This document shows, in pieces, positions 1 through 53,003 of a stretch of 53,003 nucleotides of DNA. Under the pieces are notes generated by a model. It did not search any database and was not told where the DNA came from. It saw nothing but the letters and a program-made list of their open reading frames with translations. This stretch comes from Acutalibacteraceae bacterium (GTDB lineage: Bacteria > Bacillota > Clostridia > Oscillospirales > Acutalibacteraceae). Position 1 is the stretch's first letter; every line of letters begins with the position of its first letter. The translations under genes were made by a program, and so were the position numbers. The DNA lies in NCBI GenBank assembly GCA_045597045.1, contig JAZODN010000025.1, positions 1-53,003 on the forward strand, in the 5' to 3' direction.

Positions 1-2
1 CC

Positions 3-65
3 ACAACCACCACAACCACTACAACCACTACAACCACTACAACCACTACAACCACTACAACCACC
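3..65 (+). repeat. 9-bp tandem repeat (ACAACCACT), 7 units (5 perfect, 2 ACAACCACC variants), in-frame and coding for poly-Thr
   Basis: Direct reading: perfect units at 12-20, 21-29, 30-38, 39-47 and 48-56; variants at 3-11 and 57-65. The array may continue upstream of the window. Confidence 0.9.
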
Positions 66-686
66 ACGACCAAACCAACCACCCTGCCCGAAGAGAATCG
101 AACAACGGTGATTTGTACGATGACCACAACTGTACCTACCCTCTCGGTGGACGATATGCGTGAACGCCAACTGCAAATGACGCTGAACGGCAAAACCATA
201 CGCTTGTCCTTCGAAAGGGAGGAAATGTATGAAGAAAAACGGGGGAAAACGCATATTCTCTACGTATATAAAGGAAAGACCGCTTCGGGCGTTTTCGTGC
301 TGTGCAAGGTGGTTCCGTCGAAAAATCAAATTCACTCCATCTCTTATGACGTTCCTCTTGAGGCGGGGAGAATGTCGGAAGAGGATACGCGTGCTTTTTT
401 GTTAACGGAGTTGAAAAAGATGGGGTTTGAAGGATTGACGGAGGAAAATGTGTCGGTGAGGATAATGGGGCACAAGGGGCTGGCCGGAGCATGCTTTGCC
501 AATTTTAATATACATGTGTCGCCCGATGAACAGCTGGTAGGCGTTGTGCGGCTATCCGGCCGTCAACTGACGATTGTGCTGCTGAGAACGGCACACGTGA
601 CAGAAAGAAGCGGAGCGTCCTGGGTGAGTAGTGAGCCGTTTTTCACCGATTATTCCTGCCCGTACTTAACGCCGCGTTGGGTGTGA
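3..686 (+). CDS. 5'-truncated CDS: poly-Thr linker followed by an uncharacterised ~190-aa C-terminal domain (probable secreted or surface protein)
   Basis: Frame 3 is open from the window edge. ACA/ACC/ACT Thr codons run into ...KPTTLPEENRTTVICTMTTTVPTLSVDDMRERQ..., ending at TGA 684-686. The listed GTG-108 start is probably internal. No family recognised for the C-terminal domain. Confidence 0.55.
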   Translation, partial: TTTTTTTTTTTTTTTTTTTTTTTKPTTLPEENRTTVICTMTTTVPTLSVDDMRERQLQMTLNGKTIRLSFEREEMYEEKRGKTHILYVYKGKTASGVFVLCKVVPSKNQIHSISYDVPLEAGRMSEEDTRAFLLTELKKMGFEGLTEENVSVRIMGHKGLAGACFANFNIHVSPDEQLVGVVRLSGRQLTIVLLRTAHVTERSGASWVSSEPFFTDYSCPYLTPRWV

Positions 687-903
687 ACAGTCAAGCAGGT
701 TTTCGATGACCGTTTTTTGCGCATGTGTTTACACTTTTTGCGATTTTTGCCGCGGAAGAATTGACATTTTTTTCAGTGTGTGTTTTACTGAAATATAGCA
801 GGATGGCGTGAAGTCGTTGTGGATCTTTCGCCACGGATACCGTCGGTGCTCGCCATGGTGATTGCACTTTAACATTTTACATCTTGCATAAGGAGTGGAA
901 ACT

Positions 904-2385
904 ATGCTGCAAAAAGTGTCGCCCGAATCGGTGGGGATTTCGTCCGAAAAGGTGCTGAAATTTATTAAAACATTAGAAAAGAACCACTTGCATACCCACA
1001 GCTTGTTGCTCACGCGGGGGGATGCGGTCTTCTGCGAAAAATACTACGCCCCGTTTGATGAGACATTCAAACACCGCATGTATTCGGTGTCAAAAAGTTT
1101 TGTGTCGGTGGCGATCGGTCTGCTGATTGAAGACGGCAAGCTGTCGCTCGAGGATAAGTTTGTTTCCTTTTTTCCCGACTACACTGAGGGTATGAATGAC
1201 CCGTGGTTCGAGGAAATGACTGTGCGCGATGCGCTTATGATGTGCACCTGCACGCCGTCTATGCCCGATTGGTTTGCAAGCGGCACGAAAGACCGCACGG
1301 AGATCTACTTTGAGGGCCATGCCACCATGATTCCCGGCACACGGTTCCAGTATGACAGCCCGGGTTCGTATATGCTCGGTGTGATTGTGGAAACCATCAC
1401 GGGCAAGTCGTTCTTAGAGTTTATGAAGGAACGGTTTTTAAATGCCATCGGTTTTTCTCCCGACGCCTATTGCATTGAGTGCCCCGGTGGCCACTCCTTT
1501 GCCGATTCGGGTGTGATGTGCACCGCACGTGATCTGTGGCGGTTTGCCCGTTTTGTGATGAATGGCGGCACATGGGAAGGTGTGCGGTATATGAACGAGG
1601 CATATCTTCGAGAAGCTGTTGCTTTTCAAGTGGCCAACAATGCCCGTGATATGGACCATTACGGCGGTTATGGCTACGGCTATCAGATTTGGAAGGCGCC
1701 GCGTGACGGTTTTGCTTTCATTGGCATGGGGGATCAGTTTGCCATTTGCGACCCTGCCACCGATACCATTTTGATCATTAATTCCGACAACCAGGGGGAT
1801 CCGTTTTCCCGATCGGTACTGTATCAATCGCTGTATAGCCTGATTGTGGAGGAAATGGGGGAACCGCTGCCGGAAAACGAGGAGGCACTCGCAGCGCTTC
1901 GTGCGCACGAGCAAGGCGATACGCTGTGCGCACTGTCATGCGGCGTTGGCAGTGCATTTGCCAACGAACTTTCGGGGCGTACCTATCGTCTCGAAAAAAA
2001 CAATATGCAGATCTCATGGTTTCGCTTTGAGTTTGAGGGAGACGGCGGCGTGTTGCATTACGAAAACGCACAGGGCGTGAAAGCGCTGCCGTTTGGCATC
2101 GGTCACAACGTGTTTGGCAAATTTCCGCAAGAGGGTTATGCCGATTTGGTGGCGACGGTGGGTGAGCCGGGCCACTGTTACGATTGTGCCGTATCGGCCC
2201 AATGGCAAGAGGAACTGAAATTGCATTTGTGTGTGCAGATTATCGACAAATATTTCGGCAATTGTAACATGGTGTTCTCTTTCAAGGATCGCCGCGTGGT
2301 AGTCATGATGCAAAAGGTCGCGGAAGCGTTCTTAAATGAGTATCAAGGCACGGCGTTTGGCGAGTGGGCGGAAGAATTGGCATAG
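904..2385 (+). CDS. serine hydrolase, beta-lactamase (class C)/PBP-related family
   Basis: SxxK motif in MYSVSKSFVSVAIGLLIEDGKL. AAGGAG (891-896) lies 7 nt before ATG 904, preferred over the listed GTG 895. An intrinsic terminator follows. Confidence 0.75.
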   Translation: MLQKVSPESVGISSEKVLKFIKTLEKNHLHTHSLLLTRGDAVFCEKYYAPFDETFKHRMYSVSKSFVSVAIGLLIEDGKLSLEDKFVSFFPDYTEGMNDPWFEEMTVRDALMMCTCTPSMPDWFASGTKDRTEIYFEGHATMIPGTRFQYDSPGSYMLGVIVETITGKSFLEFMKERFLNAIGFSPDAYCIECPGGHSFADSGVMCTARDLWRFARFVMNGGTWEGVRYMNEAYLREAVAFQVANNARDMDHYGGYGYGYQIWKAPRDGFAFIGMGDQFAICDPATDTILIINSDNQGDPFSRSVLYQSLYSLIVEEMGEPLPENEEALAALRAHEQGDTLCALSCGVGSAFANELSGRTYRLEKNNMQISWFRFEFEGDGGVLHYENAQGVKALPFGIGHNVFGKFPQEGYADLVATVGEPGHCYDCAVSAQWQEELKLHLCVQIIDKYFGNCNMVFSFKDRRVVVMMQKVAEAFLNEYQGTAFGEWAEELA

Positions 2386-2394
2386 TAGAGTGAA

Positions 2395-2424
2395 AGACAC
2401 CCTCGGGAGAGGGTGTCTTTTTTT
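2395..2424 (+). terminator. intrinsic terminator
   Basis: AGACACCCTC-GGGA-GAGGGTGTCT stem-loop followed by TTTTTT. Confidence 0.85.
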
Positions 2425-2514
2425 CGGTAGAGTGATGCTTTTTAGCAGTAGGTGGACCTTGTGACGGCAATGTGATACAGTATATCTATCAATGCTTGAA
2501 AGGAAAAGCACTTT

Positions 2515-3351
2515 ATGAGAACTGTGAAGATCGTTGCCGATTCCGCTGCCAATGTTATTGCATTGGAACGTGTGGATTTTGCGGTCGTACCGCTGAAAAT
2601 TGTGACCGAGACGGCAGAGTTCGTGGATGCGCCGTCGTTGGATGTGGCGGATATGACGGCCTATTTTGACCGTTACAAAGGCACTTCTAAGACGTCTTGT
2701 CCCAATCCGGCAGATTTTTTAGAGGCGTTTGGTGATGCCGAGGATGTGTTTTGTGTGACGATCACAAGCGGTCTTTCGGGCAGCTACAACGCCGCGTGCG
2801 TGGCCAAAACCATGTATGAAGCGGAACACGTCGGCGCGCGTGTGTGGTTGATCGATACGCTTTCGGCCGGTGCGGAAATGCAACTGATCGTAGAACGCTT
2901 GGCACATTTGGTCGAAAGCGGTCGCTCGTATGAAGACATCATCACAGAGATTACCGCTTATCAAAAACGGACGGGGCTGCTCTTTATGTTAGGCTCGCTT
3001 AAAAATTTTGCGGCAAACGGGCGCGTACCGCTGGCGGTTGCCAAGGCGGCCGGTATTTTGGGGCTTCGTGTGGTGGGGAAGGCGAGCGAAAAAGGCACGC
3101 TGGAACCGTTGGATAAGTGCCGCGGCGAACAGCGTGCCGTTGAGCGCATACTGATGCATCTGCAAGAGGAGGGGTTTGCCGGCGGTAAGGTGTGTGTGGC
3201 GCACAATACCAATGCAGCGGCGGCCAGAGCCTTGCGAGCTTGTATATTGGACATATGGCCGACGGCCGAGGTGGCGGTTGTGGCTTGCCGAGGTTTGTGC
3301 AGCTACTACGCCGAAAAAGGCGGCATGCTTGTGGGATTTGAAAAAGCATAA
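2515..3351 (+). CDS. DegV family (fatty-acid-binding) protein
   Basis: 278 aa with the typical DegV N-terminus (MRTVKIVADSAANV...) and TSGLSGSYN motif region. Confidence 0.8.
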   Translation: MRTVKIVADSAANVIALERVDFAVVPLKIVTETAEFVDAPSLDVADMTAYFDRYKGTSKTSCPNPADFLEAFGDAEDVFCVTITSGLSGSYNAACVAKTMYEAEHVGARVWLIDTLSAGAEMQLIVERLAHLVESGRSYEDIITEITAYQKRTGLLFMLGSLKNFAANGRVPLAVAKAAGILGLRVVGKASEKGTLEPLDKCRGEQRAVERILMHLQEEGFAGGKVCVAHNTNAAAARALRACILDIWPTAEVAVVACRGLCSYYAEKGGMLVGFEKA

Positions 3352-3356
3352 AAGAA

Positions 3357-3395
3357 CGGCGAAGAAGAAACATCGGTTCTTCTTCGCCGCTTTTT
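3357..3395. terminator. bidirectional intrinsic terminator between convergent genes
   Basis: GGCGAAGAAGAA-loop-TTCTTCTTCGCC (12-bp stem) flanked by an A-run on one side and a T-run on the other. It sits between degV (+) and the P-II-like gene (-). Confidence 0.85.
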
Positions 3396-3396
3396 G

Positions 3397-4080
3397 TTAC
3401 AGACCCATCACTTCATCGACCGGCAGTGAGACGACCAGTCCTTTTGCTTTGCTGTGCATGCCGTAGGCTTCGCTGACGGCTTTCATGATGGCGAGTTTTT
3501 CTTCGTGATCCGCCAAAATCAGCACGATTTCTTTTTCTTCCTGCACGCTGAGACCCCAAAAACCCGTGGCGTCCCCGTTTTCGATACCGCGGCTGTGAAT
3601 GATCGTGCCGCCGCCGGCACCTGCTGCACGCGCAGTGTTCATCACGTCGCCGCCAAAACCGCGATCCACGGTGGCTGCAATCAACACGTATTTGGTATCG
3701 CCCATGGTTATTTCACCCTTTCTGCTGTCGCCTCTTTCGTAATGTTCGGCTGCGCTATCCATCATGCGCAGCATCAGGTTGCTGGCTCCGGTCAACGGGA
3801 TCGTGAAGGCGATGCCGCTGTTCACCGCATCTAACCGCAAACGCGAATGCAGCGTTTGCAGCATTTGTCGGCCGAGCGCGCGCGGCACGTAACTTATCAG
3901 CACGCTTTTATCCACGCTGCCCAAGCCCAGTGTGTCCATAATTTCGCTGGACGCCGTGCCTTCCGCATTCATTCGAAACTGCAGCGGCAGGTTGCTTTGC
4001 AAAAACATATCGGCGGCTTTTTCTGCCAATTTCGGAGTAGCGATCAAAATCAACATTTGATATACTTTCTGTTCACTCAT
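3397..4080 (-). CDS. tandem P-II-like signal-transduction protein (two P-II-type domains)
   Basis: 227 aa, about twice the P-II length. The second half (KYVLIAATVDRGFGGDVMNTARAAGAGGGTIIHSRG...EKEIVLILA) looks P-II-like. AAGGAGG RBS overlaps the stop of the upstream gene. Confidence 0.6.
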   Translation of the reverse strand: MSEQKVYQMLILIATPKLAEKAADMFLQSNLPLQFRMNAEGTASSEIMDTLGLGSVDKSVLISYVPRALGRQMLQTLHSRLRLDAVNSGIAFTIPLTGASNLMLRMMDSAAEHYERGDSRKGEITMGDTKYVLIAATVDRGFGGDVMNTARAAGAGGGTIIHSRGIENGDATGFWGLSVQEEKEIVLILADHEEKLAIMKAVSEAYGMHSKAKGLVVSLPVDEVMGL

Positions 4081-4092
4081 GCAGCCGCCTCC

Positions 4093-5613
4093 TTATTCCA
4101 AGTCGATAATGTCGTCGCTGTCGGCGGTGAGGCCGGGATGCAGCAACGCTGCTTTTTCGAGTTTTTTCGTTTTGACACGATACACAATGCCCATGATCTG
4201 AATGGCAATCAGGGGGGTGAGTGCAACCAGCGCTACCACGCCGAAGGCATCCGTCATCAGGTTGCCGCCAAGTGCTTGGCAGGTACCGATGCTTAACGGC
4301 AGCAAGAAGGTCGAGGTCATCGGGCCGCTGGCCACACCGCCTGAGTCGAAGGCGATACCCACAAAAATTTTCGGTACAAACAGCGACATTGCAAGGGCAA
4401 TGACGTAGCCGGGTACCAAGATCCAATAAATCGGAATGTTCAAGAGAATACGCAACATGGCAAGACCGATACTGACAGCCACGCCGATGGACATGCTGCG
4501 GTTCATCACTTTCACCGAGATCGCACCGTCGGTTACGTTTTCCACTTGGTGGTTGAGCACCTGAATGGCAGGCTCGGCTTTCACAATGTAATAACCGATC
4601 AGCATGCCGATGGGGATCAAAATCCAGTTGTAGCGGAGAGAAGCCAACTCCGCACCGAGGAAAGCGCCTACGGGTGCAAACCCCACGTTCACGCCGCACA
4701 AAAACAGCACCAGACCGATGAGGGTATAGATCATGCCAACCGTAATGCGCTTAACCTGCCTCTTTTGATAACGGTGGGTGAGTAACTGAAACAGCACAAA
4801 AACCACCGCGATGGGAAGCAAAGAGATCAGCACTTCACCGCCGTATGTCGGCAGTTCATAGGCAAACACACGCACCACGTCACGGGTGGTGAGCACCTTG
4901 GCAATTTCCCCGAGAGAATACGCAGCCTCGGTGGGTTTGAAGAAACAGCCGAGAAGCAGTACCGCCAAAATGGGGCCGACACTGGAAAGAGCCACCAATC
5001 CAAAACTGTCACTGGCGGCATCTTTGCCGCTGCGCACCGATGCTAAACCGATACCCAATGCCATGATAAACGGCACGGTCATCGGGCCGGTGGTCACGCC
5101 GCCGGAATCAAAAGCCACCGCTAAAAAATCGCGCGGAACAAAGAAGGAGAGGATAATCAGCAGTGTGTATAACACGATCAGCAATCGGGACAGATCGATA
5201 TGATAACGGATACGCACAATCGCCACCGCCAAAAACAGACCAACGCCAAAGGCAACCGTTAAGATCAGCGTTAAGTCAGGAACAGAGGGCACTTGATGTG
5301 CCAACACCTGCAGATCGGGTTCCGATACGGTGATAATTGCACCCATGATAAACCCGATCAGCAGCACCGCCAAAACCTTTTTCGTTTTGGAGATCTGCAC
5401 GCCGACACCTTCGCCGATGGGGGTCATGGCCATTTCGGCACCGAGTTGGAAAAAGCCCATGCCGAAGATCAGCAGTACGGCACCTGCCAAAAACATCACC
5501 ATGGTACCCAGAGAAATCGGCACCAGGAAAACGCTGATCAGTAGCACGATACCGGTGATCGGCAGCACCGCCGAAAGCGATTCCAATGTTTTTTCTCGCA
5601 GTTTAGGATTCAA
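4093..5613 (-). CDS. polytopic membrane protein, DUF1538-type, internally duplicated
   Basis: 506 aa, highly hydrophobic. The motif occurs twice: FDSGGVTTGPMTVPFIMALGIG and FDSGGVASGPMTSTFLLPLSIG. TTG start at 5613 with a GGAAAGG RBS. The family name is from memory of the DSGG(V)xxGP(M)T signature. Confidence 0.6.
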   Translation of the reverse strand: MNPKLREKTLESLSAVLPITGIVLLISVFLVPISLGTMVMFLAGAVLLIFGMGFFQLGAEMAMTPIGEGVGVQISKTKKVLAVLLIGFIMGAIITVSEPDLQVLAHQVPSVPDLTLILTVAFGVGLFLAVAIVRIRYHIDLSRLLIVLYTLLIILSFFVPRDFLAVAFDSGGVTTGPMTVPFIMALGIGLASVRSGKDAASDSFGLVALSSVGPILAVLLLGCFFKPTEAAYSLGEIAKVLTTRDVVRVFAYELPTYGGEVLISLLPIAVVFVLFQLLTHRYQKRQVKRITVGMIYTLIGLVLFLCGVNVGFAPVGAFLGAELASLRYNWILIPIGMLIGYYIVKAEPAIQVLNHQVENVTDGAISVKVMNRSMSIGVAVSIGLAMLRILLNIPIYWILVPGYVIALAMSLFVPKIFVGIAFDSGGVASGPMTSTFLLPLSIGTCQALGGNLMTDAFGVVALVALTPLIAIQIMGIVYRVKTKKLEKAALLHPGLTADSDDIIDLE

Positions 5614-5652
5614 ATCGCCACAGCCTTTCCGTAAAATCCGAAGCGTCGTTCT

Positions 5653-6747
5653 TTATTTCACCAATACGGTTTTGATGTTCTTGCCCGCGTTGGCATCGGC
5701 AAATGCTTCGTTCACGTGTGCGATGGGGTAGGGTGTGGCCAATGCGGCGATCGTCGGTTGCAGGTCGGGATTCTCTGCTAAAAACGTTACGTAGTCGTGT
5801 ACGTCGGGGAAAGAATACTGAGAAGAGCCGAGAATTTGCAGTGCTTTAAAGGTGATGAGCTGCGGCTGGATGGCCACAGAACCGGATTCGCTGTATTGAC
5901 CGGGGATGAGATACACACCACGGTTGCGCAGGATGGCAATGCCCTGTGCCACGGCAGCCGGCGCGCCCGAAGCCTCAAAGCACAGATCCACACCGAGTCC
6001 GTTGTTTTCGGCCTGCAAGGCGGCGGTTACGGCGGGTTCGCCTTCTGCTTTTAGACTGAACACACGGTCGGCCCCCAATAGACGGGCAGCTTCGTCGCGC
6101 TTGGTGTTAGCTCCCGTTGTGATAGCATACACCTTTTCAATGCCCAAACGCTTCAAATACATCACCGCGAACAGGCCCACAGGGCCGAGACCCTGCACCA
6201 CCGCCACCTTCATTTGGGAGAGGGCGATGTTGGCACGCTCTGCCAAGCGGAAGGCATGGATGGCGGTAGGGCCGGGGCAGGCAAAGATAGCGGCTACTGT
6301 GGGATCCACCCCCACAGGCACCTTGATAAGGTTGGTGAGGGGAGTGTAGTTCACTTCGGTATATCCGCCGTAAAGATGGGGTGCCACTTCAATGTCGCCG
6401 CCGTTGGTGAGACCCATGTTCACACAGTTGGCATCGTCACCGCTTTGGCAAAGTGCACATTCGCCGCACGGCACGGCAATGTCGGCAATCACTGCATCCC
6501 CTTTGGCTAAGTCGAACTTGGCAGCTTCGACGGCATCTGCAGCCGTGATGCGCCCCACGAATTCATGGCCGATGATGGCGGGGGCGCTTTCTTCCAATTT
6601 GCCGTTGTGAATGTGCAGGTCGGTTCCGCACACGCCGCTGGCAATCAGTTCCAGCTGTGCGTAGCCGGATGGTGGCGGTGTCACGGGAAATTCGCGCACC
6701 TCAAAGGGGTGTTCTGCCCCCATAAAAACAGCCGCTTTGGCTTTCAT
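5653..6747 (-). CDS. zinc-dependent alcohol dehydrogenase (MDR family)
   Basis: Catalytic Zn ligands in SGVCGTDLH and GHEFVG. Structural Zn motif CGECALCQSGDDANC. GxGxxG in VVQGLGPVGL. Confidence 0.85.
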   Translation of the reverse strand: MKAKAAVFMGAEHPFEVREFPVTPPPSGYAQLELIASGVCGTDLHIHNGKLEESAPAIIGHEFVGRITAADAVEAAKFDLAKGDAVIADIAVPCGECALCQSGDDANCVNMGLTNGGDIEVAPHLYGGYTEVNYTPLTNLIKVPVGVDPTVAAIFACPGPTAIHAFRLAERANIALSQMKVAVVQGLGPVGLFAVMYLKRLGIEKVYAITTGANTKRDEAARLLGADRVFSLKAEGEPAVTAALQAENNGLGVDLCFEASGAPAAVAQGIAILRNRGVYLIPGQYSESGSVAIQPQLITFKALQILGSSQYSFPDVHDYVTFLAENPDLQPTIAALATPYPIAHVNEAFADANAGKNIKTVLVK

Positions 6748-6756
6748 AACAAATTC

Positions 6757-7521
6757 CTACCCTTCTATTTTTACTTGCACATACTGTGCATATAGCGCTG
6801 CTAACGCCGCACGCTGATCAGCGGTGGGCGGCATGTGGTTTTTGTAAGCATAGTCCAATCCCATGGCCTCGTATTTTGCATTGCCCAAACGGTGGAAGGG
6901 CAGCAGATCGGCTTCCTTTATATTCAGCGAACGCAACAACTTGCCGATTGCCCGAATTGAATCTTCGTCGGTGTTAAAATCGGGGATCAGCGGAATGCGC
7001 ACGGTAAAAGGCACGCCGTCTCGTGCTAAGGAGGCAAGATTGGCCGTTACAAGATCCAAGTCGCCGCCGATGGCGCGATATTTCGATGCGTCGGCGGTTT
7101 TAAGATCGAATAGATAGCCGTTTACCACGGGATTCAGGGTCTCAAAGGCGGTGTACGGCACACAGCCGGCGGTATCAATCAGCACGGAAATGCCATGCGT
7201 TTTCAATAATCCGGCCAATTGCGCGGCTTCATTGGCTTGCAGCATAACTTCGCCGCCGGAAAAAGTGACGCCGCCGCCGCTTTGGTCAAAAAACGGGCGG
7301 TCTTCCAACAGTTCCGGCAACAGTTCTTCGGAAGAAACGCACACGCCGCGCGTTTCGGTCTTACCGTTGCGATAGTGCAGCGCGGTGGTTTCGGCTGCCA
7401 AGTTTTCGGGATTGTGACACCATGGGCAAAAGAGGTGGCAGCCTTTGAAAAACACGGTTGTGCGGATGCCCGGGCCGTCGCCAACCGAAAAATGTTGAAT
7501 GTTGGATATGTTCAGCAGCAT
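6757..7521 (-). CDS. glycyl-radical enzyme activating protein (radical SAM, PflA-like minimal type)
   Basis: CX3CX2C in FFKGCHLFCPWCHNPE (C28, C32, C35). 254 aa with only five Cys in total and no CxxCxxCxxxC ferredoxin insert. Starts 4 nt after the GRE stop, with an AGGGGTGAG RBS. Confidence 0.85.
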   Translation of the reverse strand: MLLNISNIQHFSVGDGPGIRTTVFFKGCHLFCPWCHNPENLAAETTALHYRNGKTETRGVCVSSEELLPELLEDRPFFDQSGGGVTFSGGEVMLQANEAAQLAGLLKTHGISVLIDTAGCVPYTAFETLNPVVNGYLFDLKTADASKYRAIGGDLDLVTANLASLARDGVPFTVRIPLIPDFNTDEDSIRAIGKLLRSLNIKEADLLPFHRLGNAKYEAMGLDYAYKNHMPPTADQRAALAALYAQYVQVKIEG

Positions 7522-7525
7522 ACAC

Positions 7526-9637
7526 TCACCCCTGTTGGGTGCGGTTGAGAATATCTAACTGTACCGCGCGGTCAAGTGTTACATAAAAGGCCGAAAAGCC
7601 CGAAACACGCACCACCAAACTACCGTATTTTTCGGGATGCTCCATTGCATCCAACAGCGTTTCGCGTGAGGTGGCGTTGATCTGAATCTGCTGTCCACCC
7701 ATTTTAAAATAGGTACGAATGAGTGCTTGCAGTTTTGGGCGGTTTTCAGGGGTGAACATGGCCGGAGAGTATTTTTGATTGACCACACTTCCGCAGGCGA
7801 CTTGCGTGTAATCGGGTTTCGATACGCTGAGCAGTGTAGCGGTTGCACCGCGCACGTCGCGACCGTAGGAGGGGGAGGCGGCGTCTGACAGTGGTTCACC
7901 GCGTTTTCGTCCATCCGGTGTAGCGTTGATAATGCGTCCGGCAGAAATGTTGCTGACGTTGGCCGCAACGTCGATGTAAATGCCGCCGCCGTCACGGGTT
8001 TTATACTGTTTAAAGCAGGAGGCCATGTATTTTACGAACCAAACGGCGTATTTATCTGCAAAATCGTCGTTGTTGCCGTATTTGGGGGCAGCCAACAGTT
8101 TTTCCCGCAGCGCTTCGTATCCTTCGAAATTACTGTTCAGTGCAGCCTTCAATTCGCTGAGCGTGGCGGCTTTATCAATAAAAATTACCTTCTCGATAGC
8201 GGCAAGCGAATCGGTGATGGTACCGATTCCCATGATCGCCACACCGTGCACCGAAGGATATATGCTGCCGCCGTTGTTGATATCTAAGCCACGTCCGATG
8301 CAATCGTAGCAGAAGCAAGAAAGAAACGGCTCGGGGAAATTCTCTTGGCAGATCGCGTTGTTGCGGTTTTTAAACCATGCGTAATACTCTGCCGCACCAT
8401 GCGCCAGCTGTGCTTCAAAACGGGACATGAAATCGCCCATGGTGTGAATACTGTCTACGTCGCCGGTATCTATGCCGATTGAACGGTTGGTTTCGCTGCG
8501 CCCGTTATTAAAGAGATAGTCGAAATAGCGCGGTGTGTCCAGTCGCCCGTCGGACCACGGCGGTTGCATACCTGTAATAAAGTTTTCAATGCAACCGACC
8601 ATGCAGAAGTTGTAAATATCCTCTTCGCGGTAACCGTATTCCCGCAGCGCCGGAATCATCACCGCATCGTTCATTAAAGCCGGATAGCCGAGCCCCGTGC
8701 CGATCACCTGCAGGCATAAGTCCAGGAAATCGTCAGGCGTGTTTTCGGCGGTGCGCAGTGACAGGTTTGGACCCGGTATGTTGCAGTTTCCCACCGCACG
8801 AACGATACAGTAGGAGAGAGGGTTTACCGCGCAGGAACCATCGGGATTGGTACCGCCGATACAGATGTTCACAACATCGTCGCGCAGGCGAATAAACACG
8901 TTTTCAAGCAACTCGATCACGCGCTCATCGGTGATGCGGCCACTTTCGATATCCGCTTTATAGAACGGGTATAAGTACTGATCCAGGCGACCGAGCGCCA
9001 TGGCATAGCGCCCTTCCATCAAGAAAGCGGTGTGGCAAAACCAAACAAGCTGAAGGGCTTCGGCAAAGGTCTTGGGTGCACCGCGCAACAGTGCCTCACA
9101 GTTTTGAAGAATAAAGTCTACCCGTTGGCGGTCATAGCCATTTTTTTCACGGCATGCTTTGGCTGCCTCAACATAGTTTTCAATCATGCGGTAAAACCCC
9201 TCCAAGGCGCGTTTCATACCTTGCAGCGTTTCGCACCTTTTGGGGTCGTTTTGCCACGTAATGAGCGAACGGTCGATTTCCAACAGCAGGCCGGGCAGGC
9301 CTACCGTGAGAATATGGTCATAATTCGGAGCGTAGTGGTCTTTGTTGGTAATGAATTCACGTTCGCCGAATTGTGCAACCGTCGCCTGGGCATATGCCAG
9401 CGTCATTTCGTCGGCCGTGGTATACAGCGCGCAGCGGTTGCCCGTGATCAACTCGGCAGGGAGAATTTGCGGTTGTGTTTCGGTAAATAGTGCATAAATG
9501 CCGTTGGCACGTAAAGGGACGGGGGCAGCGGCTAAATCTTTTTTATATCCCAGGAAACGGAAATAGTAGGGAGCGTAAGTCCCGTGGCGGTCGGTAAAAT
9601 AGTCGGTGCTCATTTGGTCAAACAGCTTCATATCCAT
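7526..9637 (-). CDS. glycyl radical enzyme, PFL2/dehydratase-lyase-like, short form (703 aa), substrate unknown
   Basis: Glycyl-radical fingerprint VVRVSGFSAFY (Gly680, codon 7598-7600). Thiyl loop MVGCIENF (Cys349 codon 8591-8593, Glu351) instead of the Cys-Cys of pyruvate formate-lyase. Confidence 0.85.
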   Translation of the reverse strand: MDMKLFDQMSTDYFTDRHGTYAPYYFRFLGYKKDLAAAPVPLRANGIYALFTETQPQILPAELITGNRCALYTTADEMTLAYAQATVAQFGEREFITNKDHYAPNYDHILTVGLPGLLLEIDRSLITWQNDPKRCETLQGMKRALEGFYRMIENYVEAAKACREKNGYDRQRVDFILQNCEALLRGAPKTFAEALQLVWFCHTAFLMEGRYAMALGRLDQYLYPFYKADIESGRITDERVIELLENVFIRLRDDVVNICIGGTNPDGSCAVNPLSYCIVRAVGNCNIPGPNLSLRTAENTPDDFLDLCLQVIGTGLGYPALMNDAVMIPALREYGYREEDIYNFCMVGCIENFITGMQPPWSDGRLDTPRYFDYLFNNGRSETNRSIGIDTGDVDSIHTMGDFMSRFEAQLAHGAAEYYAWFKNRNNAICQENFPEPFLSCFCYDCIGRGLDINNGGSIYPSVHGVAIMGIGTITDSLAAIEKVIFIDKAATLSELKAALNSNFEGYEALREKLLAAPKYGNNDDFADKYAVWFVKYMASCFKQYKTRDGGGIYIDVAANVSNISAGRIINATPDGRKRGEPLSDAASPSYGRDVRGATATLLSVSKPDYTQVACGSVVNQKYSPAMFTPENRPKLQALIRTYFKMGGQQIQINATSRETLLDAMEHPEKYGSLVVRVSGFSAFYVTLDRAVQLDILNRTQQG

Positions 9638-9648
9638 TTTCTCCTTGC

Positions 9649-10266
9649 TTAGGATTCTTCGTTTTTATACCGCAGTTTCGACCAAAGCAGAACAATAATC
9701 TGACCGGGTACGCCCAGCGCAAATACCGTCCATACCGTAAAGCCGGAAAAGAGCAACGTGATAAACAGCGACCCCAACACCGACCACATCAAAAGTGAGA
9801 TGATCAGAAAGTTGCGACGCAGGTTGAACCAAAGAGAATTAAAGATGAGCCAGACCACCAGGGTGGCGGGAATCGCATACAAGAACGGCAGCAGCGGCCC
9901 CCAGGAGGTTTTGGCAAGCAGATCCAAAATGATGTATAGTAAAATGGCGAGCAGCCACACCAATACCACACACATCCCCGTGATAAAACCGCGGTTTTGA
10001 CGGCGGCGACGGCTGGTGCGTTTGGCACGAAGGAACACGCTGTCGTTTTCGGGCCGTACCAAATAGTCGAGCGATACTTCAAACAAATCGGCGATGGCGA
10101 TCAGCACGGCAATATCGGGCAGCGATTCGCCGCGTTCCCATTTAGAGATCGCTTTGTCGGAATAATTCAATTTTTCCGCCAATTCCAACTGCGTCATTTC
10201 GCGTGCTTGTCGCAATGAAGCGATGTTTTTGGCGACGATGGCTTTAATATCTTGCAAAAGAAGCAC
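9649..10266 (-). CDS. XRE-family HTH transcriptional regulator with C-terminal multi-pass membrane domain
   Basis: HTH region MTQLELAEKLNYSDKAISKWERGESLPDIAVLIAIADLF, followed by about 4 hydrophobic helices. The listed GTG 10266 abuts the RBS; TTG 10257 (9 nt after GGAAGGAG) is the more likely start. The stop lies 11 nt before the GRE start. Confidence 0.75.
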   Translation of the reverse strand: MLLLQDIKAIVAKNIASLRQAREMTQLELAEKLNYSDKAISKWERGESLPDIAVLIAIADLFEVSLDYLVRPENDSVFLRAKRTSRRRRQNRGFITGMCVVLVWLLAILLYIILDLLAKTSWGPLLPFLYAIPATLVVWLIFNSLWFNLRRNFLIISLLMWSVLGSLFITLLFSGFTVWTVFALGVPGQIIVLLWSKLRYKNEES

Positions 10267-10280
10267 ACTCCTTCCAATAA

Positions 10281-10364
10281 TCTACACCCATAATACCACA
10301 TCTGCGCAAAAAAATCAACAAATATAATGTAAATAATAGTGTTCTGATTTCAATTCTACACCCA
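10281..10364. repeat. two copies of a 10-bp direct repeat TCTACACCCA (10281-10290 and 10355-10364); candidate operator
   Basis: Exact 10-mer seen twice, 74 bp apart, in the divergent XRE/degV intergenic region. Copy 1 abuts the -10 and start site of the XRE promoter; copy 2 lies upstream of its -35. Confidence 0.45.
10290..10318 (-). promoter_or_regulatory. sigma-A-type promoter for the XRE-GRE operon
   Basis: On the minus strand: TTGATT (10318-10313), 17-nt spacer, TGgTATTAT extended -10 (10295-10290). Confidence 0.5.
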
Positions 10365-10512
10365 ACTCTACTTTCGGTAGAGTCGAAAATCGGCGTATCT
10401 ACCGCCGTGTCGATGGCGGTATAGTTTGCCGGGTGACAGAGTAGGTTGTCTGCAGAGGGTGAAATCGTGTATACTGTGAACATAATTCAATGACAACGGA
10501 GGAATAAGAAAT

Positions 10513-11376
10513 ATGCGTCCTTACATTATTTATACCGATTCGGCTTGTGATATGCTGCCCGAAACGTTGGAGTCGTGGGGGGTTAAACGGTGTGATCTGT
10601 CCTTTCAGTTCGACGGTGACGATACGGTATACACGAACTTTGAATTAACGCCGGCTGCCTTTTATCAGCGTATGCGCGATGGCGGCGTGGCCAAAACCTC
10701 GGCGGTCAACAGCGAAACCTTCCGCACGCTGTTTGAGGAGGAACTGAAAAACGGAAACGACGTGCTGTATATCGGTTTTTCTTCGGGGCTCAGCACCACC
10801 TTTAACTGTGCACGCATGGCGGCGGCGGAACTGGAGGAAGAGTATGCGGAGCAGCGCGTGCGTGCAGTGGATACGCGCTCGGCATCGGCCGGCTTTGGCA
10901 TGCTTCTCTATCTGGCGGTACAAAAGAAGGCAGAGGGTGCTTCTCTGGATGAGGTGGCAGATTACGTGGAAGCACAGCGTGCACATCAATGCCATTGGTT
11001 TACGGTGGACGATCTGGTGTATCTTAAACGCGGTGGACGGGTAAGTCCTGCGGTGGCGTTGATCGGTGGCGTACTCGGTATTAAGCCGGTGTTGAATATG
11101 GATGACGAAGGTCACTTGATCAGCCGTTCGAAGGTGCGCGGACGCAAAGCGGCCCTCAAGGCGTTGGCCGATAAATACGGCGAGTTAGCTATCAACCGTG
11201 AAGGCCCGGTATTTATTTCCCACGGCGACTGTGCCGAAGATGCCGCGCTGTTGGCAGATATGTTGAAGGAAACCTATGGGGTAGCGGTCGATATGACGGT
11301 CAATGTCGGACCTGTTATCGGTGCTCATTCCGGTCCGGGCACCATGGCTCTTTTCTTTATCGGAAAGGAGCGCTAA
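10513..11376 (+). CDS. DegV family (fatty-acid-binding) protein, second paralog
   Basis: 287 aa: MRPYIIYTDSACDM..., FSSGLSTTF, GPVIGAHSGPG. Only distantly similar to the 2515-3351 copy. Confidence 0.8.
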   Translation: MRPYIIYTDSACDMLPETLESWGVKRCDLSFQFDGDDTVYTNFELTPAAFYQRMRDGGVAKTSAVNSETFRTLFEEELKNGNDVLYIGFSSGLSTTFNCARMAAAELEEEYAEQRVRAVDTRSASAGFGMLLYLAVQKKAEGASLDEVADYVEAQRAHQCHWFTVDDLVYLKRGGRVSPAVALIGGVLGIKPVLNMDDEGHLISRSKVRGRKAALKALADKYGELAINREGPVFISHGDCAEDAALLADMLKETYGVAVDMTVNVGPVIGAHSGPGTMALFFIGKER

Positions 11377-11380
11377 CGTA

Positions 11381-12052
11381 TTGATAAGAACGAAATTGGC
11401 CGATCGTTCGTTGCCCGACTACACGCGCGGCGAAGAAGTGTTCAACATGGTGTCGCACATTGTCGGCGGCGGTATCGGCGTGCTTGCGCTGGTGTTTTGC
11501 GTGCTCAAAGCGGCCTTGTTTTCAGATGCGTGGGCGGTTGTCGGCGGTGCGATCTACGGTGCTTCCCTAATCGTGCTGTATACTATGTCCAGTGTTTATC
11601 ACGGTTTGCGGCATGTAACGGCTAAAAAAGTGCTGCAAGTGTTGGATCATTGCACTATCTACTTTTTGATCGGCGGTACGTATACCCCTATTCTGCTTTC
11701 GGCGATTCGTCCGGTTGCGCCGGGATGGGCATGGAGCCTCTTTGGGCTTGTGTGGGGTTTGGCGCTCGTTGCCTGCGTATTCACGGCAATCGATCTTAAA
11801 AAATACGCTGCGTTTTCGATGGCGTGTTATATCGGTATGGGCTGGTGCATTGTGATTGCGGCACGGGTGACGATGCAGGCACTTACGGCCGCGGCGCTTT
11901 GGCTGCTGCTTTTAGGCGGCATTGCTTACACGGTTGGTGCTGTATTATACGGCGTCGGGAAAAGGTGCCGCTATATGCACGGGGTGTTTCATTTGTTTGT
12001 GCTGTTTGGCAGTGTGCTGCAGCTTTTGTGCATTTTCCTTTTTGTCATGTAA
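11381..12052 (+). CDS. hemolysin III / PAQR family membrane protein
   Basis: Motifs LDHCTIYFLIGGTYTP and HLFVLFGSVLQ, with 7 predicted TM segments. TTG 11381 lies 10 nt after GGAAAGGAG; the listed start at 11303 would overlap degV by 74 nt. Confidence 0.75.
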   Translation: MIRTKLADRSLPDYTRGEEVFNMVSHIVGGGIGVLALVFCVLKAALFSDAWAVVGGAIYGASLIVLYTMSSVYHGLRHVTAKKVLQVLDHCTIYFLIGGTYTPILLSAIRPVAPGWAWSLFGLVWGLALVACVFTAIDLKKYAAFSMACYIGMGWCIVIAARVTMQALTAAALWLLLLGGIAYTVGAVLYGVGKRCRYMHGVFHLFVLFGSVLQLLCIFLFVM

Positions 12053-12057
12053 AAGAT

Positions 12058-12093
12058 AACAGCCGTTGTTTCGGTTGAAACAACGGCTGTTTT
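12058..12093. terminator. intrinsic terminator (15-bp stem)
   Basis: AACAGCCGTTGTTTC-GGTT-GAAACAACGGCTGTT followed by TT(T)A. Confidence 0.75.
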
Positions 12094-12094
12094 A

Positions 12095-12122
12095 CCGTTC
12101 CCTGCCGCAAGGCAGGGAACGG
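12095..12122 (+). other. second GC-rich hairpin immediately after the terminator
   Basis: CCGTTCCCTGCC-GCAA-GGCAGGGAACGG, a perfect 12-bp stem with a GNRA-like loop and no T-tail. Confidence 0.6.
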
Positions 12123-12430
12123 CAGACAGCGACAGGCGCAAGCACGGTTGCGTGTGAGCAAATGAAACAGACTCTACACAAATGAGCAACCGAGCCGACA
12201 AACCAAAAGCGAATACCGGTCCACTGCTCAAAAAGTGCGGTATCCTTTCATCTGTAGGCTGCCGCTGACGAGAAGTAGTGTGCGCCGTTTGATAAGGAAT
12301 ATCCTGTCTTACAGAAGGAAAAATATGACAAGCTGCACGCTGTCAGTGGCGGAATTTGTAAAAAATTGACAAGTATTTTCCTGTTTGTTGGGTGTTTTTA
12401 AATGAATATTTGAAAATTATTAAATTTTTG

Positions 12431-12459
12431 TTGACAAAATAATTAAAATCGGCTAAACT
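12431..12459 (+). promoter_or_regulatory. sigma-A-type promoter upstream of the sigma-factor gene
   Basis: TTGACA (12431-12436), 17 nt, TAAACT (12454-12459), embedded in a strongly AT-rich block at about 12340-12500. Confidence 0.45.
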
Positions 12460-12510
12460 GTATAAGTGATGTGATAGGTTGATTTTTGTGCGCAAAAGTG
12501 AGGAAGGTCT

Positions 12511-13077
12511 ATGGCAGAAGAACTGTCGCCTTCGCGCGAGCAAGAACTTGTTTTGTTGGCTCGGGCGGGGGATGAGCGTGCCTTTGCAACCTTAGAGGCA
12601 CGGTGTGAACCGATGATTCGCGCACAGGTTGCGTATTTTCGGTTTCCTTTGGCCGAGACAGACGACGCAGCACAAGAGGCTCGCCTGGGGCTGCTGTCGG
12701 CTGTTCGTTCGTTTCAACCGTCACGGGATGTGTCTTTTCGCACGTATGCTTCCACCTGCGTTCGAAACCGCTTGCTTTCGCTTTTGCGTCGTCGTGCGGC
12801 ACGGGCGGCCGAGATCCCGATGGAGAATGTGGCGGCCGAGGCTGAGGCGAAAACGGCAGATCCTGCTGCCTTAATGCAGGAAAAAGAGAGTGAGGCGCAT
12901 GCACATCTGCGTATTCAGGAGGCGCTTTCGCCGCGTGAATACACCGTGTTGCTGCGGTATCTCGACGGTCTTTCCTATGCTGTGATCGCTTCTCAGCTGC
13001 AGATATCTCCCAAAGCAGTGGATAACGCATTACAGCGTGCACGTGCTAAATTACGGTGCGTGTTCAACATTGGATGA
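12511..13077 (+). CDS. sigma-70 family RNA polymerase sigma factor (group 3/4-like, subtype not assigned)
   Basis: Region 2 (DDAAQEARLGLLSAVRSFQPSRDVSFRTYASTCVRNRL) and region 4 HTH (LSPREYTVLLRYLDGLSYAVIASQLQISPKAVDNALQRARAKLR). GAGGAAGG RBS. Confidence 0.75.
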   Translation: MAEELSPSREQELVLLARAGDERAFATLEARCEPMIRAQVAYFRFPLAETDDAAQEARLGLLSAVRSFQPSRDVSFRTYASTCVRNRLLSLLRRRAARAAEIPMENVAAEAEAKTADPAALMQEKESEAHAHLRIQEALSPREYTVLLRYLDGLSYAVIASQLQISPKAVDNALQRARAKLRCVFNIG

Positions 13078-13194
13078 GACAGCGTTGCTGTTCATCATAT
13101 ATCAATGCCCGCGTATCTCAAAAAGAACCATTGGTTTACCAACTTCGGATTGAATGTTTACAGGGCAAAATAATTTAAAGCGAGGTAGAATCCC

Positions 13195-13473
13195 ATGTAC
13201 GAAGACAAGACACTGGTGTGCAAAGACTGCGGTGCAGAATTTGTTTTCACCGCCGGCGAGCAGGAGTTTTATGCTGAAAAGGGCTTTGTGAACGAGCCCC
13301 AGCGCTGCAAGGCCTGCCGCGACGCACGCAAGAACGCTTCCAAGCCGGAGCGCGAGATGTTTACGGCTATCTGCGCAAACTGCGGCAAAGAAGCGCGTGT
13401 CCCCTTTAAGCCCCGCGAGGATCGCCCTGTGTACTGCAGCGAGTGCTTCGCCAACATGAAGGCAGAAGGCTAA
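13195..13473 (+). CDS. small zinc-ribbon protein (CxxC...CxxC plus CxxC-x17-CxxC)
   Basis: 92 aa with CKDC...CKAC and CANC-17 aa-CSEC. A terminator follows. Confidence 0.7.
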   Translation: MYEDKTLVCKDCGAEFVFTAGEQEFYAEKGFVNEPQRCKACRDARKNASKPEREMFTAICANCGKEARVPFKPREDRPVYCSECFANMKAEG

Positions 13474-13494
13474 TTGCCCACTTTGTGAGAAAAA

Positions 13495-13520
13495 GCCGCC
13501 CGAAAACGGGCGGCTTTTTT
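13495..13520 (+). terminator. intrinsic terminator
   Basis: GCCGCCCG-AAAA-CGGGCGGC followed by TTTTTT. Confidence 0.85.
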
Positions 13521-13564
13521 GCGTTCGTTTTTTGAAAAAGTGGGTATTTTCTCCCGTAAAACAC

Positions 13565-13593
13565 TTGCACCCACCAAAAAGGTGTGATAAAAT
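13565..13593 (+). promoter_or_regulatory. sigma-A-type promoter for ilvE
   Basis: TTGCAC (13565-13570), 17 nt, TAAAAT (13588-13593). Confidence 0.45.
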
Positions 13594-13631
13594 AAGAGAA
13601 AGTTGTATTTTCGGAAAGAAGGAACTGCGTT

Positions 13632-14657
13632 ATGGAAAAGAAAAATATCGATTGGGGTAATCTCGGTTTCGGCTATATGCCCACCGATTACCGTTATGTG
13701 TCGCATTTCAAAGACGGTGCATGGGATGACGGCGAACTCACCACGGATGCCAATGTGGTTATCAATGAATGTGCCGGTGTGTTGCAATATGCTCAGACGT
13801 GCTTTGAGGGATTGAAAGCGTACACCACCGAAGATGGCCGCATCGTTACCTTCCGTCCCGATCTAAACGCCGATCGTATGGAGCAGTCGGCGCTTCGTTT
13901 GCGTATGCCGGTGTTCCCGAAGGAACGTTTTTTGGAGGCTGTGGATCAAGTGGTTAAGGCCAACGCTGCGTTCGTGCCGCCCTATGGCTCGGGTGCAACG
14001 TTGTATTTGCGTCCGTACATGTTCGGTTCCGATCCCGTTATCGGTGTGAAGCCCGCAACGGAATATCAGTTCCGCATTTTGGTCACGCCTGTCGGCCCGT
14101 ATTTCAAGGGCGGCGTGAAGCCGCTGACCTTGCGCATCAGCGATCTGGACCGTGCGGCACCGCGCGGTACCGGCCACATCAAGGGCGGTCTTAATTATGC
14201 GATGAGTCTTTACAACATTGTGGACGCGCATGAGCAGGGCTATGACGAGAACGTGTACCTTGATCCCGGCACCCGTACTTACATTGAGGAGACGGGCGGT
14301 GCGAACATTCTGTTTGTGACAAAGGATAACAAGGTCGTCACCCCGAAATCCGACAGCATTCTGCCTTCTATTACTCGCCGTTCGCTGATGGCGGTGGCGA
14401 AGGATTACCTTGGTCTTGAAGTGGAAGAACGCCCTGTGGCGCTTTCGGAAGTGGCCGACTTTGCTGAGTGCGGTCTGTGCGGTACGGCGGCGGTTATTTC
14501 GCCCGTTGGCAAGATTGTAGATCACGGCCGCGAGATCGCATTCCCGGCAGGTATGGAAAAGATGGGTCCCATCACCCAAAAGCTGTACGATACCCTCACC
14601 GGAATCCAAATGGGTCGCTTGGAAGCGCCCGAAGGCTGGATCCGCGAAATCAAATAA
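13632..14657 (+). CDS. ilvE: branched-chain amino acid aminotransferase
   Basis: 341 aa with N-terminus MEKKNIDWGNLGFGYMPTDYRY... and class IV aminotransferase features throughout. Confidence 0.85.
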   Translation: MEKKNIDWGNLGFGYMPTDYRYVSHFKDGAWDDGELTTDANVVINECAGVLQYAQTCFEGLKAYTTEDGRIVTFRPDLNADRMEQSALRLRMPVFPKERFLEAVDQVVKANAAFVPPYGSGATLYLRPYMFGSDPVIGVKPATEYQFRILVTPVGPYFKGGVKPLTLRISDLDRAAPRGTGHIKGGLNYAMSLYNIVDAHEQGYDENVYLDPGTRTYIEETGGANILFVTKDNKVVTPKSDSILPSITRRSLMAVAKDYLGLEVEERPVALSEVADFAECGLCGTAAVISPVGKIVDHGREIAFPAGMEKMGPITQKLYDTLTGIQMGRLEAPEGWIREIK

Positions 14658-14668
14658 GAGGATAACAT

Positions 14669-14708
14669 AAAAACCCGTGTGTTCGCGATGCGAACACACG
14701 GGTTTTTT
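14669..14708. terminator. bidirectional intrinsic terminator
   Basis: AAAACCCGTGTGTTCGC-GAT-GCGAACACACGGGTTTT with A/T runs on both sides, between convergent ilvE and the SGNH hydrolase gene. Confidence 0.9.
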
Positions 14709-15285
14709 AGAATTGCACGGTATCGACAATGTGCTTTGCCATGCGATAATATCCTTCTTTTCCGAAATGCAATCCGTCAAAGGGTTGCATTTCGTATTCG
14801 TTTTCGGCACTGAAAACACCGTCAAACGTGACCAGCCGCAGTCCTTTTTCAGCGGCAAATCGTGTCAAAAATGCTACTGCCTTTTTGACACGCGGTGCAC
14901 AGCCGAAATTGACGCGTTCGGGAATTTCGGTGGCATGCGGCGGAGCGATTATGATGATTTCGCTTTGCGGAGCATCGGCAAGGCACCGTGCCACCAGTTC
15001 AGCATAATCGTGATTGCCTTGCACGTCCTCATCCGGATCCAATGTGCCGTTGGTACCAAGAAAGATTAACACATAATCGGCGCCGTTTACAGAAATTTCT
15101 CCCCGTTTGTAATAATCCCAATAGGCCGAAACGGTGTAGCCGCATTTTCCGCCGTTCACCACGGTGGCTCCTGTCAGTTGCGATAAAAAATATGGGTAAT
15201 TTTCGGGGTGGATATTGGGCACGCCACTTTGGTGCCAACCGTAATCTCCCTCGGTCAAACTGTCACCTAAACATACGATTTTCAT
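14707..15285 (-). CDS. SGNH/GDSL-family hydrolase (esterase)
   Basis: MKIVCLGDSLTEGDYG (GDS block) and a C-terminal DGLHFG block. ATG 15285 forms an ATGA overlap with the stop of the upstream rhamnosidase gene, with AGGAGG upstream. The 314-aa listed ORF is an N-terminal over-extension. Confidence 0.8.
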   Translation of the reverse strand: MKIVCLGDSLTEGDYGWHQSGVPNIHPENYPYFLSQLTGATVVNGGKCGYTVSAYWDYYKRGEISVNGADYVLIFLGTNGTLDPDEDVQGNHDYAELVARCLADAPQSEIIIIAPPHATEIPERVNFGCAPRVKKAVAFLTRFAAEKGLRLVTFDGVFSAENEYEMQPFDGLHFGKEGYYRMAKHIVDTVQF

Positions 15286-17492
15286 GGTTTTTCCTCCTGT
15301 ATCAAATGGTATGTACCTGTGGTAATCATGGTTGTGTCGCTGCTGTTTTCCAATCGCCAATCGTTTTTTAAGACTAACGTAGCGGTAGCGGTGTCGGGTA
15401 TGGTGAGCGAAAGCAGGATGCCGTTGCCGTCCCGTTCCCATTTGATGGCGATTCGTCCGCAGGGGGCATCGTAAAACGCTTCGGCGAATGTCAACGTCGA
15501 AAGAAAGGCGGGGGAGACGGTTACGGCAGTAATATCCGTACCGGTGGGGTTGAACTGTAATCCGGCGATACGTTTTATGAAGAAGGCACTGACATCGCCC
15601 CAAAACATATGATTGAGCGAATCTTGCGGTTCTATGGTGAAACGTTCCCACAAGGCGGTAGCGCCTTGTGACAGAATATAGCCATAGGATGGGAAGGCTG
15701 GATCGGCGATCAAATGATAGGCGAGATCGGCATGTCCGTTTTCTGCAAGAAGATGGAACAGTACCCGTCCGCCAAGAACACCAACATCCATACGGTCGCC
15801 CGCCTCGTGAATATAGGTGAGCAGATGCTGTAATGCGTTTGGTTTTTCGGTATTTTCAAACATGCCATAATACAATGCCATTGCTTGTGACGTTTGGCAT
15901 TGACCGTGTACGACATCGTGGTGGATCAAATGTGTGCGGAATGCAGCGGTGAGTTCCTGCGCTAATGCTTCGGCAACTTTCCACCCGTCGTGACCAATTG
16001 CTTTCAGCAAAAATGCCGCTTTGTCCGCAATATCTTTGGCAACGATGGTGTCGGTCACGATCAAGGGGGCTTTTGGCGGAATATCCCCCACGTGACACCA
16101 ATCCCCCAGACCAAACGCGCAAAGTCCGTGTTCGTCGCGTTTTGAAGCGAGATAGTACAGATACTTCACAATCGCATCGGCAGATTCTTCGATCATTGTC
16201 GTGTCGCCACGATAGACATAGACGTAATAGGGGAGATACACCAACGCGCAATCCCATGCAGGACCGTTGCCCCAATGGAATCCCCATCCGCCTGTTGGTA
16301 CGATTCCGGGAAGCGCCCCATCCGCACGTTGCGCCTTCACAACGCTGTGTATCCATTGGCGGTAACACATCTCGGGAGTGAAGTTCAATAGCATGCATTC
16401 ACATGCCAAGGCCGCATCGGCCATCCACCCGTTCTTTTCACGCTGAGGGCAATCGTTCGGGAAATGCCACATGTTGGCAAGTCCGCTGCGACGGGTAATG
16501 GTTTGTATGGCATTTAGGGTGTTGTCGGAACACCGAAAATCGCCACGCGGTTGCAGGTCGGAGTGGTATACACATTGTGTGAGCAACGAGGGCGTTGCTT
16601 GTTCTTCGGTGATGCCAAATACGGCGACATAGCGGAACCCGTGGTAGGTGAACGACGGGGTGTAGGTTTCTGCTTCGCCGCCTTTGCAGATGTAAATGTC
16701 GGTGTGCACCAAATGTTGCACATCTTCAAAAGTGGGGGAATCGTATGCACACCACAATGCTTGTACGTTCAGTTCGCCATTTTTCAGGAATTCGGCATGT
16801 TGCATGGTGATGCGCTGACCTGTATGCCCTTGGACGGACAAACGTACAAGCCCTGCATCAATAATGCCAAAATCGTAAAGAAAACCGCCCTTATATGGGG
16901 TGATTGCTACAGGGGCACGTTCTTCGTGACAACAGATCGGCGGAACGGCCGCATGTGCAAGTGTGCCTTTCGGAGCAGTGGCCTCTAAAGCATGGCGCCA
17001 TTCACCGTCATCAAAATCGACCGCGTTCCAGTTTGCGATCTCGCGGGTGGCATCGTAATGTTCGCCCAGACGGTAATCGTCAAAAAGAATAGGGGACGGT
17101 GCGGTTATGAAGGTGGTGTCGCTTTCCAATATGCCATGGATGGTCAGGGAAAATGAGGGGGCGGCACGAAAAGATGCTTTGTCAAAATCCCACACGTAAC
17201 CGCCCGGATTGTTTTGAAATCCGTTGCCGAGCAGAATGCCGATGACGTTATCGCCGCTTTGTAACGATATTTCGTATTCGTCGTAGTAGACCAGATGATC
17301 GGGGTTGGCGATATACGGTGAAAGCAGTCCTTTTGTGTATTCCTGTCCGTTTACCCATACGCGGTAAAAACCACCGGTTGCAATGCGCATGGTACCCAAT
17401 TTTGCGTGTGAAACCGTGAACCGTTTGCGGAAATAGGGGGCGGGGATGTGGTTTTCAAGCGTGGTGTATTGCGCGGTTGCTTGGATGAACAT
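15282..17492 (-). CDS. alpha-L-rhamnosidase-like glycoside hydrolase (GH78-type), no signal peptide
   Basis: 736 aa. N-terminus APYFRKRFTV...RIATGGFYRVWVNGQ is typical of the rhamnosidase N-domain; the six-hairpin-like catalytic part includes WHFPNDCPQREKNGWMAD. Confidence 0.7.
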   Translation of the reverse strand: MFIQATAQYTTLENHIPAPYFRKRFTVSHAKLGTMRIATGGFYRVWVNGQEYTKGLLSPYIANPDHLVYYDEYEISLQSGDNVIGILLGNGFQNNPGGYVWDFDKASFRAAPSFSLTIHGILESDTTFITAPSPILFDDYRLGEHYDATREIANWNAVDFDDGEWRHALEATAPKGTLAHAAVPPICCHEERAPVAITPYKGGFLYDFGIIDAGLVRLSVQGHTGQRITMQHAEFLKNGELNVQALWCAYDSPTFEDVQHLVHTDIYICKGGEAETYTPSFTYHGFRYVAVFGITEEQATPSLLTQCVYHSDLQPRGDFRCSDNTLNAIQTITRRSGLANMWHFPNDCPQREKNGWMADAALACECMLLNFTPEMCYRQWIHSVVKAQRADGALPGIVPTGGWGFHWGNGPAWDCALVYLPYYVYVYRGDTTMIEESADAIVKYLYYLASKRDEHGLCAFGLGDWCHVGDIPPKAPLIVTDTIVAKDIADKAAFLLKAIGHDGWKVAEALAQELTAAFRTHLIHHDVVHGQCQTSQAMALYYGMFENTEKPNALQHLLTYIHEAGDRMDVGVLGGRVLFHLLAENGHADLAYHLIADPAFPSYGYILSQGATALWERFTIEPQDSLNHMFWGDVSAFFIKRIAGLQFNPTGTDITAVTVSPAFLSTLTFAEAFYDAPCGRIAIKWERDGNGILLSLTIPDTATATLVLKNDWRLENSSDTTMITTGTYHLIQEEKP

Positions 17493-17504
17493 AGCGCACC
17501 TCCT

Positions 17505-19031
17505 TCAAAAACAAAGTGTGATACGTCCATTTTCCGAACGTATGCACTGTGAGGAAATAAATTGCCCTTCTGTAGCGGTCAGTGAGTATACCATGCCGTT
17601 GTAATTAAGGGTTAACTTTGTTTCTTCTTGTTGCTCTATCGTGGGGAAATGGTCGTCCGTTTTGCCGTAGTGATAGGTGAGGGTGAAGGGCTTTTGAGCG
17701 GCGATGCTCAGCGAGCGGGGGCGAAGTGTAACGGAAAAAGTGCCGTAATCCAACGTGGCGTTTTCGCCATCTTCTTGAAATAATGGGGCTTTGCACAGGG
17801 GCGGTGTGTCATCGGTAAAGGCGAAGCGACCGCCGGCGATTGTTCCGTTGCCGCTATGGCGAAATCCGTCAAATACAGGGAGCGTTTCATAGGTTGCGCT
17901 GTTTTCGGCGCAACACACATCTTCGTATGGGTCGGGTACATCCGCCCCAAACAGATGCAGGTCGCGTATCCGAAACTCGTTGGCATCGCCGTACAAATTG
18001 ATACGGTAGGTGTCGCTGGAGTACCATATGGAATGTTTCCGTTCATCGTCGTATGCCGTATGGACAGCAATGGCCGAAGCGGGGGTGTGATCGAATTGAT
18101 GCTTATACCAACGTCCTGTTTCGCCGAGCGGTTCTACGGTGATTTTTCCTTCGCTCTGCAATTGCGCAAACAGCGGGAATTGATATAGAATGCCGTCACG
18201 CATCAAGTCCCAGCCAAAACTGTTTTCTTGTCCCGCTTGTGCGTATCCAAACGAAAGACACTCGCCGTTGAAGTTTTCGCGCATATACCAATCTACCCAG
18301 TGAGGATCGGCACCGCCACCGTCAGGGTAGGATGGTTCTAATGTGAACACCTTTTGCGAAGGGGTGGTTTGTTGCGTGGCTTCCATTCCCGCGTCGTATT
18401 GATACACAGGGTCGCTTCCGAGCATACGAAACAACGGCGCTGAAAGGGCATTCTCTTTCGTTTGTGCAGGGAAGAAAACGTTGTTACGCGCGGGGTAGTA
18501 TCCTTGCCCGTAATAGCCGCCCCACAGGGTGTAACCATCGGTGCCGAACTGTTCTTTGCAGTTGCACATAGCATCGATTTCATAATGGTCGCATACGTAG
18601 CAAGCAGTGTGGCTGTCGAAAAACCACGAACCGAAAACACGTGGATAATAGCCGAAAACCGCGCGGAAGCGTTCGAACAAAACGTCGACCAATTGTTCCC
18701 GCTGTGCTTTTGTATATCCCACAGGAAATCCGCAGTGACAGTGCCAGTCCCACGCAAAGCGTCCTGTCCACGGTATACCACACGCTTTGGCTTGCGGTTC
18801 CACGATCTCGTGCCACACACCAAACTCGAACTGCATGGGGTCCAGTGCACGTAATAGGGTGGTATATGTGGGATCTAACAGTGTGTCGTACTGTAACAAG
18901 AAGGTGCCGCGCAGACGATGTTGTTGCATCAAGCGGATCTGTTCTTTGAGCGGGGTCAAAAGGTCGCGCTCCATGCGCGGTTCCACACCGCGCAGAAAGT
19001 TTACAATGTTGACAATCTGTCTTTTTTTCAA
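17505..19031 (-). CDS. uncharacterised 508-aa cytoplasmic protein in the rhamnosidase locus
   Basis: TTG 19031 is preceded by AAAGGAGG at 7 nt; the listed start at 19085 has no RBS. Rich in conserved-looking aromatic/Cys patches (WDWHCHCGFPVGY, GYTLWGGYYGQGYYP). No family recognised. Confidence 0.6.
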   Translation of the reverse strand: MKKRQIVNIVNFLRGVEPRMERDLLTPLKEQIRLMQQHRLRGTFLLQYDTLLDPTYTTLLRALDPMQFEFGVWHEIVEPQAKACGIPWTGRFAWDWHCHCGFPVGYTKAQREQLVDVLFERFRAVFGYYPRVFGSWFFDSHTACYVCDHYEIDAMCNCKEQFGTDGYTLWGGYYGQGYYPARNNVFFPAQTKENALSAPLFRMLGSDPVYQYDAGMEATQQTTPSQKVFTLEPSYPDGGGADPHWVDWYMRENFNGECLSFGYAQAGQENSFGWDLMRDGILYQFPLFAQLQSEGKITVEPLGETGRWYKHQFDHTPASAIAVHTAYDDERKHSIWYSSDTYRINLYGDANEFRIRDLHLFGADVPDPYEDVCCAENSATYETLPVFDGFRHSGNGTIAGGRFAFTDDTPPLCKAPLFQEDGENATLDYGTFSVTLRPRSLSIAAQKPFTLTYHYGKTDDHFPTIEQQEETKLTLNYNGMVYSLTATEGQFISSQCIRSENGRITLCF

Positions 19032-19052
19032 GAGGTATCCTCCTTTGGGGTG

Positions 19053-19081
19053 TTGCAAAATTACACTGTATATTGTACAAT
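19053..19081 (+). promoter_or_regulatory. sigma-A-type promoter for the AraC-family gene, in a divergent control region
   Basis: TTGCAA (19053-19058), 17 nt, TACAAT (19076-19081). Overlaps a TTACACT-N18-AGTGTAA inverted repeat and a TTGTACAA palindrome. Confidence 0.5.
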
Positions 19082-19151
19082 GCAAAGTGTAAAAGCGAAA
19101 TGGAATGATCGCTTAAAAAAGTGGACAAATCAACTGATGAGGAGGTACGAT

Positions 19152-19967
19152 ATGTTTCAATCCTATTATCGCGACATAGCCGATCCTAATAACGATTTTT
19201 TAAACGATGCCGTATCGTTGCAGGTCAATTGCGCGGGGCGGGAACAACACATACAACCGATGGCGGCACATGCGGTGCGGCGGGATCACTATCTCTATTA
19301 CCAAGTGGCGGGTACTGTGGTGGTATCGGAACCACTCTCTTGCTGCTTAAAGGCGGGGGACCTGCTTTGGTTTCAAAGCGGTGTGCCGTTCGCCTATCGG
19401 GATGATGGATTGAGTGAGCATTGCTTTGTTCACTTCACGGGATCGGCTGCGGAAGAATGGCTCGAAAAAGCGGGATTAGCACCGCACACGGTGTATCATG
19501 TAACCGCCGATACCGTAGAAGAGGAGTTTCGCCATTTGTTTTCTGCTTTTTTACATCGGGATGCACAATTCGATATCGAAACGGTCGCCGCATTGTTACG
19601 GTTGCTTTCGGCAGTCGGTCGTTCTGTGCAAGGTTCCTGCGAACGAAACGGAGAGTTTCGATTGGAACGCAGTTTGCGGTATATTCACGATCACGTAACG
19701 GAACGTATCACGCTCACAACGCTTGCACGATTGGAAAATTTGAGCCAAAGTCGTTACCGCACGTTGTTTTGCGAGACAATGAAACAATCGCCGCTCGCGT
19801 ATGTACTTTCGCTACGCATGGATATGGCATGCCGTCTGCTTAAAAATTCAGCCATGAGTGTGCAAGAAATTGCACACGCGGTGGGGTATGATGATCCGCA
19901 CTACTTTTCACGTATTTTTCATCAAAAGGCGGGGGTTTCCCCATTAGCGTACCGCTTCAATGAATAA
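19152..19967 (+). CDS. AraC family transcriptional regulator (cupin-like sensor plus HTH)
   Basis: C-terminal dual HTH (LTTLARLENLSQSRYRTLF..., VQEIAHAVGYDDPHYFSRIFHQKAGVSPLAYR). GAGGAGG RBS before ATG 19152; the listed start at 18918 is an over-extension. Confidence 0.85.
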   Translation: MFQSYYRDIADPNNDFLNDAVSLQVNCAGREQHIQPMAAHAVRRDHYLYYQVAGTVVVSEPLSCCLKAGDLLWFQSGVPFAYRDDGLSEHCFVHFTGSAAEEWLEKAGLAPHTVYHVTADTVEEEFRHLFSAFLHRDAQFDIETVAALLRLLSAVGRSVQGSCERNGEFRLERSLRYIHDHVTERITLTTLARLENLSQSRYRTLFCETMKQSPLAYVLSLRMDMACRLLKNSAMSVQEIAHAVGYDDPHYFSRIFHQKAGVSPLAYRFNE

Positions 19968-19997
19968 AAAAATCCCGAGAAAATCTCGGGATTTTTT
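19968..19997. terminator. bidirectional intrinsic terminator
   Basis: AAAAAATCCCGAGA-AAA-TCTCGGGATTTTTT. Confidence 0.9.
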
Positions 19998-20000
19998 GGC

Positions 20001-20564
20001 TTATAGTGTGATAACCGTGGCGTCCAGCAACGCAATTTCATCGGGGTGGTGGGTGACAAGCACCACGGGGTGGGTCTCTGCGTAGCGGCGGATGAGCGCG
20101 GCAATATCATCGCGGTTTTGCGCATCGATACCGTTGAACGGTTCGTCCAGCGCCAACCAGCGGCTTTCGGTTGCCAGGGCACGGGCGATGGCGACGCGCC
20201 GCCGCATGCCGCCGCTGAGCTCCCGTGGGAACTGGTGAAACACCGCATCGGACAAGCCTACGGCGCGCAGTGTTTCCTTGGCGCGGTCGGCAGAGGTGGC
20301 TGTAAGAGCCACGTTTTCCAGCACCGTTTTCCAAGGTAACAAGCGGTTTTCCTGAAACACCGCTGTCGGAAGGGAGCGATCCCCCTCAATGGTGCCGCAT
20401 TCGGGTGTTTCCAACCCCAACAGCAGGCGCAACAGGGTGGTCTTTCCGCAGCCCGAAGGCCCAAACAAGCAGGTGACACCGCGATCGGGGATGGTGAGCG
20501 ACAGGTTGTGCAGCACGGCTTTGTCGGGATAGGCAAAGCTCACGTTATCCAAAACAAACGCCAT
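20001..20564 (-). CDS. ABC transporter ATP-binding protein, compact (187 aa)
   Basis: Walker A GPSGCGKTT, Q-loop VFQENRLLPW, signature LSGGMRRR, Walker B WLALDEP, H-loop VTHH. Confidence 0.85.
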   Translation of the reverse strand: MAFVLDNVSFAYPDKAVLHNLSLTIPDRGVTCLFGPSGCGKTTLLRLLLGLETPECGTIEGDRSLPTAVFQENRLLPWKTVLENVALTATSADRAKETLRAVGLSDAVFHQFPRELSGGMRRRVAIARALATESRWLALDEPFNGIDAQNRDDIAALIRRYAETHPVVLVTHHPDEIALLDATVITL

Positions 20565-20567
20565 GAC

Positions 20568-21365
20568 TCACACCTCCTCGGTTGCGTTAAAACGCCGTCC
20601 AAGCCGTTTGGCCGTTGCCAAAAGCAAGCGTTCCAACAACACGCTCAACACAATGATCGCAATGGTGTAGGCAAACACCTGTGGGGTTTCCAAGTGGTTC
20701 TTTGCGGTTTGCAGCAAGCGACCGATCGAGTTTTGCGGGCGGCAAATGACCTCGGCGGCCACACCGGATTTCCAGGCAAGCCCCAGTGCCGTGGTGCAGG
20801 CGGTGAGGAAATGCGGCATAATAGAGGGGATCCACACGTGAAGTAGCGTGCGCCGCCGTCCCATGCGGAACACCGTCGCTGTTTCCAACAGCCGACGGTC
20901 GGTCTGCTGCAGCCCCTTTTCCACGTTGCTCCACACAATAGGTAGAACCATCAAAAAGGCAATAAACGCCGGCAGTGTATCGGTTTTCAACCAGACAAAA
21001 GCCAAAATGATAAACGAGGCAACCGGTGTGGCGCGCACGGTTTTGAGCATGGGGGAGAGCAGGTGTGCCGCCACCGCGAAACGGAAGGTCAGCAATGCTA
21101 AGATGCAACCAGTTACCACGCCGCCTGCAAAGCCGACAGCCACACGCAGCAGTGACGCTGCAGCGGCTTTCCAAAACGTGACCGTGCCGATCATTTGCCA
21201 CAGTGTTTTGGCGACCAGCGGTGGGGTGGGTACCAACAATTCCTGGTTGACACGCTGAGCGACCAACCACCACACCGCTACCCAAAAGAGTAACGCCGCG
21301 GTGCCGATCAGCCAACGTGCCGCAAGGGAGAGGGGGTTATTTCGATACGAAGTAGAAGTCATCAT
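20568..21365 (-). CDS. ABC transporter permease (NitT/TauT-type, BPD inner-membrane component)
   Basis: Six hydrophobic helices. GGAGGTG RBS 9 nt upstream of ATG 21365; the listed start at 21404 lacks an RBS. Confidence 0.75.
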   Translation of the reverse strand: MMTSTSYRNNPLSLAARWLIGTAALLFWVAVWWLVAQRVNQELLVPTPPLVAKTLWQMIGTVTFWKAAAASLLRVAVGFAGGVVTGCILALLTFRFAVAAHLLSPMLKTVRATPVASFIILAFVWLKTDTLPAFIAFLMVLPIVWSNVEKGLQQTDRRLLETATVFRMGRRRTLLHVWIPSIMPHFLTACTTALGLAWKSGVAAEVICRPQNSIGRLLQTAKNHLETPQVFAYTIAIIVLSVLLERLLLATAKRLGRRFNATEEV

Positions 21366-22374
21366 TCGGCACAGCACCTCCGATGGAAGTGGGATCAGCC
21401 TCAAAGAGAATTTCGTAATAGCCGTGGATAGCCGGCTTCATATCCACACCGGCAACAAAGACTACGTTGCAGCGCGGAATAGCCTTTTTAGCAATCGGTT
21501 CGGCTGCAATGATGCCAAATTCCGCGCACAGTTGGGCCGTGGCTTCTACGTTCGCTACAGCATTGATCGAGGTTTTGTATTCCGCAAGAAATGCTTGCAC
21601 GGCAGCGTTGTTGCTTTTCACGAAGCTTTTTTTGGCAATGACACAGCCCATCATCATGGCGCTGTCGGGTTCCACTGCTTTCCACGCGGCGTCCATGCTG
21701 ATCGCCATGCGCAGATTCGGGTTTTTGGTCATGGCTGTGGTGGCGGCCGGTTCGGGCACCATGGCAATCTCAATCTCGCCTGCCGCCAGCTTGGCTACCA
21801 GTTCACTGTTTTCTGCCAAAAATTCAATGGTTACGTCACGGTCGGGATCTATGCCGTTTTCCTTCAAAATGTGACGCAGCACATATTCGGGGTTGGCACC
21901 TTCGCCGGTGGAATAGATGGTCTTGCCACGCAGATCCTCCACCGTTTGCACCGTGTTGCCGTTTTCCAGCATATACAGCACACCGGCTGTGTTGAGCGCC
22001 AACACCTGCACGTCACCGCCCAGCTTTTTATACAACTTTGCGGCAAGGTTGGTCGGGACAGAGGCGATCTGCACATCGCCGTTTGAGAATTTGCCCACCA
22101 CTTCTTCAGGCGAAGAGGCGATGGTGAAGGTGTATTCGATCGCCTCGGAGGCGGTTGCATTCTTCATCAAATTGGCCAAGCCCACGCCTGTGGGACCTTG
22201 AATGCCGGCGATGGAAAGCTTCGTTTTGCTAACGGTGGGAGTAGGCGCGGTGGTCGTTGTGGTGGTGGTATCTCCGTTGTTGGCGGGCGGCGTTGTCGTG
22301 CAGCCGCAGACGGTTACGACCAAAGAGACCGCCAGCAACAGTGCCAGTAACAGTTTAACGGTGTGTTTCATCAT
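21337..22374 (-). CDS. ABC transporter substrate-binding lipoprotein (NMT1/SsuA/NitT-TauT-like)
   Basis: Lipobox LVVTVCGC followed by a poly-Thr linker (GDTTTTTTTAPTPT). Periplasmic-binding fold features. Confidence 0.7.
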   Translation of the reverse strand: MMKHTVKLLLALLLAVSLVVTVCGCTTTPPANNGDTTTTTTTAPTPTVSKTKLSIAGIQGPTGVGLANLMKNATASEAIEYTFTIASSPEEVVGKFSNGDVQIASVPTNLAAKLYKKLGGDVQVLALNTAGVLYMLENGNTVQTVEDLRGKTIYSTGEGANPEYVLRHILKENGIDPDRDVTIEFLAENSELVAKLAAGEIEIAMVPEPAATTAMTKNPNLRMAISMDAAWKAVEPDSAMMMGCVIAKKSFVKSNNAAVQAFLAEYKTSINAVANVEATAQLCAEFGIIAAEPIAKKAIPRCNVVFVAGVDMKPAIHGYYEILFEADPTSIGGAVPNDDFYFVSK

Positions 22375-22397
22375 TCATCTCTCCTTAGGATATGGTA

Positions 22398-23012
22398 TTA
22401 GCATATATAGATGGACTTGCCTTCGCGGCGGATCTTGCCGTCGGCAGCAAGTGAATCTAACGAACGGTAAAGGCTGGTGCGGCCGATATCCAGCATGCGC
22501 GACAGTTCGCTCATGCCGTGAGGAAGGGTGACCAACCCGTTTTCATCGCCATGCTGGCGCAGATACACCAGCAGTCGATCTTCGGCATTGCCTGCGGTGA
22601 AGGCGGCAATGCGTTGGTTGAGAAAGCGGATGCGATCGGACAGAAAACCAATGTAGTTTTCTGCCACGCGAAAATCTTGCTGCATCCATGCTTTTAACAA
22701 ATCTTCATCGAAAAAAAGAAGTTCGGTTGCCGTGGCGGCGCGCACCTCGGTGACGTACTGCGTGGTTTCGCCATACAAGGCGGCGGCACCGAAAACTGCA
22801 CCGACACCAAGACGGTTCAGCACGGCGGTATCGCGTATGACCACCACTTCGCCGCACAGCACCACACCTACCGCGCGGCGAAACTGCGCCGCGGAATAGA
22901 TGACGCTGCCTTTTTCAAAGCGTTCGGGCGGCGGTGCCTGTGCCAGCAAACAGTCACGTTCCCGAACAGTTAGGCCGCGAAACAGAAAGATATCGCTCGG
23001 CAAAGAATGCAT
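22398..23012 (-). CDS. Crp/Fnr family transcriptional regulator
   Basis: N-terminal cNMP-binding-like barrel and C-terminal HTH (MSELSRMLDIGRTSLYRSLDSLAADGKI). No N-terminal Cys cluster, so not a classical FNR O2 sensor. Confidence 0.8.
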   Translation of the reverse strand: MHSLPSDIFLFRGLTVRERDCLLAQAPPPERFEKGSVIYSAAQFRRAVGVVLCGEVVVIRDTAVLNRLGVGAVFGAAALYGETTQYVTEVRAATATELLFFDEDLLKAWMQQDFRVAENYIGFLSDRIRFLNQRIAAFTAGNAEDRLLVYLRQHGDENGLVTLPHGMSELSRMLDIGRTSLYRSLDSLAADGKIRREGKSIYIC

Positions 23013-23035
23013 CTGTCAACCCCCCTTTTTTTTTG

Positions 23036-23061
23036 AAAAGTGTGCCATATGGAACACTTTT
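23036..23061. promoter_or_regulatory. 26-bp near-perfect palindrome in the 5' region of the Crp-family gene
   Basis: AAAAGTGTGCCAT|ATGGAACACTTTT, with one mismatched pair. It lies 24-49 nt upstream of the minus-strand ATG at 23012, just before its RBS. Confidence 0.5.
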
Positions 23062-23285
23062 TCTTAAAGTTATATTATCACGCTTTGCTAAAAATTGCAA
23101 GCAAAAGGAGAAGAAGAGGGCGGATTTTGTAGATTTATCAAAAAGTGCACAAAAACAAAGGGTTCATTTGGGCTATTTTGACGGTTGTTTTTGAGGATAA
23201 TTTTTCCTATAATTTAACTGGTGTATTTTGTGCCGATACTGTTTTTTTGAGATTTCGAATTTTATGTTTATTAACGGAGGACTAT

Positions 23286-24344
23286 ATGGAACAACGCAAA
23301 CAGCGTCTTGCGTGCTACGATCGCATGCGTGTGTTGGCGATCATCGGCATTGTGATCGGCAGCATTTCGGACATGTTGGTTGTCAAAGAGGCCGCTGCAG
23401 GACAAGCTTTGAAATTTGTTTGGCACCTTGCCAATCTTTTTTCGTCATTGGTGAAACCGGCTGTGCCGCTGCTGTTGATGGCTGAGGGTGCCCTGTTGTT
23501 GGATAAGTCGGATTCCGCGTCTCTCAAAGACGTGTTGCGTCGGCGTGTGTTGCCGATGCTCTCCACGCTGGCTGTTTGGTCGGTGGTTTTCTTGGTGGTT
23601 CGCTATTTGTGGCAGGGGTTGGTCGGCGAAAACGTGGTGCCTGCGGACGCGTTGTTTTCGATCGTCAGCACACCCGTATCTTCCCACTTGTGGCTGTTAT
23701 ATCTCTTGTTGGCGGTATATTTGATGCTGCCGTTTTTGCGCTTGCTTGTGGAGCATGCGCCACGCGAGCTTTTGCGTTTTGCGGTGGGATTGTGGCTGTT
23801 TTACAGTTCGGTGATGCCTGCAATTTCTGCGCCCGGGGTGTTGCCGGAGTTGACGTTGGCTCCGTATTCCACTGCCAACGTGCTTGGCGGTTACCTGGGG
23901 TATATATTGCTCGGCTGGATGCTTGCCACCACCGAGCGTCGCACCAAAGTGCTGCATATGCTGATCGTCTACGGTGTGCTTGGTGTGCTCACGGCAGTGG
24001 GTACCGCACTGCTCACCAAGGGGGCGGGTACGGCTAACGTAGTGATGTATCAGGGCTTTATGCCGAACATCGTGCTTATGGCGGCGGCCGCATTTATGGC
24101 CTGCTGTGAGTTTAATCTCGAAACCGTGTTTACTCCGTGGATCGGGCCGATGGCACAATATTCGTTCGGTATGTATATCGTGCACGGCTTGTTTGCGCTG
24201 TTGCTGCAACCGCTGGTGAATATACTGCCGAGTATCATTCCGTTGGTGTTGGCACCGGCCGTTGTGTGGTTGTTGTCGCTGGTCACGGTGGCCTTTATGC
24301 GCCGTTCGCTGTTTGTGCGACGTGTATTTTTAGGAGATTATTGA
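23286..24344 (+). CDS. acyltransferase family 3 (integral membrane O-acyltransferase)
   Basis: About 10 TM segments. N-terminus RKQRLACYDRMRVLAIIGIV is typical of acyltransferase_3. GGAGG RBS before ATG 23286. Confidence 0.7.
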   Translation: MEQRKQRLACYDRMRVLAIIGIVIGSISDMLVVKEAAAGQALKFVWHLANLFSSLVKPAVPLLLMAEGALLLDKSDSASLKDVLRRRVLPMLSTLAVWSVVFLVVRYLWQGLVGENVVPADALFSIVSTPVSSHLWLLYLLLAVYLMLPFLRLLVEHAPRELLRFAVGLWLFYSSVMPAISAPGVLPELTLAPYSTANVLGGYLGYILLGWMLATTERRTKVLHMLIVYGVLGVLTAVGTALLTKGAGTANVVMYQGFMPNIVLMAAAAFMACCEFNLETVFTPWIGPMAQYSFGMYIVHGLFALLLQPLVNILPSIIPLVLAPAVVWLLSLVTVAFMRRSLFVRRVFLGDY

Positions 24345-24772
24345 TGAAGGGACGAGTAACAATGAAACGTTGGGCAGCCTTTTTGTTTGTAACGCTTCTT
24401 GTGATGACAAGCGGCATGACCGTGTGGGCGGAAACGACCACCGCCGAAACTTTGGGTGACGTCACCCAAACCGAAATTATTACCCAAACCACCGTCATCT
24501 ACGAAGAGGTCGAAGTGGAAGTGCTCGAAAAGGTGCATTCCGCTTTTCCGGATGGAACGGCATTGGCGCTGATCGTCATCGGCGGTGTGTTTGTGTTGCT
24601 TTCCGTTACTTTGCTGTGCGTATTTCTTTTTGCTTTCCCACGTTGGGGTTTGATGAAAGCACCGAAGGAAGAACCGGAAGCCGATGCCCCGGCGGCGGAA
24701 GTGAGCAGCGAAGACAATGCGGCAGAGGAGGCGGAACAGTCGACCTCGGTTTCGCTGCAAGATTTATTTTAA
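24344..24772 (+). CDS. small type-I membrane protein (signal peptide, short ectodomain, one TM, acidic tail)
   Basis: TGATG overlap with the acyltransferase stop, and AGGAGA RBS. Signal peptide ...TSGMTVWA/ETT, TM segment LALIVIGGVFVLLSVTLLCVFLFAF, tail rich in E/D/A. An alternative start is ATG 24362. Confidence 0.55.
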   Translation: MKGRVTMKRWAAFLFVTLLVMTSGMTVWAETTTAETLGDVTQTEIITQTTVIYEEVEVEVLEKVHSAFPDGTALALIVIGGVFVLLSVTLLCVFLFAFPRWGLMKAPKEEPEADAPAAEVSSEDNAAEEAEQSTSVSLQDLF

Positions 24773-24781
24773 CCATGTATT

Positions 24782-24814
24782 ACGGGAACTGCTTCGGGCG
24801 GTTCCCGTATTTTT
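24782..24814 (+). terminator. intrinsic terminator
   Basis: ACGGGAAC...GTTCCCGT stem followed by ATTTTT. Confidence 0.75.
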
Positions 24815-24831
24815 AAAAAGGAGGCGATGCT

Positions 24832-26133
24832 ATGACTTTTGAACAGGCAACGGCCTATTGCGAAGAATTACGTGCCGGCGGTATTCGTCCGGGGTTGGAT
24901 CGCCTTTTGGAGGCTTTGCATGCGGCCGGCGACCCTCAGCGTCGTCTGCGCGTGGTGCACGTGGCCGGTACGAACGGTAAAGGGTCGGTCACACGCATGA
25001 TCCAGTGTATATTATCTGCCGCCGGCTACCGCGTGGGAGCGTTTTCTTCGCCTGCCGTGACCGATATTTGCGACACTTTCACCATAGACGGGCAAGGAAT
25101 ATCACACGAACGGTTTGCGTCGCTGATTACTCAGTGGCGTGAACGGCAAGAGGCGTTGGCACCCGAACGGCAGTTGACCGAGTTCGAACTGTTAACGGCA
25201 GCGGCGTTTACTCTGTTTGCCGAAGAACGGGTGGACGTGTGTGTGCTGGAGTGTGGCATGGGCGGTGCGGCAGACGCCACCAACGTGTGTTTTCCGCCCG
25301 TGGCGGCGGTATTTACTCCCATCGCGTTGGATCATGGAGCTTTCTTGGGCGAAACGGTGGAGGAGATTGCCCGGCAAAAAAGCGGTATCATCAAAGCACC
25401 GTGTGCGGTGGTCAGTTCACCGGCACAGGCCGAGGACGCGCTGGCAGTATTGTACGAAGCGGCGGCCGCAGGTGGAGTCACGGTGTATATGCCGTGTCGC
25501 GGTGCGGCAGTGGCACTGCCGTCGGCTGTGGGCGAAACGCGTTTCTCGCTGGACGGCACGGAATATACGCTGCCGCTTGGCGGTGCGTTTCAAATCGACA
25601 ATGCACTCACTGCCATAGAAACCGTGCGTGTGTTGGCACAGCGCGGCTTTGTGGTAGAGAGCGAGGCGATTTGTCGCGGTTTGGCTGCTGCCGTTTTGCC
25701 CTGCCGCCAAGAAGTGGTGTGTTCCTCACCTTTGATCATATTGGATGGGGCGCATAATCCTCACGGAGTGGCAAATGTGGCGGCAGAATTGGCGCAGGTA
25801 ACTGCGCAGTGCGGTGTGAAGCCGACCTTGCTGTTCGGCATGCTGCGAGATAAAGATACCGCGACCTGTGCGGCGCTGCTGGCACCGCATGCGGCACGGG
25901 TGGTGTGCTGCACGCCGCCCTCGGAGCGTGCATTGGCGGCCGGAGAACTGGCGGCGCAGTTCGTCGCTGCCGGAGTACGTGACGTGTACGTTGCAGACAG
26001 CATGGAACAGGCATGGCAAAAGGCGCGCGAAGCGGCAGGGGAGACCCCCTTGTTTGTCGGTGGTTCGTTTTACACGGCGGCGGCGATTCGACCGCTTGCG
26101 TTGAATTTTGCCGCACAGTGCCCTAACAAATGA
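24832..26133 (+). CDS. folC: bifunctional folylpolyglutamate synthase/dihydrofolate synthase
   Basis: P-loop HVAGTNGKGSV with Mur-ligase-like architecture, 433 aa. Confidence 0.85.
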   Translation: MTFEQATAYCEELRAGGIRPGLDRLLEALHAAGDPQRRLRVVHVAGTNGKGSVTRMIQCILSAAGYRVGAFSSPAVTDICDTFTIDGQGISHERFASLITQWRERQEALAPERQLTEFELLTAAAFTLFAEERVDVCVLECGMGGAADATNVCFPPVAAVFTPIALDHGAFLGETVEEIARQKSGIIKAPCAVVSSPAQAEDALAVLYEAAAAGGVTVYMPCRGAAVALPSAVGETRFSLDGTEYTLPLGGAFQIDNALTAIETVRVLAQRGFVVESEAICRGLAAAVLPCRQEVVCSSPLIILDGAHNPHGVANVAAELAQVTAQCGVKPTLLFGMLRDKDTATCAALLAPHAARVVCCTPPSERALAAGELAAQFVAAGVRDVYVADSMEQAWQKAREAAGETPLFVGGSFYTAAAIRPLALNFAAQCPNK

Positions 26134-26142
26134 AAATTTGAC

Positions 26143-26163
26143 AGCGCGCTTCGTGCGCTTTTT
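26143..26163 (+). terminator. weak intrinsic terminator after folC
   Basis: AGCGCGC-TTC-GTGCGCT followed by TTTT. Confidence 0.5.
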
Positions 26164-26169
26164 CAGCGG

Positions 26170-26206
26170 AAAGTCCTTATCCTTTTGGATAGGGACTTTT
26201 AATTTT
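26170..26206 (+). terminator. second, stronger hairpin with U-rich tail directly upstream of the spoIIAA RBS
   Basis: AAAGTCCTTATCC-TTTT-GGATAGGGACTTT (13 bp, one G-U pair) followed by TAATTTT. Confidence 0.55.
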
Positions 26207-26221
26207 GGAAGGACGAGGAAT

Positions 26222-26563
26222 ATGGCAATACAGCTGGAAAGCAGGGAACGGGAACTGATCGCACGGCTGTCGGGTGAAATTGATCACCACACGGCAGGCG
26301 AACTGCGTCGACAGATGGATGCGGCAATCGAACGTGGCAACCCCCGTTGCTTACGCATGGATTTTCAAGACGTTACGTTTATGGACAGTTCGGGGGTTGG
26401 TCTGATCATGGGGCGCTATCGCCTGATGTGTCTGATCGGTGGCCGCTTACAGATCTGCGGGGCCGGTGACCGCGTGCGGCAGATGATGCGCATGGCCGGA
26501 TTGGATACACTGGATATTTGGGGAAAGGAGGAGAGACAGCATGCGAGTAAAAGCAGAAAATGA
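26222..26563 (+). CDS. spoIIAA: anti-sigma F factor antagonist (STAS domain)
   Basis: MAIQLESRERELIARLSGEIDHHTAGELR... and the phospho-Ser motif FMDSSGVG. First gene of an AA-AB-sigF triad with overlapping ends. Confidence 0.85.
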   Translation: MAIQLESRERELIARLSGEIDHHTAGELRRQMDAAIERGNPRCLRMDFQDVTFMDSSGVGLIMGRYRLMCLIGGRLQICGAGDRVRQMMRMAGLDTLDIWGKEERQHASKSRK

Positions 26564-26984
26564 GATCAAACTGATTTTGCCGTGTTATTCGGCCAACGAA
26601 AGCCTGGCGCGCGCGGTTGTGGCGGCTTTTGTTTCTCAAATGGATCCGCGTGTGGACGAGTTGGTGGATATCCGCACGGCCGTTTCGGAGGCGGTGACTA
26701 ACTGTATCGTACATGCGTATGCAAAAACGGTTGGCGAGATCCTTCTCACGGCACGGATGTATGCCAACGGTCGCGTGGTGATTCGCATCCAAGACCGCGG
26801 TTGCGGAATCTCCGATGTGGACAAGGCGCGTCAACCGCTGTTTACTACCGGCGGTGAAGAACGCTCCGGCTTGGGGTTTTCGGTTATGGAGAGCTTGTGT
26901 GATAAAGTGACAGTGCGTTCCAAAGAGGGGAAAGGCACCGTAGTCACACTGGAAAAACATATTCATAAAGGGGAGACACCGTGA
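26541..26984 (+). CDS. spoIIAB: anti-sigma F factor (serine protein kinase)
   Basis: GHKL ATPase boxes: EAVTNCIVHAY (N box), DRGCGI (G1) and GGEERSGLGF (G2). Confidence 0.9.
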   Translation: MRVKAENEIKLILPCYSANESLARAVVAAFVSQMDPRVDELVDIRTAVSEAVTNCIVHAYAKTVGEILLTARMYANGRVVIRIQDRGCGISDVDKARQPLFTTGGEERSGLGFSVMESLCDKVTVRSKEGKGTVVTLEKHIHKGETP

Positions 26985-27643
26985 CCGAACGGGAACGCAC
27001 TGTTTGCGAAAATATGGGTCTCGTACACGCGTGTGCGCGACGTTTTATCGGGCGCGGTGTGGAATACGAGGATTTGGTGCAGGCAGGTTGCGTGGGTTTG
27101 GTCAAGGCGGTCGACGGATTTGAAGCGGAGCGTGGGTTGCGGCTGTCCACGTATGCGGTGCCGGTCGTTTTGGGCGAAATACGGCGCCTGTTCCGTGACG
27201 GTGGTGCCGTGAAGGTGGGGCGCACGTTAAAAGAACTTTCGATGCGCACGGTGCGTGAACGAGACCGTTTTGTGGCAGAGCATGGGCGTGAGCCGCAGGT
27301 GAATGAGTTGGCACAGCGTCTGGGTGTGGAAAGCGCACAGGTGGCACAGGCGCTGGGAGCTTCCTTGCCGCCGTTGTCGCTGACACGGTGGGGGGAAGAC
27401 GGTGACGAAGGGGATCAAGTCGATCTGCCGGTGCCGCCGCCGGAAGAGCAGATCACCGACCGTTTAGCGCTGCGGCAGGTGCTTGCCGAATTGAACGAGC
27501 GAGACCGCCGTTTGATCGAATGGCGTTATCTTCGTCGCCGCACTCAACAAGTCACAGCCGAAGCGCTCGGTATGACACAAGTGCAGGTGTCTCGCCGTGA
27601 ACGCGCGATTTTGAAAGAATTGCGACAAAAACTGACGGGATAA
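26981..27643 (+). CDS. sigF: sporulation sigma factor F
   Basis: GTG start overlaps the spoIIAB stop. Regions 2-4 present (YEDLVQAGCVGLVKAVDGFE..., TQQVTAEALGMTQVQVSRRERAILKELR). Confidence 0.85.
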   Translation: MTERERTVCENMGLVHACARRFIGRGVEYEDLVQAGCVGLVKAVDGFEAERGLRLSTYAVPVVLGEIRRLFRDGGAVKVGRTLKELSMRTVRERDRFVAEHGREPQVNELAQRLGVESAQVAQALGASLPPLSLTRWGEDGDEGDQVDLPVPPPEEQITDRLALRQVLAELNERDRRLIEWRYLRRRTQQVTAEALGMTQVQVSRRERAILKELRQKLTG

Positions 27644-27681
27644 ATCTTTCCGAAAAATCCGTAATATTTTTCAAAAAACTC

Positions 27682-27710
27682 TTGACAATTCGTTTTCTGT
27701 TCGCTATAAT
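27682..27710 (+). promoter_or_regulatory. consensus sigma-A promoter for tRNA-Leu
   Basis: TTGACA (27682-27687), exactly 17 nt, TATAAT (27705-27710). Confidence 0.75.
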
Positions 27711-27743
27711 ATCACTTGTCGCTGAAACAGCGGCGATAAATAT

Positions 27744-27830
27744 GCGGATATGGCGGAATTGGCAGACGCGTTAGATTCAGGTTCTAATCGGGGCAACTCG
27801 GTGGAGGTTCAAGTCCTCTTATCCGCACCA
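27744..27830 (+). tRNA. tRNA-Leu (anticodon CAG), class II with long variable arm, CCA encoded
   Basis: Acceptor stem GCGGATA/TATCCGC. Anticodon stem TTAGA/TCTAA with loop TTCAGGT. Variable arm CGGGGCAACTCGG. T-arm GGAGG-TTCAAGT-CCTCT. Ends in ACCA. Confidence 0.9.
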
Positions 27831-27835
27831 AAAAA

Positions 27836-27865
27836 AGAGATGGGCATTCGCCCGTCTCTTTTTTT
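27836..27865 (+). terminator. intrinsic terminator after tRNA-Leu
   Basis: AGAGATGGGC-ATTC-GCCCGTCTCT followed by TTTTTT. Confidence 0.85.
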
Positions 27866-27937
27866 GTCCATCACCGTGGCCGCGCAAAACCGTATGCGGA
27901 AACTTTTGCTTTGCCGCACGTATCGTCGAAATAGGGG

Positions 27938-27966
27938 TTTACAAATCTAAAAAAATCTATTATAAT
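27938..27966 (+). promoter_or_regulatory. sigma-A-type promoter for aconitase
   Basis: TTTACA (27938-27943), 17 nt, TATAAT (27961-27966). Confidence 0.55.
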
Positions 27967-28011
27967 ATTTTGTTGTAAAAAACTTTTTATTTAAAATTGG
28001 GAGTGGGTTTC

Positions 28012-29946
28012 ATGGGTTACACCATTGCGCAAAAATTGATTGCTTCTCACTTGGTGAGTGGCGAAATGAAAACCGGCGCCGAAATCGGCCTGCGGATCGA
28101 CCAAACCTTGACACAGGATGCCACGGGTACGATGGCATACTTGGAGTTTGAGGCGATGGGCGTGCCGCGCGTCAAGACCGAACTTTCGGTAGCGTATATT
28201 GACCACAACACCCTGCAAACGGGTTTTGAAAATGCAGACGATCACCGCTATATTCAGTCGGTCTGCAAAAAGCACGGTTTGTATTTTTCACGCCCCGGCA
28301 ACGGCATTTGCCATCAGGTGCATCTGGAACGCTTCGGCATTCCCGGCAAAACCCTGATCGGCTCGGATAGCCACACCCCCACGGGCGGCGGTATCGGTAT
28401 GCTGGCGTTCGGCGCCGGCGGTTTGGATGTTGCGGTGGCAATGGGTGGCGGTACCTATTACATCACCTATCCCAAAATGGTGCGTGTGAACCTCACGGGA
28501 GCCCTGAAACCGTGGGTGGCTGCCAAGGATATTATTTTGGAAGTGCTGCGTCGCTTGTCGGTTAAGGGCGGTGTCGGCAAAATCATTGAATACGGCGGCG
28601 AGGGCGTGGCTACGCTTTCGGTGCCGGAACGTGCCACCATCACCAACATGGGTGCCGAACTCGGCGCCTCCACCTCGGTGTTTCCTTCGGATGACATCAC
28701 CCGTGCGTTTATGAAGGCGCAGGGCCGTGAAGCGGATTGGGTGGAACTTTCGGCAGATGCAGATGCCGTATACGATGAGATCGTGGAGATCGATCTTTCG
28801 ACGCTCGAACCGATGGCGGCGTGTCCTCACTCGCCCGACGCGGTGAAGAAGGTGTCTGAGATCGGCGAGATCAAAGTGGATCAGTGCTGCATCGGTTCTT
28901 GCACCAACTCGTCCCTTGCAGATATGATGAAGGTGGCAGCTGTTCTAAAGGGGCGCACGGTGCATCCCGACGTCAGCTTGTCTATCGCACCCGGTTCCAA
29001 GCAGGTTTACAACATGCTGGCGGCCAGCGGTGCGCTGGCGGATATCATTGCCGCCGGTGCGCGTGTGCTGGAGTGTGCGTGCGGCCCTTGCATCGGCATG
29101 GGACAGTCGCCCAACTCCGGCGGCGTTTCACTGCGCACCTTCAACCGTAATTTTGAAGGTCGTTCCGGCACGGCCGACGGGCAAGTGTATCTTGTCAGCC
29201 CCGAAACAGCGGCGGTTTCTGCCATTACCGGTGTGTTTACCGATCCGCGTAAAATGGGGGAGGCGCCCGTTATCGACATGCCCGAAAATTTCCTGATTAA
29301 CGATAACATGATTTTGCCGCCCGTTCCCGTGGAGGAGATGGATCAGGTGGAGATTTTGCGCGGTCCGAACATTAAGCCGTTCCCGGCCACCGCACCGCTG
29401 AAAGAGACCATCGAAGCGGATGTGATGCTCAAGGTGGGCGACAACATCACCACCGACCATATTATGCCTGCCGGTGCTAAAATTTTGCCGTTGCGTTCGA
29501 ACATTCCGGCTATTTCGGAGCATTGCTTTGTGCGGTGCGACCCTGCATTCCCCGGCCGTTGCAAAGCTGCAGGCAGCGGTATTGTGGTGGGCGGTGCAAA
29601 CTACGGCCAAGGCAGTTCACGTGAGCACGCGGCACTGGCACCGCTGTATCTCGGTATCAAAGCCGTTATCGTGAAGTCGTTTGCCCGTATTCACGTGGCC
29701 AACCTCATTAACGCCGGTATTTTGCCCCTGACCTTTAAAAACGAAGCGGATTATGACCGTATTTCACTGGGGGATAAGCTGGTGCTGCCGCGTGTGCGCG
29801 AGCGAATTCAAAACGGTGAGCCGGTCGTGCTCGAAAACGTTTCCACGGGCGAAACGCTGGAGTTGAATGCCGAATTTTCCGAACGTCAAGTGGCGATGCT
29901 GTTGGCCGGCGGTCTGCTCGACTATACTCGCGAAATGAACAAATAA
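28012..29946 (+). CDS. aconitate hydratase (about 640-aa type)
   Basis: Fe-S ligand motifs IGSCTNS and CGPCIGMG, plus GSDSHT and the swivel-domain GANYGQGSSREHAA. ATG 28012 with a GGGAGTGG RBS. Confidence 0.85.
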   Translation: MGYTIAQKLIASHLVSGEMKTGAEIGLRIDQTLTQDATGTMAYLEFEAMGVPRVKTELSVAYIDHNTLQTGFENADDHRYIQSVCKKHGLYFSRPGNGICHQVHLERFGIPGKTLIGSDSHTPTGGGIGMLAFGAGGLDVAVAMGGGTYYITYPKMVRVNLTGALKPWVAAKDIILEVLRRLSVKGGVGKIIEYGGEGVATLSVPERATITNMGAELGASTSVFPSDDITRAFMKAQGREADWVELSADADAVYDEIVEIDLSTLEPMAACPHSPDAVKKVSEIGEIKVDQCCIGSCTNSSLADMMKVAAVLKGRTVHPDVSLSIAPGSKQVYNMLAASGALADIIAAGARVLECACGPCIGMGQSPNSGGVSLRTFNRNFEGRSGTADGQVYLVSPETAAVSAITGVFTDPRKMGEAPVIDMPENFLINDNMILPPVPVEEMDQVEILRGPNIKPFPATAPLKETIEADVMLKVGDNITTDHIMPAGAKILPLRSNIPAISEHCFVRCDPAFPGRCKAAGSGIVVGGANYGQGSSREHAALAPLYLGIKAVIVKSFARIHVANLINAGILPLTFKNEADYDRISLGDKLVLPRVRERIQNGEPVVLENVSTGETLELNAEFSERQVAMLLAGGLLDYTREMNK

Positions 29947-29956
29947 TAGCGCCAAT

Positions 29957-29985
29957 ACAGCCCTCGGTAACGGGGGCTGTTTTTT
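29957..29985 (+). terminator. intrinsic terminator
   Basis: ACAGCCCTCG-GTAA-CGGGGGCTGT followed by TTTTT. Confidence 0.85.
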
Positions 29986-30013
29986 GAAACAGAACAAAAA
30001 AAGGGGGGGTACC

Positions 30014-33000
30014 GTGACTGCGGAAAAATACGGTCTTTACACGGTGAAACGCAGTGGTTTGCGTTCGGCACTGCTTGGCTTTTTGCTCGTGTGTTTAACG
30101 GCAGTGCTCTCGCTCGGTGTATGTATTTACGGCGCGGTATCGTCTTACCTTGCGGCGTGTGACGACTATTATACCACCGTTGCCACCCTAGAATATATGG
30201 GGGAACAATACCCGGATGACCGCGTGTTTGATGCGGCGCTTCTTGAAAAGGTAACGAATGGGGAGACCCCCGTTGCGGCACTGTCGTCTTTGGATGGAGT
30301 GCTCTCCTATGAGCCGTCCAAAAGCGTGTTCGGCACGGTGGACGGTATGGTGCGTCGTGACAGCGACGTTTACGCGCCGAATGATGCGGTGCTGGTTATT
30401 CGTGATATGGTGTGGGATAGTCATATGCGCGCCTACATGGGTAAAATACGGCAATGTGTGTATTCCCGCGTGGACAGATCCAACTGCGTCGTGTTTTTGA
30501 CCGGTGAGTGGAGTGAAGGCGACGAAGACCCCGGCCTTTTCCTTCCGCACACAGCCTACCTTGTGAAAGGCGTGTATACGCAAGGGGGCAGCAGTTATCT
30601 GCATTTTGAACCGCAGGCATACAGCACCGATATGGAAGATCCGGCTTTGCATGCAGCAGCCCGCGAACTTTCCAAAATGAACAACGGCGTGCGCGTGCAG
30701 ATGAGCCGTGATCTTACGGCGCACTTACCGTTTCAACGCGGTGAGCTGCAGTTGTCGGCCGGCACGCTGTTTAAAGAAACGGCAACGGTCAACCGCGAAA
30801 AGGTGTGTGTGCTTTCAAATCGGATGGCCGATTTGTTCGGCGTGTCGGTGGGAGATACCTTGTCGTTGTCGCTGCACGTAACCGACGGCGGTGTTTACGA
30901 GGGCGACTCTCTTGCCGTGACCGCTGCTGTGCCGTATACGGTGGTCGGTTTATACGGTGAGACCGAACGGTATACCGATTACGTATTTATTCCTGAAGAT
31001 GACACCGTGCCGCTTTTGGCGTGCCCCACGGGTTATACACTCGGTCAGTTCCGCTTGGACAACCGGCAAAGCGAATCGTTTTATCATGCCGCCGCGGCAC
31101 TGCTGCCCAAAGACTTCCGTTTGACGGTGTACGATCAAGGGTATACCGTTACTGCCACGCCGTATCGGGAGTTGCTCACCATGGCCAAACTGTTTTTAAC
31201 GGTTAGTCTGCTTGTAGGCGCGGCGGTGCTTGTGTTGTTTGCCTATCTCTTTGTGGTGCGCCGCAAGTATGAGGCAGATATTCTGTTGGCACTCGGTGGC
31301 GGCAAACGGCATCTGTGCCGATTCTTTGGTGTGGGGGCGGTGGCCATCACGCTGCCGGCACTGTTGTGCGGCGTGGGAGCAGCTGCCATTGCCGAACAAC
31401 GGGTAATGCGTCTGCTGCAAGAGTTTGCGGTGAAATATCAAACACAGGATCTGCGTTTTTCTGTCTCGGTCATGGGTGCGACGCGCACGTTGGAGTTTGC
31501 ACCGCAGTCGCTGTGGTGGCGCTATGTCTTGGTGGCTGTGTGCCTTTTGCTCGCAGTGGCAGCGGTTACGGTTGGGTTTACGCTCGGTGTTGCCGCACGG
31601 CGAAAATCGGTGAAAAAGCGCCGCACGCCGCATCTGCCCAAGCGTGCCGCCCACAGCGTATACGGCGGCGGTTGGCTGAAATACGCATGGCTGTCTATTC
31701 GTCGTGGGCATTTGCGCACCGTGTCCACGGTGGCGGTGGCGGTGGTGGTTGCCCTCTTTTTGGGGCAGCTTTCTGCGACTTCTCACGGGTACCGCATGCA
31801 GCTTTCGGCTATTCGGGAAAATACCGTTATTCACGGTTATTGTTCCAATGCAGATGGATTGAGTATGAACGGACTTGCCGTGGCGGCAGACAGTATACAG
31901 CGGTTGCACGAAAGTGATCTGCTGGCATCGTTAGACGTCGGCCGCGAGATCGGACAGTATCGTTTTTTGGGCGTGGCATCGGATGAAAACGGCAAACCTT
32001 GTGAGGTGCCGACGGTGGAGATACCGCAAAGTTCTTTTGCGTATGAAACGCTGCTTGATCAAATGGGCCGTGAAGAGCCCTGGATCTCTACTACTTCGCT
32101 GCAAAACAGCACTGAGTTTTACCATGCGGCCGAGGTGGACGTGCAGTGGCTTGATGGGTTTGATGAACGGTGCTTACACGGCGATGAGGCGGCGCTTTGC
32201 GTGCTGCCGCGTGCTTTGGCCGAGCGTGAACGGATTGCGCTCGGCAGTGTGGCACGTTTCTTTGTGCGCGTGGGGTATGATTTGCAGGTTGTGGACTTGT
32301 TCGTGGTGGGCACCTACGTGCCGCAAAACGGAAAGGAAACGCTGTATACACCGTTGAATTTTGTGTTTCCGGCAGGGGAGACGTTGTTTGACGTGAACCT
32401 TCCCTCGGTGGAGATCCCCACGGAACAAACGCTGTACTTTGTGGAATACACCCCGGTCGGGATGACGACGCATGCAGTCCCGTCTGTTACGGCAGAGAAT
32501 GCGGATGCCCTGTCATTTTACAAAACGGTGGTTTTGGGCGGTGGAGTTCACTGCCAAATGTTGAACGAGACCGATACGGTGGAGATGATGCTTCAAACCA
32601 ATGCGAATGTCTGCATGATTTCGCAGGAGTTGAAGATTCTGTTAAATCGCAATCCCGAACAGTTGCTGAGAACCGAAAAAGGCATTTTCCTGCGGCTCAG
32701 CAACGAAAACGGTGTGTTGGACTATTACCGCGTGATCGGTATTTTTGATCGCACGGTGGACGGCATGGCCGACGTGTACTGCTCGCCTGCCAACGGGTTT
32801 ATGACGTATGCGTGGTCGGGGAATTACGAGGATGCGGCGCTCGACCGTGTGACTCTCAACAGCGCGATGTTTACACTGAAAGATACGGCGCAGTTGGATG
32901 CGTTGCGTGATGTGATGGAGACGGCAGGTTTTTCGCCGGTCAACCTTTTTGCCGGTACGCGTCGGTTTGCGGTGTTGGACGATAAAGCTTACGTCAGCAC

Positions 33001-33373
33001 GGCAGGTGCACTGGAACGTCAGCTGCGGTATGTCACGGCGCTGCACTCGCTTCTCTATGTGTTGGTGGCCTTGATTGCATTTGCGGCCGCCTCTTTGCTG
33101 CAAAATGCACGCAAAGGAGAGGTGGCGATCTTGCGCGGGCTCGGCACGGCGCCTCCTCGCGTGTTTGGTGTGTGTTTTGTCGAGCAGATGTTGTTATCAC
33201 TGTTTGGTGTGTTGCTCGGTATTGGTGGATGGTATATGTATCAACGCACGGTACAGCCGCTGTGCCTTGTGACGGCGGCGGTGTTTTTCGTGTGTTGGCT
33301 TGTCGGCACGGCGGTGACGGTGTGGCGTTTGTTGCACACACAGGCGCTTGTCGCGTTATCTGAAAAGGAGTAA
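30014..33373 (+). CDS. fused tandem FtsX/MacB-type ABC permease with two large extracytoplasmic domains (about 1119 aa)
   Basis: Topology read from hydrophobic segments: TM1, ~350-aa loop, 3 TM, then TM5, ~400-aa loop, 3 TM. Both 3-TM blocks look FtsX-like (...ILLALGGGKRHL..., ...VAILRGLGTAPPRVF...). GTG 30014 follows AAGGGGGG; the listed TTG 29984 lies inside the upstream terminator. Confidence 0.65.
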   Translation: MTAEKYGLYTVKRSGLRSALLGFLLVCLTAVLSLGVCIYGAVSSYLAACDDYYTTVATLEYMGEQYPDDRVFDAALLEKVTNGETPVAALSSLDGVLSYEPSKSVFGTVDGMVRRDSDVYAPNDAVLVIRDMVWDSHMRAYMGKIRQCVYSRVDRSNCVVFLTGEWSEGDEDPGLFLPHTAYLVKGVYTQGGSSYLHFEPQAYSTDMEDPALHAAARELSKMNNGVRVQMSRDLTAHLPFQRGELQLSAGTLFKETATVNREKVCVLSNRMADLFGVSVGDTLSLSLHVTDGGVYEGDSLAVTAAVPYTVVGLYGETERYTDYVFIPEDDTVPLLACPTGYTLGQFRLDNRQSESFYHAAAALLPKDFRLTVYDQGYTVTATPYRELLTMAKLFLTVSLLVGAAVLVLFAYLFVVRRKYEADILLALGGGKRHLCRFFGVGAVAITLPALLCGVGAAAIAEQRVMRLLQEFAVKYQTQDLRFSVSVMGATRTLEFAPQSLWWRYVLVAVCLLLAVAAVTVGFTLGVAARRKSVKKRRTPHLPKRAAHSVYGGGWLKYAWLSIRRGHLRTVSTVAVAVVVALFLGQLSATSHGYRMQLSAIRENTVIHGYCSNADGLSMNGLAVAADSIQRLHESDLLASLDVGREIGQYRFLGVASDENGKPCEVPTVEIPQSSFAYETLLDQMGREEPWISTTSLQNSTEFYHAAEVDVQWLDGFDERCLHGDEAALCVLPRALAERERIALGSVARFFVRVGYDLQVVDLFVVGTYVPQNGKETLYTPLNFVFPAGETLFDVNLPSVEIPTEQTLYFVEYTPVGMTTHAVPSVTAENADALSFYKTVVLGGGVHCQMLNETDTVEMMLQTNANVCMISQELKILLNRNPEQLLRTEKGIFLRLSNENGVLDYYRVIGIFDRTVDGMADVYCSPANGFMTYAWSGNYEDAALDRVTLNSAMFTLKDTAQLDALRDVMETAGFSPVNLFAGTRRFAVLDDKAYVSTAGALERQLRYVTALHSLLYVLVALIAFAAASLLQNARKGEVAILRGLGTAPPRVFGVCFVEQMLLSLFGVLLGIGGWYMYQRTVQPLCLVTAAVFFVCWLVGTAVTVWRLLHTQALVALSEKE

Positions 33374-33385
33374 AGGAGGGGTAAT

Positions 33386-34057
33386 GTGTCGATTATCGAA
33401 GTGCGTGACGTGCGATTTACCTATCGCACGCGGTATCAAACGGTGGAGGCGCTAAAAGGGGTTTCCTATGCGTTTGAAGAAGGAAAACTGTATGCACTGG
33501 TGGGAAAATCGGGATCCGGAAAATCCACGCTGCTTTCCCTGATGGCCGGATTGGAACTGCCGAGTGAAGGTGACGTGCTGTTTCGCGGAATCTCCACCGT
33601 GGCGATGGATCGCAACCGATACCGCCGCGAAGATGTGGCAGTGATCTACCAATCCTTCCGTCTGCTGCCATTGCTGACGGTGGCGGAAAATATCGCATAT
33701 CCCATGGAACTGCGCGGCGTGAAGGCGAAAGAGGCGCGTGAGCGTGTGGCTCCTCTGCTCGAAAAGGTGGATCTGCCGCTTTCGGTGCAAGACCGTTTTC
33801 CCAACATGCTTTCGGGCGGTGAACAGCAGCGTGTGGCGATCGCCCGTGCTATCGGCAGTGACACACGTTTGCTGTTGGCGGATGAGCCGACAGGTAATCT
33901 GGACGTGGAAAACAGCATGCGTGTGATTCACCTGCTTTCGGATTTGGCGCACCGTGACGGATATTGTGTGATCGTGGTGACACACGATATGGATATCGCG
34001 GCCGAAGCGGATGTGATTTTACGCATGCGCGACGGCGTGCTGAGTGAAGAAACATAA
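33386..34057 (+). CDS. ABC transporter ATP-binding protein (MacB/LolD/FtsE-like)
   Basis: Walker [12 protein letters not shown], signature [14 protein letters not shown], Walker [14 protein letters not shown]-loop VTHD. AAAGGAGGGG RBS with a GTG start. Confidence 0.9.
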
Positions 34058-34061
34058 TATG

Positions 34062-34096
34062 ATGAAAAGCCACCCTTTTTATGGGTGGCTTTTCAT
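34062..34096. terminator. bidirectional intrinsic terminator
   Basis: ATGAAAAGCCACCC-TTTTTAT-GGGTGGCTTTTCAT, a perfect 14-bp stem. Confidence 0.85.
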
Positions 34097-34183
34097 ATGC
34101 AGATCGTCTTGCGTGAGGCATGTTTGAAACTTCTTTGCGATGTTCCGACACGCCATGCGCCCGTGGGGGCTTGCGTTTTTGCT

Positions 34184-35038
34184 TTATCCTTTCACGGCAC
34201 CGCCCGTGACACCTTCCACGTAATATTTTTGCAAGCGTAAAAACAACGCGGTCACGGGAATGGCTACCAACACCGAGCCGGCACAAAATACGGTAAAATA
34301 GCGATAAATGTTTTCTTTAGACACCATTTGGTACAACCCCAGTGCCAGCGTGTAGTTTTGATAGTTGTCCTTCATGATCACACTGACAAAAATAAAATCG
34401 GTCCACGGAACCATAAATGCGGTCAGCGCCGTGTAGGCTAAAATGGGGGTAGACATCGGCAAGGTGATGCGAAAGAAAATCTGGTGTCGGGTGGCACCGT
34501 CTAACGTAGCGGCTTCGTCGAGCGAGCGCGGAATGGTGTCGAAGTACCCCTTTGCGATAAAATAACCCATGCACGAGCCGGCAGAATACACCAATATCAG
34601 GGCCAGCAGGGATTGCGCAAGGCCCAGTACTTTTAAGAGATGATACACCGCGATCATGGTCATAAATCCGGGAAACATCCCAAGTATCAGCCCTGCATTC
34701 ATATATTTTCGTCGCGAAGGAAACCGCAATCGGCTGAAAGCGTAACTTACCGACAGCACCAACAGCGTGCTGAGTACACAGGTGCAAACAGCCACCAACA
34801 GTGTGTTCATAAACCAACGCGGATACTGAAAAACGGCGGTGTCCTGAAACAGACGGCTATAATTGTTGAGCGACCAGTTTTTTGGCAAAAGATAAGGAAG
34901 ATACGCACCGCTTTCGCCACGGAACGAAAGAATGATCAAATATACGATAGGGAGCACCCACAAGCTGCCGAGCGTCGCCAACAGAATATAGATTGCGGCG
35001 TTGGCGGTGCGCTTACGTGCGCGGTAACCGACCGTCAT
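34184..35038 (-). CDS. carbohydrate ABC transporter permease (MalG-like)
   Basis: Six TM segments and the EAA loop region DTIPRSLDEAATLDGATRHQIFFRITLP. ATGA overlap with the upstream permease gene. Confidence 0.85.
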   Translation of the reverse strand: MTVGYRARKRTANAAIYILLATLGSLWVLPIVYLIILSFRGESGAYLPYLLPKNWSLNNYSRLFQDTAVFQYPRWFMNTLLVAVCTCVLSTLLVLSVSYAFSRLRFPSRRKYMNAGLILGMFPGFMTMIAVYHLLKVLGLAQSLLALILVYSAGSCMGYFIAKGYFDTIPRSLDEAATLDGATRHQIFFRITLPMSTPILAYTALTAFMVPWTDFIFVSVIMKDNYQNYTLALGLYQMVSKENIYRYFTVFCAGSVLVAIPVTALFLRLQKYYVEGVTGGAVKG

Positions 35039-36429
35039 TGAAATTGCTCCTCCTTTCGTGCCGAGGCGGATGAATTGTATACTAACAGGGAAAGGCCGGC
35101 CGATACCAAAAATACGATAATGCCGATAGCCGAAGCTAAATTGTAGTTTTGCTGATCCACGGTTTGTTTATATAGCCAAGTAACCAGCAGATCGGTTTTG
35201 CCTGCTTGGTAATAGTCGAGCGAAAGCGGCCCGCCGCCTGTCAAAAGATAGATTACGTTAAAGTTGTTGAAATTACCCACGAACTGGGTAATAAGATAAG
35301 GGGTGGTCACAAACAGCATATACGGCAAGGTGATGCTGAAAAAGGTGCGAAACGGGCCGGCGCCGTCGATGCGTGCACTTTCATACATATCTTCCGGGAT
35401 ATTCATCAAAATGCCGCTGGTGATAAGAATGGTGTAAGGAATGCCGATCCAAATGTTGACCACAATGACTGTGATCTTCGCGAGCGTGCCGTCACTCAAA
35501 AACGGAATGGGGGAGGAGATAAGACCCAACTGCTGCAGCAGTACGTTGACGGCGCCGCCCGTGCCTTCGGCAGAAAGCAGTTGCGACATCAAAAGCAAGG
35601 TGACGAATTGCGGCACCGCGATCGGTATCACGAACAGGGTGCGCCACAACCCCTTGGCACGAATGCCGCGTTTGTTGATCATCAGCGCTACCGCCATGCC
35701 GAGCAAATAATTCAAGAAGGTGGCAAAAACGGCCCACGTGACGGTCCAGCCAAACAAGCGGAAGAAGGTGGTGGAGGTTTTTCCGCTGCCCGAAAACAGG
35801 TTGAGAAAGTTTTCAAGCCCCACCCACGTGAACAGATTGCCCGGCGGCTGGTGTGATTTGTCAAAATTGGTGAAGGCGATCAAAACCATAAACACCAATG
35901 GCAAAATAGTGAAGACAAACACTAAAACGACAGGGGGTGTGAGCAACAGCAGGTGATAACGGCGATCGAACAGCGATCGGATATCCTCGCGAAAAGTGGA
36001 AAGCCGATTGCCTTTACACGTTTCTGCTTGGGCGTTCCAGGCTGCGCGTACGTTAGCGGCGTATAGCCGCAGGAAAAGCACGATAAGCACCAATGTGACC
36101 ACGCTGAACAGCAGGATCTCCATGGAGTTGTCGCCGGCGGTAATGCGGTAAATGCCTTCCTCTTCGTCGAACACACGATACTGCGTTTGCGTGCCGAGTG
36201 TGCCGAATTTTGAAAGATGCGGTATGCCAAAAAAGCAAAGATACAGCACGAACAGCACTTGCGTTGTCAAAAACAACAAGCCGCGCATGAGTTGCCCGTG
36301 TGCGATGCAACCGTATCCCATCAGCAAAAACGAGAGGCGCGTGGCAGCGTTGCCGCGCAGCAGGGCGGTCTGCATGTCGCGCAACAAGCCGCCCTTTTGC
36401 CTGCTGTGCCGCCGTTTTGCGAATGTCAT
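35035..36429 (-). CDS. carbohydrate ABC transporter permease (MalF-like, extended N-terminus)
   Basis: 464 aa with about 8 TM segments and the EAA loop PEDMYESARIDGAGPFRTFFSITLP. Confidence 0.85.
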   Translation of the reverse strand: MTFAKRRHSRQKGGLLRDMQTALLRGNAATRLSFLLMGYGCIAHGQLMRGLLFLTTQVLFVLYLCFFGIPHLSKFGTLGTQTQYRVFDEEEGIYRITAGDNSMEILLFSVVTLVLIVLFLRLYAANVRAAWNAQAETCKGNRLSTFREDIRSLFDRRYHLLLLTPPVVLVFVFTILPLVFMVLIAFTNFDKSHQPPGNLFTWVGLENFLNLFSGSGKTSTTFFRLFGWTVTWAVFATFLNYLLGMAVALMINKRGIRAKGLWRTLFVIPIAVPQFVTLLLMSQLLSAEGTGGAVNVLLQQLGLISSPIPFLSDGTLAKITVIVVNIWIGIPYTILITSGILMNIPEDMYESARIDGAGPFRTFFSITLPYMLFVTTPYLITQFVGNFNNFNVIYLLTGGGPLSLDYYQAGKTDLLVTWLYKQTVDQQNYNLASAIGIIVFLVSAGLSLLVYNSSASARKEEQFQ

Positions 36430-36439
36430 CCGTTCACCC

Positions 36440-37639
36440 CTATGCCGTGATTTGTTGCACCATAACGTTTAGCAGTTCCTTTACCGTGCGCGAGTAGTTT
36501 TTGGATTCCATTGCGGTGCCGAACGCTTCCAGTGGGTCCCACGTGCTGCTGAGCACGTCGCGTTGGGTTACACCGTGTACGTTTTGTTGTGCAAGTGCGG
36601 CCAACGCTACGTTGCTTTTCACCGCGTTGCTGGCAGCCGCTTTGAGATTGGAAGGACCCATGGCACGTGTTTCAAACCGCTTGATCTGATTTTCCTCATT
36701 GGTGAGGAATTCGGCAAGTTTCATGGCTTCTACCGGATGTTTGGTAGCCGAGTTGACCCCCATGAGCTTATATCCGGCAAAGCTTGCCATCTGCACTTGC
36801 TCATTGCCAAGTGTGAAGGTTGGCAACTTGACAGCCGCGTAGCCGCTTCCAAGTTTTTCCTTAATGGCTTCGGCGTTCCAAGTGCCCGAAACACCGGCAC
36901 AAATAGTGGTGCCGATACCGCCTGTCAGCACGGCGTCATTTCCGGTGACAAACGACGGATGTGCGCAAAAGGCTTTGATAGCTTCGCCGGCCTGCACCCC
37001 TTTTTCATTGTTGAAGTCGCAGGTTTGTTGCCCGTTGCTGTCCAGCCCCAAGTGGCAGCCGGCCCCCAAAAAGAAGGCGACGTTATACCAACCGTTAGAA
37101 ACATCCATATATACCCGTTTGTCGGCACGGGCTGCAGCGGCAAGCAGTCCGTCCAGCGTTTTCACGTCATCGGCGGTCAATACACGGCTGTCATAATAGA
37201 GAAAATATCCGTTGTCGGCCGTGATGGGGTAGGCGTATAAAGCGTCGCCCACCGACGCGGCTTTGACCGAGCCTTCGCTGTTTTCGGTCGTGATAACGTC
37301 TTTATGCCGCGTGATTTCATACAGCGCGCCGGCTTTGTGAAGGTCGTTTAACTGATCGTCCGAAAAAGCGAACAGATCACCGGCAGCGGCAGGGTCTTCC
37401 AACACCCGCTTTTTTGCCTCGTCTTCGCCAACTACCCCCAATGTGATGTCATATATTTTCCCGTCGTCGGCATTGGCTTTTTTGAAAGCCTCAATCATTT
37501 CGCCAAGCATGGCCTGATCTTCGCCGGAACCCCACACTTTCAGTGTGACGGTATCGTCGTTGCCGTTGCGGCGGCAACCGGCTGTAAACAGCAGCGAAAG
37601 CGCGGCCAGCACGACAACAATGCGCCAAATGGTTTTCAT
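36440..37639 (-). CDS. carbohydrate (maltodextrin-type) ABC substrate-binding lipoprotein
   Basis: Signal peptide and lipobox MKTIWRIVVVLAALSLLFTAGC. ATG 37639 lies 8 nt after GAAGGAG; the listed GTG 37648 overlaps the RBS. Confidence 0.8.
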   Translation of the reverse strand: MKTIWRIVVVLAALSLLFTAGCRRNGNDDTVTLKVWGSGEDQAMLGEMIEAFKKANADDGKIYDITLGVVGEDEAKKRVLEDPAAAGDLFAFSDDQLNDLHKAGALYEITRHKDVITTENSEGSVKAASVGDALYAYPITADNGYFLYYDSRVLTADDVKTLDGLLAAAARADKRVYMDVSNGWYNVAFFLGAGCHLGLDSNGQQTCDFNNEKGVQAGEAIKAFCAHPSFVTGNDAVLTGGIGTTICAGVSGTWNAEAIKEKLGSGYAAVKLPTFTLGNEQVQMASFAGYKLMGVNSATKHPVEAMKLAEFLTNEENQIKRFETRAMGPSNLKAAASNAVKSNVALAALAQQNVHGVTQRDVLSSTWDPLEAFGTAMESKNYSRTVKELLNVMVQQITA

Positions 37640-37729
37640 TTGATTCACTCCTTCGATTTCTTGTTACCATAGTGTGTGTCGTCTTTATGCGGTTATGCAA
37701 AACGGCCGTGCAGTTGCCCATTCTTTCCG

Positions 37730-37758
37730 TTGACAAAAACCGACACTTTCGGTATACT
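37730..37758 (+). promoter_or_regulatory. sigma-A-type promoter for the acyltransferase gene
   Basis: TTGACA (37730-37735), 17 nt, TATACT (37753-37758). Confidence 0.6.
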
Positions 37759-37777
37759 GAAAAGGAGAGATGAGGGG

Positions 37778-39058
37778 ATGCTTTTGAAAATAAAAATAAA
37801 AAATGCACCCTATGCAGCGGTGCGTGAGATGACGCCAAAAAAGGCGCGCAAGGTGAAGAATCCCAACCCGTTATTGGCGGCAGTTGTGCGCGTGGCGTCA
37901 TGGCCTGCGTTGTGGGCCACCCGTTTTTCGTATCGTAAGATCGGTATGGAGCGTTTAGGAAGAAAAGAGCCGTGCTTGATTTTGATGAATCATTCGGCGT
38001 TTATTGATTTGAAAATTGCTTCGGCGGTTTTGTTTCCGCGTCGCTATAACATTGTGTGTACTTCCGACGGCTTTGTCGGAAAGAACCGGCTGATGTATTC
38101 TTTAGGGTGTATTCCCACGCAAAAGTTTGTGACCGACCTGCGTCTGGTGCGTGAAATGGTGGCAGCGGTAAAAAAGCGTCGTTGTTCGGTATTGATGTAT
38201 CCGGAAGCCAGTTACAGTTTCGATGGCACCGCCACGCCGCTGCCGGACAGCATCGGCAAATGTGTGAAACTGCTCGGCGTGCCGGTGGTGATGATCCGCA
38301 CCTACGGTGCCTTTGCGCACGACCCGTTGTATAACGGGTTGCGTCACCGTAAAGTGAAGGTTTCTGCCGAGGTGGAATATCTGCTTTCGCCCGAAGAGAT
38401 CGCCGCACTGCCTGCCGATCAAATACAGGAGAAGATCAACGCGCAGTTTGCATTTGATAATTTCCGTTGGCAGCAGGAAAACGGGGTGGCGGTGCGCGAA
38501 CCGTTCCGTGCGGAGGGGTTGAACCGCGTACTGTTTATTTGTCCCCACTGCGAAACGCAGGGGGAGATGCAAAGTCACGGCGACAAGGTGAGCTGCAAAC
38601 GGTGCGGCGTGACATATCAACTGACAGAACTTGGCTATCTGCAAGCGCTGAATGCGCCGTCGCGTTTTACTCACGTTCCCGATTGGTATCGCTGGCAGCG
38701 CGAAACGGTGCGCCGTGAGATCGAGCAAGGAACATATCGCCTGGATCTTGCGGTGGATATCTGTATACTTCAAGGTACCGAACGGCTATATCGCGTGGGC
38801 AGTGGGCGGCTGCTGCACACGGCGGAAGGATTTCATCTCACCGGCTGTAACGGCGAACTGGACTATCAGCAATCGCCTGCCGCTTCCTACAGTTTGTATG
38901 CGGATTATTATTGGTATGAGATCGGCGATGTGATATGTATCGGCGATAACAGCACGCTGTATTATTGCTTTCCGCAACAGGGCGGCGACGTGGTTGCCAA
39001 AGCACGGCTGGCTACGGAAGAACTGTTTAAAATGCAAAAGCAGCGCATCACCAGGTGA
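37778..39058 (+). CDS. PlsC/LPLAT-family acyltransferase with ~200-aa C-terminal extension carrying a zinc-ribbon
   Basis: HX4D motif in LILMNHSAFIDL. C-terminal CPHCETQG...CKRCG knuckles. AAAGGAGAG RBS before ATG 37778. Confidence 0.7.
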   Translation: MLLKIKIKNAPYAAVREMTPKKARKVKNPNPLLAAVVRVASWPALWATRFSYRKIGMERLGRKEPCLILMNHSAFIDLKIASAVLFPRRYNIVCTSDGFVGKNRLMYSLGCIPTQKFVTDLRLVREMVAAVKKRRCSVLMYPEASYSFDGTATPLPDSIGKCVKLLGVPVVMIRTYGAFAHDPLYNGLRHRKVKVSAEVEYLLSPEEIAALPADQIQEKINAQFAFDNFRWQQENGVAVREPFRAEGLNRVLFICPHCETQGEMQSHGDKVSCKRCGVTYQLTELGYLQALNAPSRFTHVPDWYRWQRETVRREIEQGTYRLDLAVDICILQGTERLYRVGSGRLLHTAEGFHLTGCNGELDYQQSPAASYSLYADYYWYEIGDVICIGDNSTLYYCFPQQGGDVVAKARLATEELFKMQKQRITR

Positions 39059-39073
39059 TGCGCTGCTTTTTTT
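39040..39073. terminator. bidirectional intrinsic terminator overlapping the end of the CDS
   Basis: GCAGCGCATCAC-CAG-GTGATGCGCTGC (12 bp) flanked by AAAA and TTTTTTT. Confidence 0.85.
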
Positions 39074-39079
39074 CGGTAT

Positions 39080-41410
39080 TTATACACCCCAGATTTCGGC
39101 GGCGTATTCTTCCACCGAACGGTCGCTTGAAAATTTGCCGGCCGCCGCCGTGTTCAGCAAGCATTTGCGTGTAAAGGCTTCACGGTCGCGATAGTCACGG
39201 TTGGTTTGCATTTTGGCATCGCAATACGACAGCATGTCTGCCATTAAGAGATAATGATCGGGCTGATGCCACGAGGCCCCTTCGGTAATAGCGGTATACA
39301 GCTCGCGGAACATGCCTGTGCCGCCGTCGTCCAACGTGCCGTCTACCAGCGTTTCCAACACGCGGCTCAGCCGAGGATCGGCATCGGCTGCCGTGTTGGG
39401 ATCGTAATGCGGTTTTAAGGCGGTGACTTCTTCGGCGGTCAGACCGAAGATATAGTTGTTCTCACGTCCGGCCTGTTCCACGATTTCAATGTTGGCGCCG
39501 TCGTAGGTGCCCAGCGTGACGGCGCCGTTGAGCATAAACTTCATGTTACCCGTGCCGGAGGCTTCGGTCCCGGCCGTTGAAATCTGCTCCGATACGTCGG
39601 CAGCCGGCATGATATGCTCGGCAGCCGATACGTTGTAGTCGGGTAAAAATACCACTTGCATTTTATCGTTTACATCGGGATCGGCCGCGATGATGCGAGC
39701 CCATTCGTTGATATATTTGATGATCGCCTTGGCGCGGAAATAGCCGGGGGCGGCTTTGGCGGCAAAGAGATACACGGTGGGGGTGAAATCCTTGATGCGG
39801 CCGTCTTTGATGCCGAAATAGGTGTCGGCAATGGAAAAGGCGTTCAGCAACTGGCGCTTGTATTCATGCAAGCGCTTGGCTTGAATATCGAAGAGCCAGG
39901 TAGGATTTACCGCCACGCCGCATTTGGCCTCAATAAATGCGGCAAGCTGCCGCTTTTTCTCATCCTTTACAGCTGCAAAATCGGCAAGAAAACGGCGGTC
40001 GCTCTGCAAACGTTCCAGTTGACGCAATTGTGAGAGATCGCAGATCCAGCCGCTGCCGATGCGCGAAGTGATCAGCGCGGAGAGTTCGGGGTTGGCGAGT
40101 CCCAACCAGCGCCGCTGGGTGACACCGTTGGTCTTGTTGTTAAACCGCGTGGGATACAGTTGATACCAGTGGGGGAGCACTTGTGTTTTTAACAGTTCGG
40201 TGTGAAGCTGTGCCACGCCGTTGATCGAGTGTGTGGCAAAGATCGCCATGCGTGCCATGTGCAGCGTGTTACCTTCGATGATCCAGTATTTAACGGCGTC
40301 CTCGCCCACGATGTGTTGGCGGCGCAGTTCACGCTGCAGGGCGTGATGCAGTTGCTTGACATATGGCATCAAATGAGGGAGAACACGCGAAAAAAGATCC
40401 AATCCCCACTTCTCCAACGCTTCGGGCAGCACGGTGTGATTGGTGTATGCAAAGACACGGCGAGCCAGATTGAGTGCTTTGGTAAAGGAGACACCGTCTT
40501 CGCACAGTAAGCGTATAAATACGGGGATCGCCACCACGGGATGGGTGTCGTTCAGCTGAATGGCGCGGAAATCCGCAAAACGGGCATAACGGTTGCCGTG
40601 CTTTTGTTTGAAACGGCGTAGCATATCTTGCACAGAGGCACTGGCAAAAAAGTATTGCTGCTTCAAACGCAACGCTTTGCCTTCCTCGGTGTCGTCGTTT
40701 GGATACAGCACTGCGGAAATACGTTCGGCTTCCGTTTGAGCGCGCACGGCATCGTCATACCGCTGTGCGTTAAACGCTGCGAAATCAAACGGTGTTAACG
40801 CTTCGGCCTGCCACAAGCGCAGCGTGTTGACACAGCGCACGCCGTAACCGATCACCGGCATATCGTACGGTACGGCCCATACTGCCTCATTTTCACCAAA
40901 CCGCACACAAACCCGTTCCTCTTCACGGCGGCGTGACCACGGATCGCCGAATCGCAGCCAGTTATCGGCCTCTTCGCGTTGAAAGCCGTCTTCAAACGAT
41001 TGCTTAAACAAGCCGTAACGGTAACGGATGCCGTAGCCGTCCAGCGGAATGTCGCGTGTGGCGGCCGATTCCAAAAAACACGCCGCCAAGCGTCCGAGAC
41101 CACCGTTGCCCAGTGCCGCATCTTCGATCTCTTCAAATACGCGCATATCCACTCCGTGACGGGAAAGCAGTGTGCCTACCGTGTCGGTGGCCTGCATGTT
41201 ATAGAGATTTTGAAAGATCATGCGGCCGATCAAAAATTCTGCCGAAAGATACGCAGCGCGGCGGCCTTTCTTGGGGTGTGCCCAGCGATCGTCCACCGCC
41301 GCCAGCGCAGCTTTGGAAACCGCGTGATACAGTTCGGTGGGGGAGGCGTTATCCACGCGTTTTTGCGCGTCGATACGCAAAAGGGTACGAATGTCTTTTT
41401 CCAAACTCAT
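39080..41410 (-). CDS. glgP: glycogen/maltodextrin (alpha-glucan) phosphorylase
   Basis: 776 aa with the PLP-Lys motif EASGTGNMKFMLNGA. Confidence 0.9.
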   Translation of the reverse strand: MSLEKDIRTLLRIDAQKRVDNASPTELYHAVSKAALAAVDDRWAHPKKGRRAAYLSAEFLIGRMIFQNLYNMQATDTVGTLLSRHGVDMRVFEEIEDAALGNGGLGRLAACFLESAATRDIPLDGYGIRYRYGLFKQSFEDGFQREEADNWLRFGDPWSRRREEERVCVRFGENEAVWAVPYDMPVIGYGVRCVNTLRLWQAEALTPFDFAAFNAQRYDDAVRAQTEAERISAVLYPNDDTEEGKALRLKQQYFFASASVQDMLRRFKQKHGNRYARFADFRAIQLNDTHPVVAIPVFIRLLCEDGVSFTKALNLARRVFAYTNHTVLPEALEKWGLDLFSRVLPHLMPYVKQLHHALQRELRRQHIVGEDAVKYWIIEGNTLHMARMAIFATHSINGVAQLHTELLKTQVLPHWYQLYPTRFNNKTNGVTQRRWLGLANPELSALITSRIGSGWICDLSQLRQLERLQSDRRFLADFAAVKDEKKRQLAAFIEAKCGVAVNPTWLFDIQAKRLHEYKRQLLNAFSIADTYFGIKDGRIKDFTPTVYLFAAKAAPGYFRAKAIIKYINEWARIIAADPDVNDKMQVVFLPDYNVSAAEHIMPAADVSEQISTAGTEASGTGNMKFMLNGAVTLGTYDGANIEIVEQAGRENNYIFGLTAEEVTALKPHYDPNTAADADPRLSRVLETLVDGTLDDGGTGMFRELYTAITEGASWHQPDHYLLMADMLSYCDAKMQTNRDYRDREAFTRKCLLNTAAAGKFSSDRSVEEYAAEIWGV

Positions 41411-41423
41411 ACAGTTGCTCCTT

Positions 41424-42899
41424 TTATCGGTTATACAGCGTGACGAATTCTTTCAGATGGGCGGCCAGGGCGTCGGTGAGGGCGTCGGGTGCCATGCGCC
41501 ATTTCCAATTCTCGCCCACGGTAGACGGCGTGTTCATACGGGCGCGGTTGTCCAGTGCCAACAAGTCCTGCATTTGAAAAATGGCCAGATCCGCCACGCT
41601 TTGGTACGCGGCGCGTAACATGCCAACGGGAATAGCGGTGCGCCGCTTGACACCTAAATACCGCATCATATACGAAATTTCGCGGCGTTTGGCACGTGCG
41701 CAATAGCCCACGATGGTATCGTTGTCGTGGGTGCCGCCGTAAACCGCGCGGTTTTTGGGGAAGTTGTGCGGCAAGTGCGGATTTTGCGGATTGCCGTCGA
41801 ACCCAAACAACAGCACGCTCATGCCGGGATATCCCGTTTGACGCAGCAACGTGCGCACCTTCGGGTGAAGCACGCCGAGATCTTCGGCCAAAATGCGCAT
41901 ATCACCGGCGGCGTTGTCGATAGCATCGGTCAGCAAACGGCCGGGACCTTGCCGCCATTCGCCGTCCACCGCCGTTTCACAATCGGCCGGAATCGCATAG
42001 TAACGCGCCATGCCGATGAAATGATCAATACGCAGGGCGTCAAACAGGGTGCGGCAGGCATCCACGCGTGCGCGCCACCACCGAAAGCCGTCTTCTGCCA
42101 TGCGATCCCAATCGTAAAGAGGGTTGCCCCAGCGTTGCCCGGTAGCGGAAAACATATCGGGCGGTACACCGGCCACCGCGGTGGGAAAGCCGTGTGTGTC
42201 CAGTTGAAACAGTGCGCGGTTTGCCCACACGTCGGCGCTGTCTGCGGCGACGTACAGCGGAATGTCGCCGATCAGTAATATGCCGCGTTGGTTGGCGTAA
42301 TTTTTCAACGCGATCCATTGACAGCGAAAAAGATATTGACAAAAACAAACGAACGAAATATCGTTTGCCAACAGTGCCGTGTAGCGGTGGAGTGCGCCCT
42401 CTTCACGCAAACGGATATCCTCTTCCCATTCACTCCAATCCCGGTGACCAAAATGCGCTTTCAGTGCGGTGTATAACGCGTAGTCTGTCAGCCAATGGGC
42501 TTCTTCACGGCAAAAGAGATGATACGCCTCATCGGGGGCGAAACGGCTGTGTGCCGTGCGCAAAAGATCGAACCGCGTGTGAAACAGCTGTTCGTAATGG
42601 ATTTCACCCACCTCTTCACGTGCCGAGGAGGCTTCTTCTTCTGTCAGCAGTCCTGCTTCGACCAAACGATCCAAATCAATAAAGTAAGGGTTGCCTGCAA
42701 AGGCAGAGAAGGATTGATAAGGACTGTCGCCGTAACCGGTCGGCCCCACGGGCAGCACCTGCCAATAACGCTGGCCGGCAGCGGCCAAAAAATCCGCAAA
42801 AGCAAACGCCGCATCACCCAGCGTGCCGATGCCGTGCGGCGAGGGGAGAGCACTGATGGGCATCAGCACACCGGCGCCGCGTGTAAAGGTCTTTTTCAT
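41424..42899 (-). CDS. malQ: 4-alpha-glucanotransferase (amylomaltase, GH77)
   Basis: N-terminus RGAGVLMPISALPSPHGIGTLG is typical of MalQ. ATG 42899 lies 9 nt after AAGGTGG; the listed ATG 42908 abuts the RBS. Confidence 0.85.
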   Translation of the reverse strand: MKKTFTRGAGVLMPISALPSPHGIGTLGDAAFAFADFLAAAGQRYWQVLPVGPTGYGDSPYQSFSAFAGNPYFIDLDRLVEAGLLTEEEASSAREEVGEIHYEQLFHTRFDLLRTAHSRFAPDEAYHLFCREEAHWLTDYALYTALKAHFGHRDWSEWEEDIRLREEGALHRYTALLANDISFVCFCQYLFRCQWIALKNYANQRGILLIGDIPLYVAADSADVWANRALFQLDTHGFPTAVAGVPPDMFSATGQRWGNPLYDWDRMAEDGFRWWRARVDACRTLFDALRIDHFIGMARYYAIPADCETAVDGEWRQGPGRLLTDAIDNAAGDMRILAEDLGVLHPKVRTLLRQTGYPGMSVLLFGFDGNPQNPHLPHNFPKNRAVYGGTHDNDTIVGYCARAKRREISYMMRYLGVKRRTAIPVGMLRAAYQSVADLAIFQMQDLLALDNRARMNTPSTVGENWKWRMAPDALTDALAAHLKEFVTLYNR

Positions 42900-42948
42900 A
42901 GTTGCCATCCACCTTATGAAAACATCTCAGAATGTAGTATAGCCGCAT

Positions 42949-42991
42949 AAAAGCAAAAAACGCATCGCGTTGCATGCGTTTTTTTGCTTTT
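42949..42991. terminator. bidirectional intrinsic terminator
   Basis: AAAAGCAAAAAACGCAT-loop-ATGCGTTTTTTTGCTTTT, a long A/U-flanked stem with one bulge. Confidence 0.75.
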
Positions 42992-44020
42992 TTAGTGTGT
43001 TAGTGCAAAGCCGGCTTCATACAGCAGCGTGGATTCCGTGAAACGCAGGTTTTCATCGGCACAGCCGAGCACCACTGCGATCAACTGTACGCCGTTCTTT
43101 TCTGCCACAGAAGCCAGGCAATAACCGGCTTCGTCGGTGAAACCCGTTTTACCGCCTATTGCATGGATGTAGTAGGTGGCAGGGAAATAGGTGTTGAGCA
43201 GGCGGTTGGTGTTGGTGTAGCTGAGTTCCTCGCCGCTTACAGCGGTGAAGGAGACGCGCGGTGAGCACAGCGCGTCACGCACGGCGTCGAACTGCCAGGC
43301 AAACCGCAAAATCTTCAGCATATCGTTTGCGGTGGTTACGTGGAAGGTGTGATATATGCCGTCCGGATTCACAAAGTGGGTATCGGCAGCGCCGATCTCC
43401 TGCAATTCTTTGTTCATCAAATCGCAAAAACGGGTGGCGGCATCAAAGTTGCTCAGTTCCTCATCGGGGTAAAGGCGACGGGCGGTGTGCACGGCCAAAG
43501 CATACGCCGCATCGCCGCCGGAGGGCAGCAGCAGCGCCTGCAGCATTTGCGGCAGCGTGAGTTCCATGCCGAGTTTTAAATACGCACTGCTGGCCTGCGG
43601 ATCGGTCAAATACACCTCGCGACCGATCACAAAGTTTTCTTCGGTTGCGTATTTGGCCGCCACCGCTGCCGTCATGATCTTAGTCAGGCTGGCAGGGGGA
43701 CACACCACGTCTGCATTGTGTTCAAACAGCACCCGTTCGTTGGTGACGTCAAACAGCAGCGCGTTTTTGGCGCTCAGCGTATCGGTCAACTGGGTGACGG
43801 TGGTGTCTGCCATCGTGGGCAGGGTGGTGGTCGTGGTGGTGGGGAGGGTCGTGCTGTTCTCCTTTTTCGGCGGCGTGTCGGCCGTGCTGCCGCGGCTGCC
43901 CCAATGGATGAAAACGGCCAAGAGCAGTGCCAACAACAGCACCGCAATCAAAAATACGGGAAGCAAACGGCGCAACACGCGTTTATGGCGTGCGTGCCGA
44001 AACGTTTTTGTTTTAGCCAT
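42992..44020 (-). CDS. D-alanyl-D-alanine carboxypeptidase (S11 penicillin-binding protein), membrane-anchored
   Basis: SxxK in PPASLTKIMT, SGxD in LPSGGDAAY, KTG in GGKTGFT. N-terminal TM segment followed by a Thr-rich linker. Confidence 0.8.
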   Translation of the reverse strand: MAKTKTFRHARHKRVLRRLLPVFLIAVLLLALLLAVFIHWGSRGSTADTPPKKENSTTLPTTTTTTLPTMADTTVTQLTDTLSAKNALLFDVTNERVLFEHNADVVCPPASLTKIMTAAVAAKYATEENFVIGREVYLTDPQASSAYLKLGMELTLPQMLQALLLPSGGDAAYALAVHTARRLYPDEELSNFDAATRFCDLMNKELQEIGAADTHFVNPDGIYHTFHVTTANDMLKILRFAWQFDAVRDALCSPRVSFTAVSGEELSYTNTNRLLNTYFPATYYIHAIGGKTGFTDEAGYCLASVAEKNGVQLIAVVLGCADENLRFTESTLLYEAGFALTH

Positions 44021-44113
44021 ACTTCAAAACCTCACAGTATATTCACAAGTATCTCAATTATACTACCGTTTTTTCGGTTTGGCAATCGTTATCGGCAGAA
44101 ATCTTTAAAAAGA

Positions 44114-44142
44114 TTGACAAAATTTGCGAAAAAAGGTACACT
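44114..44142 (+). promoter_or_regulatory. sigma-A-type promoter for the padR operon
   Basis: TTGACA (44114-44119), 17 nt, TACACT (44137-44142). Confidence 0.55.
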
Positions 44143-44175
44143 GAATGCGTTATAACAGAAGAAAGGTGCAGCAGG

Positions 44176-44517
44176 ATGCTATACGACAAATCACAAATGA
44201 TGCGCGGCACGTTGGAAGGGTGTATTTTAAAGATCATTCGCATCCGCGAAACCTACGGTTACGAAATACTGATGCTGCTGCGTGAAAGCGGATTTTCCGA
44301 TATTTCGGAGGGTACCATCTATCCGCTGTTGCTGCGGTTGGAAAAGCAGGGCAGCATTCGGGCGGAACTGCGTCCGTCACCGCTTGGTCCTCGCCGCAAA
44401 TATTATACCATCACCCCCTCGGGAGAGCAATATTTTGCGGCTTTTGAGGAGTGCTGGAGTCAACTGACCTTTGCGGTCGGGAACGTTATGCACATGCGAG
44501 AGGAGGCGTCGGAATGA
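44176..44517 (+). CDS. PadR family transcriptional regulator
   Basis: Winged HTH GYEILMLLRESGFSDISEGTIYPLLLRLEKQGSI. Confidence 0.85.
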   Translation: MLYDKSQMMRGTLEGCILKIIRIRETYGYEILMLLRESGFSDISEGTIYPLLLRLEKQGSIRAELRPSPLGPRRKYYTITPSGEQYFAAFEECWSQLTFAVGNVMHMREEASE

Positions 44518-45194
44518 AGCAAAACGAACAGCGCGCCGTGCACGCACAACTGTCGGTGGAGAACCGCCGTGCGCTGCGACGTATGCGGCGATTTCTGGAT
44601 TCCTATTCTCTCAATGAGGTGGCGCAGGAAGAACTGCTCACCGATCTTGCAGGCATGGCGGTGGAATGTCAGCAACGCGGTCAGCCGTTTTCCGAAGCGG
44701 TGGGCATGGACGAAGCGGCGTTTTGTCATGAACTGGTTGCGAATTGCCCACGGGAAACGTGGCTTGAACGCGTGTTGACTGCTTTGCGGTGGATCGCTGC
44801 GTGGGTCGGGTGTATTTTACCTGTGATGATGCTGCTGGAATGGTTGTTCCCGTGGATGAGTGGCCACTTTGCGGAGGGGATATACTATGTTCCGCTGCCG
44901 TTCCTTTGCAAATATCTGGCGGCAGTGATTCCCGTAGCCTTAGGTATGTGCGTCTTCAAGCGTTTGACCTATCATTCCCGTTCGCTTGTGTGGACGCTGT
45001 TTGCGGCGGTATTTCTGTTTGTGTTTATCACCGTATCGGAGGTGTCGGCACGGTTTATGAATACCGTGACCTTGCCGCTTTCATTGTGGTTGTGGCTGTG
45101 GTTGTTTGGCGGTGCGGTCGCTTTTTTTCATATTGCTAAACGCTGTGTGGCGTTGACGGTGGCCTACCGTCAACGAAGAAAAACAAATCTTTAA
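44514..45194 (+). CDS. PadR-associated membrane protein (DUF1700-like)
   Basis: ATGA overlap with padR. Soluble N-terminal helical part followed by 4-5 TM segments. The family name is inferred from context and architecture only. Confidence 0.5.
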   Translation: MKQNEQRAVHAQLSVENRRALRRMRRFLDSYSLNEVAQEELLTDLAGMAVECQQRGQPFSEAVGMDEAAFCHELVANCPRETWLERVLTALRWIAAWVGCILPVMMLLEWLFPWMSGHFAEGIYYVPLPFLCKYLAAVIPVALGMCVFKRLTYHSRSLVWTLFAAVFLFVFITVSEVSARFMNTVTLPLSLWLWLWLFGGAVAFFHIAKRCVALTVAYRQRRKTNL

Positions 45195-45215
45195 ACGAGG
45201 GAAGGAACGAGAAGC

Positions 45216-46010
45216 ATGAAAGGTTTTAAAATCGGTGGAAAATGGATCGCTGCCATTGTGGTGATCGTACTGTTGATCGCGGTTGCGGCCAACTGCGTTA
45301 CTGTTGTGAATCCGGGTCATACGGGTGTTGTGGTAACACTCGGTAAGGTGAACCACAACGTGTTGCAAGAGGGGTTGCATTTCAAAATTCCGTTTGTGCA
45401 AACGGTGGTGATGATCGACAACCGTATTTCGAAACTGGAAGTGGATACCGAAGCGTTTTCCAAAGACTTGCAGACGGTGGAAACTACGCTTGCGATCAAC
45501 TACCGTGTAGACACTGCGAAGTCCTACAGCATCTATAAAAACATCGGTAAGGATTACGAAACCGTGCTGGTCACCCCGGCGGTGAACGAAGTGCTCAAAG
45601 CGATCACGGCGAAGTACACGGCAGAGGAGAGCGTGACCAACCGTTCGCTCATTTCCGAAGGGCTTGTTTCGGCGCTGAACGAAAAACTCAACGAGATCGG
45701 CTTGTATGTTACCGACGTGAACATCATTAACTTTGATTTCTCGGAGGCATATATTACGGCGATCGAAGAAAAACAGGTGGCACAGCAGCAACTGCTGAAG
45801 GCCGAGACCGAAAAGCAGACCGCCATTACCAACGCGGAAGCAGAGGCGGAAGCGATACGGATCAAGGCTGAGGCCGAGGCAACCGCCAACAAGGTGCTGA
45901 GCGAATCCCTGACTCCCGATCTTATTGAATATAACAAGATTCAAAAGTGGGACGGTAAACTTCCGCAGGTCACGGGCGGCAACGCCATTGTGGACCTGAC
46001 GGCGGAATAA
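45216..46010 (+). CDS. SPFH/band-7 (prohibitin-type) membrane protein
   Basis: N-terminal TM segment, then VNPGHTGVVVTLGKV...GLHFKIPFVQ. C-terminal coiled coil QQQLLKAETEKQTAITNAEAEAEAIRIKAEAEA. Confidence 0.8.
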   Translation: MKGFKIGGKWIAAIVVIVLLIAVAANCVTVVNPGHTGVVVTLGKVNHNVLQEGLHFKIPFVQTVVMIDNRISKLEVDTEAFSKDLQTVETTLAINYRVDTAKSYSIYKNIGKDYETVLVTPAVNEVLKAITAKYTAEESVTNRSLISEGLVSALNEKLNEIGLYVTDVNIINFDFSEAYITAIEEKQVAQQQLLKAETEKQTAITNAEAEAEAIRIKAEAEATANKVLSESLTPDLIEYNKIQKWDGKLPQVTGGNAIVDLTAE

Positions 46011-46014
46011 TGCG

Positions 46015-46863
46015 ATGTACGAAAAGGTAGAACTGCTGCACGCTTGTCGGTTGGCGGTAGGAGAGAGCCCGACGTGGGATGAACGGACGGGGCGGTTGTA
46101 CTTCGTGGATATCCCCGATGGGGCCTATTATGTGCTGGATTACACAAGTGGGCAGGTTGAAAAGCACACCCACTTTAAGATGCTTGGATGTCTTGCGCTG
46201 TGTGAAAACGGCGAACTGCTGCTCGCTGCCGAAGACGGTGTATATCGGTGTGGGGACGAAGGGGGCGTGCGTTTGGCACACGACCCTTGCACACTGTGCG
46301 GCGCACGCTTTAACGACGGAAAAGTCGGGCCCGACGGTGCGTTTTATGCAGGAACGGCCGGCGGTGCCGGAGAAGGTGCCTTTTACCGCCTGGCGAACGG
46401 CGTGCTCCGACCGTTGTTTGATGGGTGCACCTGCTCCAACGGATTGGATTGGACAGCCGACGGCCGTGTAATGTATTACTGCGATTCTATGGAACACAAG
46501 ATGGAACGCTTTGGTGTAAAGGAAGGCGCCTTGCACGGTCGTTCTACCGTGTTGGACATCCCGCGCGAGGACGGCCTGCCCGACGGTATGACCGTGGATC
46601 GCGCCGGTAACGTATGGTTGGCTTTGTGGGGCGGCTGGGGTGTTGTGTGTATTGATCCTGTTGCACGTCGTATTGTAGACCGTATTGACCTGCCGGTGAA
46701 ACAGGTGACTTCCTGCACGTTTGCCGGTGAGGATCTGCGTGATCTCGTAATCACTACGGCAGCGCAAGGGCAGGATTCGGCCGAACAGCCGTTGGCAGGA
46801 AGTTTATTTCGGGTGCGCATGGAGGTGGGAGGCTATCCCACACGAAGATATAACAAAGAATAG
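46015..46863 (+). CDS. SMP-30/gluconolactonase/LRE family protein
   Basis: GESPTWDERTGRLYFVDI and the later NDGKVGPDG, NGLDW and PDGMTVD blades of the six-bladed propeller. Confidence 0.8.
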   Translation: MYEKVELLHACRLAVGESPTWDERTGRLYFVDIPDGAYYVLDYTSGQVEKHTHFKMLGCLALCENGELLLAAEDGVYRCGDEGGVRLAHDPCTLCGARFNDGKVGPDGAFYAGTAGGAGEGAFYRLANGVLRPLFDGCTCSNGLDWTADGRVMYYCDSMEHKMERFGVKEGALHGRSTVLDIPREDGLPDGMTVDRAGNVWLALWGGWGVVCIDPVARRIVDRIDLPVKQVTSCTFAGEDLRDLVITTAAQGQDSAEQPLAGSLFRVRMEVGGYPTRRYNKE

Positions 46864-46867
46864 CATG

Positions 46868-46905
46868 ATCCACGGCTTGCTTTGCAGCTTGCCGTGGATT
46901 TTTTT
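46868..46905 (+). terminator. intrinsic terminator
   Basis: ATCCACGGC...GCCGTGGAT stem followed by TTTTTT. Confidence 0.8.
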
Positions 46906-46924
46906 GAAAATTAAACGCCACTTG

Positions 46925-46951
46925 TGAATAAAACATCGTGTGTGAATCGTG
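46925..46951 (+). promoter_or_regulatory. possible ECF-type autoregulated promoter
   Basis: TGAATA, 17 nt, then CGTG. This resembles the TGAAC-N16/17-CGT pattern of many ECF promoters. GTGAAT occurs twice (46924 and 46942). Confidence 0.25.
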
Positions 46952-46976
46952 TTGTAGGTGAAAGGAGGAATACGCA

Positions 46977-47456
46977 ATGCATCGTATCGATACGGAAAAT
47001 TACATTGAAAGAGTCGTTAACACATATACGGACACTCTGCAGAAATTGGCGTTTACTTATCTGCATACGGTTGCGGATGCACAAGATGTTACGCAAGAGG
47101 TGTTTGTTAAACTGTTGATGCAAGCACCGCGATTTCGCAACCGCGAACACGAAAAAGCGTGGTTAATCCGCGTGACGGTCAATATATGTAAAGATCGTTT
47201 GCGACGTGCCGACCGAAAGAATGTTCCCATTGAAGAGGCGTTAACGGTAGTGGATGGGGGTGCGGATAAGGAGCTTTTAACGGAAGTGATGGCACTGCCG
47301 GAAAAGTATCGCACGGTCATACATTTGCATTATTACGAAGGGTATACCGTTCGTGAGATTGCCGAAATCATTCGAAGGCCCATTGGAACGGTAGCTACCT
47401 ACCTCGCACGCGGACGCCAGAAACTGAAGAAACAGTTGGAAGGAGATTGTATATGA
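46977..47456 (+). CDS. ECF-type sigma-70 family sigma factor
   Basis: 159 aa. Region 2 (DAQDVTQEVFVKL...) and region 4 (PEKYRTVIHLHYYEGYTVREIAEIIRRPIGTVATYLARGRQKLK). Confidence 0.85.
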   Translation: MHRIDTENYIERVVNTYTDTLQKLAFTYLHTVADAQDVTQEVFVKLLMQAPRFRNREHEKAWLIRVTVNICKDRLRRADRKNVPIEEALTVVDGGADKELLTEVMALPEKYRTVIHLHYYEGYTVREIAEIIRRPIGTVATYLARGRQKLKKQLEGDCI

Positions 47457-48211
47457 ACAACTACAAAAGAATCATGACAGAACTACCCTTTGACCCGGGT
47501 TTTTCTCAAAAGACGATTCGTGTGCTTCATGCATACACGGATACGTTGCCGCCTCCAAAAATGCAAAGTTCTTTATGGACGTACGGACGGATCGCATTGG
47601 TAACCGGTCTGTTGTTGGTGACGTTGACTACCGCAGTGTTTGCGGCCGTTCATCTGCTTGCACCGTCGGAGGTTGCCGAATATTTTGGCAATACCGAACT
47701 GGCGGCGGCTTTTGAAAATGAAGATGCCGTGATCATCAACGAGGAGATCGTTGTGGATGAGTATACCGTTGCACTGAACGGTATCGTTTGCGGCGCCGAT
47801 GTAGGAGAGTATGTGGAAAATGAGAAATCGAGTTATATCGTTCTTTCCGTTCGGTATACCGACGGCAGAGCGATCACTCCGGGAGATGCGTGGGAGGATG
47901 ACCCAATCTGCCGTTTCACCGCTTCGCCGTATGTTCACGGAAAGACACCGAGCGAAGTGAATCTGTTTGCGTTGGAGAGTCGTGCCAGCAAAGGGGTGAT
48001 CGGTAACGTGCTTTACATTCTGATTGAAACGGATAAGTTAAGCGGCTATGCAGGAACACCTATGTATTTGGGGGTAGCAGAAAGTGACAGAATGGCGCTT
48101 TTTACCAATGATGAAATGAGTCCGTTTACCTTGAAAGCCGATGGTGAGGTTATACTCAAAGAGTCATTTGATAAGGATGTTTCGTGCGTCGTGTTTAAAT
48201 TGCCGCTGTAA
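47453..48211 (+). CDS. putative anti-sigma factor: short cytoplasmic N-terminus, one TM, ~170-aa extracytoplasmic domain
   Basis: ATGA overlap with the ECF sigma gene. TM segment IALVTGLLLVTLTTAVFAAV. No HxxxCxxC zinc motif. Confidence 0.5.
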   Translation: MNNYKRIMTELPFDPGFSQKTIRVLHAYTDTLPPPKMQSSLWTYGRIALVTGLLLVTLTTAVFAAVHLLAPSEVAEYFGNTELAAAFENEDAVIINEEIVVDEYTVALNGIVCGADVGEYVENEKSSYIVLSVRYTDGRAITPGDAWEDDPICRFTASPYVHGKTPSEVNLFALESRASKGVIGNVLYILIETDKLSGYAGTPMYLGVAESDRMALFTNDEMSPFTLKADGEVILKESFDKDVSCVVFKLPL

Positions 48212-48225
48212 TCGTGTGTCGTCTC

Positions 48226-48257
48226 ATGTGGGGTTGCGTTTGCAACCCCACATTTTC
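48226..48257 (+). terminator. intrinsic terminator
   Basis: ATGTGGGGTTGC-GTTT-GCAACCCCACAT (12 bp) followed by TTTT. Confidence 0.85.
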
Positions 48258-48327
48258 CTATGTGCGAAAAAGCGGTTTACATTTTGCTGCGGATGTGCTA
48301 AAATGTTCTGCGAGAGGAGTGGATGTG

Positions 48328-49017
48328 ATGCGTGACGATATTACCAGTATTCCCGTAAGCGAGGTGTTTGAGCCACGTGACGGTTGTCCCATCTGCCGTA
48401 TGCGCGATCGCTTGGAGGAACGCGTGGTGGAATACATCACGGGTGCTGCCATGATGGAGCCGGATGTGCGTGAGGATACCAATAAGCAGGGGTTTTGCAT
48501 CACTCACTACCGTCAAATGCTCAAACGCCGAAACCGTTTGGGTGTGGCGCTGATGTTGGAAAGCCACTTGGCAGAGACCGAAAAGAAGGTGTTTGCCGGT
48601 CTGCCGTTGGTCGGCAAACGCACCGCGAAACAGGTGCGTGCGGCTGAAAAGGCAGCGGAGAGCTGCTTCGTTTGCAGCCAGGTGGATTGGGCGATGGAAC
48701 GCATGCTTGCTACCGTCTGCCGCTTGTATGAGCGTGAACGTGATTTCCGCACTCTGTTTGCCGAACAGGAGTTCTTGTGTTTACCGCACTTTTCGCGCTT
48801 GGCGGTGCCGGCCGGTGCCATGGATAAGCGTTGGCAACAGGAGTTTCTAAAAGCCGCATCCGGATTGTCGCGCAAATACCTGTCCGCATTGCGCGAGGAT
48901 GTGCACCATTTCACCCAAATGTTTGACTACCGCAACAACGGAGAAGAAGCAGATTGGGGCAATGCCAAAGATTCTATCGAACGTGCGGTGACGTATCTGA
49001 CAACGCGCGAGCCGTAA
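48328..49017 (+). CDS. Cys-rich uncharacterised protein with duplicated CxxC...CxxH module (possibly DUF6062-like)
   Basis: GAGAGGAG RBS before ATG 48328. CPICRMRD...FCITHY in the first half and CFVCSQVD...LCLPHF in the second half. The family name is from memory and unverified. Confidence 0.5.
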   Translation: MRDDITSIPVSEVFEPRDGCPICRMRDRLEERVVEYITGAAMMEPDVREDTNKQGFCITHYRQMLKRRNRLGVALMLESHLAETEKKVFAGLPLVGKRTAKQVRAAEKAAESCFVCSQVDWAMERMLATVCRLYERERDFRTLFAEQEFLCLPHFSRLAVPAGAMDKRWQQEFLKAASGLSRKYLSALREDVHHFTQMFDYRNNGEEADWGNAKDSIERAVTYLTTREP

Positions 49018-49046
49018 CATTCAATGTAAAGGTGAAAACAATTACA

Positions 49047-49077
49047 ACTTTTTGTCAAAATCCTCTTGACAAAAAGT
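49047..49077. promoter_or_regulatory. perfect 12-bp inverted repeat overlapping the -35 of the ylxM-ffh promoter
   Basis: ACTTTTTGTCAA-AATCCTC-TTGACAAAAAGT. Confidence 0.6.
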
Positions 49078-49094
49078 GCGATTTCGTGTATAAT
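49066..49094 (+). promoter_or_regulatory. consensus sigma-A promoter for ylxM-ffh
   Basis: TTGACA (49066-49071), 17 nt, TATAAT (49089-49094). Confidence 0.7.
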
Positions 49095-49124
49095 GAGTTG
49101 TAAAGTTTTTCTGCTTTACAACTC
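49095..49124 (+). other. 5'-leader stem-loop at the predicted transcript start
   Basis: GAGTTGTAAAG-TTTTTCTG-CTTTACAACTC, a perfect 11-bp stem beginning 1 nt after the -10. Confidence 0.6.
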
Positions 49125-49155
49125 ATTTCATTTTATGAGAAGGAGGGGACCGTCG

Positions 49156-49518
49156 ATGGCCAAGAATATGGAGATCGCCTTGCTGTTTGATTTCTATGGT
49201 GAGATGTTAACGGAAAAGCAGCGAGATGTTATCGAATTGTATTACGAAGACGATCTGTCGCTGTCGGAGATCGCCGAAAATGAAGGCATCACCCGTCAGG
49301 GTGTGCGTGATTCCATTAAGCGTGCGGAAACGCAATTGCTGGAAATGGAGGAGCGTCTTGGTTTGGCTAAGCGGTTCCGCGAAATGCAGGAAGGTGTCGC
49401 AGCGATTCAAGAAGCTGCCGACGACATTTTTGCGATCAATGAGCGGTTCGGCTACTCACGGGAGATCAACGAACGTGCGCGTCGCATCCGCGAATTGGCA
49501 CAGCAGTTGACGAAATAA
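49156..49518 (+). CDS. ylxM: YlxM/UPF0122 putative DNA-binding protein (SRP-operon associated)
   Basis: LFDFYGEMLTEKQRDVIELYYEDDLSLSEIAENEGITRQGVRDSIKRAE. AGGAGGGG RBS before ATG 49156. Confidence 0.85.
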   Translation: MAKNMEIALLFDFYGEMLTEKQRDVIELYYEDDLSLSEIAENEGITRQGVRDSIKRAETQLLEMEERLGLAKRFREMQEGVAAIQEAADDIFAINERFGYSREINERARRIRELAQQLTK

Positions 49519-49531
49519 GGAGGACAGTTCG

Positions 49532-50872
49532 GTGGCTTTTGAAGGATTGTCCGATAAACTGTCTGCTGCTTTTAAGCGGCTGCGTTCAAAGGGAAAACTG
49601 AGTGAGGCTGATGTAAAAGAAGCCATGCGCGAGGTGCGCCTTGCTTTGTTGGAGGCCGACGTCAACTATAAAGTGGCGAAGGACTTCACTGCCAAGGTGG
49701 CCGAGCGTGCGATCGGTGCCCAGGTGATGGAAAGCTTGACGCCGGCACAGATGGTTATCAAAATTGTGAATGAAGAGCTTACTGCCCTGATGGGCGGCGA
49801 TGCGGCGTATCTCGCATCGCCGGGTAGCCGTCCACCGTGCGTGGTGATGATGTGCGGTTTGCAGGGTGCCGGTAAGACCACCCATTCGGCCAAACTGGCC
49901 AAAATGCTCAAGGGGCGCGGTCACCGCCCGTTGCTTGTAGCGTGTGACGTTTACCGTCCGGCGGCTATTCAACAATTGCAGGTGGTGGGCGAAAAAGCCG
50001 GTGTTCCCGTGTTCACGATGGGTACCGAAAACCCCGTGAAGATCGCGCAAAAAGCAGTGGCTCACGCGAAAGATCACGGCAATGACTACGTGCTGTTAGA
50101 TACGGCTGGCCGCTTGCATATTGACGAGCAGCTGATGGACGAGTTGAAGGATATCAAGGCGTCTCTCACACCCCAGGAAATTCTGCTTGTGGTGGACGCC
50201 ATGACCGGTCAGGATGCGGTAAATGCTGCCGCGGCGTTCAATGAAGCGCTCGGCATCACCGGCGTGATTCTCACCAAGTTGGATGGCGATACCCGTGGTG
50301 GTGCAGCCCTTTCGGTGCGTGCCGTGACAGGGCAGCCGGTCAAATACGCCGGTATCGGTGAAAAGTTGGACGACTTGGAAGTGTTTCATCCCGAACGGAT
50401 GGCTTCGCGTATCTTGGGCATGGGCGATGTGCTCTCGCTGATTGAAAAAGCGGAACAGCAGATCGATGAAAAGCAAGCGGAGGAACTGGCGCGTAAGCTT
50501 GAGCAGGACCGCTTTGATTTGAACGATATGCTCGACCAGTTCCGTCAGATCAAGAAAATGGGAGATATCAAAGGCTTGCTCGGTATGATTCCGGGTGCCG
50601 GCAAACAACTGCGCGACGTGGAGATTGACGAACGTCAGTTTGATCGCGTGGAAGCGATCATTCTCTCGATGACACCGGCCGAACGCACAAAACCCGAAAT
50701 TTTGAATGCATCGCGTCGGCGGCGCATTGCTGCAGGCTGCGGCATGAAGGTGGAAGATGTCAACCGCCTCATTAAGCAGTATGACCAAATGCGGCAAATG
50801 ATGAAGCAAATGAAAAAAATGGGGAAGGGCAAGCGCGGCATGCGCGGTATGCCGAATTTCCCGATGATGTAA
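49532..50872 (+). CDS. ffh: signal recognition particle protein Ffh
   Basis: GTG start after TAAGGAGG. NG domain motifs GLQGAGKTT, DTAGR and TKLDGD. Met-rich M domain. Confidence 0.95.
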   Translation: MAFEGLSDKLSAAFKRLRSKGKLSEADVKEAMREVRLALLEADVNYKVAKDFTAKVAERAIGAQVMESLTPAQMVIKIVNEELTALMGGDAAYLASPGSRPPCVVMMCGLQGAGKTTHSAKLAKMLKGRGHRPLLVACDVYRPAAIQQLQVVGEKAGVPVFTMGTENPVKIAQKAVAHAKDHGNDYVLLDTAGRLHIDEQLMDELKDIKASLTPQEILLVVDAMTGQDAVNAAAAFNEALGITGVILTKLDGDTRGGAALSVRAVTGQPVKYAGIGEKLDDLEVFHPERMASRILGMGDVLSLIEKAEQQIDEKQAEELARKLEQDRFDLNDMLDQFRQIKKMGDIKGLLGMIPGAGKQLRDVEIDERQFDRVEAIILSMTPAERTKPEILNASRRRRIAAGCGMKVEDVNRLIKQYDQMRQMMKQMKKMGKGKRGMRGMPNFPMM

Positions 50873-50941
50873 CCGTATTCATTTCCGCACAGCGGATGGG
50901 AATAAACAATTTTATTTAATTTTTTTGGAGGTACCCTTATT

Positions 50942-51181
50942 ATGGCAGTGAAAATCAGACTGCGCCGCATGGGCGCAAAGAAAGCTCCGTTCTATCGCAT
51001 TGTGGTGGCGGATTCCCGTTATCCCCGTGATGGCCGTTTCATCGAAGAGATCGGCTATTACAACCCGATGGAAGAGCCGAAGGTTATCAAAGTGGATGCT
51101 GAAAAGGCCCAGAAGTGGATCGCCAACGGCGCTCAGCCGACCGACACGGTTCGCGAGCTGCTGAAGCAGGCCGGCATCTGA
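50942..51181 (+). CDS. rpsP: 30S ribosomal protein S16
   Basis: [42 protein letters not shown]. Confidence 0.95.
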
Positions 51182-51213
51182 ATCCCGAATCATCGAAAAG
51201 GACGGTCTCAGTT

Positions 51214-51447
51214 ATGAAAGACTTGTTGTTGACGATCGCCAAAGGTTTGGTGGAAGATCCGAACGCTGTGACGGTGGAGCAGGAAGCGCCTCAGGAGGAT
51301 GGCACCATCGTTCTTCACCTGCACGTTGCAGAAAATGACATGGGTCGTGTGATTGGCAAGCAAGGTCGTATCGCCAAGGCGATGCGCACCGTTATGCGTG
51401 CGGCCGCTACCCGTCAGGATGTCAAGGTTTCGGTTGAAATCGACTAA
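51214..51447 (+). CDS. KH-domain RNA-binding protein (YlqC-like)
   Basis: 77 aa with the GxxG loop in MGRVIGKQGRIAKAMRTV. Conserved position between rpsP and rimM. Confidence 0.85.
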   Translation: MKDLLLTIAKGLVEDPNAVTVEQEAPQEDGTIVLHLHVAENDMGRVIGKQGRIAKAMRTVMRAAATRQDVKVSVEID

Positions 51448-51450
51448 CGA

Positions 51451-51479
51451 AAAAAAGCGGGCAAAATGCCCGCTTTTTT
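51451..51479 (+). terminator. terminator-like hairpin inside the rpsP-KH-rimM-trmD cluster
   Basis: AAAAAAGCGGGC-AAAAT-GCCCGCTTTTTT. Confidence 0.7.
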
Positions 51480-51510
51480 CACAGTTTCACAGAAGGGAGC
51501 CAGTATCGAA

Positions 51511-52017
51511 GTGAAAAAGCGGTATTTGGAAGCGGGCGAGGTCGTGAGCACCCATGGGGTACGTGGCGAAATGCGCGTGCAGCCGTGGTGTGATACCCCC
51601 GAAATGTTTTCGAAGCTTCGCATGCTGTATTGGGATGCCGAAGGCACGCAGCCGGTTCGTGTAAAATCGCGGCCACACAAAACGTTGGCGCTGGTGAAAG
51701 CGGAGGGCATTGATACGGTGCAGGATGCAGCGGCACGTCGCGGATGCATTTTGTATTTAGATCGCCGAGATGTCAAACTGGCGCCGGGTCAGTATTTCAT
51801 TTGCGATCTGATCGGTCTGCGTGTGGTGGATGCCGATACGGCGGAGGAATACGGGTTGATCACCGATGTGAGTCACACCGGTGCCAACGACGTTTATCAC
51901 ATGGCGTATCAAGGCCGCGAAGTGTTGATTCCGGTGATTCCGTCGGTGGTTACGTCGGTCGACGTGGATGGCGGCACGGTGAAGATCTGTCCTTTGGAGG
52001 GCTTGTTTGATTTATGA
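51511..52017 (+). CDS. rimM: 16S rRNA processing protein RimM
   Basis: GTG 51511 after AGAAGGGAG. LEAGEVVSTHGVRGEMRVQPWCD and a PRC-barrel C-terminus. Confidence 0.85.
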   Translation: MKKRYLEAGEVVSTHGVRGEMRVQPWCDTPEMFSKLRMLYWDAEGTQPVRVKSRPHKTLALVKAEGIDTVQDAAARRGCILYLDRRDVKLAPGQYFICDLIGLRVVDADTAEEYGLITDVSHTGANDVYHMAYQGREVLIPVIPSVVTSVDVDGGTVKICPLEGLFDL

Positions 52018-52766
52018 GAATCGATTTTTTAACGCTCTTTCCCGATATGTGTGAAGCGGTGATGAGTGAAAGCATCATCGGTCGCGCCCGTGCTAAAGGT
52101 GCGCTGGAAGTGCATTGTCACCAGATTCGTGATTACACGTTGAATAAGCAAAAGCAGGTGGATGATTATCCTTACGGCGGCGGCATGGGCATGGTGCTGT
52201 TTCCGCAACCGATTGCGGATTGCTTTCGCGCGGTGTGTGAGCAAACGGGCACACGGCCGCACCTCGTATATATGTCTCCGCAAGGCGCGGTGCTGACTCA
52301 ACAACGCGCCAAAGAACTGGCACAGCTTCCCAATTTGTGCATTCTCTGCGGACACTACGAAGGAGTGGACGAGCGTGTGCTGGATGCGCTTGTGGACGAG
52401 CAGATCTCTATTGGTGATTATGTGTTGACGGGCGGTGAACTGCCGGCTTTGGTGTTGGCTGATTGCGTGGCACGCCTGACGCCGGGTGTGCTGTCGGATG
52501 AAGAATGCTTCACCGATGAAAGTCACTATGCCGGTCTGCTTGAATATCCGCAATATACACGCCCTGCCGAATGGGAAGGACGTGCGGTTCCGGAAATTCT
52601 GCTTAGCGGCCATCACGAAAACATCCGTAAATGGCGGCGCGAACAAGCAATACGCCGCACGTTTCTTCATCGCCCCGATATGCTGGAGTGTGCTGAACTG
52701 AGCGAGAAAGAACAGGCAATGATTGCGCAGTGGCAACAGGAAACAACCGAAAACAAAATAAAATGA
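52014..52766 (+). CDS. trmD: tRNA (guanine37-N1)-methyltransferase
   Basis: ATGA overlap with rimM. MRIDFLTLFPDM..., DDYPYGGGMGMV, CGHYEGVDERV, IGDYVLTGGELPA. Confidence 0.95.
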   Translation: MRIDFLTLFPDMCEAVMSESIIGRARAKGALEVHCHQIRDYTLNKQKQVDDYPYGGGMGMVLFPQPIADCFRAVCEQTGTRPHLVYMSPQGAVLTQQRAKELAQLPNLCILCGHYEGVDERVLDALVDEQISIGDYVLTGGELPALVLADCVARLTPGVLSDEECFTDESHYAGLLEYPQYTRPAEWEGRAVPEILLSGHHENIRKWRREQAIRRTFLHRPDMLECAELSEKEQAMIAQWQQETTENKIK

Positions 52767-52872
52767 CATGTTTTGTTATGTGAGTTTTCACAAATCGGCG
52801 CAGATATTTTTGGTGGAAATAGGGCAAAAAACCAAAAATCAAGTTTTTTGTGCCGAAAATCCACAAACAAGA

Positions 52873-52900
52873 TTGACGAAGTGCGTATTTGTGATATAAT
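52873..52900 (+). promoter_or_regulatory. extended -10 sigma-A promoter for the gene at the window edge
   Basis: TTGACG (52873-52878), 16 nt, TGaTATAAT (52892-52900). Confidence 0.6.
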
Positions 52901-52977
52901 ATACCAAGAACATAGAACACATTGCAACTTTGCTTTGGGGCGGAATATCCGCCTTAAATAGAGAGGAGACTTTTTTC

Positions 52978-53003
52978 ATGTTTGTGAAAGATGTTGTGGT
53001 CCA
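52978..53003 (+). CDS. 3'-truncated CDS start (MFVKDVVV...), product unknown
   Basis: GAGAGGAGA RBS lies 8 nt before ATG 52978. Only 8 codons are visible. Confidence 0.3.

Follow-up and report, generated by a model that had tools for sequence, protein, structure and literature searches.

In Clostridium butyricum, the dha operon runs dhaB1–dhaB2–dhaT, an order of dehydratase, activase and alcohol dehydrogenase genes without a microcompartment. Its B12-independent glycerol dehydratase (GD; DhaB1, with DhaB2 and DhaT as partners; PDB 1R8W/1R9D) is a glycyl radical enzyme (GRE) and contains a CXE loop. In a June 2026 review of GREs, GD His164 is described as protonating the leaving hydroxyl. According to the same review, GRE eliminases and isomerases all keep CXE, its Glu being bonded to the hydroxyl of the substrate, and most GRE activases carry a ferredoxin-like insert, which PFL-AE and RNR-AE do not have. 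A CXE loop is also found in choline trimethylamine-lyase CutC and in the 1,5-anhydrohexitol-6-phosphate C–O lyases YbiW/PflD, which act on larger, anionic sugar-type substrates. Among DUF1538 membrane proteins, the only characterised representatives are UmpAB of Halomonas zhaodongensis, a Na+(Li+,K+)/H+ antiporter in which two homologous DUF1538 units are needed together.

We analysed a 53,003-nt stretch of a gut Clostridia genome (Acutalibacteraceae; contig JAZODN010000025.1; the whole stretch is hereafter the window) in which GRE, activase and alcohol dehydrogenase (ADH) genes follow one another as in the dha operon, within a cluster of six genes (Table 1). The reading we favour, and consider on balance probable, is a composite operon in which the GRE–activase–ADH core would be a dehydratase-type module and a DUF1538/P-II-like cassette would lie outside the pathway. 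Open reading frame calling places all six minus-strand genes exactly where the original prediction had them and returns the same gaps of 11, 4, 9, 39 and 12 nt; families were assigned to the genes by Pfam and NCBIfam profile searches. The bidirectional terminator proposed after the last gene is real and strong, its 19-nt arms (3351–3369 and 3377–3395) being flanked by an A-run on one side and a T-run on the other, which gives a T-run on both strands. Inside the cluster we found only 5–7-bp stems, within coding sequence and at chance frequency, in agreement with the predicted absence of internal terminators; terminator-like sites are at chance level against shuffled sequences (16 versus 12.2 ± 3.4). 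The candidate promoter, read from 10318 to 10290, matches at 9 of 12 positions and has an extended −10 TG. The predicted site thus stands, but its role as the operon promoter is only plausible, as the region shows no excess of promoter-like sites over shuffled sequences (10 versus 7.3 ± 2.8). Co-transcription of the six genes in this genome remains likely; the 39-nt gap between the ADH and DUF1538 genes contains neither a terminator nor a promoter-like site.

Table 1 Features of the six-gene cluster, listed in the direction of transcription
Feature	Position in window	Strand	Remarks
Candidate sigma-A-like promoter	10290..10318	-	TTGATT, 17 nt with TG, TATTAT; upstream of XRE gene
XRE-type HTH regulator with C-terminal membrane region	9649..10266	-	205 aa; first gene of the operon
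Short glycyl radical enzyme (GRE) with CXE eliminase-type active site	7526..9637	-	701–703 aa
GRE-activating radical SAM enzyme, minimal form	6757..7521	-	254 aa; 4 nt downstream of GRE
Zn-dependent medium-chain alcohol dehydrogenase/reductase	5653..6747	-	364 aa; conserved GRE partner
Fused double-DUF1538 polytopic membrane protein (UmpB-like and UmpA-like halves)	4093..5613	-	506 aa; accessory two-gene cassette
Soluble, remotely P-II-like protein with two predicted ferredoxin-like (b-a-b-b-a-b) halves	3397..4080	-	227 aa; obligate partner of the DUF1538 gene
Bidirectional intrinsic terminator	3351..3395	both	19-nt arms, 7-nt loop; common to the operon and the convergent DegV gene

The GRE contains PFL-like (PF02901, E = 5e-122) and Gly_radical (E = 4e-27) Pfam domains and combines a glycyl motif, a Cys loop and a PFL-like barrel with an adjoining cognate radical SAM activase, as expected of the superfamily. 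More than 120 homologues share 65–85% identity with it, nearly all of them 700–702 aa long, and a species-representative genome collection contains 386 related stretches. Its best PDB match is CutC (9f3w, E = 1e-97), with which it has a PFL2-type fold, the CXE loop and the glycyl motif in common, and it is about 30% identical to the best solved GREs (CutC, 9rco and GD) and to YbiW/PflD. No NCBIfam equivalog reaches its cut-off, all scoring far below: TIGR01774 (PFL2-3, glycerol/propanediol dehydratase type) gives 393.5 bits against 678.2, TIGR04394 (CutC) 340.6 against 1050, and the equivalogs for hydroxyproline dehydratase HypD, the DHPS enzymes HpsG and HpfG, and PFL 361 against 1100, 328 against 1000, 309 against 1000 and 113 against 994, respectively. 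Nor is such an enzyme in the list of the June 2026 review, although very recent reports may have escaped the literature search, and the claim that this GRE matches no characterised one was supported. The enzyme had also been called short, which is correct: alignments with solved GREs begin at residue ~95 here as against residue ~159 of GD. With some 60 fewer N-terminal residues and an internal deletion, it spans 701 aa where GD has 787.

The catalytic residues of GD have conserved counterparts in this family. The glycyl motif RVSGF lies at 677–681 and is kept in 70–72 of 72 family sequences. G680 and R677 are present in 72/72, as are C349 (GD Cys433), E351 of the C349-I-E351 motif (GD Glu435) and H101 (GD His164, the general acid expected of a dehydratase); D363 (GD Asp447) is kept in 70/72. 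At the positions of H101 and D363, CutC chain 9f3w has Asp and Ser, which may correspond to the published CutC residues Asp216 and Thr502. By contrast, the GD residues Ser282, Tyr339 and Tyr640, which we take to be those that bind substrate in the GD structure, are unmatched: Ser282 becomes A212, Tyr640 becomes A558 and the Tyr339 loop (segment 333–339) falls in the deletion, and GD His281 is replaced by Tyr. Two extra arginines, R210 and R365, are invariant across the family and adjacent to active-site positions in the alignment; the AlphaFold model of the GRE (pLDDT 56) is too poor to place them in the pocket. Our best reading places the enzyme in a minimal, new clade of GRE 1,2-eliminases; it probably acts as a dehydratase, with the ADH reducing the carbonyl compound that it forms. 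The altered GD pocket residues, the deleted Tyr339 loop and the invariant R210 and R365 together suggest that its substrate would lie outside the known ones and be a larger, possibly anionic diol or polyol. Loss of the GD residues Ser282 and Tyr640 and of an active-site loop also means that diol-dehydratase chemistry is not guaranteed.

The activase passes the cut-off of TIGR02494 (228 bits against 174) and leaves profile region ~40–98 unmatched. It has one CX3CX2C cluster and five Cys in total (C28, C32, C35, C61 and C119), with neither the ferredoxin-like insert nor the eight extra Cys that serve auxiliary [4Fe-4S] clusters in a typical activase, and in this it differs from the GD system. 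A further difference from that system lies in the partner dehydrogenase, which is a Zn-MDR rather than an Fe-ADH. Its ADH_N and ADH_zinc_N domains both exceed their Pfam cut-offs, and its translation contains the catalytic residues C40/H61/E62 and the structural zinc site C94/C97/C100/C108 of Zn-dependent medium-chain dehydrogenases; the best solved relative is 1vj0. The ADHs of related loci are 60–90% identical.

Comparison of 83 related GRE loci, with denominators that vary by position (77, 69, 68 and 49), defines what is conserved. The activase gene directly follows the GRE gene in 69/77 loci and the ADH gene directly follows the activase gene in 54/68, and because of this second adjacency the GRE, activase and Zn-ADH are, on the evidence of gene order, a real functional unit. 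The proposed coupling of these three genes was thereby upheld, and synteny in relatives extends to this trio and not to all six genes. In some loci lacking the ADH, such as L024, an SDR stands in its place. The commonest accessory gene encodes a SASA-type esterase (16 ORFs in a Pfam census; 19/68 loci by tblastn). Among the families listed for 256 neighbouring ORFs (the top 25 per scan), there is no conserved transporter, shell protein, aldehyde dehydrogenase or phosphotransacylase, and the families listed for the other ORFs of the window likewise contain neither aldehyde dehydrogenase nor phosphotransacylase, as originally noted. In this respect the locus differs from CutC loci and resembles the dha operon; that it is not a microcompartment locus is supported within the families listed, among which a small shell gene could escape notice.

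The first gene of the cluster encodes an HTH_3 domain (E = 6e-16, residues 15–69) followed by three to four hydrophobic segments, among them 99–117, 124–142 and 154–172, and its start is probably a TTG at 10257, 10 nt past the ribosome-binding site GGAAGGAG. An XRE gene precedes the GRE gene in 3/69 related loci, confined to the three nearest relatives of the window, whereas a divergent AraC regulator is the family norm (49/69). The XRE membrane regulator is lineage-specific, and in this lineage a co-directional, membrane-anchored XRE protein would take the place of the usual divergent AraC regulator.

The same core could also run in the opposite order, with the ADH acting first to make a hydroxy substrate from a carbonyl compound and the GRE serving as a C–N, C–S or C–P lyase, in parallel with the sulfoacetaldehyde reductase upstream of isethionate sulfite-lyase. 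The CXE motif is common to C–N and C–S lyases, the best PDB match of the GRE is CutC, and R210 and R365 could hold an anionic leaving group as two Arg do in IslA, IseG and HpsG, but we could not map the Arg/Gln/Arg triad of IslA-type enzymes onto this GRE, and its H101 and D363 match the GD pair rather than the residues of the aligned CutC chain. Likewise, among NCBIfam models the ADH comes closest to TIGR03366, ‘phosphonate catabolism associated’, but the score of 147 bits is far under the cut-off of 328, and genes for aminotransferases, sulfite reductases or phosphite handling did not turn up in the neighbour census. We consider this order of reactions unlikely.

If the GRE is a dehydratase, it might simply be a known diol dehydratase working free of a microcompartment, turning 1,2-propanediol or glycerol into propanol or 1,3-propanediol through the ADH. 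It has the same catalytic His, Asp, Glu and Cys as GD, the gene order resembles dhaB1–dhaB2–dhaT and small neutral diols can do without a transporter of their own; moreover, two neighbouring regulators carry a PocR sensor domain, and a GH78 rhamnosidase is encoded at another place in the window and next to two of the related loci. Against such a function stand the shortfall against TIGR01774, the changes at GD Ser282, Tyr339 and Tyr640, the invariant arginines, which one would not expect with a neutral C3 diol, and an activase without the ferredoxin domain typical of most non-PFL, non-RNR GRE activases. A conventional diol dehydratase is accordingly a doubtful identity, to which we give little credence.

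Transporter and P-II-fold genes occur in tandem in the AmtB–GlnK and SbtA–SbtB systems, the transporter gene coming first. The last two genes of the cluster form a similar pair, with the DUF1538 gene immediately upstream of the P-II-like gene in 34/35 loci of varied, unrelated contexts, and differ from those systems in having as partner a two-domain protein of 227 aa of which the C-terminal half alone is weakly P-II-like. The DUF1538 protein matches PF07556 (E = 2e-140) over two stretches, representing two DUF1538 units, and has at least ten hydrophobic segments. Both units are thus fused in one 506-aa protein, whereas UmpAB is heterodimeric; the protein does not reach the cut-offs of the UmpA and UmpB equivalogs (172 bits against 490 and 150 against 500), and a P-II-like partner gene goes unmentioned in the UmpAB paper. 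By analogy with UmpAB, it is probably a cation/proton antiporter.

The P-II-like protein has 1277 homologues and no Pfam match at default thresholds, and PDB sequence and profile searches gave no match. Its C-terminal half (residues 145–225) scores against PF00543 at E = 0.023, with 15.5 bits falling short of the gathering cut-off of 25, and 21/26 family members match this profile at E ≤ 1, the best at 3e-6. An AlphaFold model of low confidence (pLDDT 60) contains two b-a-b-loop-b-a-b units, and Foldseek searches with this pLDDT-60 model returned single-domain matches to P-II, GlnK and PstA at TM 0.54–0.66; a sequence repeat between the halves is not detectable. The tandem P-II architecture first proposed is only partly verified: a two-unit fold is suggested by the low-confidence model, but the P-II sequence match is confined to the C-terminal half and lies below the cut-off. 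That half may be called remotely P-II-like.

This cassette had been assigned a part in a single six-gene pathway, in which the DUF1538 protein imports a small polar substrate under gating by the P-II-like protein, the GRE eliminates or dehydrates it and the ADH reduces the product. The genes are all co-directional with gaps of at most 39 nt and a single terminator, two sister genomes (L006 and L008) share this arrangement, and the neighbour census shows no further conserved transporter around the GRE family. A third sister, L007, however, has the same XRE–GRE–activase–ADH operon and the same DegV flanks but no cassette, a terminator of its own lying 15 nt past its ADH gene; a DUF1538 gene follows the ADH gene in 2/49 related loci with room for it and is absent from 47/49. 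The pair also travels alone: 22/25 cassette loci of at least 9 kb lack a GRE, and a GRE lies nearby in just one further distinct context. In another lineage (L086–L088), the pair lies beside a different short GRE, which would favour a shared pathway. Between hosts, DUF1538 identity is 65–83%, in keeping with a housekeeping role. Because of the L007 junction, the 2/49 loci, the 34/35 pairings in varied contexts and the function of UmpAB, the DUF1538 and P-II-like genes are an autonomous pair and a separate add-on to the GRE module. Substrate import under P-II gating was not supported, and of the six-gene operon the likely co-transcription stands but not a conserved integrated pathway, the XRE gene being lineage-specific as well; we regard a joint pathway as improbable. 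In this genome the cassette lacks its own promoter and terminator; given this, its retention after the ADH gene in L006 and L008 and the GRE nearby in L086, it may yet be linked functionally to the module.

In the dehydratase module that we favour, the PflA-like activase, without an auxiliary ferredoxin domain, would install the radical on G680. C349 would then abstract a hydrogen atom from a substrate carrying a hydroxyl group, which E351 would deprotonate, and H101 and D363 would assist departure of a neighbouring leaving group, most probably water. Reduction of the carbonyl product by the ADH would provide a redox sink, following the same logic as dhaB1–dhaB2–dhaT, and in many relatives the linked cytoplasmic SASA-type acetyl-esterase may release the substrate. 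The DUF1538/P-II-like cassette, placed between the ADH gene and the terminator, would be co-transcribed with this module and remain outside its pathway. Least probable of the alternatives is a YbiW/PflD/HplG-type isomerase that opens a ring by C–O or C–N cleavage to give a ketone for the ADH: isomerases keep CXE too, YbiW is among the better PDB matches (E = 3e-87), the module is linked with sugar-related esterases and a sugar-like or phosphorylated substrate would fit an enlarged pocket with arginines, but the neighbour census shows no conserved aldolase, kinase or PTS genes of the kind found in anhydroglycolysis loci, the gene context differs from that of YbiW/PflD, with neither aldolase nor sugar-phosphate genes nearby, and similarity to YbiW/PflD is no higher than that to GD or CutC.

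Returning to the eliminase reading, we advance more tentatively, as a possibility that falls somewhat short of probable, that the ~700-aa GRE clade performs elimination on a substrate class new to GREs with a stripped-down catalytic system. A plausible example would be a vicinal diol, larger, anionic or derived from a sugar, that the linked SASA-type acetyl-esterase frees in the cell. The catalytic system is stripped down in three respects: the barrel is N-terminally shortened, one active-site loop is deleted and the activase is without auxiliary clusters. The GRE–activase–ADH trio is conserved in hundreds of gut bacterial genomes and constitutes a good target for new anaerobic chemistry. If the proposal is true, the clade would define a new function for GREs, one widespread among uncultured Oscillospirales from the guts of humans and animals. 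Separately, the DUF1538 protein with its two-domain P-II-like partner would constitute a new transporter/P-II regulatory pair.

The six minus-strand open reading frames lie where the original prediction had placed them, separated by gaps of 11, 4, 9, 39 and 12 nt, and its domain calls hold for the HTH_3 (XRE) regulator, the glycyl radical enzyme (GRE), the activase, the zinc-dependent alcohol dehydrogenase (ADH) and the DUF1538 protein. The strong terminator called after the last gene is also present; terminator-like sites in the region otherwise do not exceed their frequency in shuffles, and this single large one stands out. The promoter proposed upstream of the first gene matches the consensus at 9 of 12 positions and carries an extended −10 TG, but promoter-like sites do not rise above the level in shuffled sequence. 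As listed, the regulator starts at a GTG (10266) that directly abuts the ribosome-binding site, and sequence context makes the in-frame TTG at 10257, 10 nt past GGAAGGAG, the more probable start, yielding a protein of 202 aa; relatives of the GRE are annotated from the second ATG, which gives 701 aa. Because the 39-nt gap between the ADH and DUF1538 genes holds no promoter-like or terminator-like site, all six genes are probably carried on a single transcript in this genome. An Rfam scan of the whole window at gathering thresholds found no riboswitch or leader RNA, its sole match being one tRNA. The remainder of the window is ordinary chromosome, encoding ffh, trmD, aconitase, glycogen phosphorylase, GH77 and GH78 enzymes, an ABC sugar transporter and sigma factors. 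The GH78 gene encodes an alpha-L-rhamnosidase, and GH78 genes also adjoin two related GRE loci.

Features of the gene cluster and its surroundings in the window
Feature	Position (nt)	Strand	Description
XRE regulator		−	HTH_3; three to four hydrophobic segments in the C-terminal two thirds
GRE		−	703 aa as listed; PFL-like and Gly_radical domains
Activase		−	Radical SAM; above the TIGR02494 cut-off
Zn-ADH		−	Both MDR domains present
DUF1538 protein		−	Two DUF1538 units
DUF1538 and 227-aa P-II-like gene pair	3397–5613	−
Terminator	3351–3369 and 3377–3395		Bidirectional; 19-nt arms
DegV-family paralogues	2515–3351 and 10513–11376		Flank the cluster; about 30% identical to each other
tRNA	27744–27827

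Comparison of 83 GRE loci, with denominators counting the loci that have room, separates a recurrent core from variable surroundings. The activase gene directly follows the GRE gene in 69 of 77 loci, and in 54 of 68 the next gene after the activase encodes a 364-aa ADH that is 60–90% identical to the window protein and thus tracks the GRE. By contrast, the membrane-bound XRE regulator occurs only in the three nearest relatives (loci L006, L007 and L008; 85–86% GRE identity), and the DUF1538 and 227-aa genes follow the ADH in only 2 of 49 loci (L006 and L008), so that conservation of the six-gene neighbourhood extends to GRE, activase and ADH only. In 49 of 69 loci the GRE is preceded by a divergent AraC regulator, and a cytoplasmic SASA-family esterase of about 262 aa is encoded in 19 of 68, behind the ADH in 13 and in its place in 6. 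Some loci that lack the ADH, such as L024, fill the oxidoreductase slot with a short-chain dehydrogenase (SDR). Four relatives, including an 85%-identical one (L009:1–3162, with an ADH about 133 nt after the GRE), have no activase gene detected between GRE and ADH; in the other three (L032, L038 and L075), too, the ADH gene is directly behind the GRE gene. In L044 (7048–12802), GRE and activase genes without an ADH lie directly downstream of nrdD–nrdG in the same direction; nrdD–nrdG encode a class III ribonucleotide reductase and its activase.

The Pfam census of neighbouring genes covered 256 ORFs, two batches of three (the third comprises about 100), and among the families listed it revealed no conserved transporter, aldehyde dehydrogenase or phosphotransacylase. 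Within the families listed, the module shows no microcompartment genes, in line with the original prediction, and no CoA-acylating branch. Looking for transporters or pathway genes that recur beside the GRE, ORF clustering together with the census returned only AraC, SASA esterase (the commonest accessory family) and sporadic MatE, ABC, alpha/beta-hydrolase and GNAT proteins. In L017, L018 and L019 the gene behind the ADH encodes an Eis-like, SCP2-domain GNAT acetyltransferase, of whose cluster another member precedes the GRE in L078, and a sialidase-like BNR_2 protein is encoded further downstream of the ADH in L018 (17350–18405). Together with the SASA esterases, these genes give faint hints of acetylated sugar metabolism. 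A sialic-acid side chain as the substrate, suggested by the esterases and the BNR_2 protein, is a low-probability lead only, as no nan genes were seen.

The reading of all six genes as one integrated pathway is not backed by synteny, and locus L007 is decisive on this point. There, XRE, GRE, activase and ADH genes lie between the same two DegV paralogues as in the window, and the ADH stop codon is followed after 15 nt by the locus's own hairpin terminator and then by a DegV gene; the two-gene cassette of the window is therefore an indel between ADH and terminator. The cassette also has a distribution of its own. The 227-aa protein has 1277 homologues; in 34 of 35 loci with room its gene comes right after a DUF1538 gene, the spacing being estimated at no more than 56 nt, and among the 25 cassette loci of 9 kb or longer, 22 lack a GRE within reach, with neighbours that include molybdopterin oxidoreductase, thioredoxin reductase and shikimate genes. 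The probable co-transcription in the window is thus no evidence of a shared pathway. Pair sizes in the window and in cassette loci L086–L143 of Clostridia are about 506–520 aa for DUF1538 (two fused units, 65–83% identical across cassette hosts) and 221–231 aa for the P-II-like partner. The exceptions are L086–L088, in which an AraC gene precedes the pair and the pair converges on a different GRE of 699 aa (L086:7662–9761, within the region 6737–9761), 30% identical to that of the window and representing a second short clade with a CVE cysteine loop and a 299-aa ferredoxin-containing activase. Owing to this second coincidence with a short GRE, we retain a small probability of a functional link between cassette and GRE. 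A recent foreign origin of the cassette was also considered, and base composition gave no signal: GC (0.50–0.57) and GC3 (0.60–0.65) across the six genes match the flanks.

Among relatives of the DUF1538 protein only UmpA and UmpB have been characterised, and together they make up a Na+(Li+,K+)/H+ antiporter; the window protein resembles a fusion of UmpB-like and UmpA-like units but scores well under the equivalog cut-offs. Its partner had been described as a tandem P-II protein, and this is the weakest part of the original prediction. At default thresholds the 227-aa protein has no Pfam or PDB match, its family profile finds nothing in the PDB and phmmer against the PDB returns only noise. 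The C-terminal half gives a sub-threshold match to PF00543, a family hit at E ≤ 1 by 21 of 26 family members of the protein. A moderate-confidence model predicts two β-α-β-loop-β-α-β units, for which Foldseek finds matches, one domain at a time, in GlnK, PII and PstA. The tandem P-II label accordingly draws on the modelled fold and the weak Pfam match; no sequence repeat between the halves is detectable (hhalign probability 0.5%). DUF1538 and the putative two-domain P-II-like protein look like an undescribed pair of transporter and P-II-type regulator.

The GRE falls outside the named families, with NCBIfam scores far below the cut-offs for HypD (361 against 1100), CutC (341 against 1050), HpsG (328 against 1000) and PFL (113 against 994), and also below that of the PFL2-3 subfamily model (393 against 678). 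Its best relatives of solved structure are CutC, 9rco (an unnamed 'glycyl radical protein') and glycerol dehydratase (GD; 1R8W), at E values of about 1e-96 and about 30% identity, in alignments that begin only at residue ~95. Pairwise alignment to GD equates H101 with H164, C349 with C433, E351 with E435 and D363 with D447; these four residues and the glycyl motif RVSG680F are conserved in 70–72 of 72 family sequences. Elsewhere the enzyme departs substantially from GD: H281/S282 of GD correspond to Y211/A212 and Y640 to A558, the segment bearing Y339 is deleted, and the N terminus is about 60 residues shorter. In the alignment, R210 and R365 lie beside active-site positions, are invariant in the family and are absent from GD, CutC and 9rco. 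An AlphaFold2 model built from a 17-sequence family alignment (mean pLDDT 55.6; cysteine and glycine loops below 50) was dropped from pocket analysis and fold search for its low confidence. The activase, at 254 aa, has five cysteines and only the CX3CX2C cluster; according to a June 2026 review, the great majority of activases for GREs possess an eight-cysteine ferredoxin-like domain, only PFL-AE and RNR-AE being without it. As originally proposed, the locus matches no characterised GRE: none in that review's set (GD, PD, HpfG, HypD, HpyG, HpzG, CutC, IslA/IseG, HpsG, HplG, YbiW and PflD) is an enzyme of about 700 aa with a Zn-ADH partner. The case for novelty draws mainly on this review, a literature search on DUF3029 having returned nothing relevant.

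GRE, activase and oxidoreductase form a co-evolving module with eliminase-type catalytic residues. According to the June 2026 review, all GRE eliminases and isomerases keep a CXE motif whose glutamate is hydrogen-bonded to a substrate hydroxyl, and in GD Glu435 deprotonates the C1-OH and His164 protonates the leaving C2-OH. By analogy, a C349 thiyl radical would abstract hydrogen from a carbinol carbon, E351 would take the hydroxyl proton, a vicinal group, most likely OH, would leave with help from H101 and D363, and the ADH would reduce the aldehyde or ketone product, in a redox-sink pathway resembling glycerol to 3-hydroxypropionaldehyde to 1,3-propanediol. Alternatively, the ADH could act upstream of a GRE that cleaves C–N, C–S or C–P bonds; we consider this order unlikely given the GD-like residues. 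A plain diol dehydratase would share those residues and is rather more doubtful, since its pocket is enlarged and partly hydrophobic and there are two additional arginines, features that point to some substrate, perhaps anionic, that is neither glycerol nor propanediol. An isomerase would also keep the CXE motif, and we hold it slightly less probable still. For the preferred dehydration followed by ADH reduction, the frequent cytoplasmic acetyl-esterase suggests that the substrate may arise by deacetylation, and with no conserved transporter near the GRE it would enter either by diffusion or through a transporter encoded elsewhere.

The GRE family is large and close-knit. More than 120 cluster representatives of the GRE, 65–85% identical and nearly all 700–702 aa long, bear only the names 'DUF3029 family protein', 'formate C-acetyltransferase' or hypothetical. 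Scanning a single genome for each species turned up 386 related stretches; every one of the best 80 belongs to uncultured Clostridia (Oscillospiraceae, Acutalibacteraceae, Christensenellaceae, Lachnospiraceae and others), with record titles naming gut, rumen or faeces of ruminants, horse, rabbit and chicken and at least one series of human-gut metagenome-assembled genomes. In L049 (7828–12112), two tandem GRE genes, each about 62% identical to that of the window, lie upstream of one activase gene. The GRE module of L004 adjoins genes (14898–22103) for a 1023-aa RdRP (PF05183) protein, a relaxase, a NikA-like protein, TnpV and a ParE/Phd pair, which suggests that the module can be carried on, or lie next to, a mobile element.

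That a GRE clade should be unannotated is in itself no surprise; the June 2026 review says that there are many such and stresses that entire clades still lack a function. What distinguishes this one is the pared-down build of both GRE and activase, a remodelled pocket that retains the catalytic set of diol dehydratases, the great constancy of the ADH partner, the hint from the esterase and a wide range among gut Clostridia. Correcting the operon model moves the focus to GRE, activase and ADH, with the relatives' SASA esterase as a clue to the substrate, and leaves the DUF1538/P-II-like cassette as a separate transporter and regulator pair of interest in its own right. Heterologous reconstitution should need no more than this compact set of three genes, whose small ferredoxin-less activase may sidestep the problems of solubility and cluster reconstitution described in the review as the chief bottleneck. 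GREs catalyse anaerobic gut reactions that affect the host, such as those yielding trimethylamine, p-cresol, H2S precursors and hydroxyproline breakdown products, and the 386 stretches, whose named sources are almost all gut, rumen or faecal, constitute a well-defined target among them.

Follow-up and report, generated by a model that had tools for sequence, protein, structure and literature searches.

The glycerol dehydratase (GD) of Clostridium butyricum is encoded in the 1,3-propanediol operon dhaB1-dhaB2-dhaT, which comprises a glycyl radical enzyme (GRE), its activase and an alcohol dehydrogenase. The genes of 1,2-propanediol dehydratases (PD) usually lie within microcompartment loci, and PocR, an AraC-family regulator, senses propanediol. 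In the taurine and isethionate pathways, a reductase acts before the GRE. Besides His164, the pocket of GD-type enzymes comprises His281/Ser282, Tyr339, Asp447 and Tyr640, as known from GD structures. A CXE motif is a feature of all GRE eliminases, and the GRE isomerases YbiW, PflD and HplG have it as well; in every characterised eliminase and isomerase, its Glu forms a hydrogen bond to the substrate, and it is the base deprotonating the substrate hydroxyl in most proposed mechanisms, with HypD as an exception, while His164 of GD donates the proton to the leaving OH (PMC13450708). GRE pockets are usually narrow and tailored to the substrate, and an auxiliary domain of the ferredoxin-like type, having 8 Cys, is typical of GRE activases except those of PFL and RNR (PMC13450708); this domain is to be read as a typical, not a strictly defining, feature of eliminase activases.

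The analysed stretch of 53,003 nucleotides (the window) encodes a GRE on the minus strand at 7526..9637, as assigned by the Pfam PFL-like and Gly_radical domains and by the lengths and starts of its homologues. The original prediction, made from the letters alone, gave this ORF with 703 aa and did not state the strand. It also named both catalytic loops, which were found in the translation: RVSGFSAFY as the motif of the glycyl radical (residues 677-685, 7583..7609, minus strand) with Gly680 (codon 7598-7600), and the Cys loop GCIE (residues 348-351, 8585..8596, minus strand) with the thiyl Cys349 and the CXE Glu351, which has a single Cys and not the Cys-Cys of PFL. The matches to PF02901 (PFL-like, E=4.6e-122) and PF01228 (Gly_radical, E=4e-27) are too strong for a domain assignment by chance. 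In the homologue alignment A1, R677, V678, S679 and G680 are invariant, and Cys349 is invariant in both A1 and the second alignment, A2. The loop aligns to GCVE of GD, PD and CutC, with Cys349 at the position of GD Cys433 and of the catalytic Cys of CutC, and Glu351 at that of GD Glu435. Judged by its sequence, the protein is a bona fide GRE of the PFL-like branch. The prediction had further taken GCIE for the arrangement of dehydratases and lyases. As to the motif, which is CXE, this was right, but the motif is not specific for eliminases: since YbiW, PflD and HplG carry it, CXE alone is no proof of eliminase chemistry.

A Shine-Dalgarno sequence (AAGGAG) is located 3 nt from the first ATG (9637), from which 703 aa are counted, whereas its distance to the second ATG (9631), from which 701 aa are counted, is 9 nt. 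Homologue clusters have a length of 700-702 aa in 112 of 120 cases, and the majority start MKLFE-like. Given the spacing of the Shine-Dalgarno sequence and the lengths and starts of the homologues, translation probably begins at Met3 (ATG at 9631) and yields 701 aa; hence, the predicted ribosome binding site is present, but the first ATG is the less likely start. A longer reading frame is impossible, because the nearest in-frame stop (9665-9667) lies 10 codons upstream of the ATG at 9637 and neither ATG, GTG nor TTG was found between the two. This agrees with the predicted lack of an upstream in-frame start, as does the position of the stop codon of an upstream XRE gene (9649-9651), for which the predicted distance of 11 nt to the ATG at 9637 was correct.

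Thirty aligned homologues at 65-85% identity agree in length and start and share about 300 invariant positions, and the short length is a property of the family and no artefact of the window locus. The original prediction called the enzyme unusually short. This is true compared to every characterised PFL-like GRE, but not in sequence space, where the full-length members among the nearest 150 representatives (clustered at 50% identity) span about 690-940 aa and about 14 related clusters have 690-726 aa. As the lengths of the uncharacterised GREs form a continuum, the term has to be limited to characterised enzymes. The size difference, supposed to lie in the N-terminal region, is located there for ~63 of the ~85 missing residues, but ~17 are missing from an internal cap-helix/β3 segment.

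HMM and homology searches, which had been proposed along with the prediction, placed the GRE far below the cut-off of every NCBIfam equivalog. The PFL2/glycerol dehydratase subfamily model TIGR01774 gave 393.5 bits (cut-off 678.2) and was aligned from model position 135. Scores for HypD (NF043068; 361 bits, cut-off 1100), CutC (TIGR04394; 341 bits, cut-off 1050), HpsG (NF048011; 328 bits, cut-off 1000) and HpfG (NF048009; 309 bits, cut-off 1000) were about one third of the respective cut-offs. With phmmer, the best match was CutC (331 bits), followed by PD (326 bits; PDB 5I2A/5I2G, 9RCO), and in sequence and fold searches of the PDB the identity to solved GREs was about 25-28% (Foldseek). A tblastn search of plasmid records found no close homologue (identity 34% or less); the best plasmid match was a YbiW-like GRE of C. 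butyricum accompanied by a fructose-6-phosphate aldolase. Full-text literature searches and the June 2026 superfamily review (PMC13450708) gave no description of a CXE GRE of ~700 aa with a Zn-ADH partner. By these comparisons, the GRE falls in no characterised clade, as had been supposed, and its family is unstudied. Pyruvate formate-lyase is ruled out by the single Cys of the GCIE loop and by the score for TIGR01255 (112.7 bits, cut-off 994), which covers the C-terminal third only. YjjI/DUF3029 is ruled out because both models matched below threshold and partially, at residues 175-343 only (PF11230, 21.7 with a gathering threshold of 23; TIGR04040, 23.9 with a cut-off of 498). The NCBI label ‘DUF3029 family protein’ on the homologues P0012 and P0085 goes back to such a partial match below threshold.

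A structure prediction and superposition had been suggested as a further check. The AF2 model, for which an alignment of 30 sequences was used that may be too shallow, has a mean pLDDT of 73.7 and values below 50 at both catalytic loops (Cys and Gly) as well as in the stretches 426-464 and 586-621. Foldseek matched it best to GD (1r8w), CutC and PD (9rco/5i2a) with a TMq of about 0.8. Owing to the low confidence at the catalytic loops, the pocket was read from a pairwise sequence alignment to GD. Common to the window GRE and C. butyricum DhaB1 (PDB 1R8W/1R9D), its best Foldseek match, are the 10-stranded barrel fold, a G-C-[VI]-E Cys loop, an RVxG Gly loop, His164 (His101 in the window GRE) and Asp447 (Asp363). 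The identity is 27%, and the window GRE lacks ~63 N-terminal residues, which in GD belong to dimer-interface helices, and, in the cap-helix/β3 segment, ~17 more (GD 319-324 and 330-340), including Tyr339. Further, H281 is replaced by Y211, S282 by A212 and Y640 by A558, whereby the ‘GHS’ strand of GD and PD reads ‘YA’. The enzyme shares CXE and the His with PD and differs from it by the same pocket changes. These pocket differences from GD, at four positions, are kept across the short clade. Nearly all PFL2-like GREs have a His at the position of GD His164, and His101 is therefore no guide to the substrate. Compared to CutC, CXE is common and Asp216 is replaced by His101; compared to YbiW, PflD and HplG, CXE and the general fold are common at an identity of about 24-27%.

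Between β2 and β3, all GREs are said to keep a short cap helix (PMC13450708). In the AF2 model, helix 237-251 leads straight into strand 256-261 (pLDDT 75-91), and the β2-β3 linker from D219 to G261 has 42 aa versus about 59 in GD/CutC-type enzymes. A deleted cap helix was nevertheless rejected as a unique feature, since 68 of the 132 nearest GRE representatives, i.e., about half of these clusters, have linkers of 40-50 aa.

The GRE gene belongs to a tightly packed operon of six genes on the minus strand, whose gaps measure 11, 4, 9, 39 and 12 nt and whose two ends are promoter-like and terminator-like, respectively. The first gene encodes an XRE-type HTH regulator of 205 aa with a hydrophobic C-terminal half (9649..10266); upstream of it, a promoter-like site was found by consensus match only (TTGATT-17 nt-TATTAT with TG before the second hexamer; 10290..10318, minus strand). 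Downstream of the GRE gene and starting 4 nt past its stop, the cognate radical-SAM activase of 254 aa is encoded (6757..7521), followed by a polyol-dehydrogenase-like zinc-dependent medium-chain alcohol dehydrogenase (ADH) of 364 aa (5653..6747). The nearest NCBIfam families of the ADH are Tdh, idonate dehydrogenase, IolM and HpnZ, all below cut-off. In the GD system, the partner is an Fe-ADH instead of such a Zn-MDR enzyme. The next gene encodes a DUF1538 membrane protein of 506 aa, a fused UmpA/UmpB-like duplication (4093..5613). It is present only in the window and in two other loci (L006 and L008), and is a lineage-specific addition to the operon with a possible transport function. For the last gene (3397..4080; 227 aa), no Pfam or NCBIfam match was obtained; a strong intrinsic-terminator-like hairpin of 15 pairs with a T run (3355..3391, minus strand) begins 5 nt past its stop codon. 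A GH78 rhamnosidase is encoded 5.6 kb away in the window and is not conserved at other loci.

The activase has a CX3CX2C motif (C28/C32/C35) with only two Cys outside of it and lacks the ferredoxin-like insert with 8 Cys, which distinguishes it from the GD system. TIGR02494 matched with 228 bits (cut-off 174) in two stretches skipping the insert. Like PflA (PDB 3C8F/3CB8), to which it aligns from end to end (254 vs 245 aa), it is a single-domain activase with a single cluster; unlike PflA, its profile places it in the PFLE_PFLC group, which comprises the activases of eliminases and decarboxylases (228 bits vs 149 bits for the PflA model). Of 71 activases of the close family, 68 have no such insert. 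Among the distant short-clade activases, about half have 8 or more extra Cys and, for this reason, the insert appears to have been lost secondarily.

There are 328 species-level genomes with relatives of the GRE, the best 80 of which stem from uncultured Clostridia assemblies, mainly of animal (livestock) and human guts. Their conserved cassette consists of a divergent AraC regulator, the GRE, the 254-aa activase and the Zn-ADH; an SGNH/CE6-like esterase often comes next. The activase is present in 69 and the AraC regulator in 51 of the 78 close loci; in the window, the XRE gene substitutes for the AraC gene of most relatives. For the ADH, at least 53 of the 78 close loci are positive, probably 62, as a spurious antisense ORF masks its position in 9 more. 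Among 77 distant loci, at least 28 have it as well, and the linkage recurs in loci 39-46% identical to a distant short-clade query (P0125), none of which encodes a GRE closely related to that of the window. Near the ADH, SASA/CE6-like esterases occur at 22+8 loci, two other SGNH types at 5 loci and an Eis-like GNAT at about 7 loci; an esterase is present at a minority of loci only. Across the compared loci, no conserved transporter was found in the cassette, and no microcompartment shell genes were found at close or distant GRE loci. An identical cassette occurs in differing flanks with mobile-element genes, which is consistent with a self-contained module. Reading the substrate from the neighbourhood failed, as, beyond ADH, AraC, esterases and GNAT, the flanking genes of different loci bear no relation to each other (SDR, MATE, GFO/IDH, cysteine synthase, ABC and others).

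We consider it probable that this compact subfamily of CXE PFL-like GREs acts as radical 1,2-eliminases, with the linked ADH reducing the carbonyl product. The radical chemistry, the direction of the ADH and the nature of the substrate we infer to be as follows. The activase would place a radical on Gly680, which would be passed to Cys349 as a thiyl radical. The latter would take a hydrogen from the carbinol carbon of the substrate, while Glu351 would deprotonate the carbinol hydroxyl. From the neighbouring carbon, a group would leave, most likely a hydroxyl protonated via His101, to give an aldehyde or ketone, which the co-transcribed Zn-ADH would reduce. In sum, substrate and NAD(P)H would yield a deoxy-alcohol and H2O, providing an electron sink, in line with the logic of the dhaB1-dhaB2-dhaT operon of C. 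butyricum. The substrate, a hydroxylated compound, is probably larger and less polar than glycerol, because the residues that contact the C2/C3 hydroxyls in GD-type enzymes are absent or have given way to small ones. The absence of a conserved transporter and the recurrent SGNH/CE6-type acetyl-esterases beside the cassette suggest a small, membrane-permeant compound which may be freed from an acetyl ester inside the cell. The ADH resembles polyol and secondary-alcohol dehydrogenases, and it could also act ahead of the GRE and make the carbinol substrate.

Instead of an elimination, a GRE isomerase could be at work, in which a ring O or N leaves intramolecularly and the keto-isomer formed by ring opening is reduced by the polyol-type Zn-ADH. 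The families nearest to the ADH act on secondary alcohols or ketones of polyols, CXE is shared with YbiW, PflD and HplG, and the structures of YbiW and PflD fit the AF2 model about as well as those of eliminases (TMq 0.80-0.82). Known sugar isomerases, however, use phosphorylated sugars and are encoded beside PTS, kinase or aldolase genes, none of which is conserved at close or distant GRE loci, and we regard an isomerase as unlikely.

We also see as doubtful, though more far-reaching, that the locus encodes a minimal GRE system which breaks several supposed constants of the superfamily, perhaps with a reaction new to GREs. The N-terminal dimerisation region would be truncated, the lack of a cap helix could leave the barrel end more open, and an activase of the eliminase lineage could run on a single [4Fe-4S] cluster. 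The substrate might then be bulkier, e.g., a deacetylated polyol or glycoside of plant or host origin that undergoes radical deoxygenation or cleavage, and the whole could serve uncultured gut Oscillospirales as an electron-sink module that is self-contained and horizontally mobile.

Cleavage of a C-N, C-S or C-P bond, as by CutC, by IslA/HpsG or by a hypothetical hydroxyalkyl-phosphonate or carnitine lyase, is improbable. Amine, sulfite or phosphite would be released together with a carbonyl compound reduced by the ADH, or the ADH would make the carbinol substrate. The CXE chemistry would be identical, a reductase likewise precedes the GRE in taurine and isethionate pathways, and the top NCBIfam match of the ADH is the ‘phosphonate-catabolism-associated’ HpnZ (147 bits), though far under its cut-off of 328 bits. 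Against such a lyase speak the His101 at the position of CutC Asp216, the low scores for CutC, HpsG and HpfG given above, and the lack of conserved sulfite reductase, TMA-related, phosphite, cut or microcompartment genes near the GRE loci. A sulfonate lyase in particular was rejected, since Ala558 is found where IslA has its sulfonate-binding Arg678 and GD its Tyr640, a mapping which is approximate and made by offset arithmetic only.

Still more improbable is a divergent orthologue of GD or PD outside a microcompartment, which would turn glycerol or propanediol into an aldehyde, the ADH forming 1,3-propanediol or 1-propanol. In sequence and in structure, the closest matches are GD and PD, the gene order is that of dhaB1-dhaB2-dhaT, regulators of the AraC family such as PocR sense propanediol, and the window contains a rhamnosidase gene. 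Yet, the identity is about 27% only, the GHS strand, the Tyr339 segment and Tyr640 are all altered or gone in a class of enzymes with usually narrow pockets, and the rhamnosidase is absent from the conserved context of the other loci. That the gene is truncated, decaying or mis-called and without function, for which nothing but its short length speaks, is effectively refuted by the conservation among the 30 homologues and by the occurrence of relatives, alongside a conserved partner activase, in 328 species-level genomes.

In gut anaerobes, GRE eliminases have repeatedly proved to govern metabolites relevant to the host, such as trimethylamine (TMA) from choline, H2S from isethionate, and the use of hydroxyproline by C. 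difficile. Entire GRE clades are still unassigned (PMC13450708). The single-domain activase of the probable eliminase described here is an unusual natural experiment on why most GRE activases bear the auxiliary ferredoxin-like domain, the role of which has been called an open question (PMC13450708), and the shortened N-terminus of the GRE bears on the need for the canonical dimer in catalysis. The family, a widespread clade, is a good target for enzyme discovery. Its conserved genetic context is very simple, with a regulator, the GRE and its activase, the ADH and in some cases an esterase, which makes heterologous reconstitution and substrate screening tractable.

The glycyl radical enzyme (GRE) gene (7526-9637, minus strand) was translated to 703 amino acids (aa), with RVSGFSAFY at residues 677-685, including Gly680, and GCIE at residues 348-351, including Cys349 and Glu351. 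Pfam assigned a PFL-like domain to residues 95-564 (E = 4.6e-122) and a Gly_radical domain to residues 584-686 (E = 4e-27), which confirms the ORF and both motifs of the original prediction. The first ATG is separated by 11 nt from the end of the XRE regulator gene. The nearest in-frame stop codon lies 10 codons upstream of this ATG without any start codon in between; hence, a longer product is impossible, as had been stated. The distance from an AAGGAG ribosome-binding site is 3 nt for the first ATG and 9 nt for the second, and 112 of 120 homologue clusters have 700-702 aa, the majority beginning MKLFE-like. Therefore, translation most likely starts at Met3 and yields 701 aa. An S-C-F-C-x-D-C motif (C441, C443 and C446; residues 440-445 plus C446; 8302-8319, minus strand) is shared without variation by the close 700-aa family; the distant short clade and the B12-independent glycerol dehydratase (GD) keep only its last Cys. 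The AlphaFold2 model is very uncertain here (pLDDT < 40), and any metal or redox role would be speculative.

The nearest solved proteins by sequence were CutC (331 bits), 1,2-propanediol dehydratase (PD, 9RCO; 326 bits) and GD (1R8W; 324 bits), and all three alignments start only at query residue ~95. None of the curated NCBIfam families takes in the enzyme, since every score was below the cut-off (in brackets): TIGR01774, the PFL2-3 subfamily, 393.5 bits (678.2), HypD 361 (1100), CutC 341 (1050), HpsG 328 (1000), HpfG 309 (1000), PFL 113 (994) and YjjI 24 (498). The earlier assumption that it belongs to no characterised clade was thus upheld. The proposed structure prediction was performed with AlphaFold2 (mean pLDDT 73.7, pTM 0.71), and the model superposed on GD, CutC, PD, HypD, HplG and YbiW with a TMq of ~0.8 at 24-28% identity. 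Homologues are publicly labeled ‘DUF3029 family protein’, ‘formate C-acetyltransferase’ or ‘hypothetical’. The first label (proteins P0012 and P0085) is misleading, as the YjjI/DUF3029 match is partial (residues 175-343) and scores 21.7 against a gathering threshold of 23. Judged from its sequence, the enzyme appears to possess the defining features of the superfamily, and it lies outside the characterised families by every criterion tested. A literature search found no description of its clade; the June 2026 review (PMC13450708) stresses that whole GRE clades are still unassigned. The system deviates from typical GRE architecture in three ways: the N-terminus is short, the cap/β3 segment is reduced in length and the activase has a single domain.

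The size difference had been attributed to the N-terminal region, which is correct in part. GD residues 159 and 784 were aligned by phmmer with query residues 96 and 701, respectively, so that ~63 residues are absent N-terminally and ~20 more internally. The chief internal loss comprises GD 319-324 and 330-340, in the part that connects the long helix to strand β3. This stretch holds the ‘cap’ helix Ser334 and β3 Asp339 and Phe340 in HypD, and Tyr339 in GD; in the model, helix 237-251 passes straight into strand 256-261 (pLDDT 75-91). N-terminal helices of GREs make a conserved dimer interface, and the cap helix, which lines the substrate channel, is kept in all GREs (PMC13450708). A short β2-β3 linker (DQY to GG anchors; ~59 residues in the GD/CutC type) is not unique to the family, because 40-50 residues were also counted in 68 of 132 representatives (the nearest ones at 50% identity).

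On the minus strand, the operon genes follow each other closely (gaps of 11, 4, 9, 39 and 12 nt): XRE regulator (9649-10266), GRE, activase (6757-7521; 254 aa), Zn-dependent alcohol dehydrogenase (ADH; 5653-6747), a DUF1538 membrane protein resembling fused UmpA/UmpB (4093-5613) and a 227-aa protein without Pfam or NCBIfam match (3397-4080). A promoter-like site (10318-10290) is found at the upstream end, and a terminator-like hairpin with a 15-bp stem at 3391-3355. The DUF1538 and 227-aa proteins, appended to the operon only in the window and in two loci of relatives (L006, L008), could be a transporter pair specific to this lineage. On either side of the operon lies one of two paralogues of the DegV family (fatty-acid-binding, FakB-like; 2515-3351 and 10513-11376, plus strand). 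A 496-aa beta-lactamase-fold protein (895-2385, plus strand) had ‘3-succinylated cholic acid synthase’ as best NCBIfam match (148.8 bits, cut-off 800). A GH78 alpha-L-rhamnosidase with four Pfam rhamnosidase domains (15282-17492, minus strand) lies 5.6 kb from the operon and is not conserved beside the cassette in other loci; 1,2-propanediol, a known GRE substrate, arises from rhamnose fermentation.

The activase carries CX3CX2C (C28, C32, C35), has only two other cysteines and aligns end-to-end with E. coli PflA. TIGR02494 scored above its cut-off (228 bits) in two matched stretches which skip the ferredoxin-like insert, and the PflA model below (149 bits); by profile, the protein thus belongs to the PFLE_PFLC group. 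A radical-SAM domain alone is described only for PFL-AE and RNR-AE (PMC13450708). The 8-Cys insert is lacking in 68 of 71 close-family activases and retained in about half of the distant short-clade activases (11/23), which argues for its secondary loss.

The GRE has relatives in 328 species-level genomes, the 80 best of which all originate from uncultured Clostridia (Oscillospiraceae, Acutalibacteraceae, ‘Eubacteriales’, Christensenellaceae, Lachnospiraceae); named sources among them are gut or faeces of sheep, goat, buffalo, yak, deer, horse, rabbit and chicken, and one more record has an assembly label that points to the human gut (UMGS). MAGs of Oscillospiraceae and Acutalibacteraceae come closest (85-86%). 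According to ORF clustering across 78 loci of close relatives, the activase directly follows the GRE in 69, the ADH follows the activase in 53 (plus 9 in which it is masked by a spurious antisense ORF) and a divergent AraC regulator is located upstream in 51. After the ADH, a CE6/SASA-type acetyl-esterase is encoded in 22 loci and an Eis-like GNAT in about 4-7, both with Pfam and PDB support. No conserved transporter or further catabolic gene was found beside the cassette in these loci, and XRE, DUF1538 and 227-aa genes are restricted to the closest relatives of the window. Some genomes contain two short-GRE copies within a few kb (loci L031, L032, L057), convergent in the latter two. A metagenome scan seeded with distant short-clade representatives gave 80 loci; among the 77 carrying a clustered GRE, ADH is present in at least 28, AraC in 17 and SASA in 8, and two distant loci have a GDSH-type esterase, another kind, inside the operon.

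Some metagenome contigs of human and animal origin carry an identical AraC-GRE-activase-ADH-SASA cassette next to genes for TnpV, a Phd/ParE toxin-antitoxin pair and NikA/relaxase, with differing left flanks, which indicates horizontal mobility. Next to this cassette and these genes, 914-1023-aa proteins with an RdRP domain (PF05183, eukaryotic-type RNA-dependent RNA polymerase) are encoded (locus L001, 15755-18826; L003, L004 and L005, 15693-18437), in a context which looks like a mobile element.

The pocket was read from the sequence alignment to GD only, as the AlphaFold2 model cannot be relied on around the catalytic loops. GD His164 corresponds to His101, His281/Ser282 to Tyr211/Ala212, Cys433/Glu435 to Cys349/Glu351, His446/Asp447 to Ser362/Asp363 and Tyr640/Ser642 to Ala558/Asn560, whereas Tyr339 is deleted. 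The signature H-[Y/G]-A-C-E-[S/A]-D-A-N is shared by ~14 related representative clusters, a few with single substitutions; none of the other 117 examined representatives has it. Thirteen of these clusters have 690-726 aa. The remaining one, P0137 (937 aa), has His instead of the clade's Ala at 212 and an N-terminal extension of ~250 aa; thus, the short clade is not uniformly short.

The GRE is complete, has an activase and a Cys-x-Glu (CXE) active site and shares its operon with a Zn-ADH; GRE, activase and ADH are strongly co-conserved. The catalytic Cys, Glu and His, whose roles are given in PMC13450708, are retained; characterised CXE enzymes, besides isomerases, are GD, PD, HpfG, HypD, HpyG, HpzG, CutC, IslA/IseG and HpsG. 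We infer that the mode of action is that of a GRE 1,2-eliminase. The activase would generate the Gly680 radical, the Cys349 thiyl would take a hydrogen from the carbinol carbon, Glu351 would deprotonate the hydroxyl and a group on the vicinal carbon would leave, in the simplest case OH after its protonation via His101. The ADH would reduce the resulting aldehyde or ketone, and the pathway would act as an NAD(P)H sink. The scheme would parallel the dhaB1-dhaB2-dhaT operon of C. butyricum, i.e., GRE, activase and dehydrogenase. Some of the substrate contacts of GD have disappeared or have become smaller, and the substrate is probably bulkier and less polar than glycerol. Since acetyl-esterases of the cytoplasm recur beside the cassette, it may be freed from an acetyl ester, and the absence of a conserved transporter suggests a small, permeant molecule.

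Isomerase-type chemistry, for which HplG, YbiW and PflD are the characterised CXE enzymes (PMC13450708), is unlikely, and cleavage of a C-N, C-S or C-P bond by a lyase-type reaction somewhat more so. Plain orthology to GD or PD is very improbable.

A mere uncharacterised GRE clade would not surprise a specialist. The wide distribution in gut Clostridia, together with the minimal mobile cassette and the ferredoxin-less activase of eliminase lineage, makes this family a tractable target for discovery.
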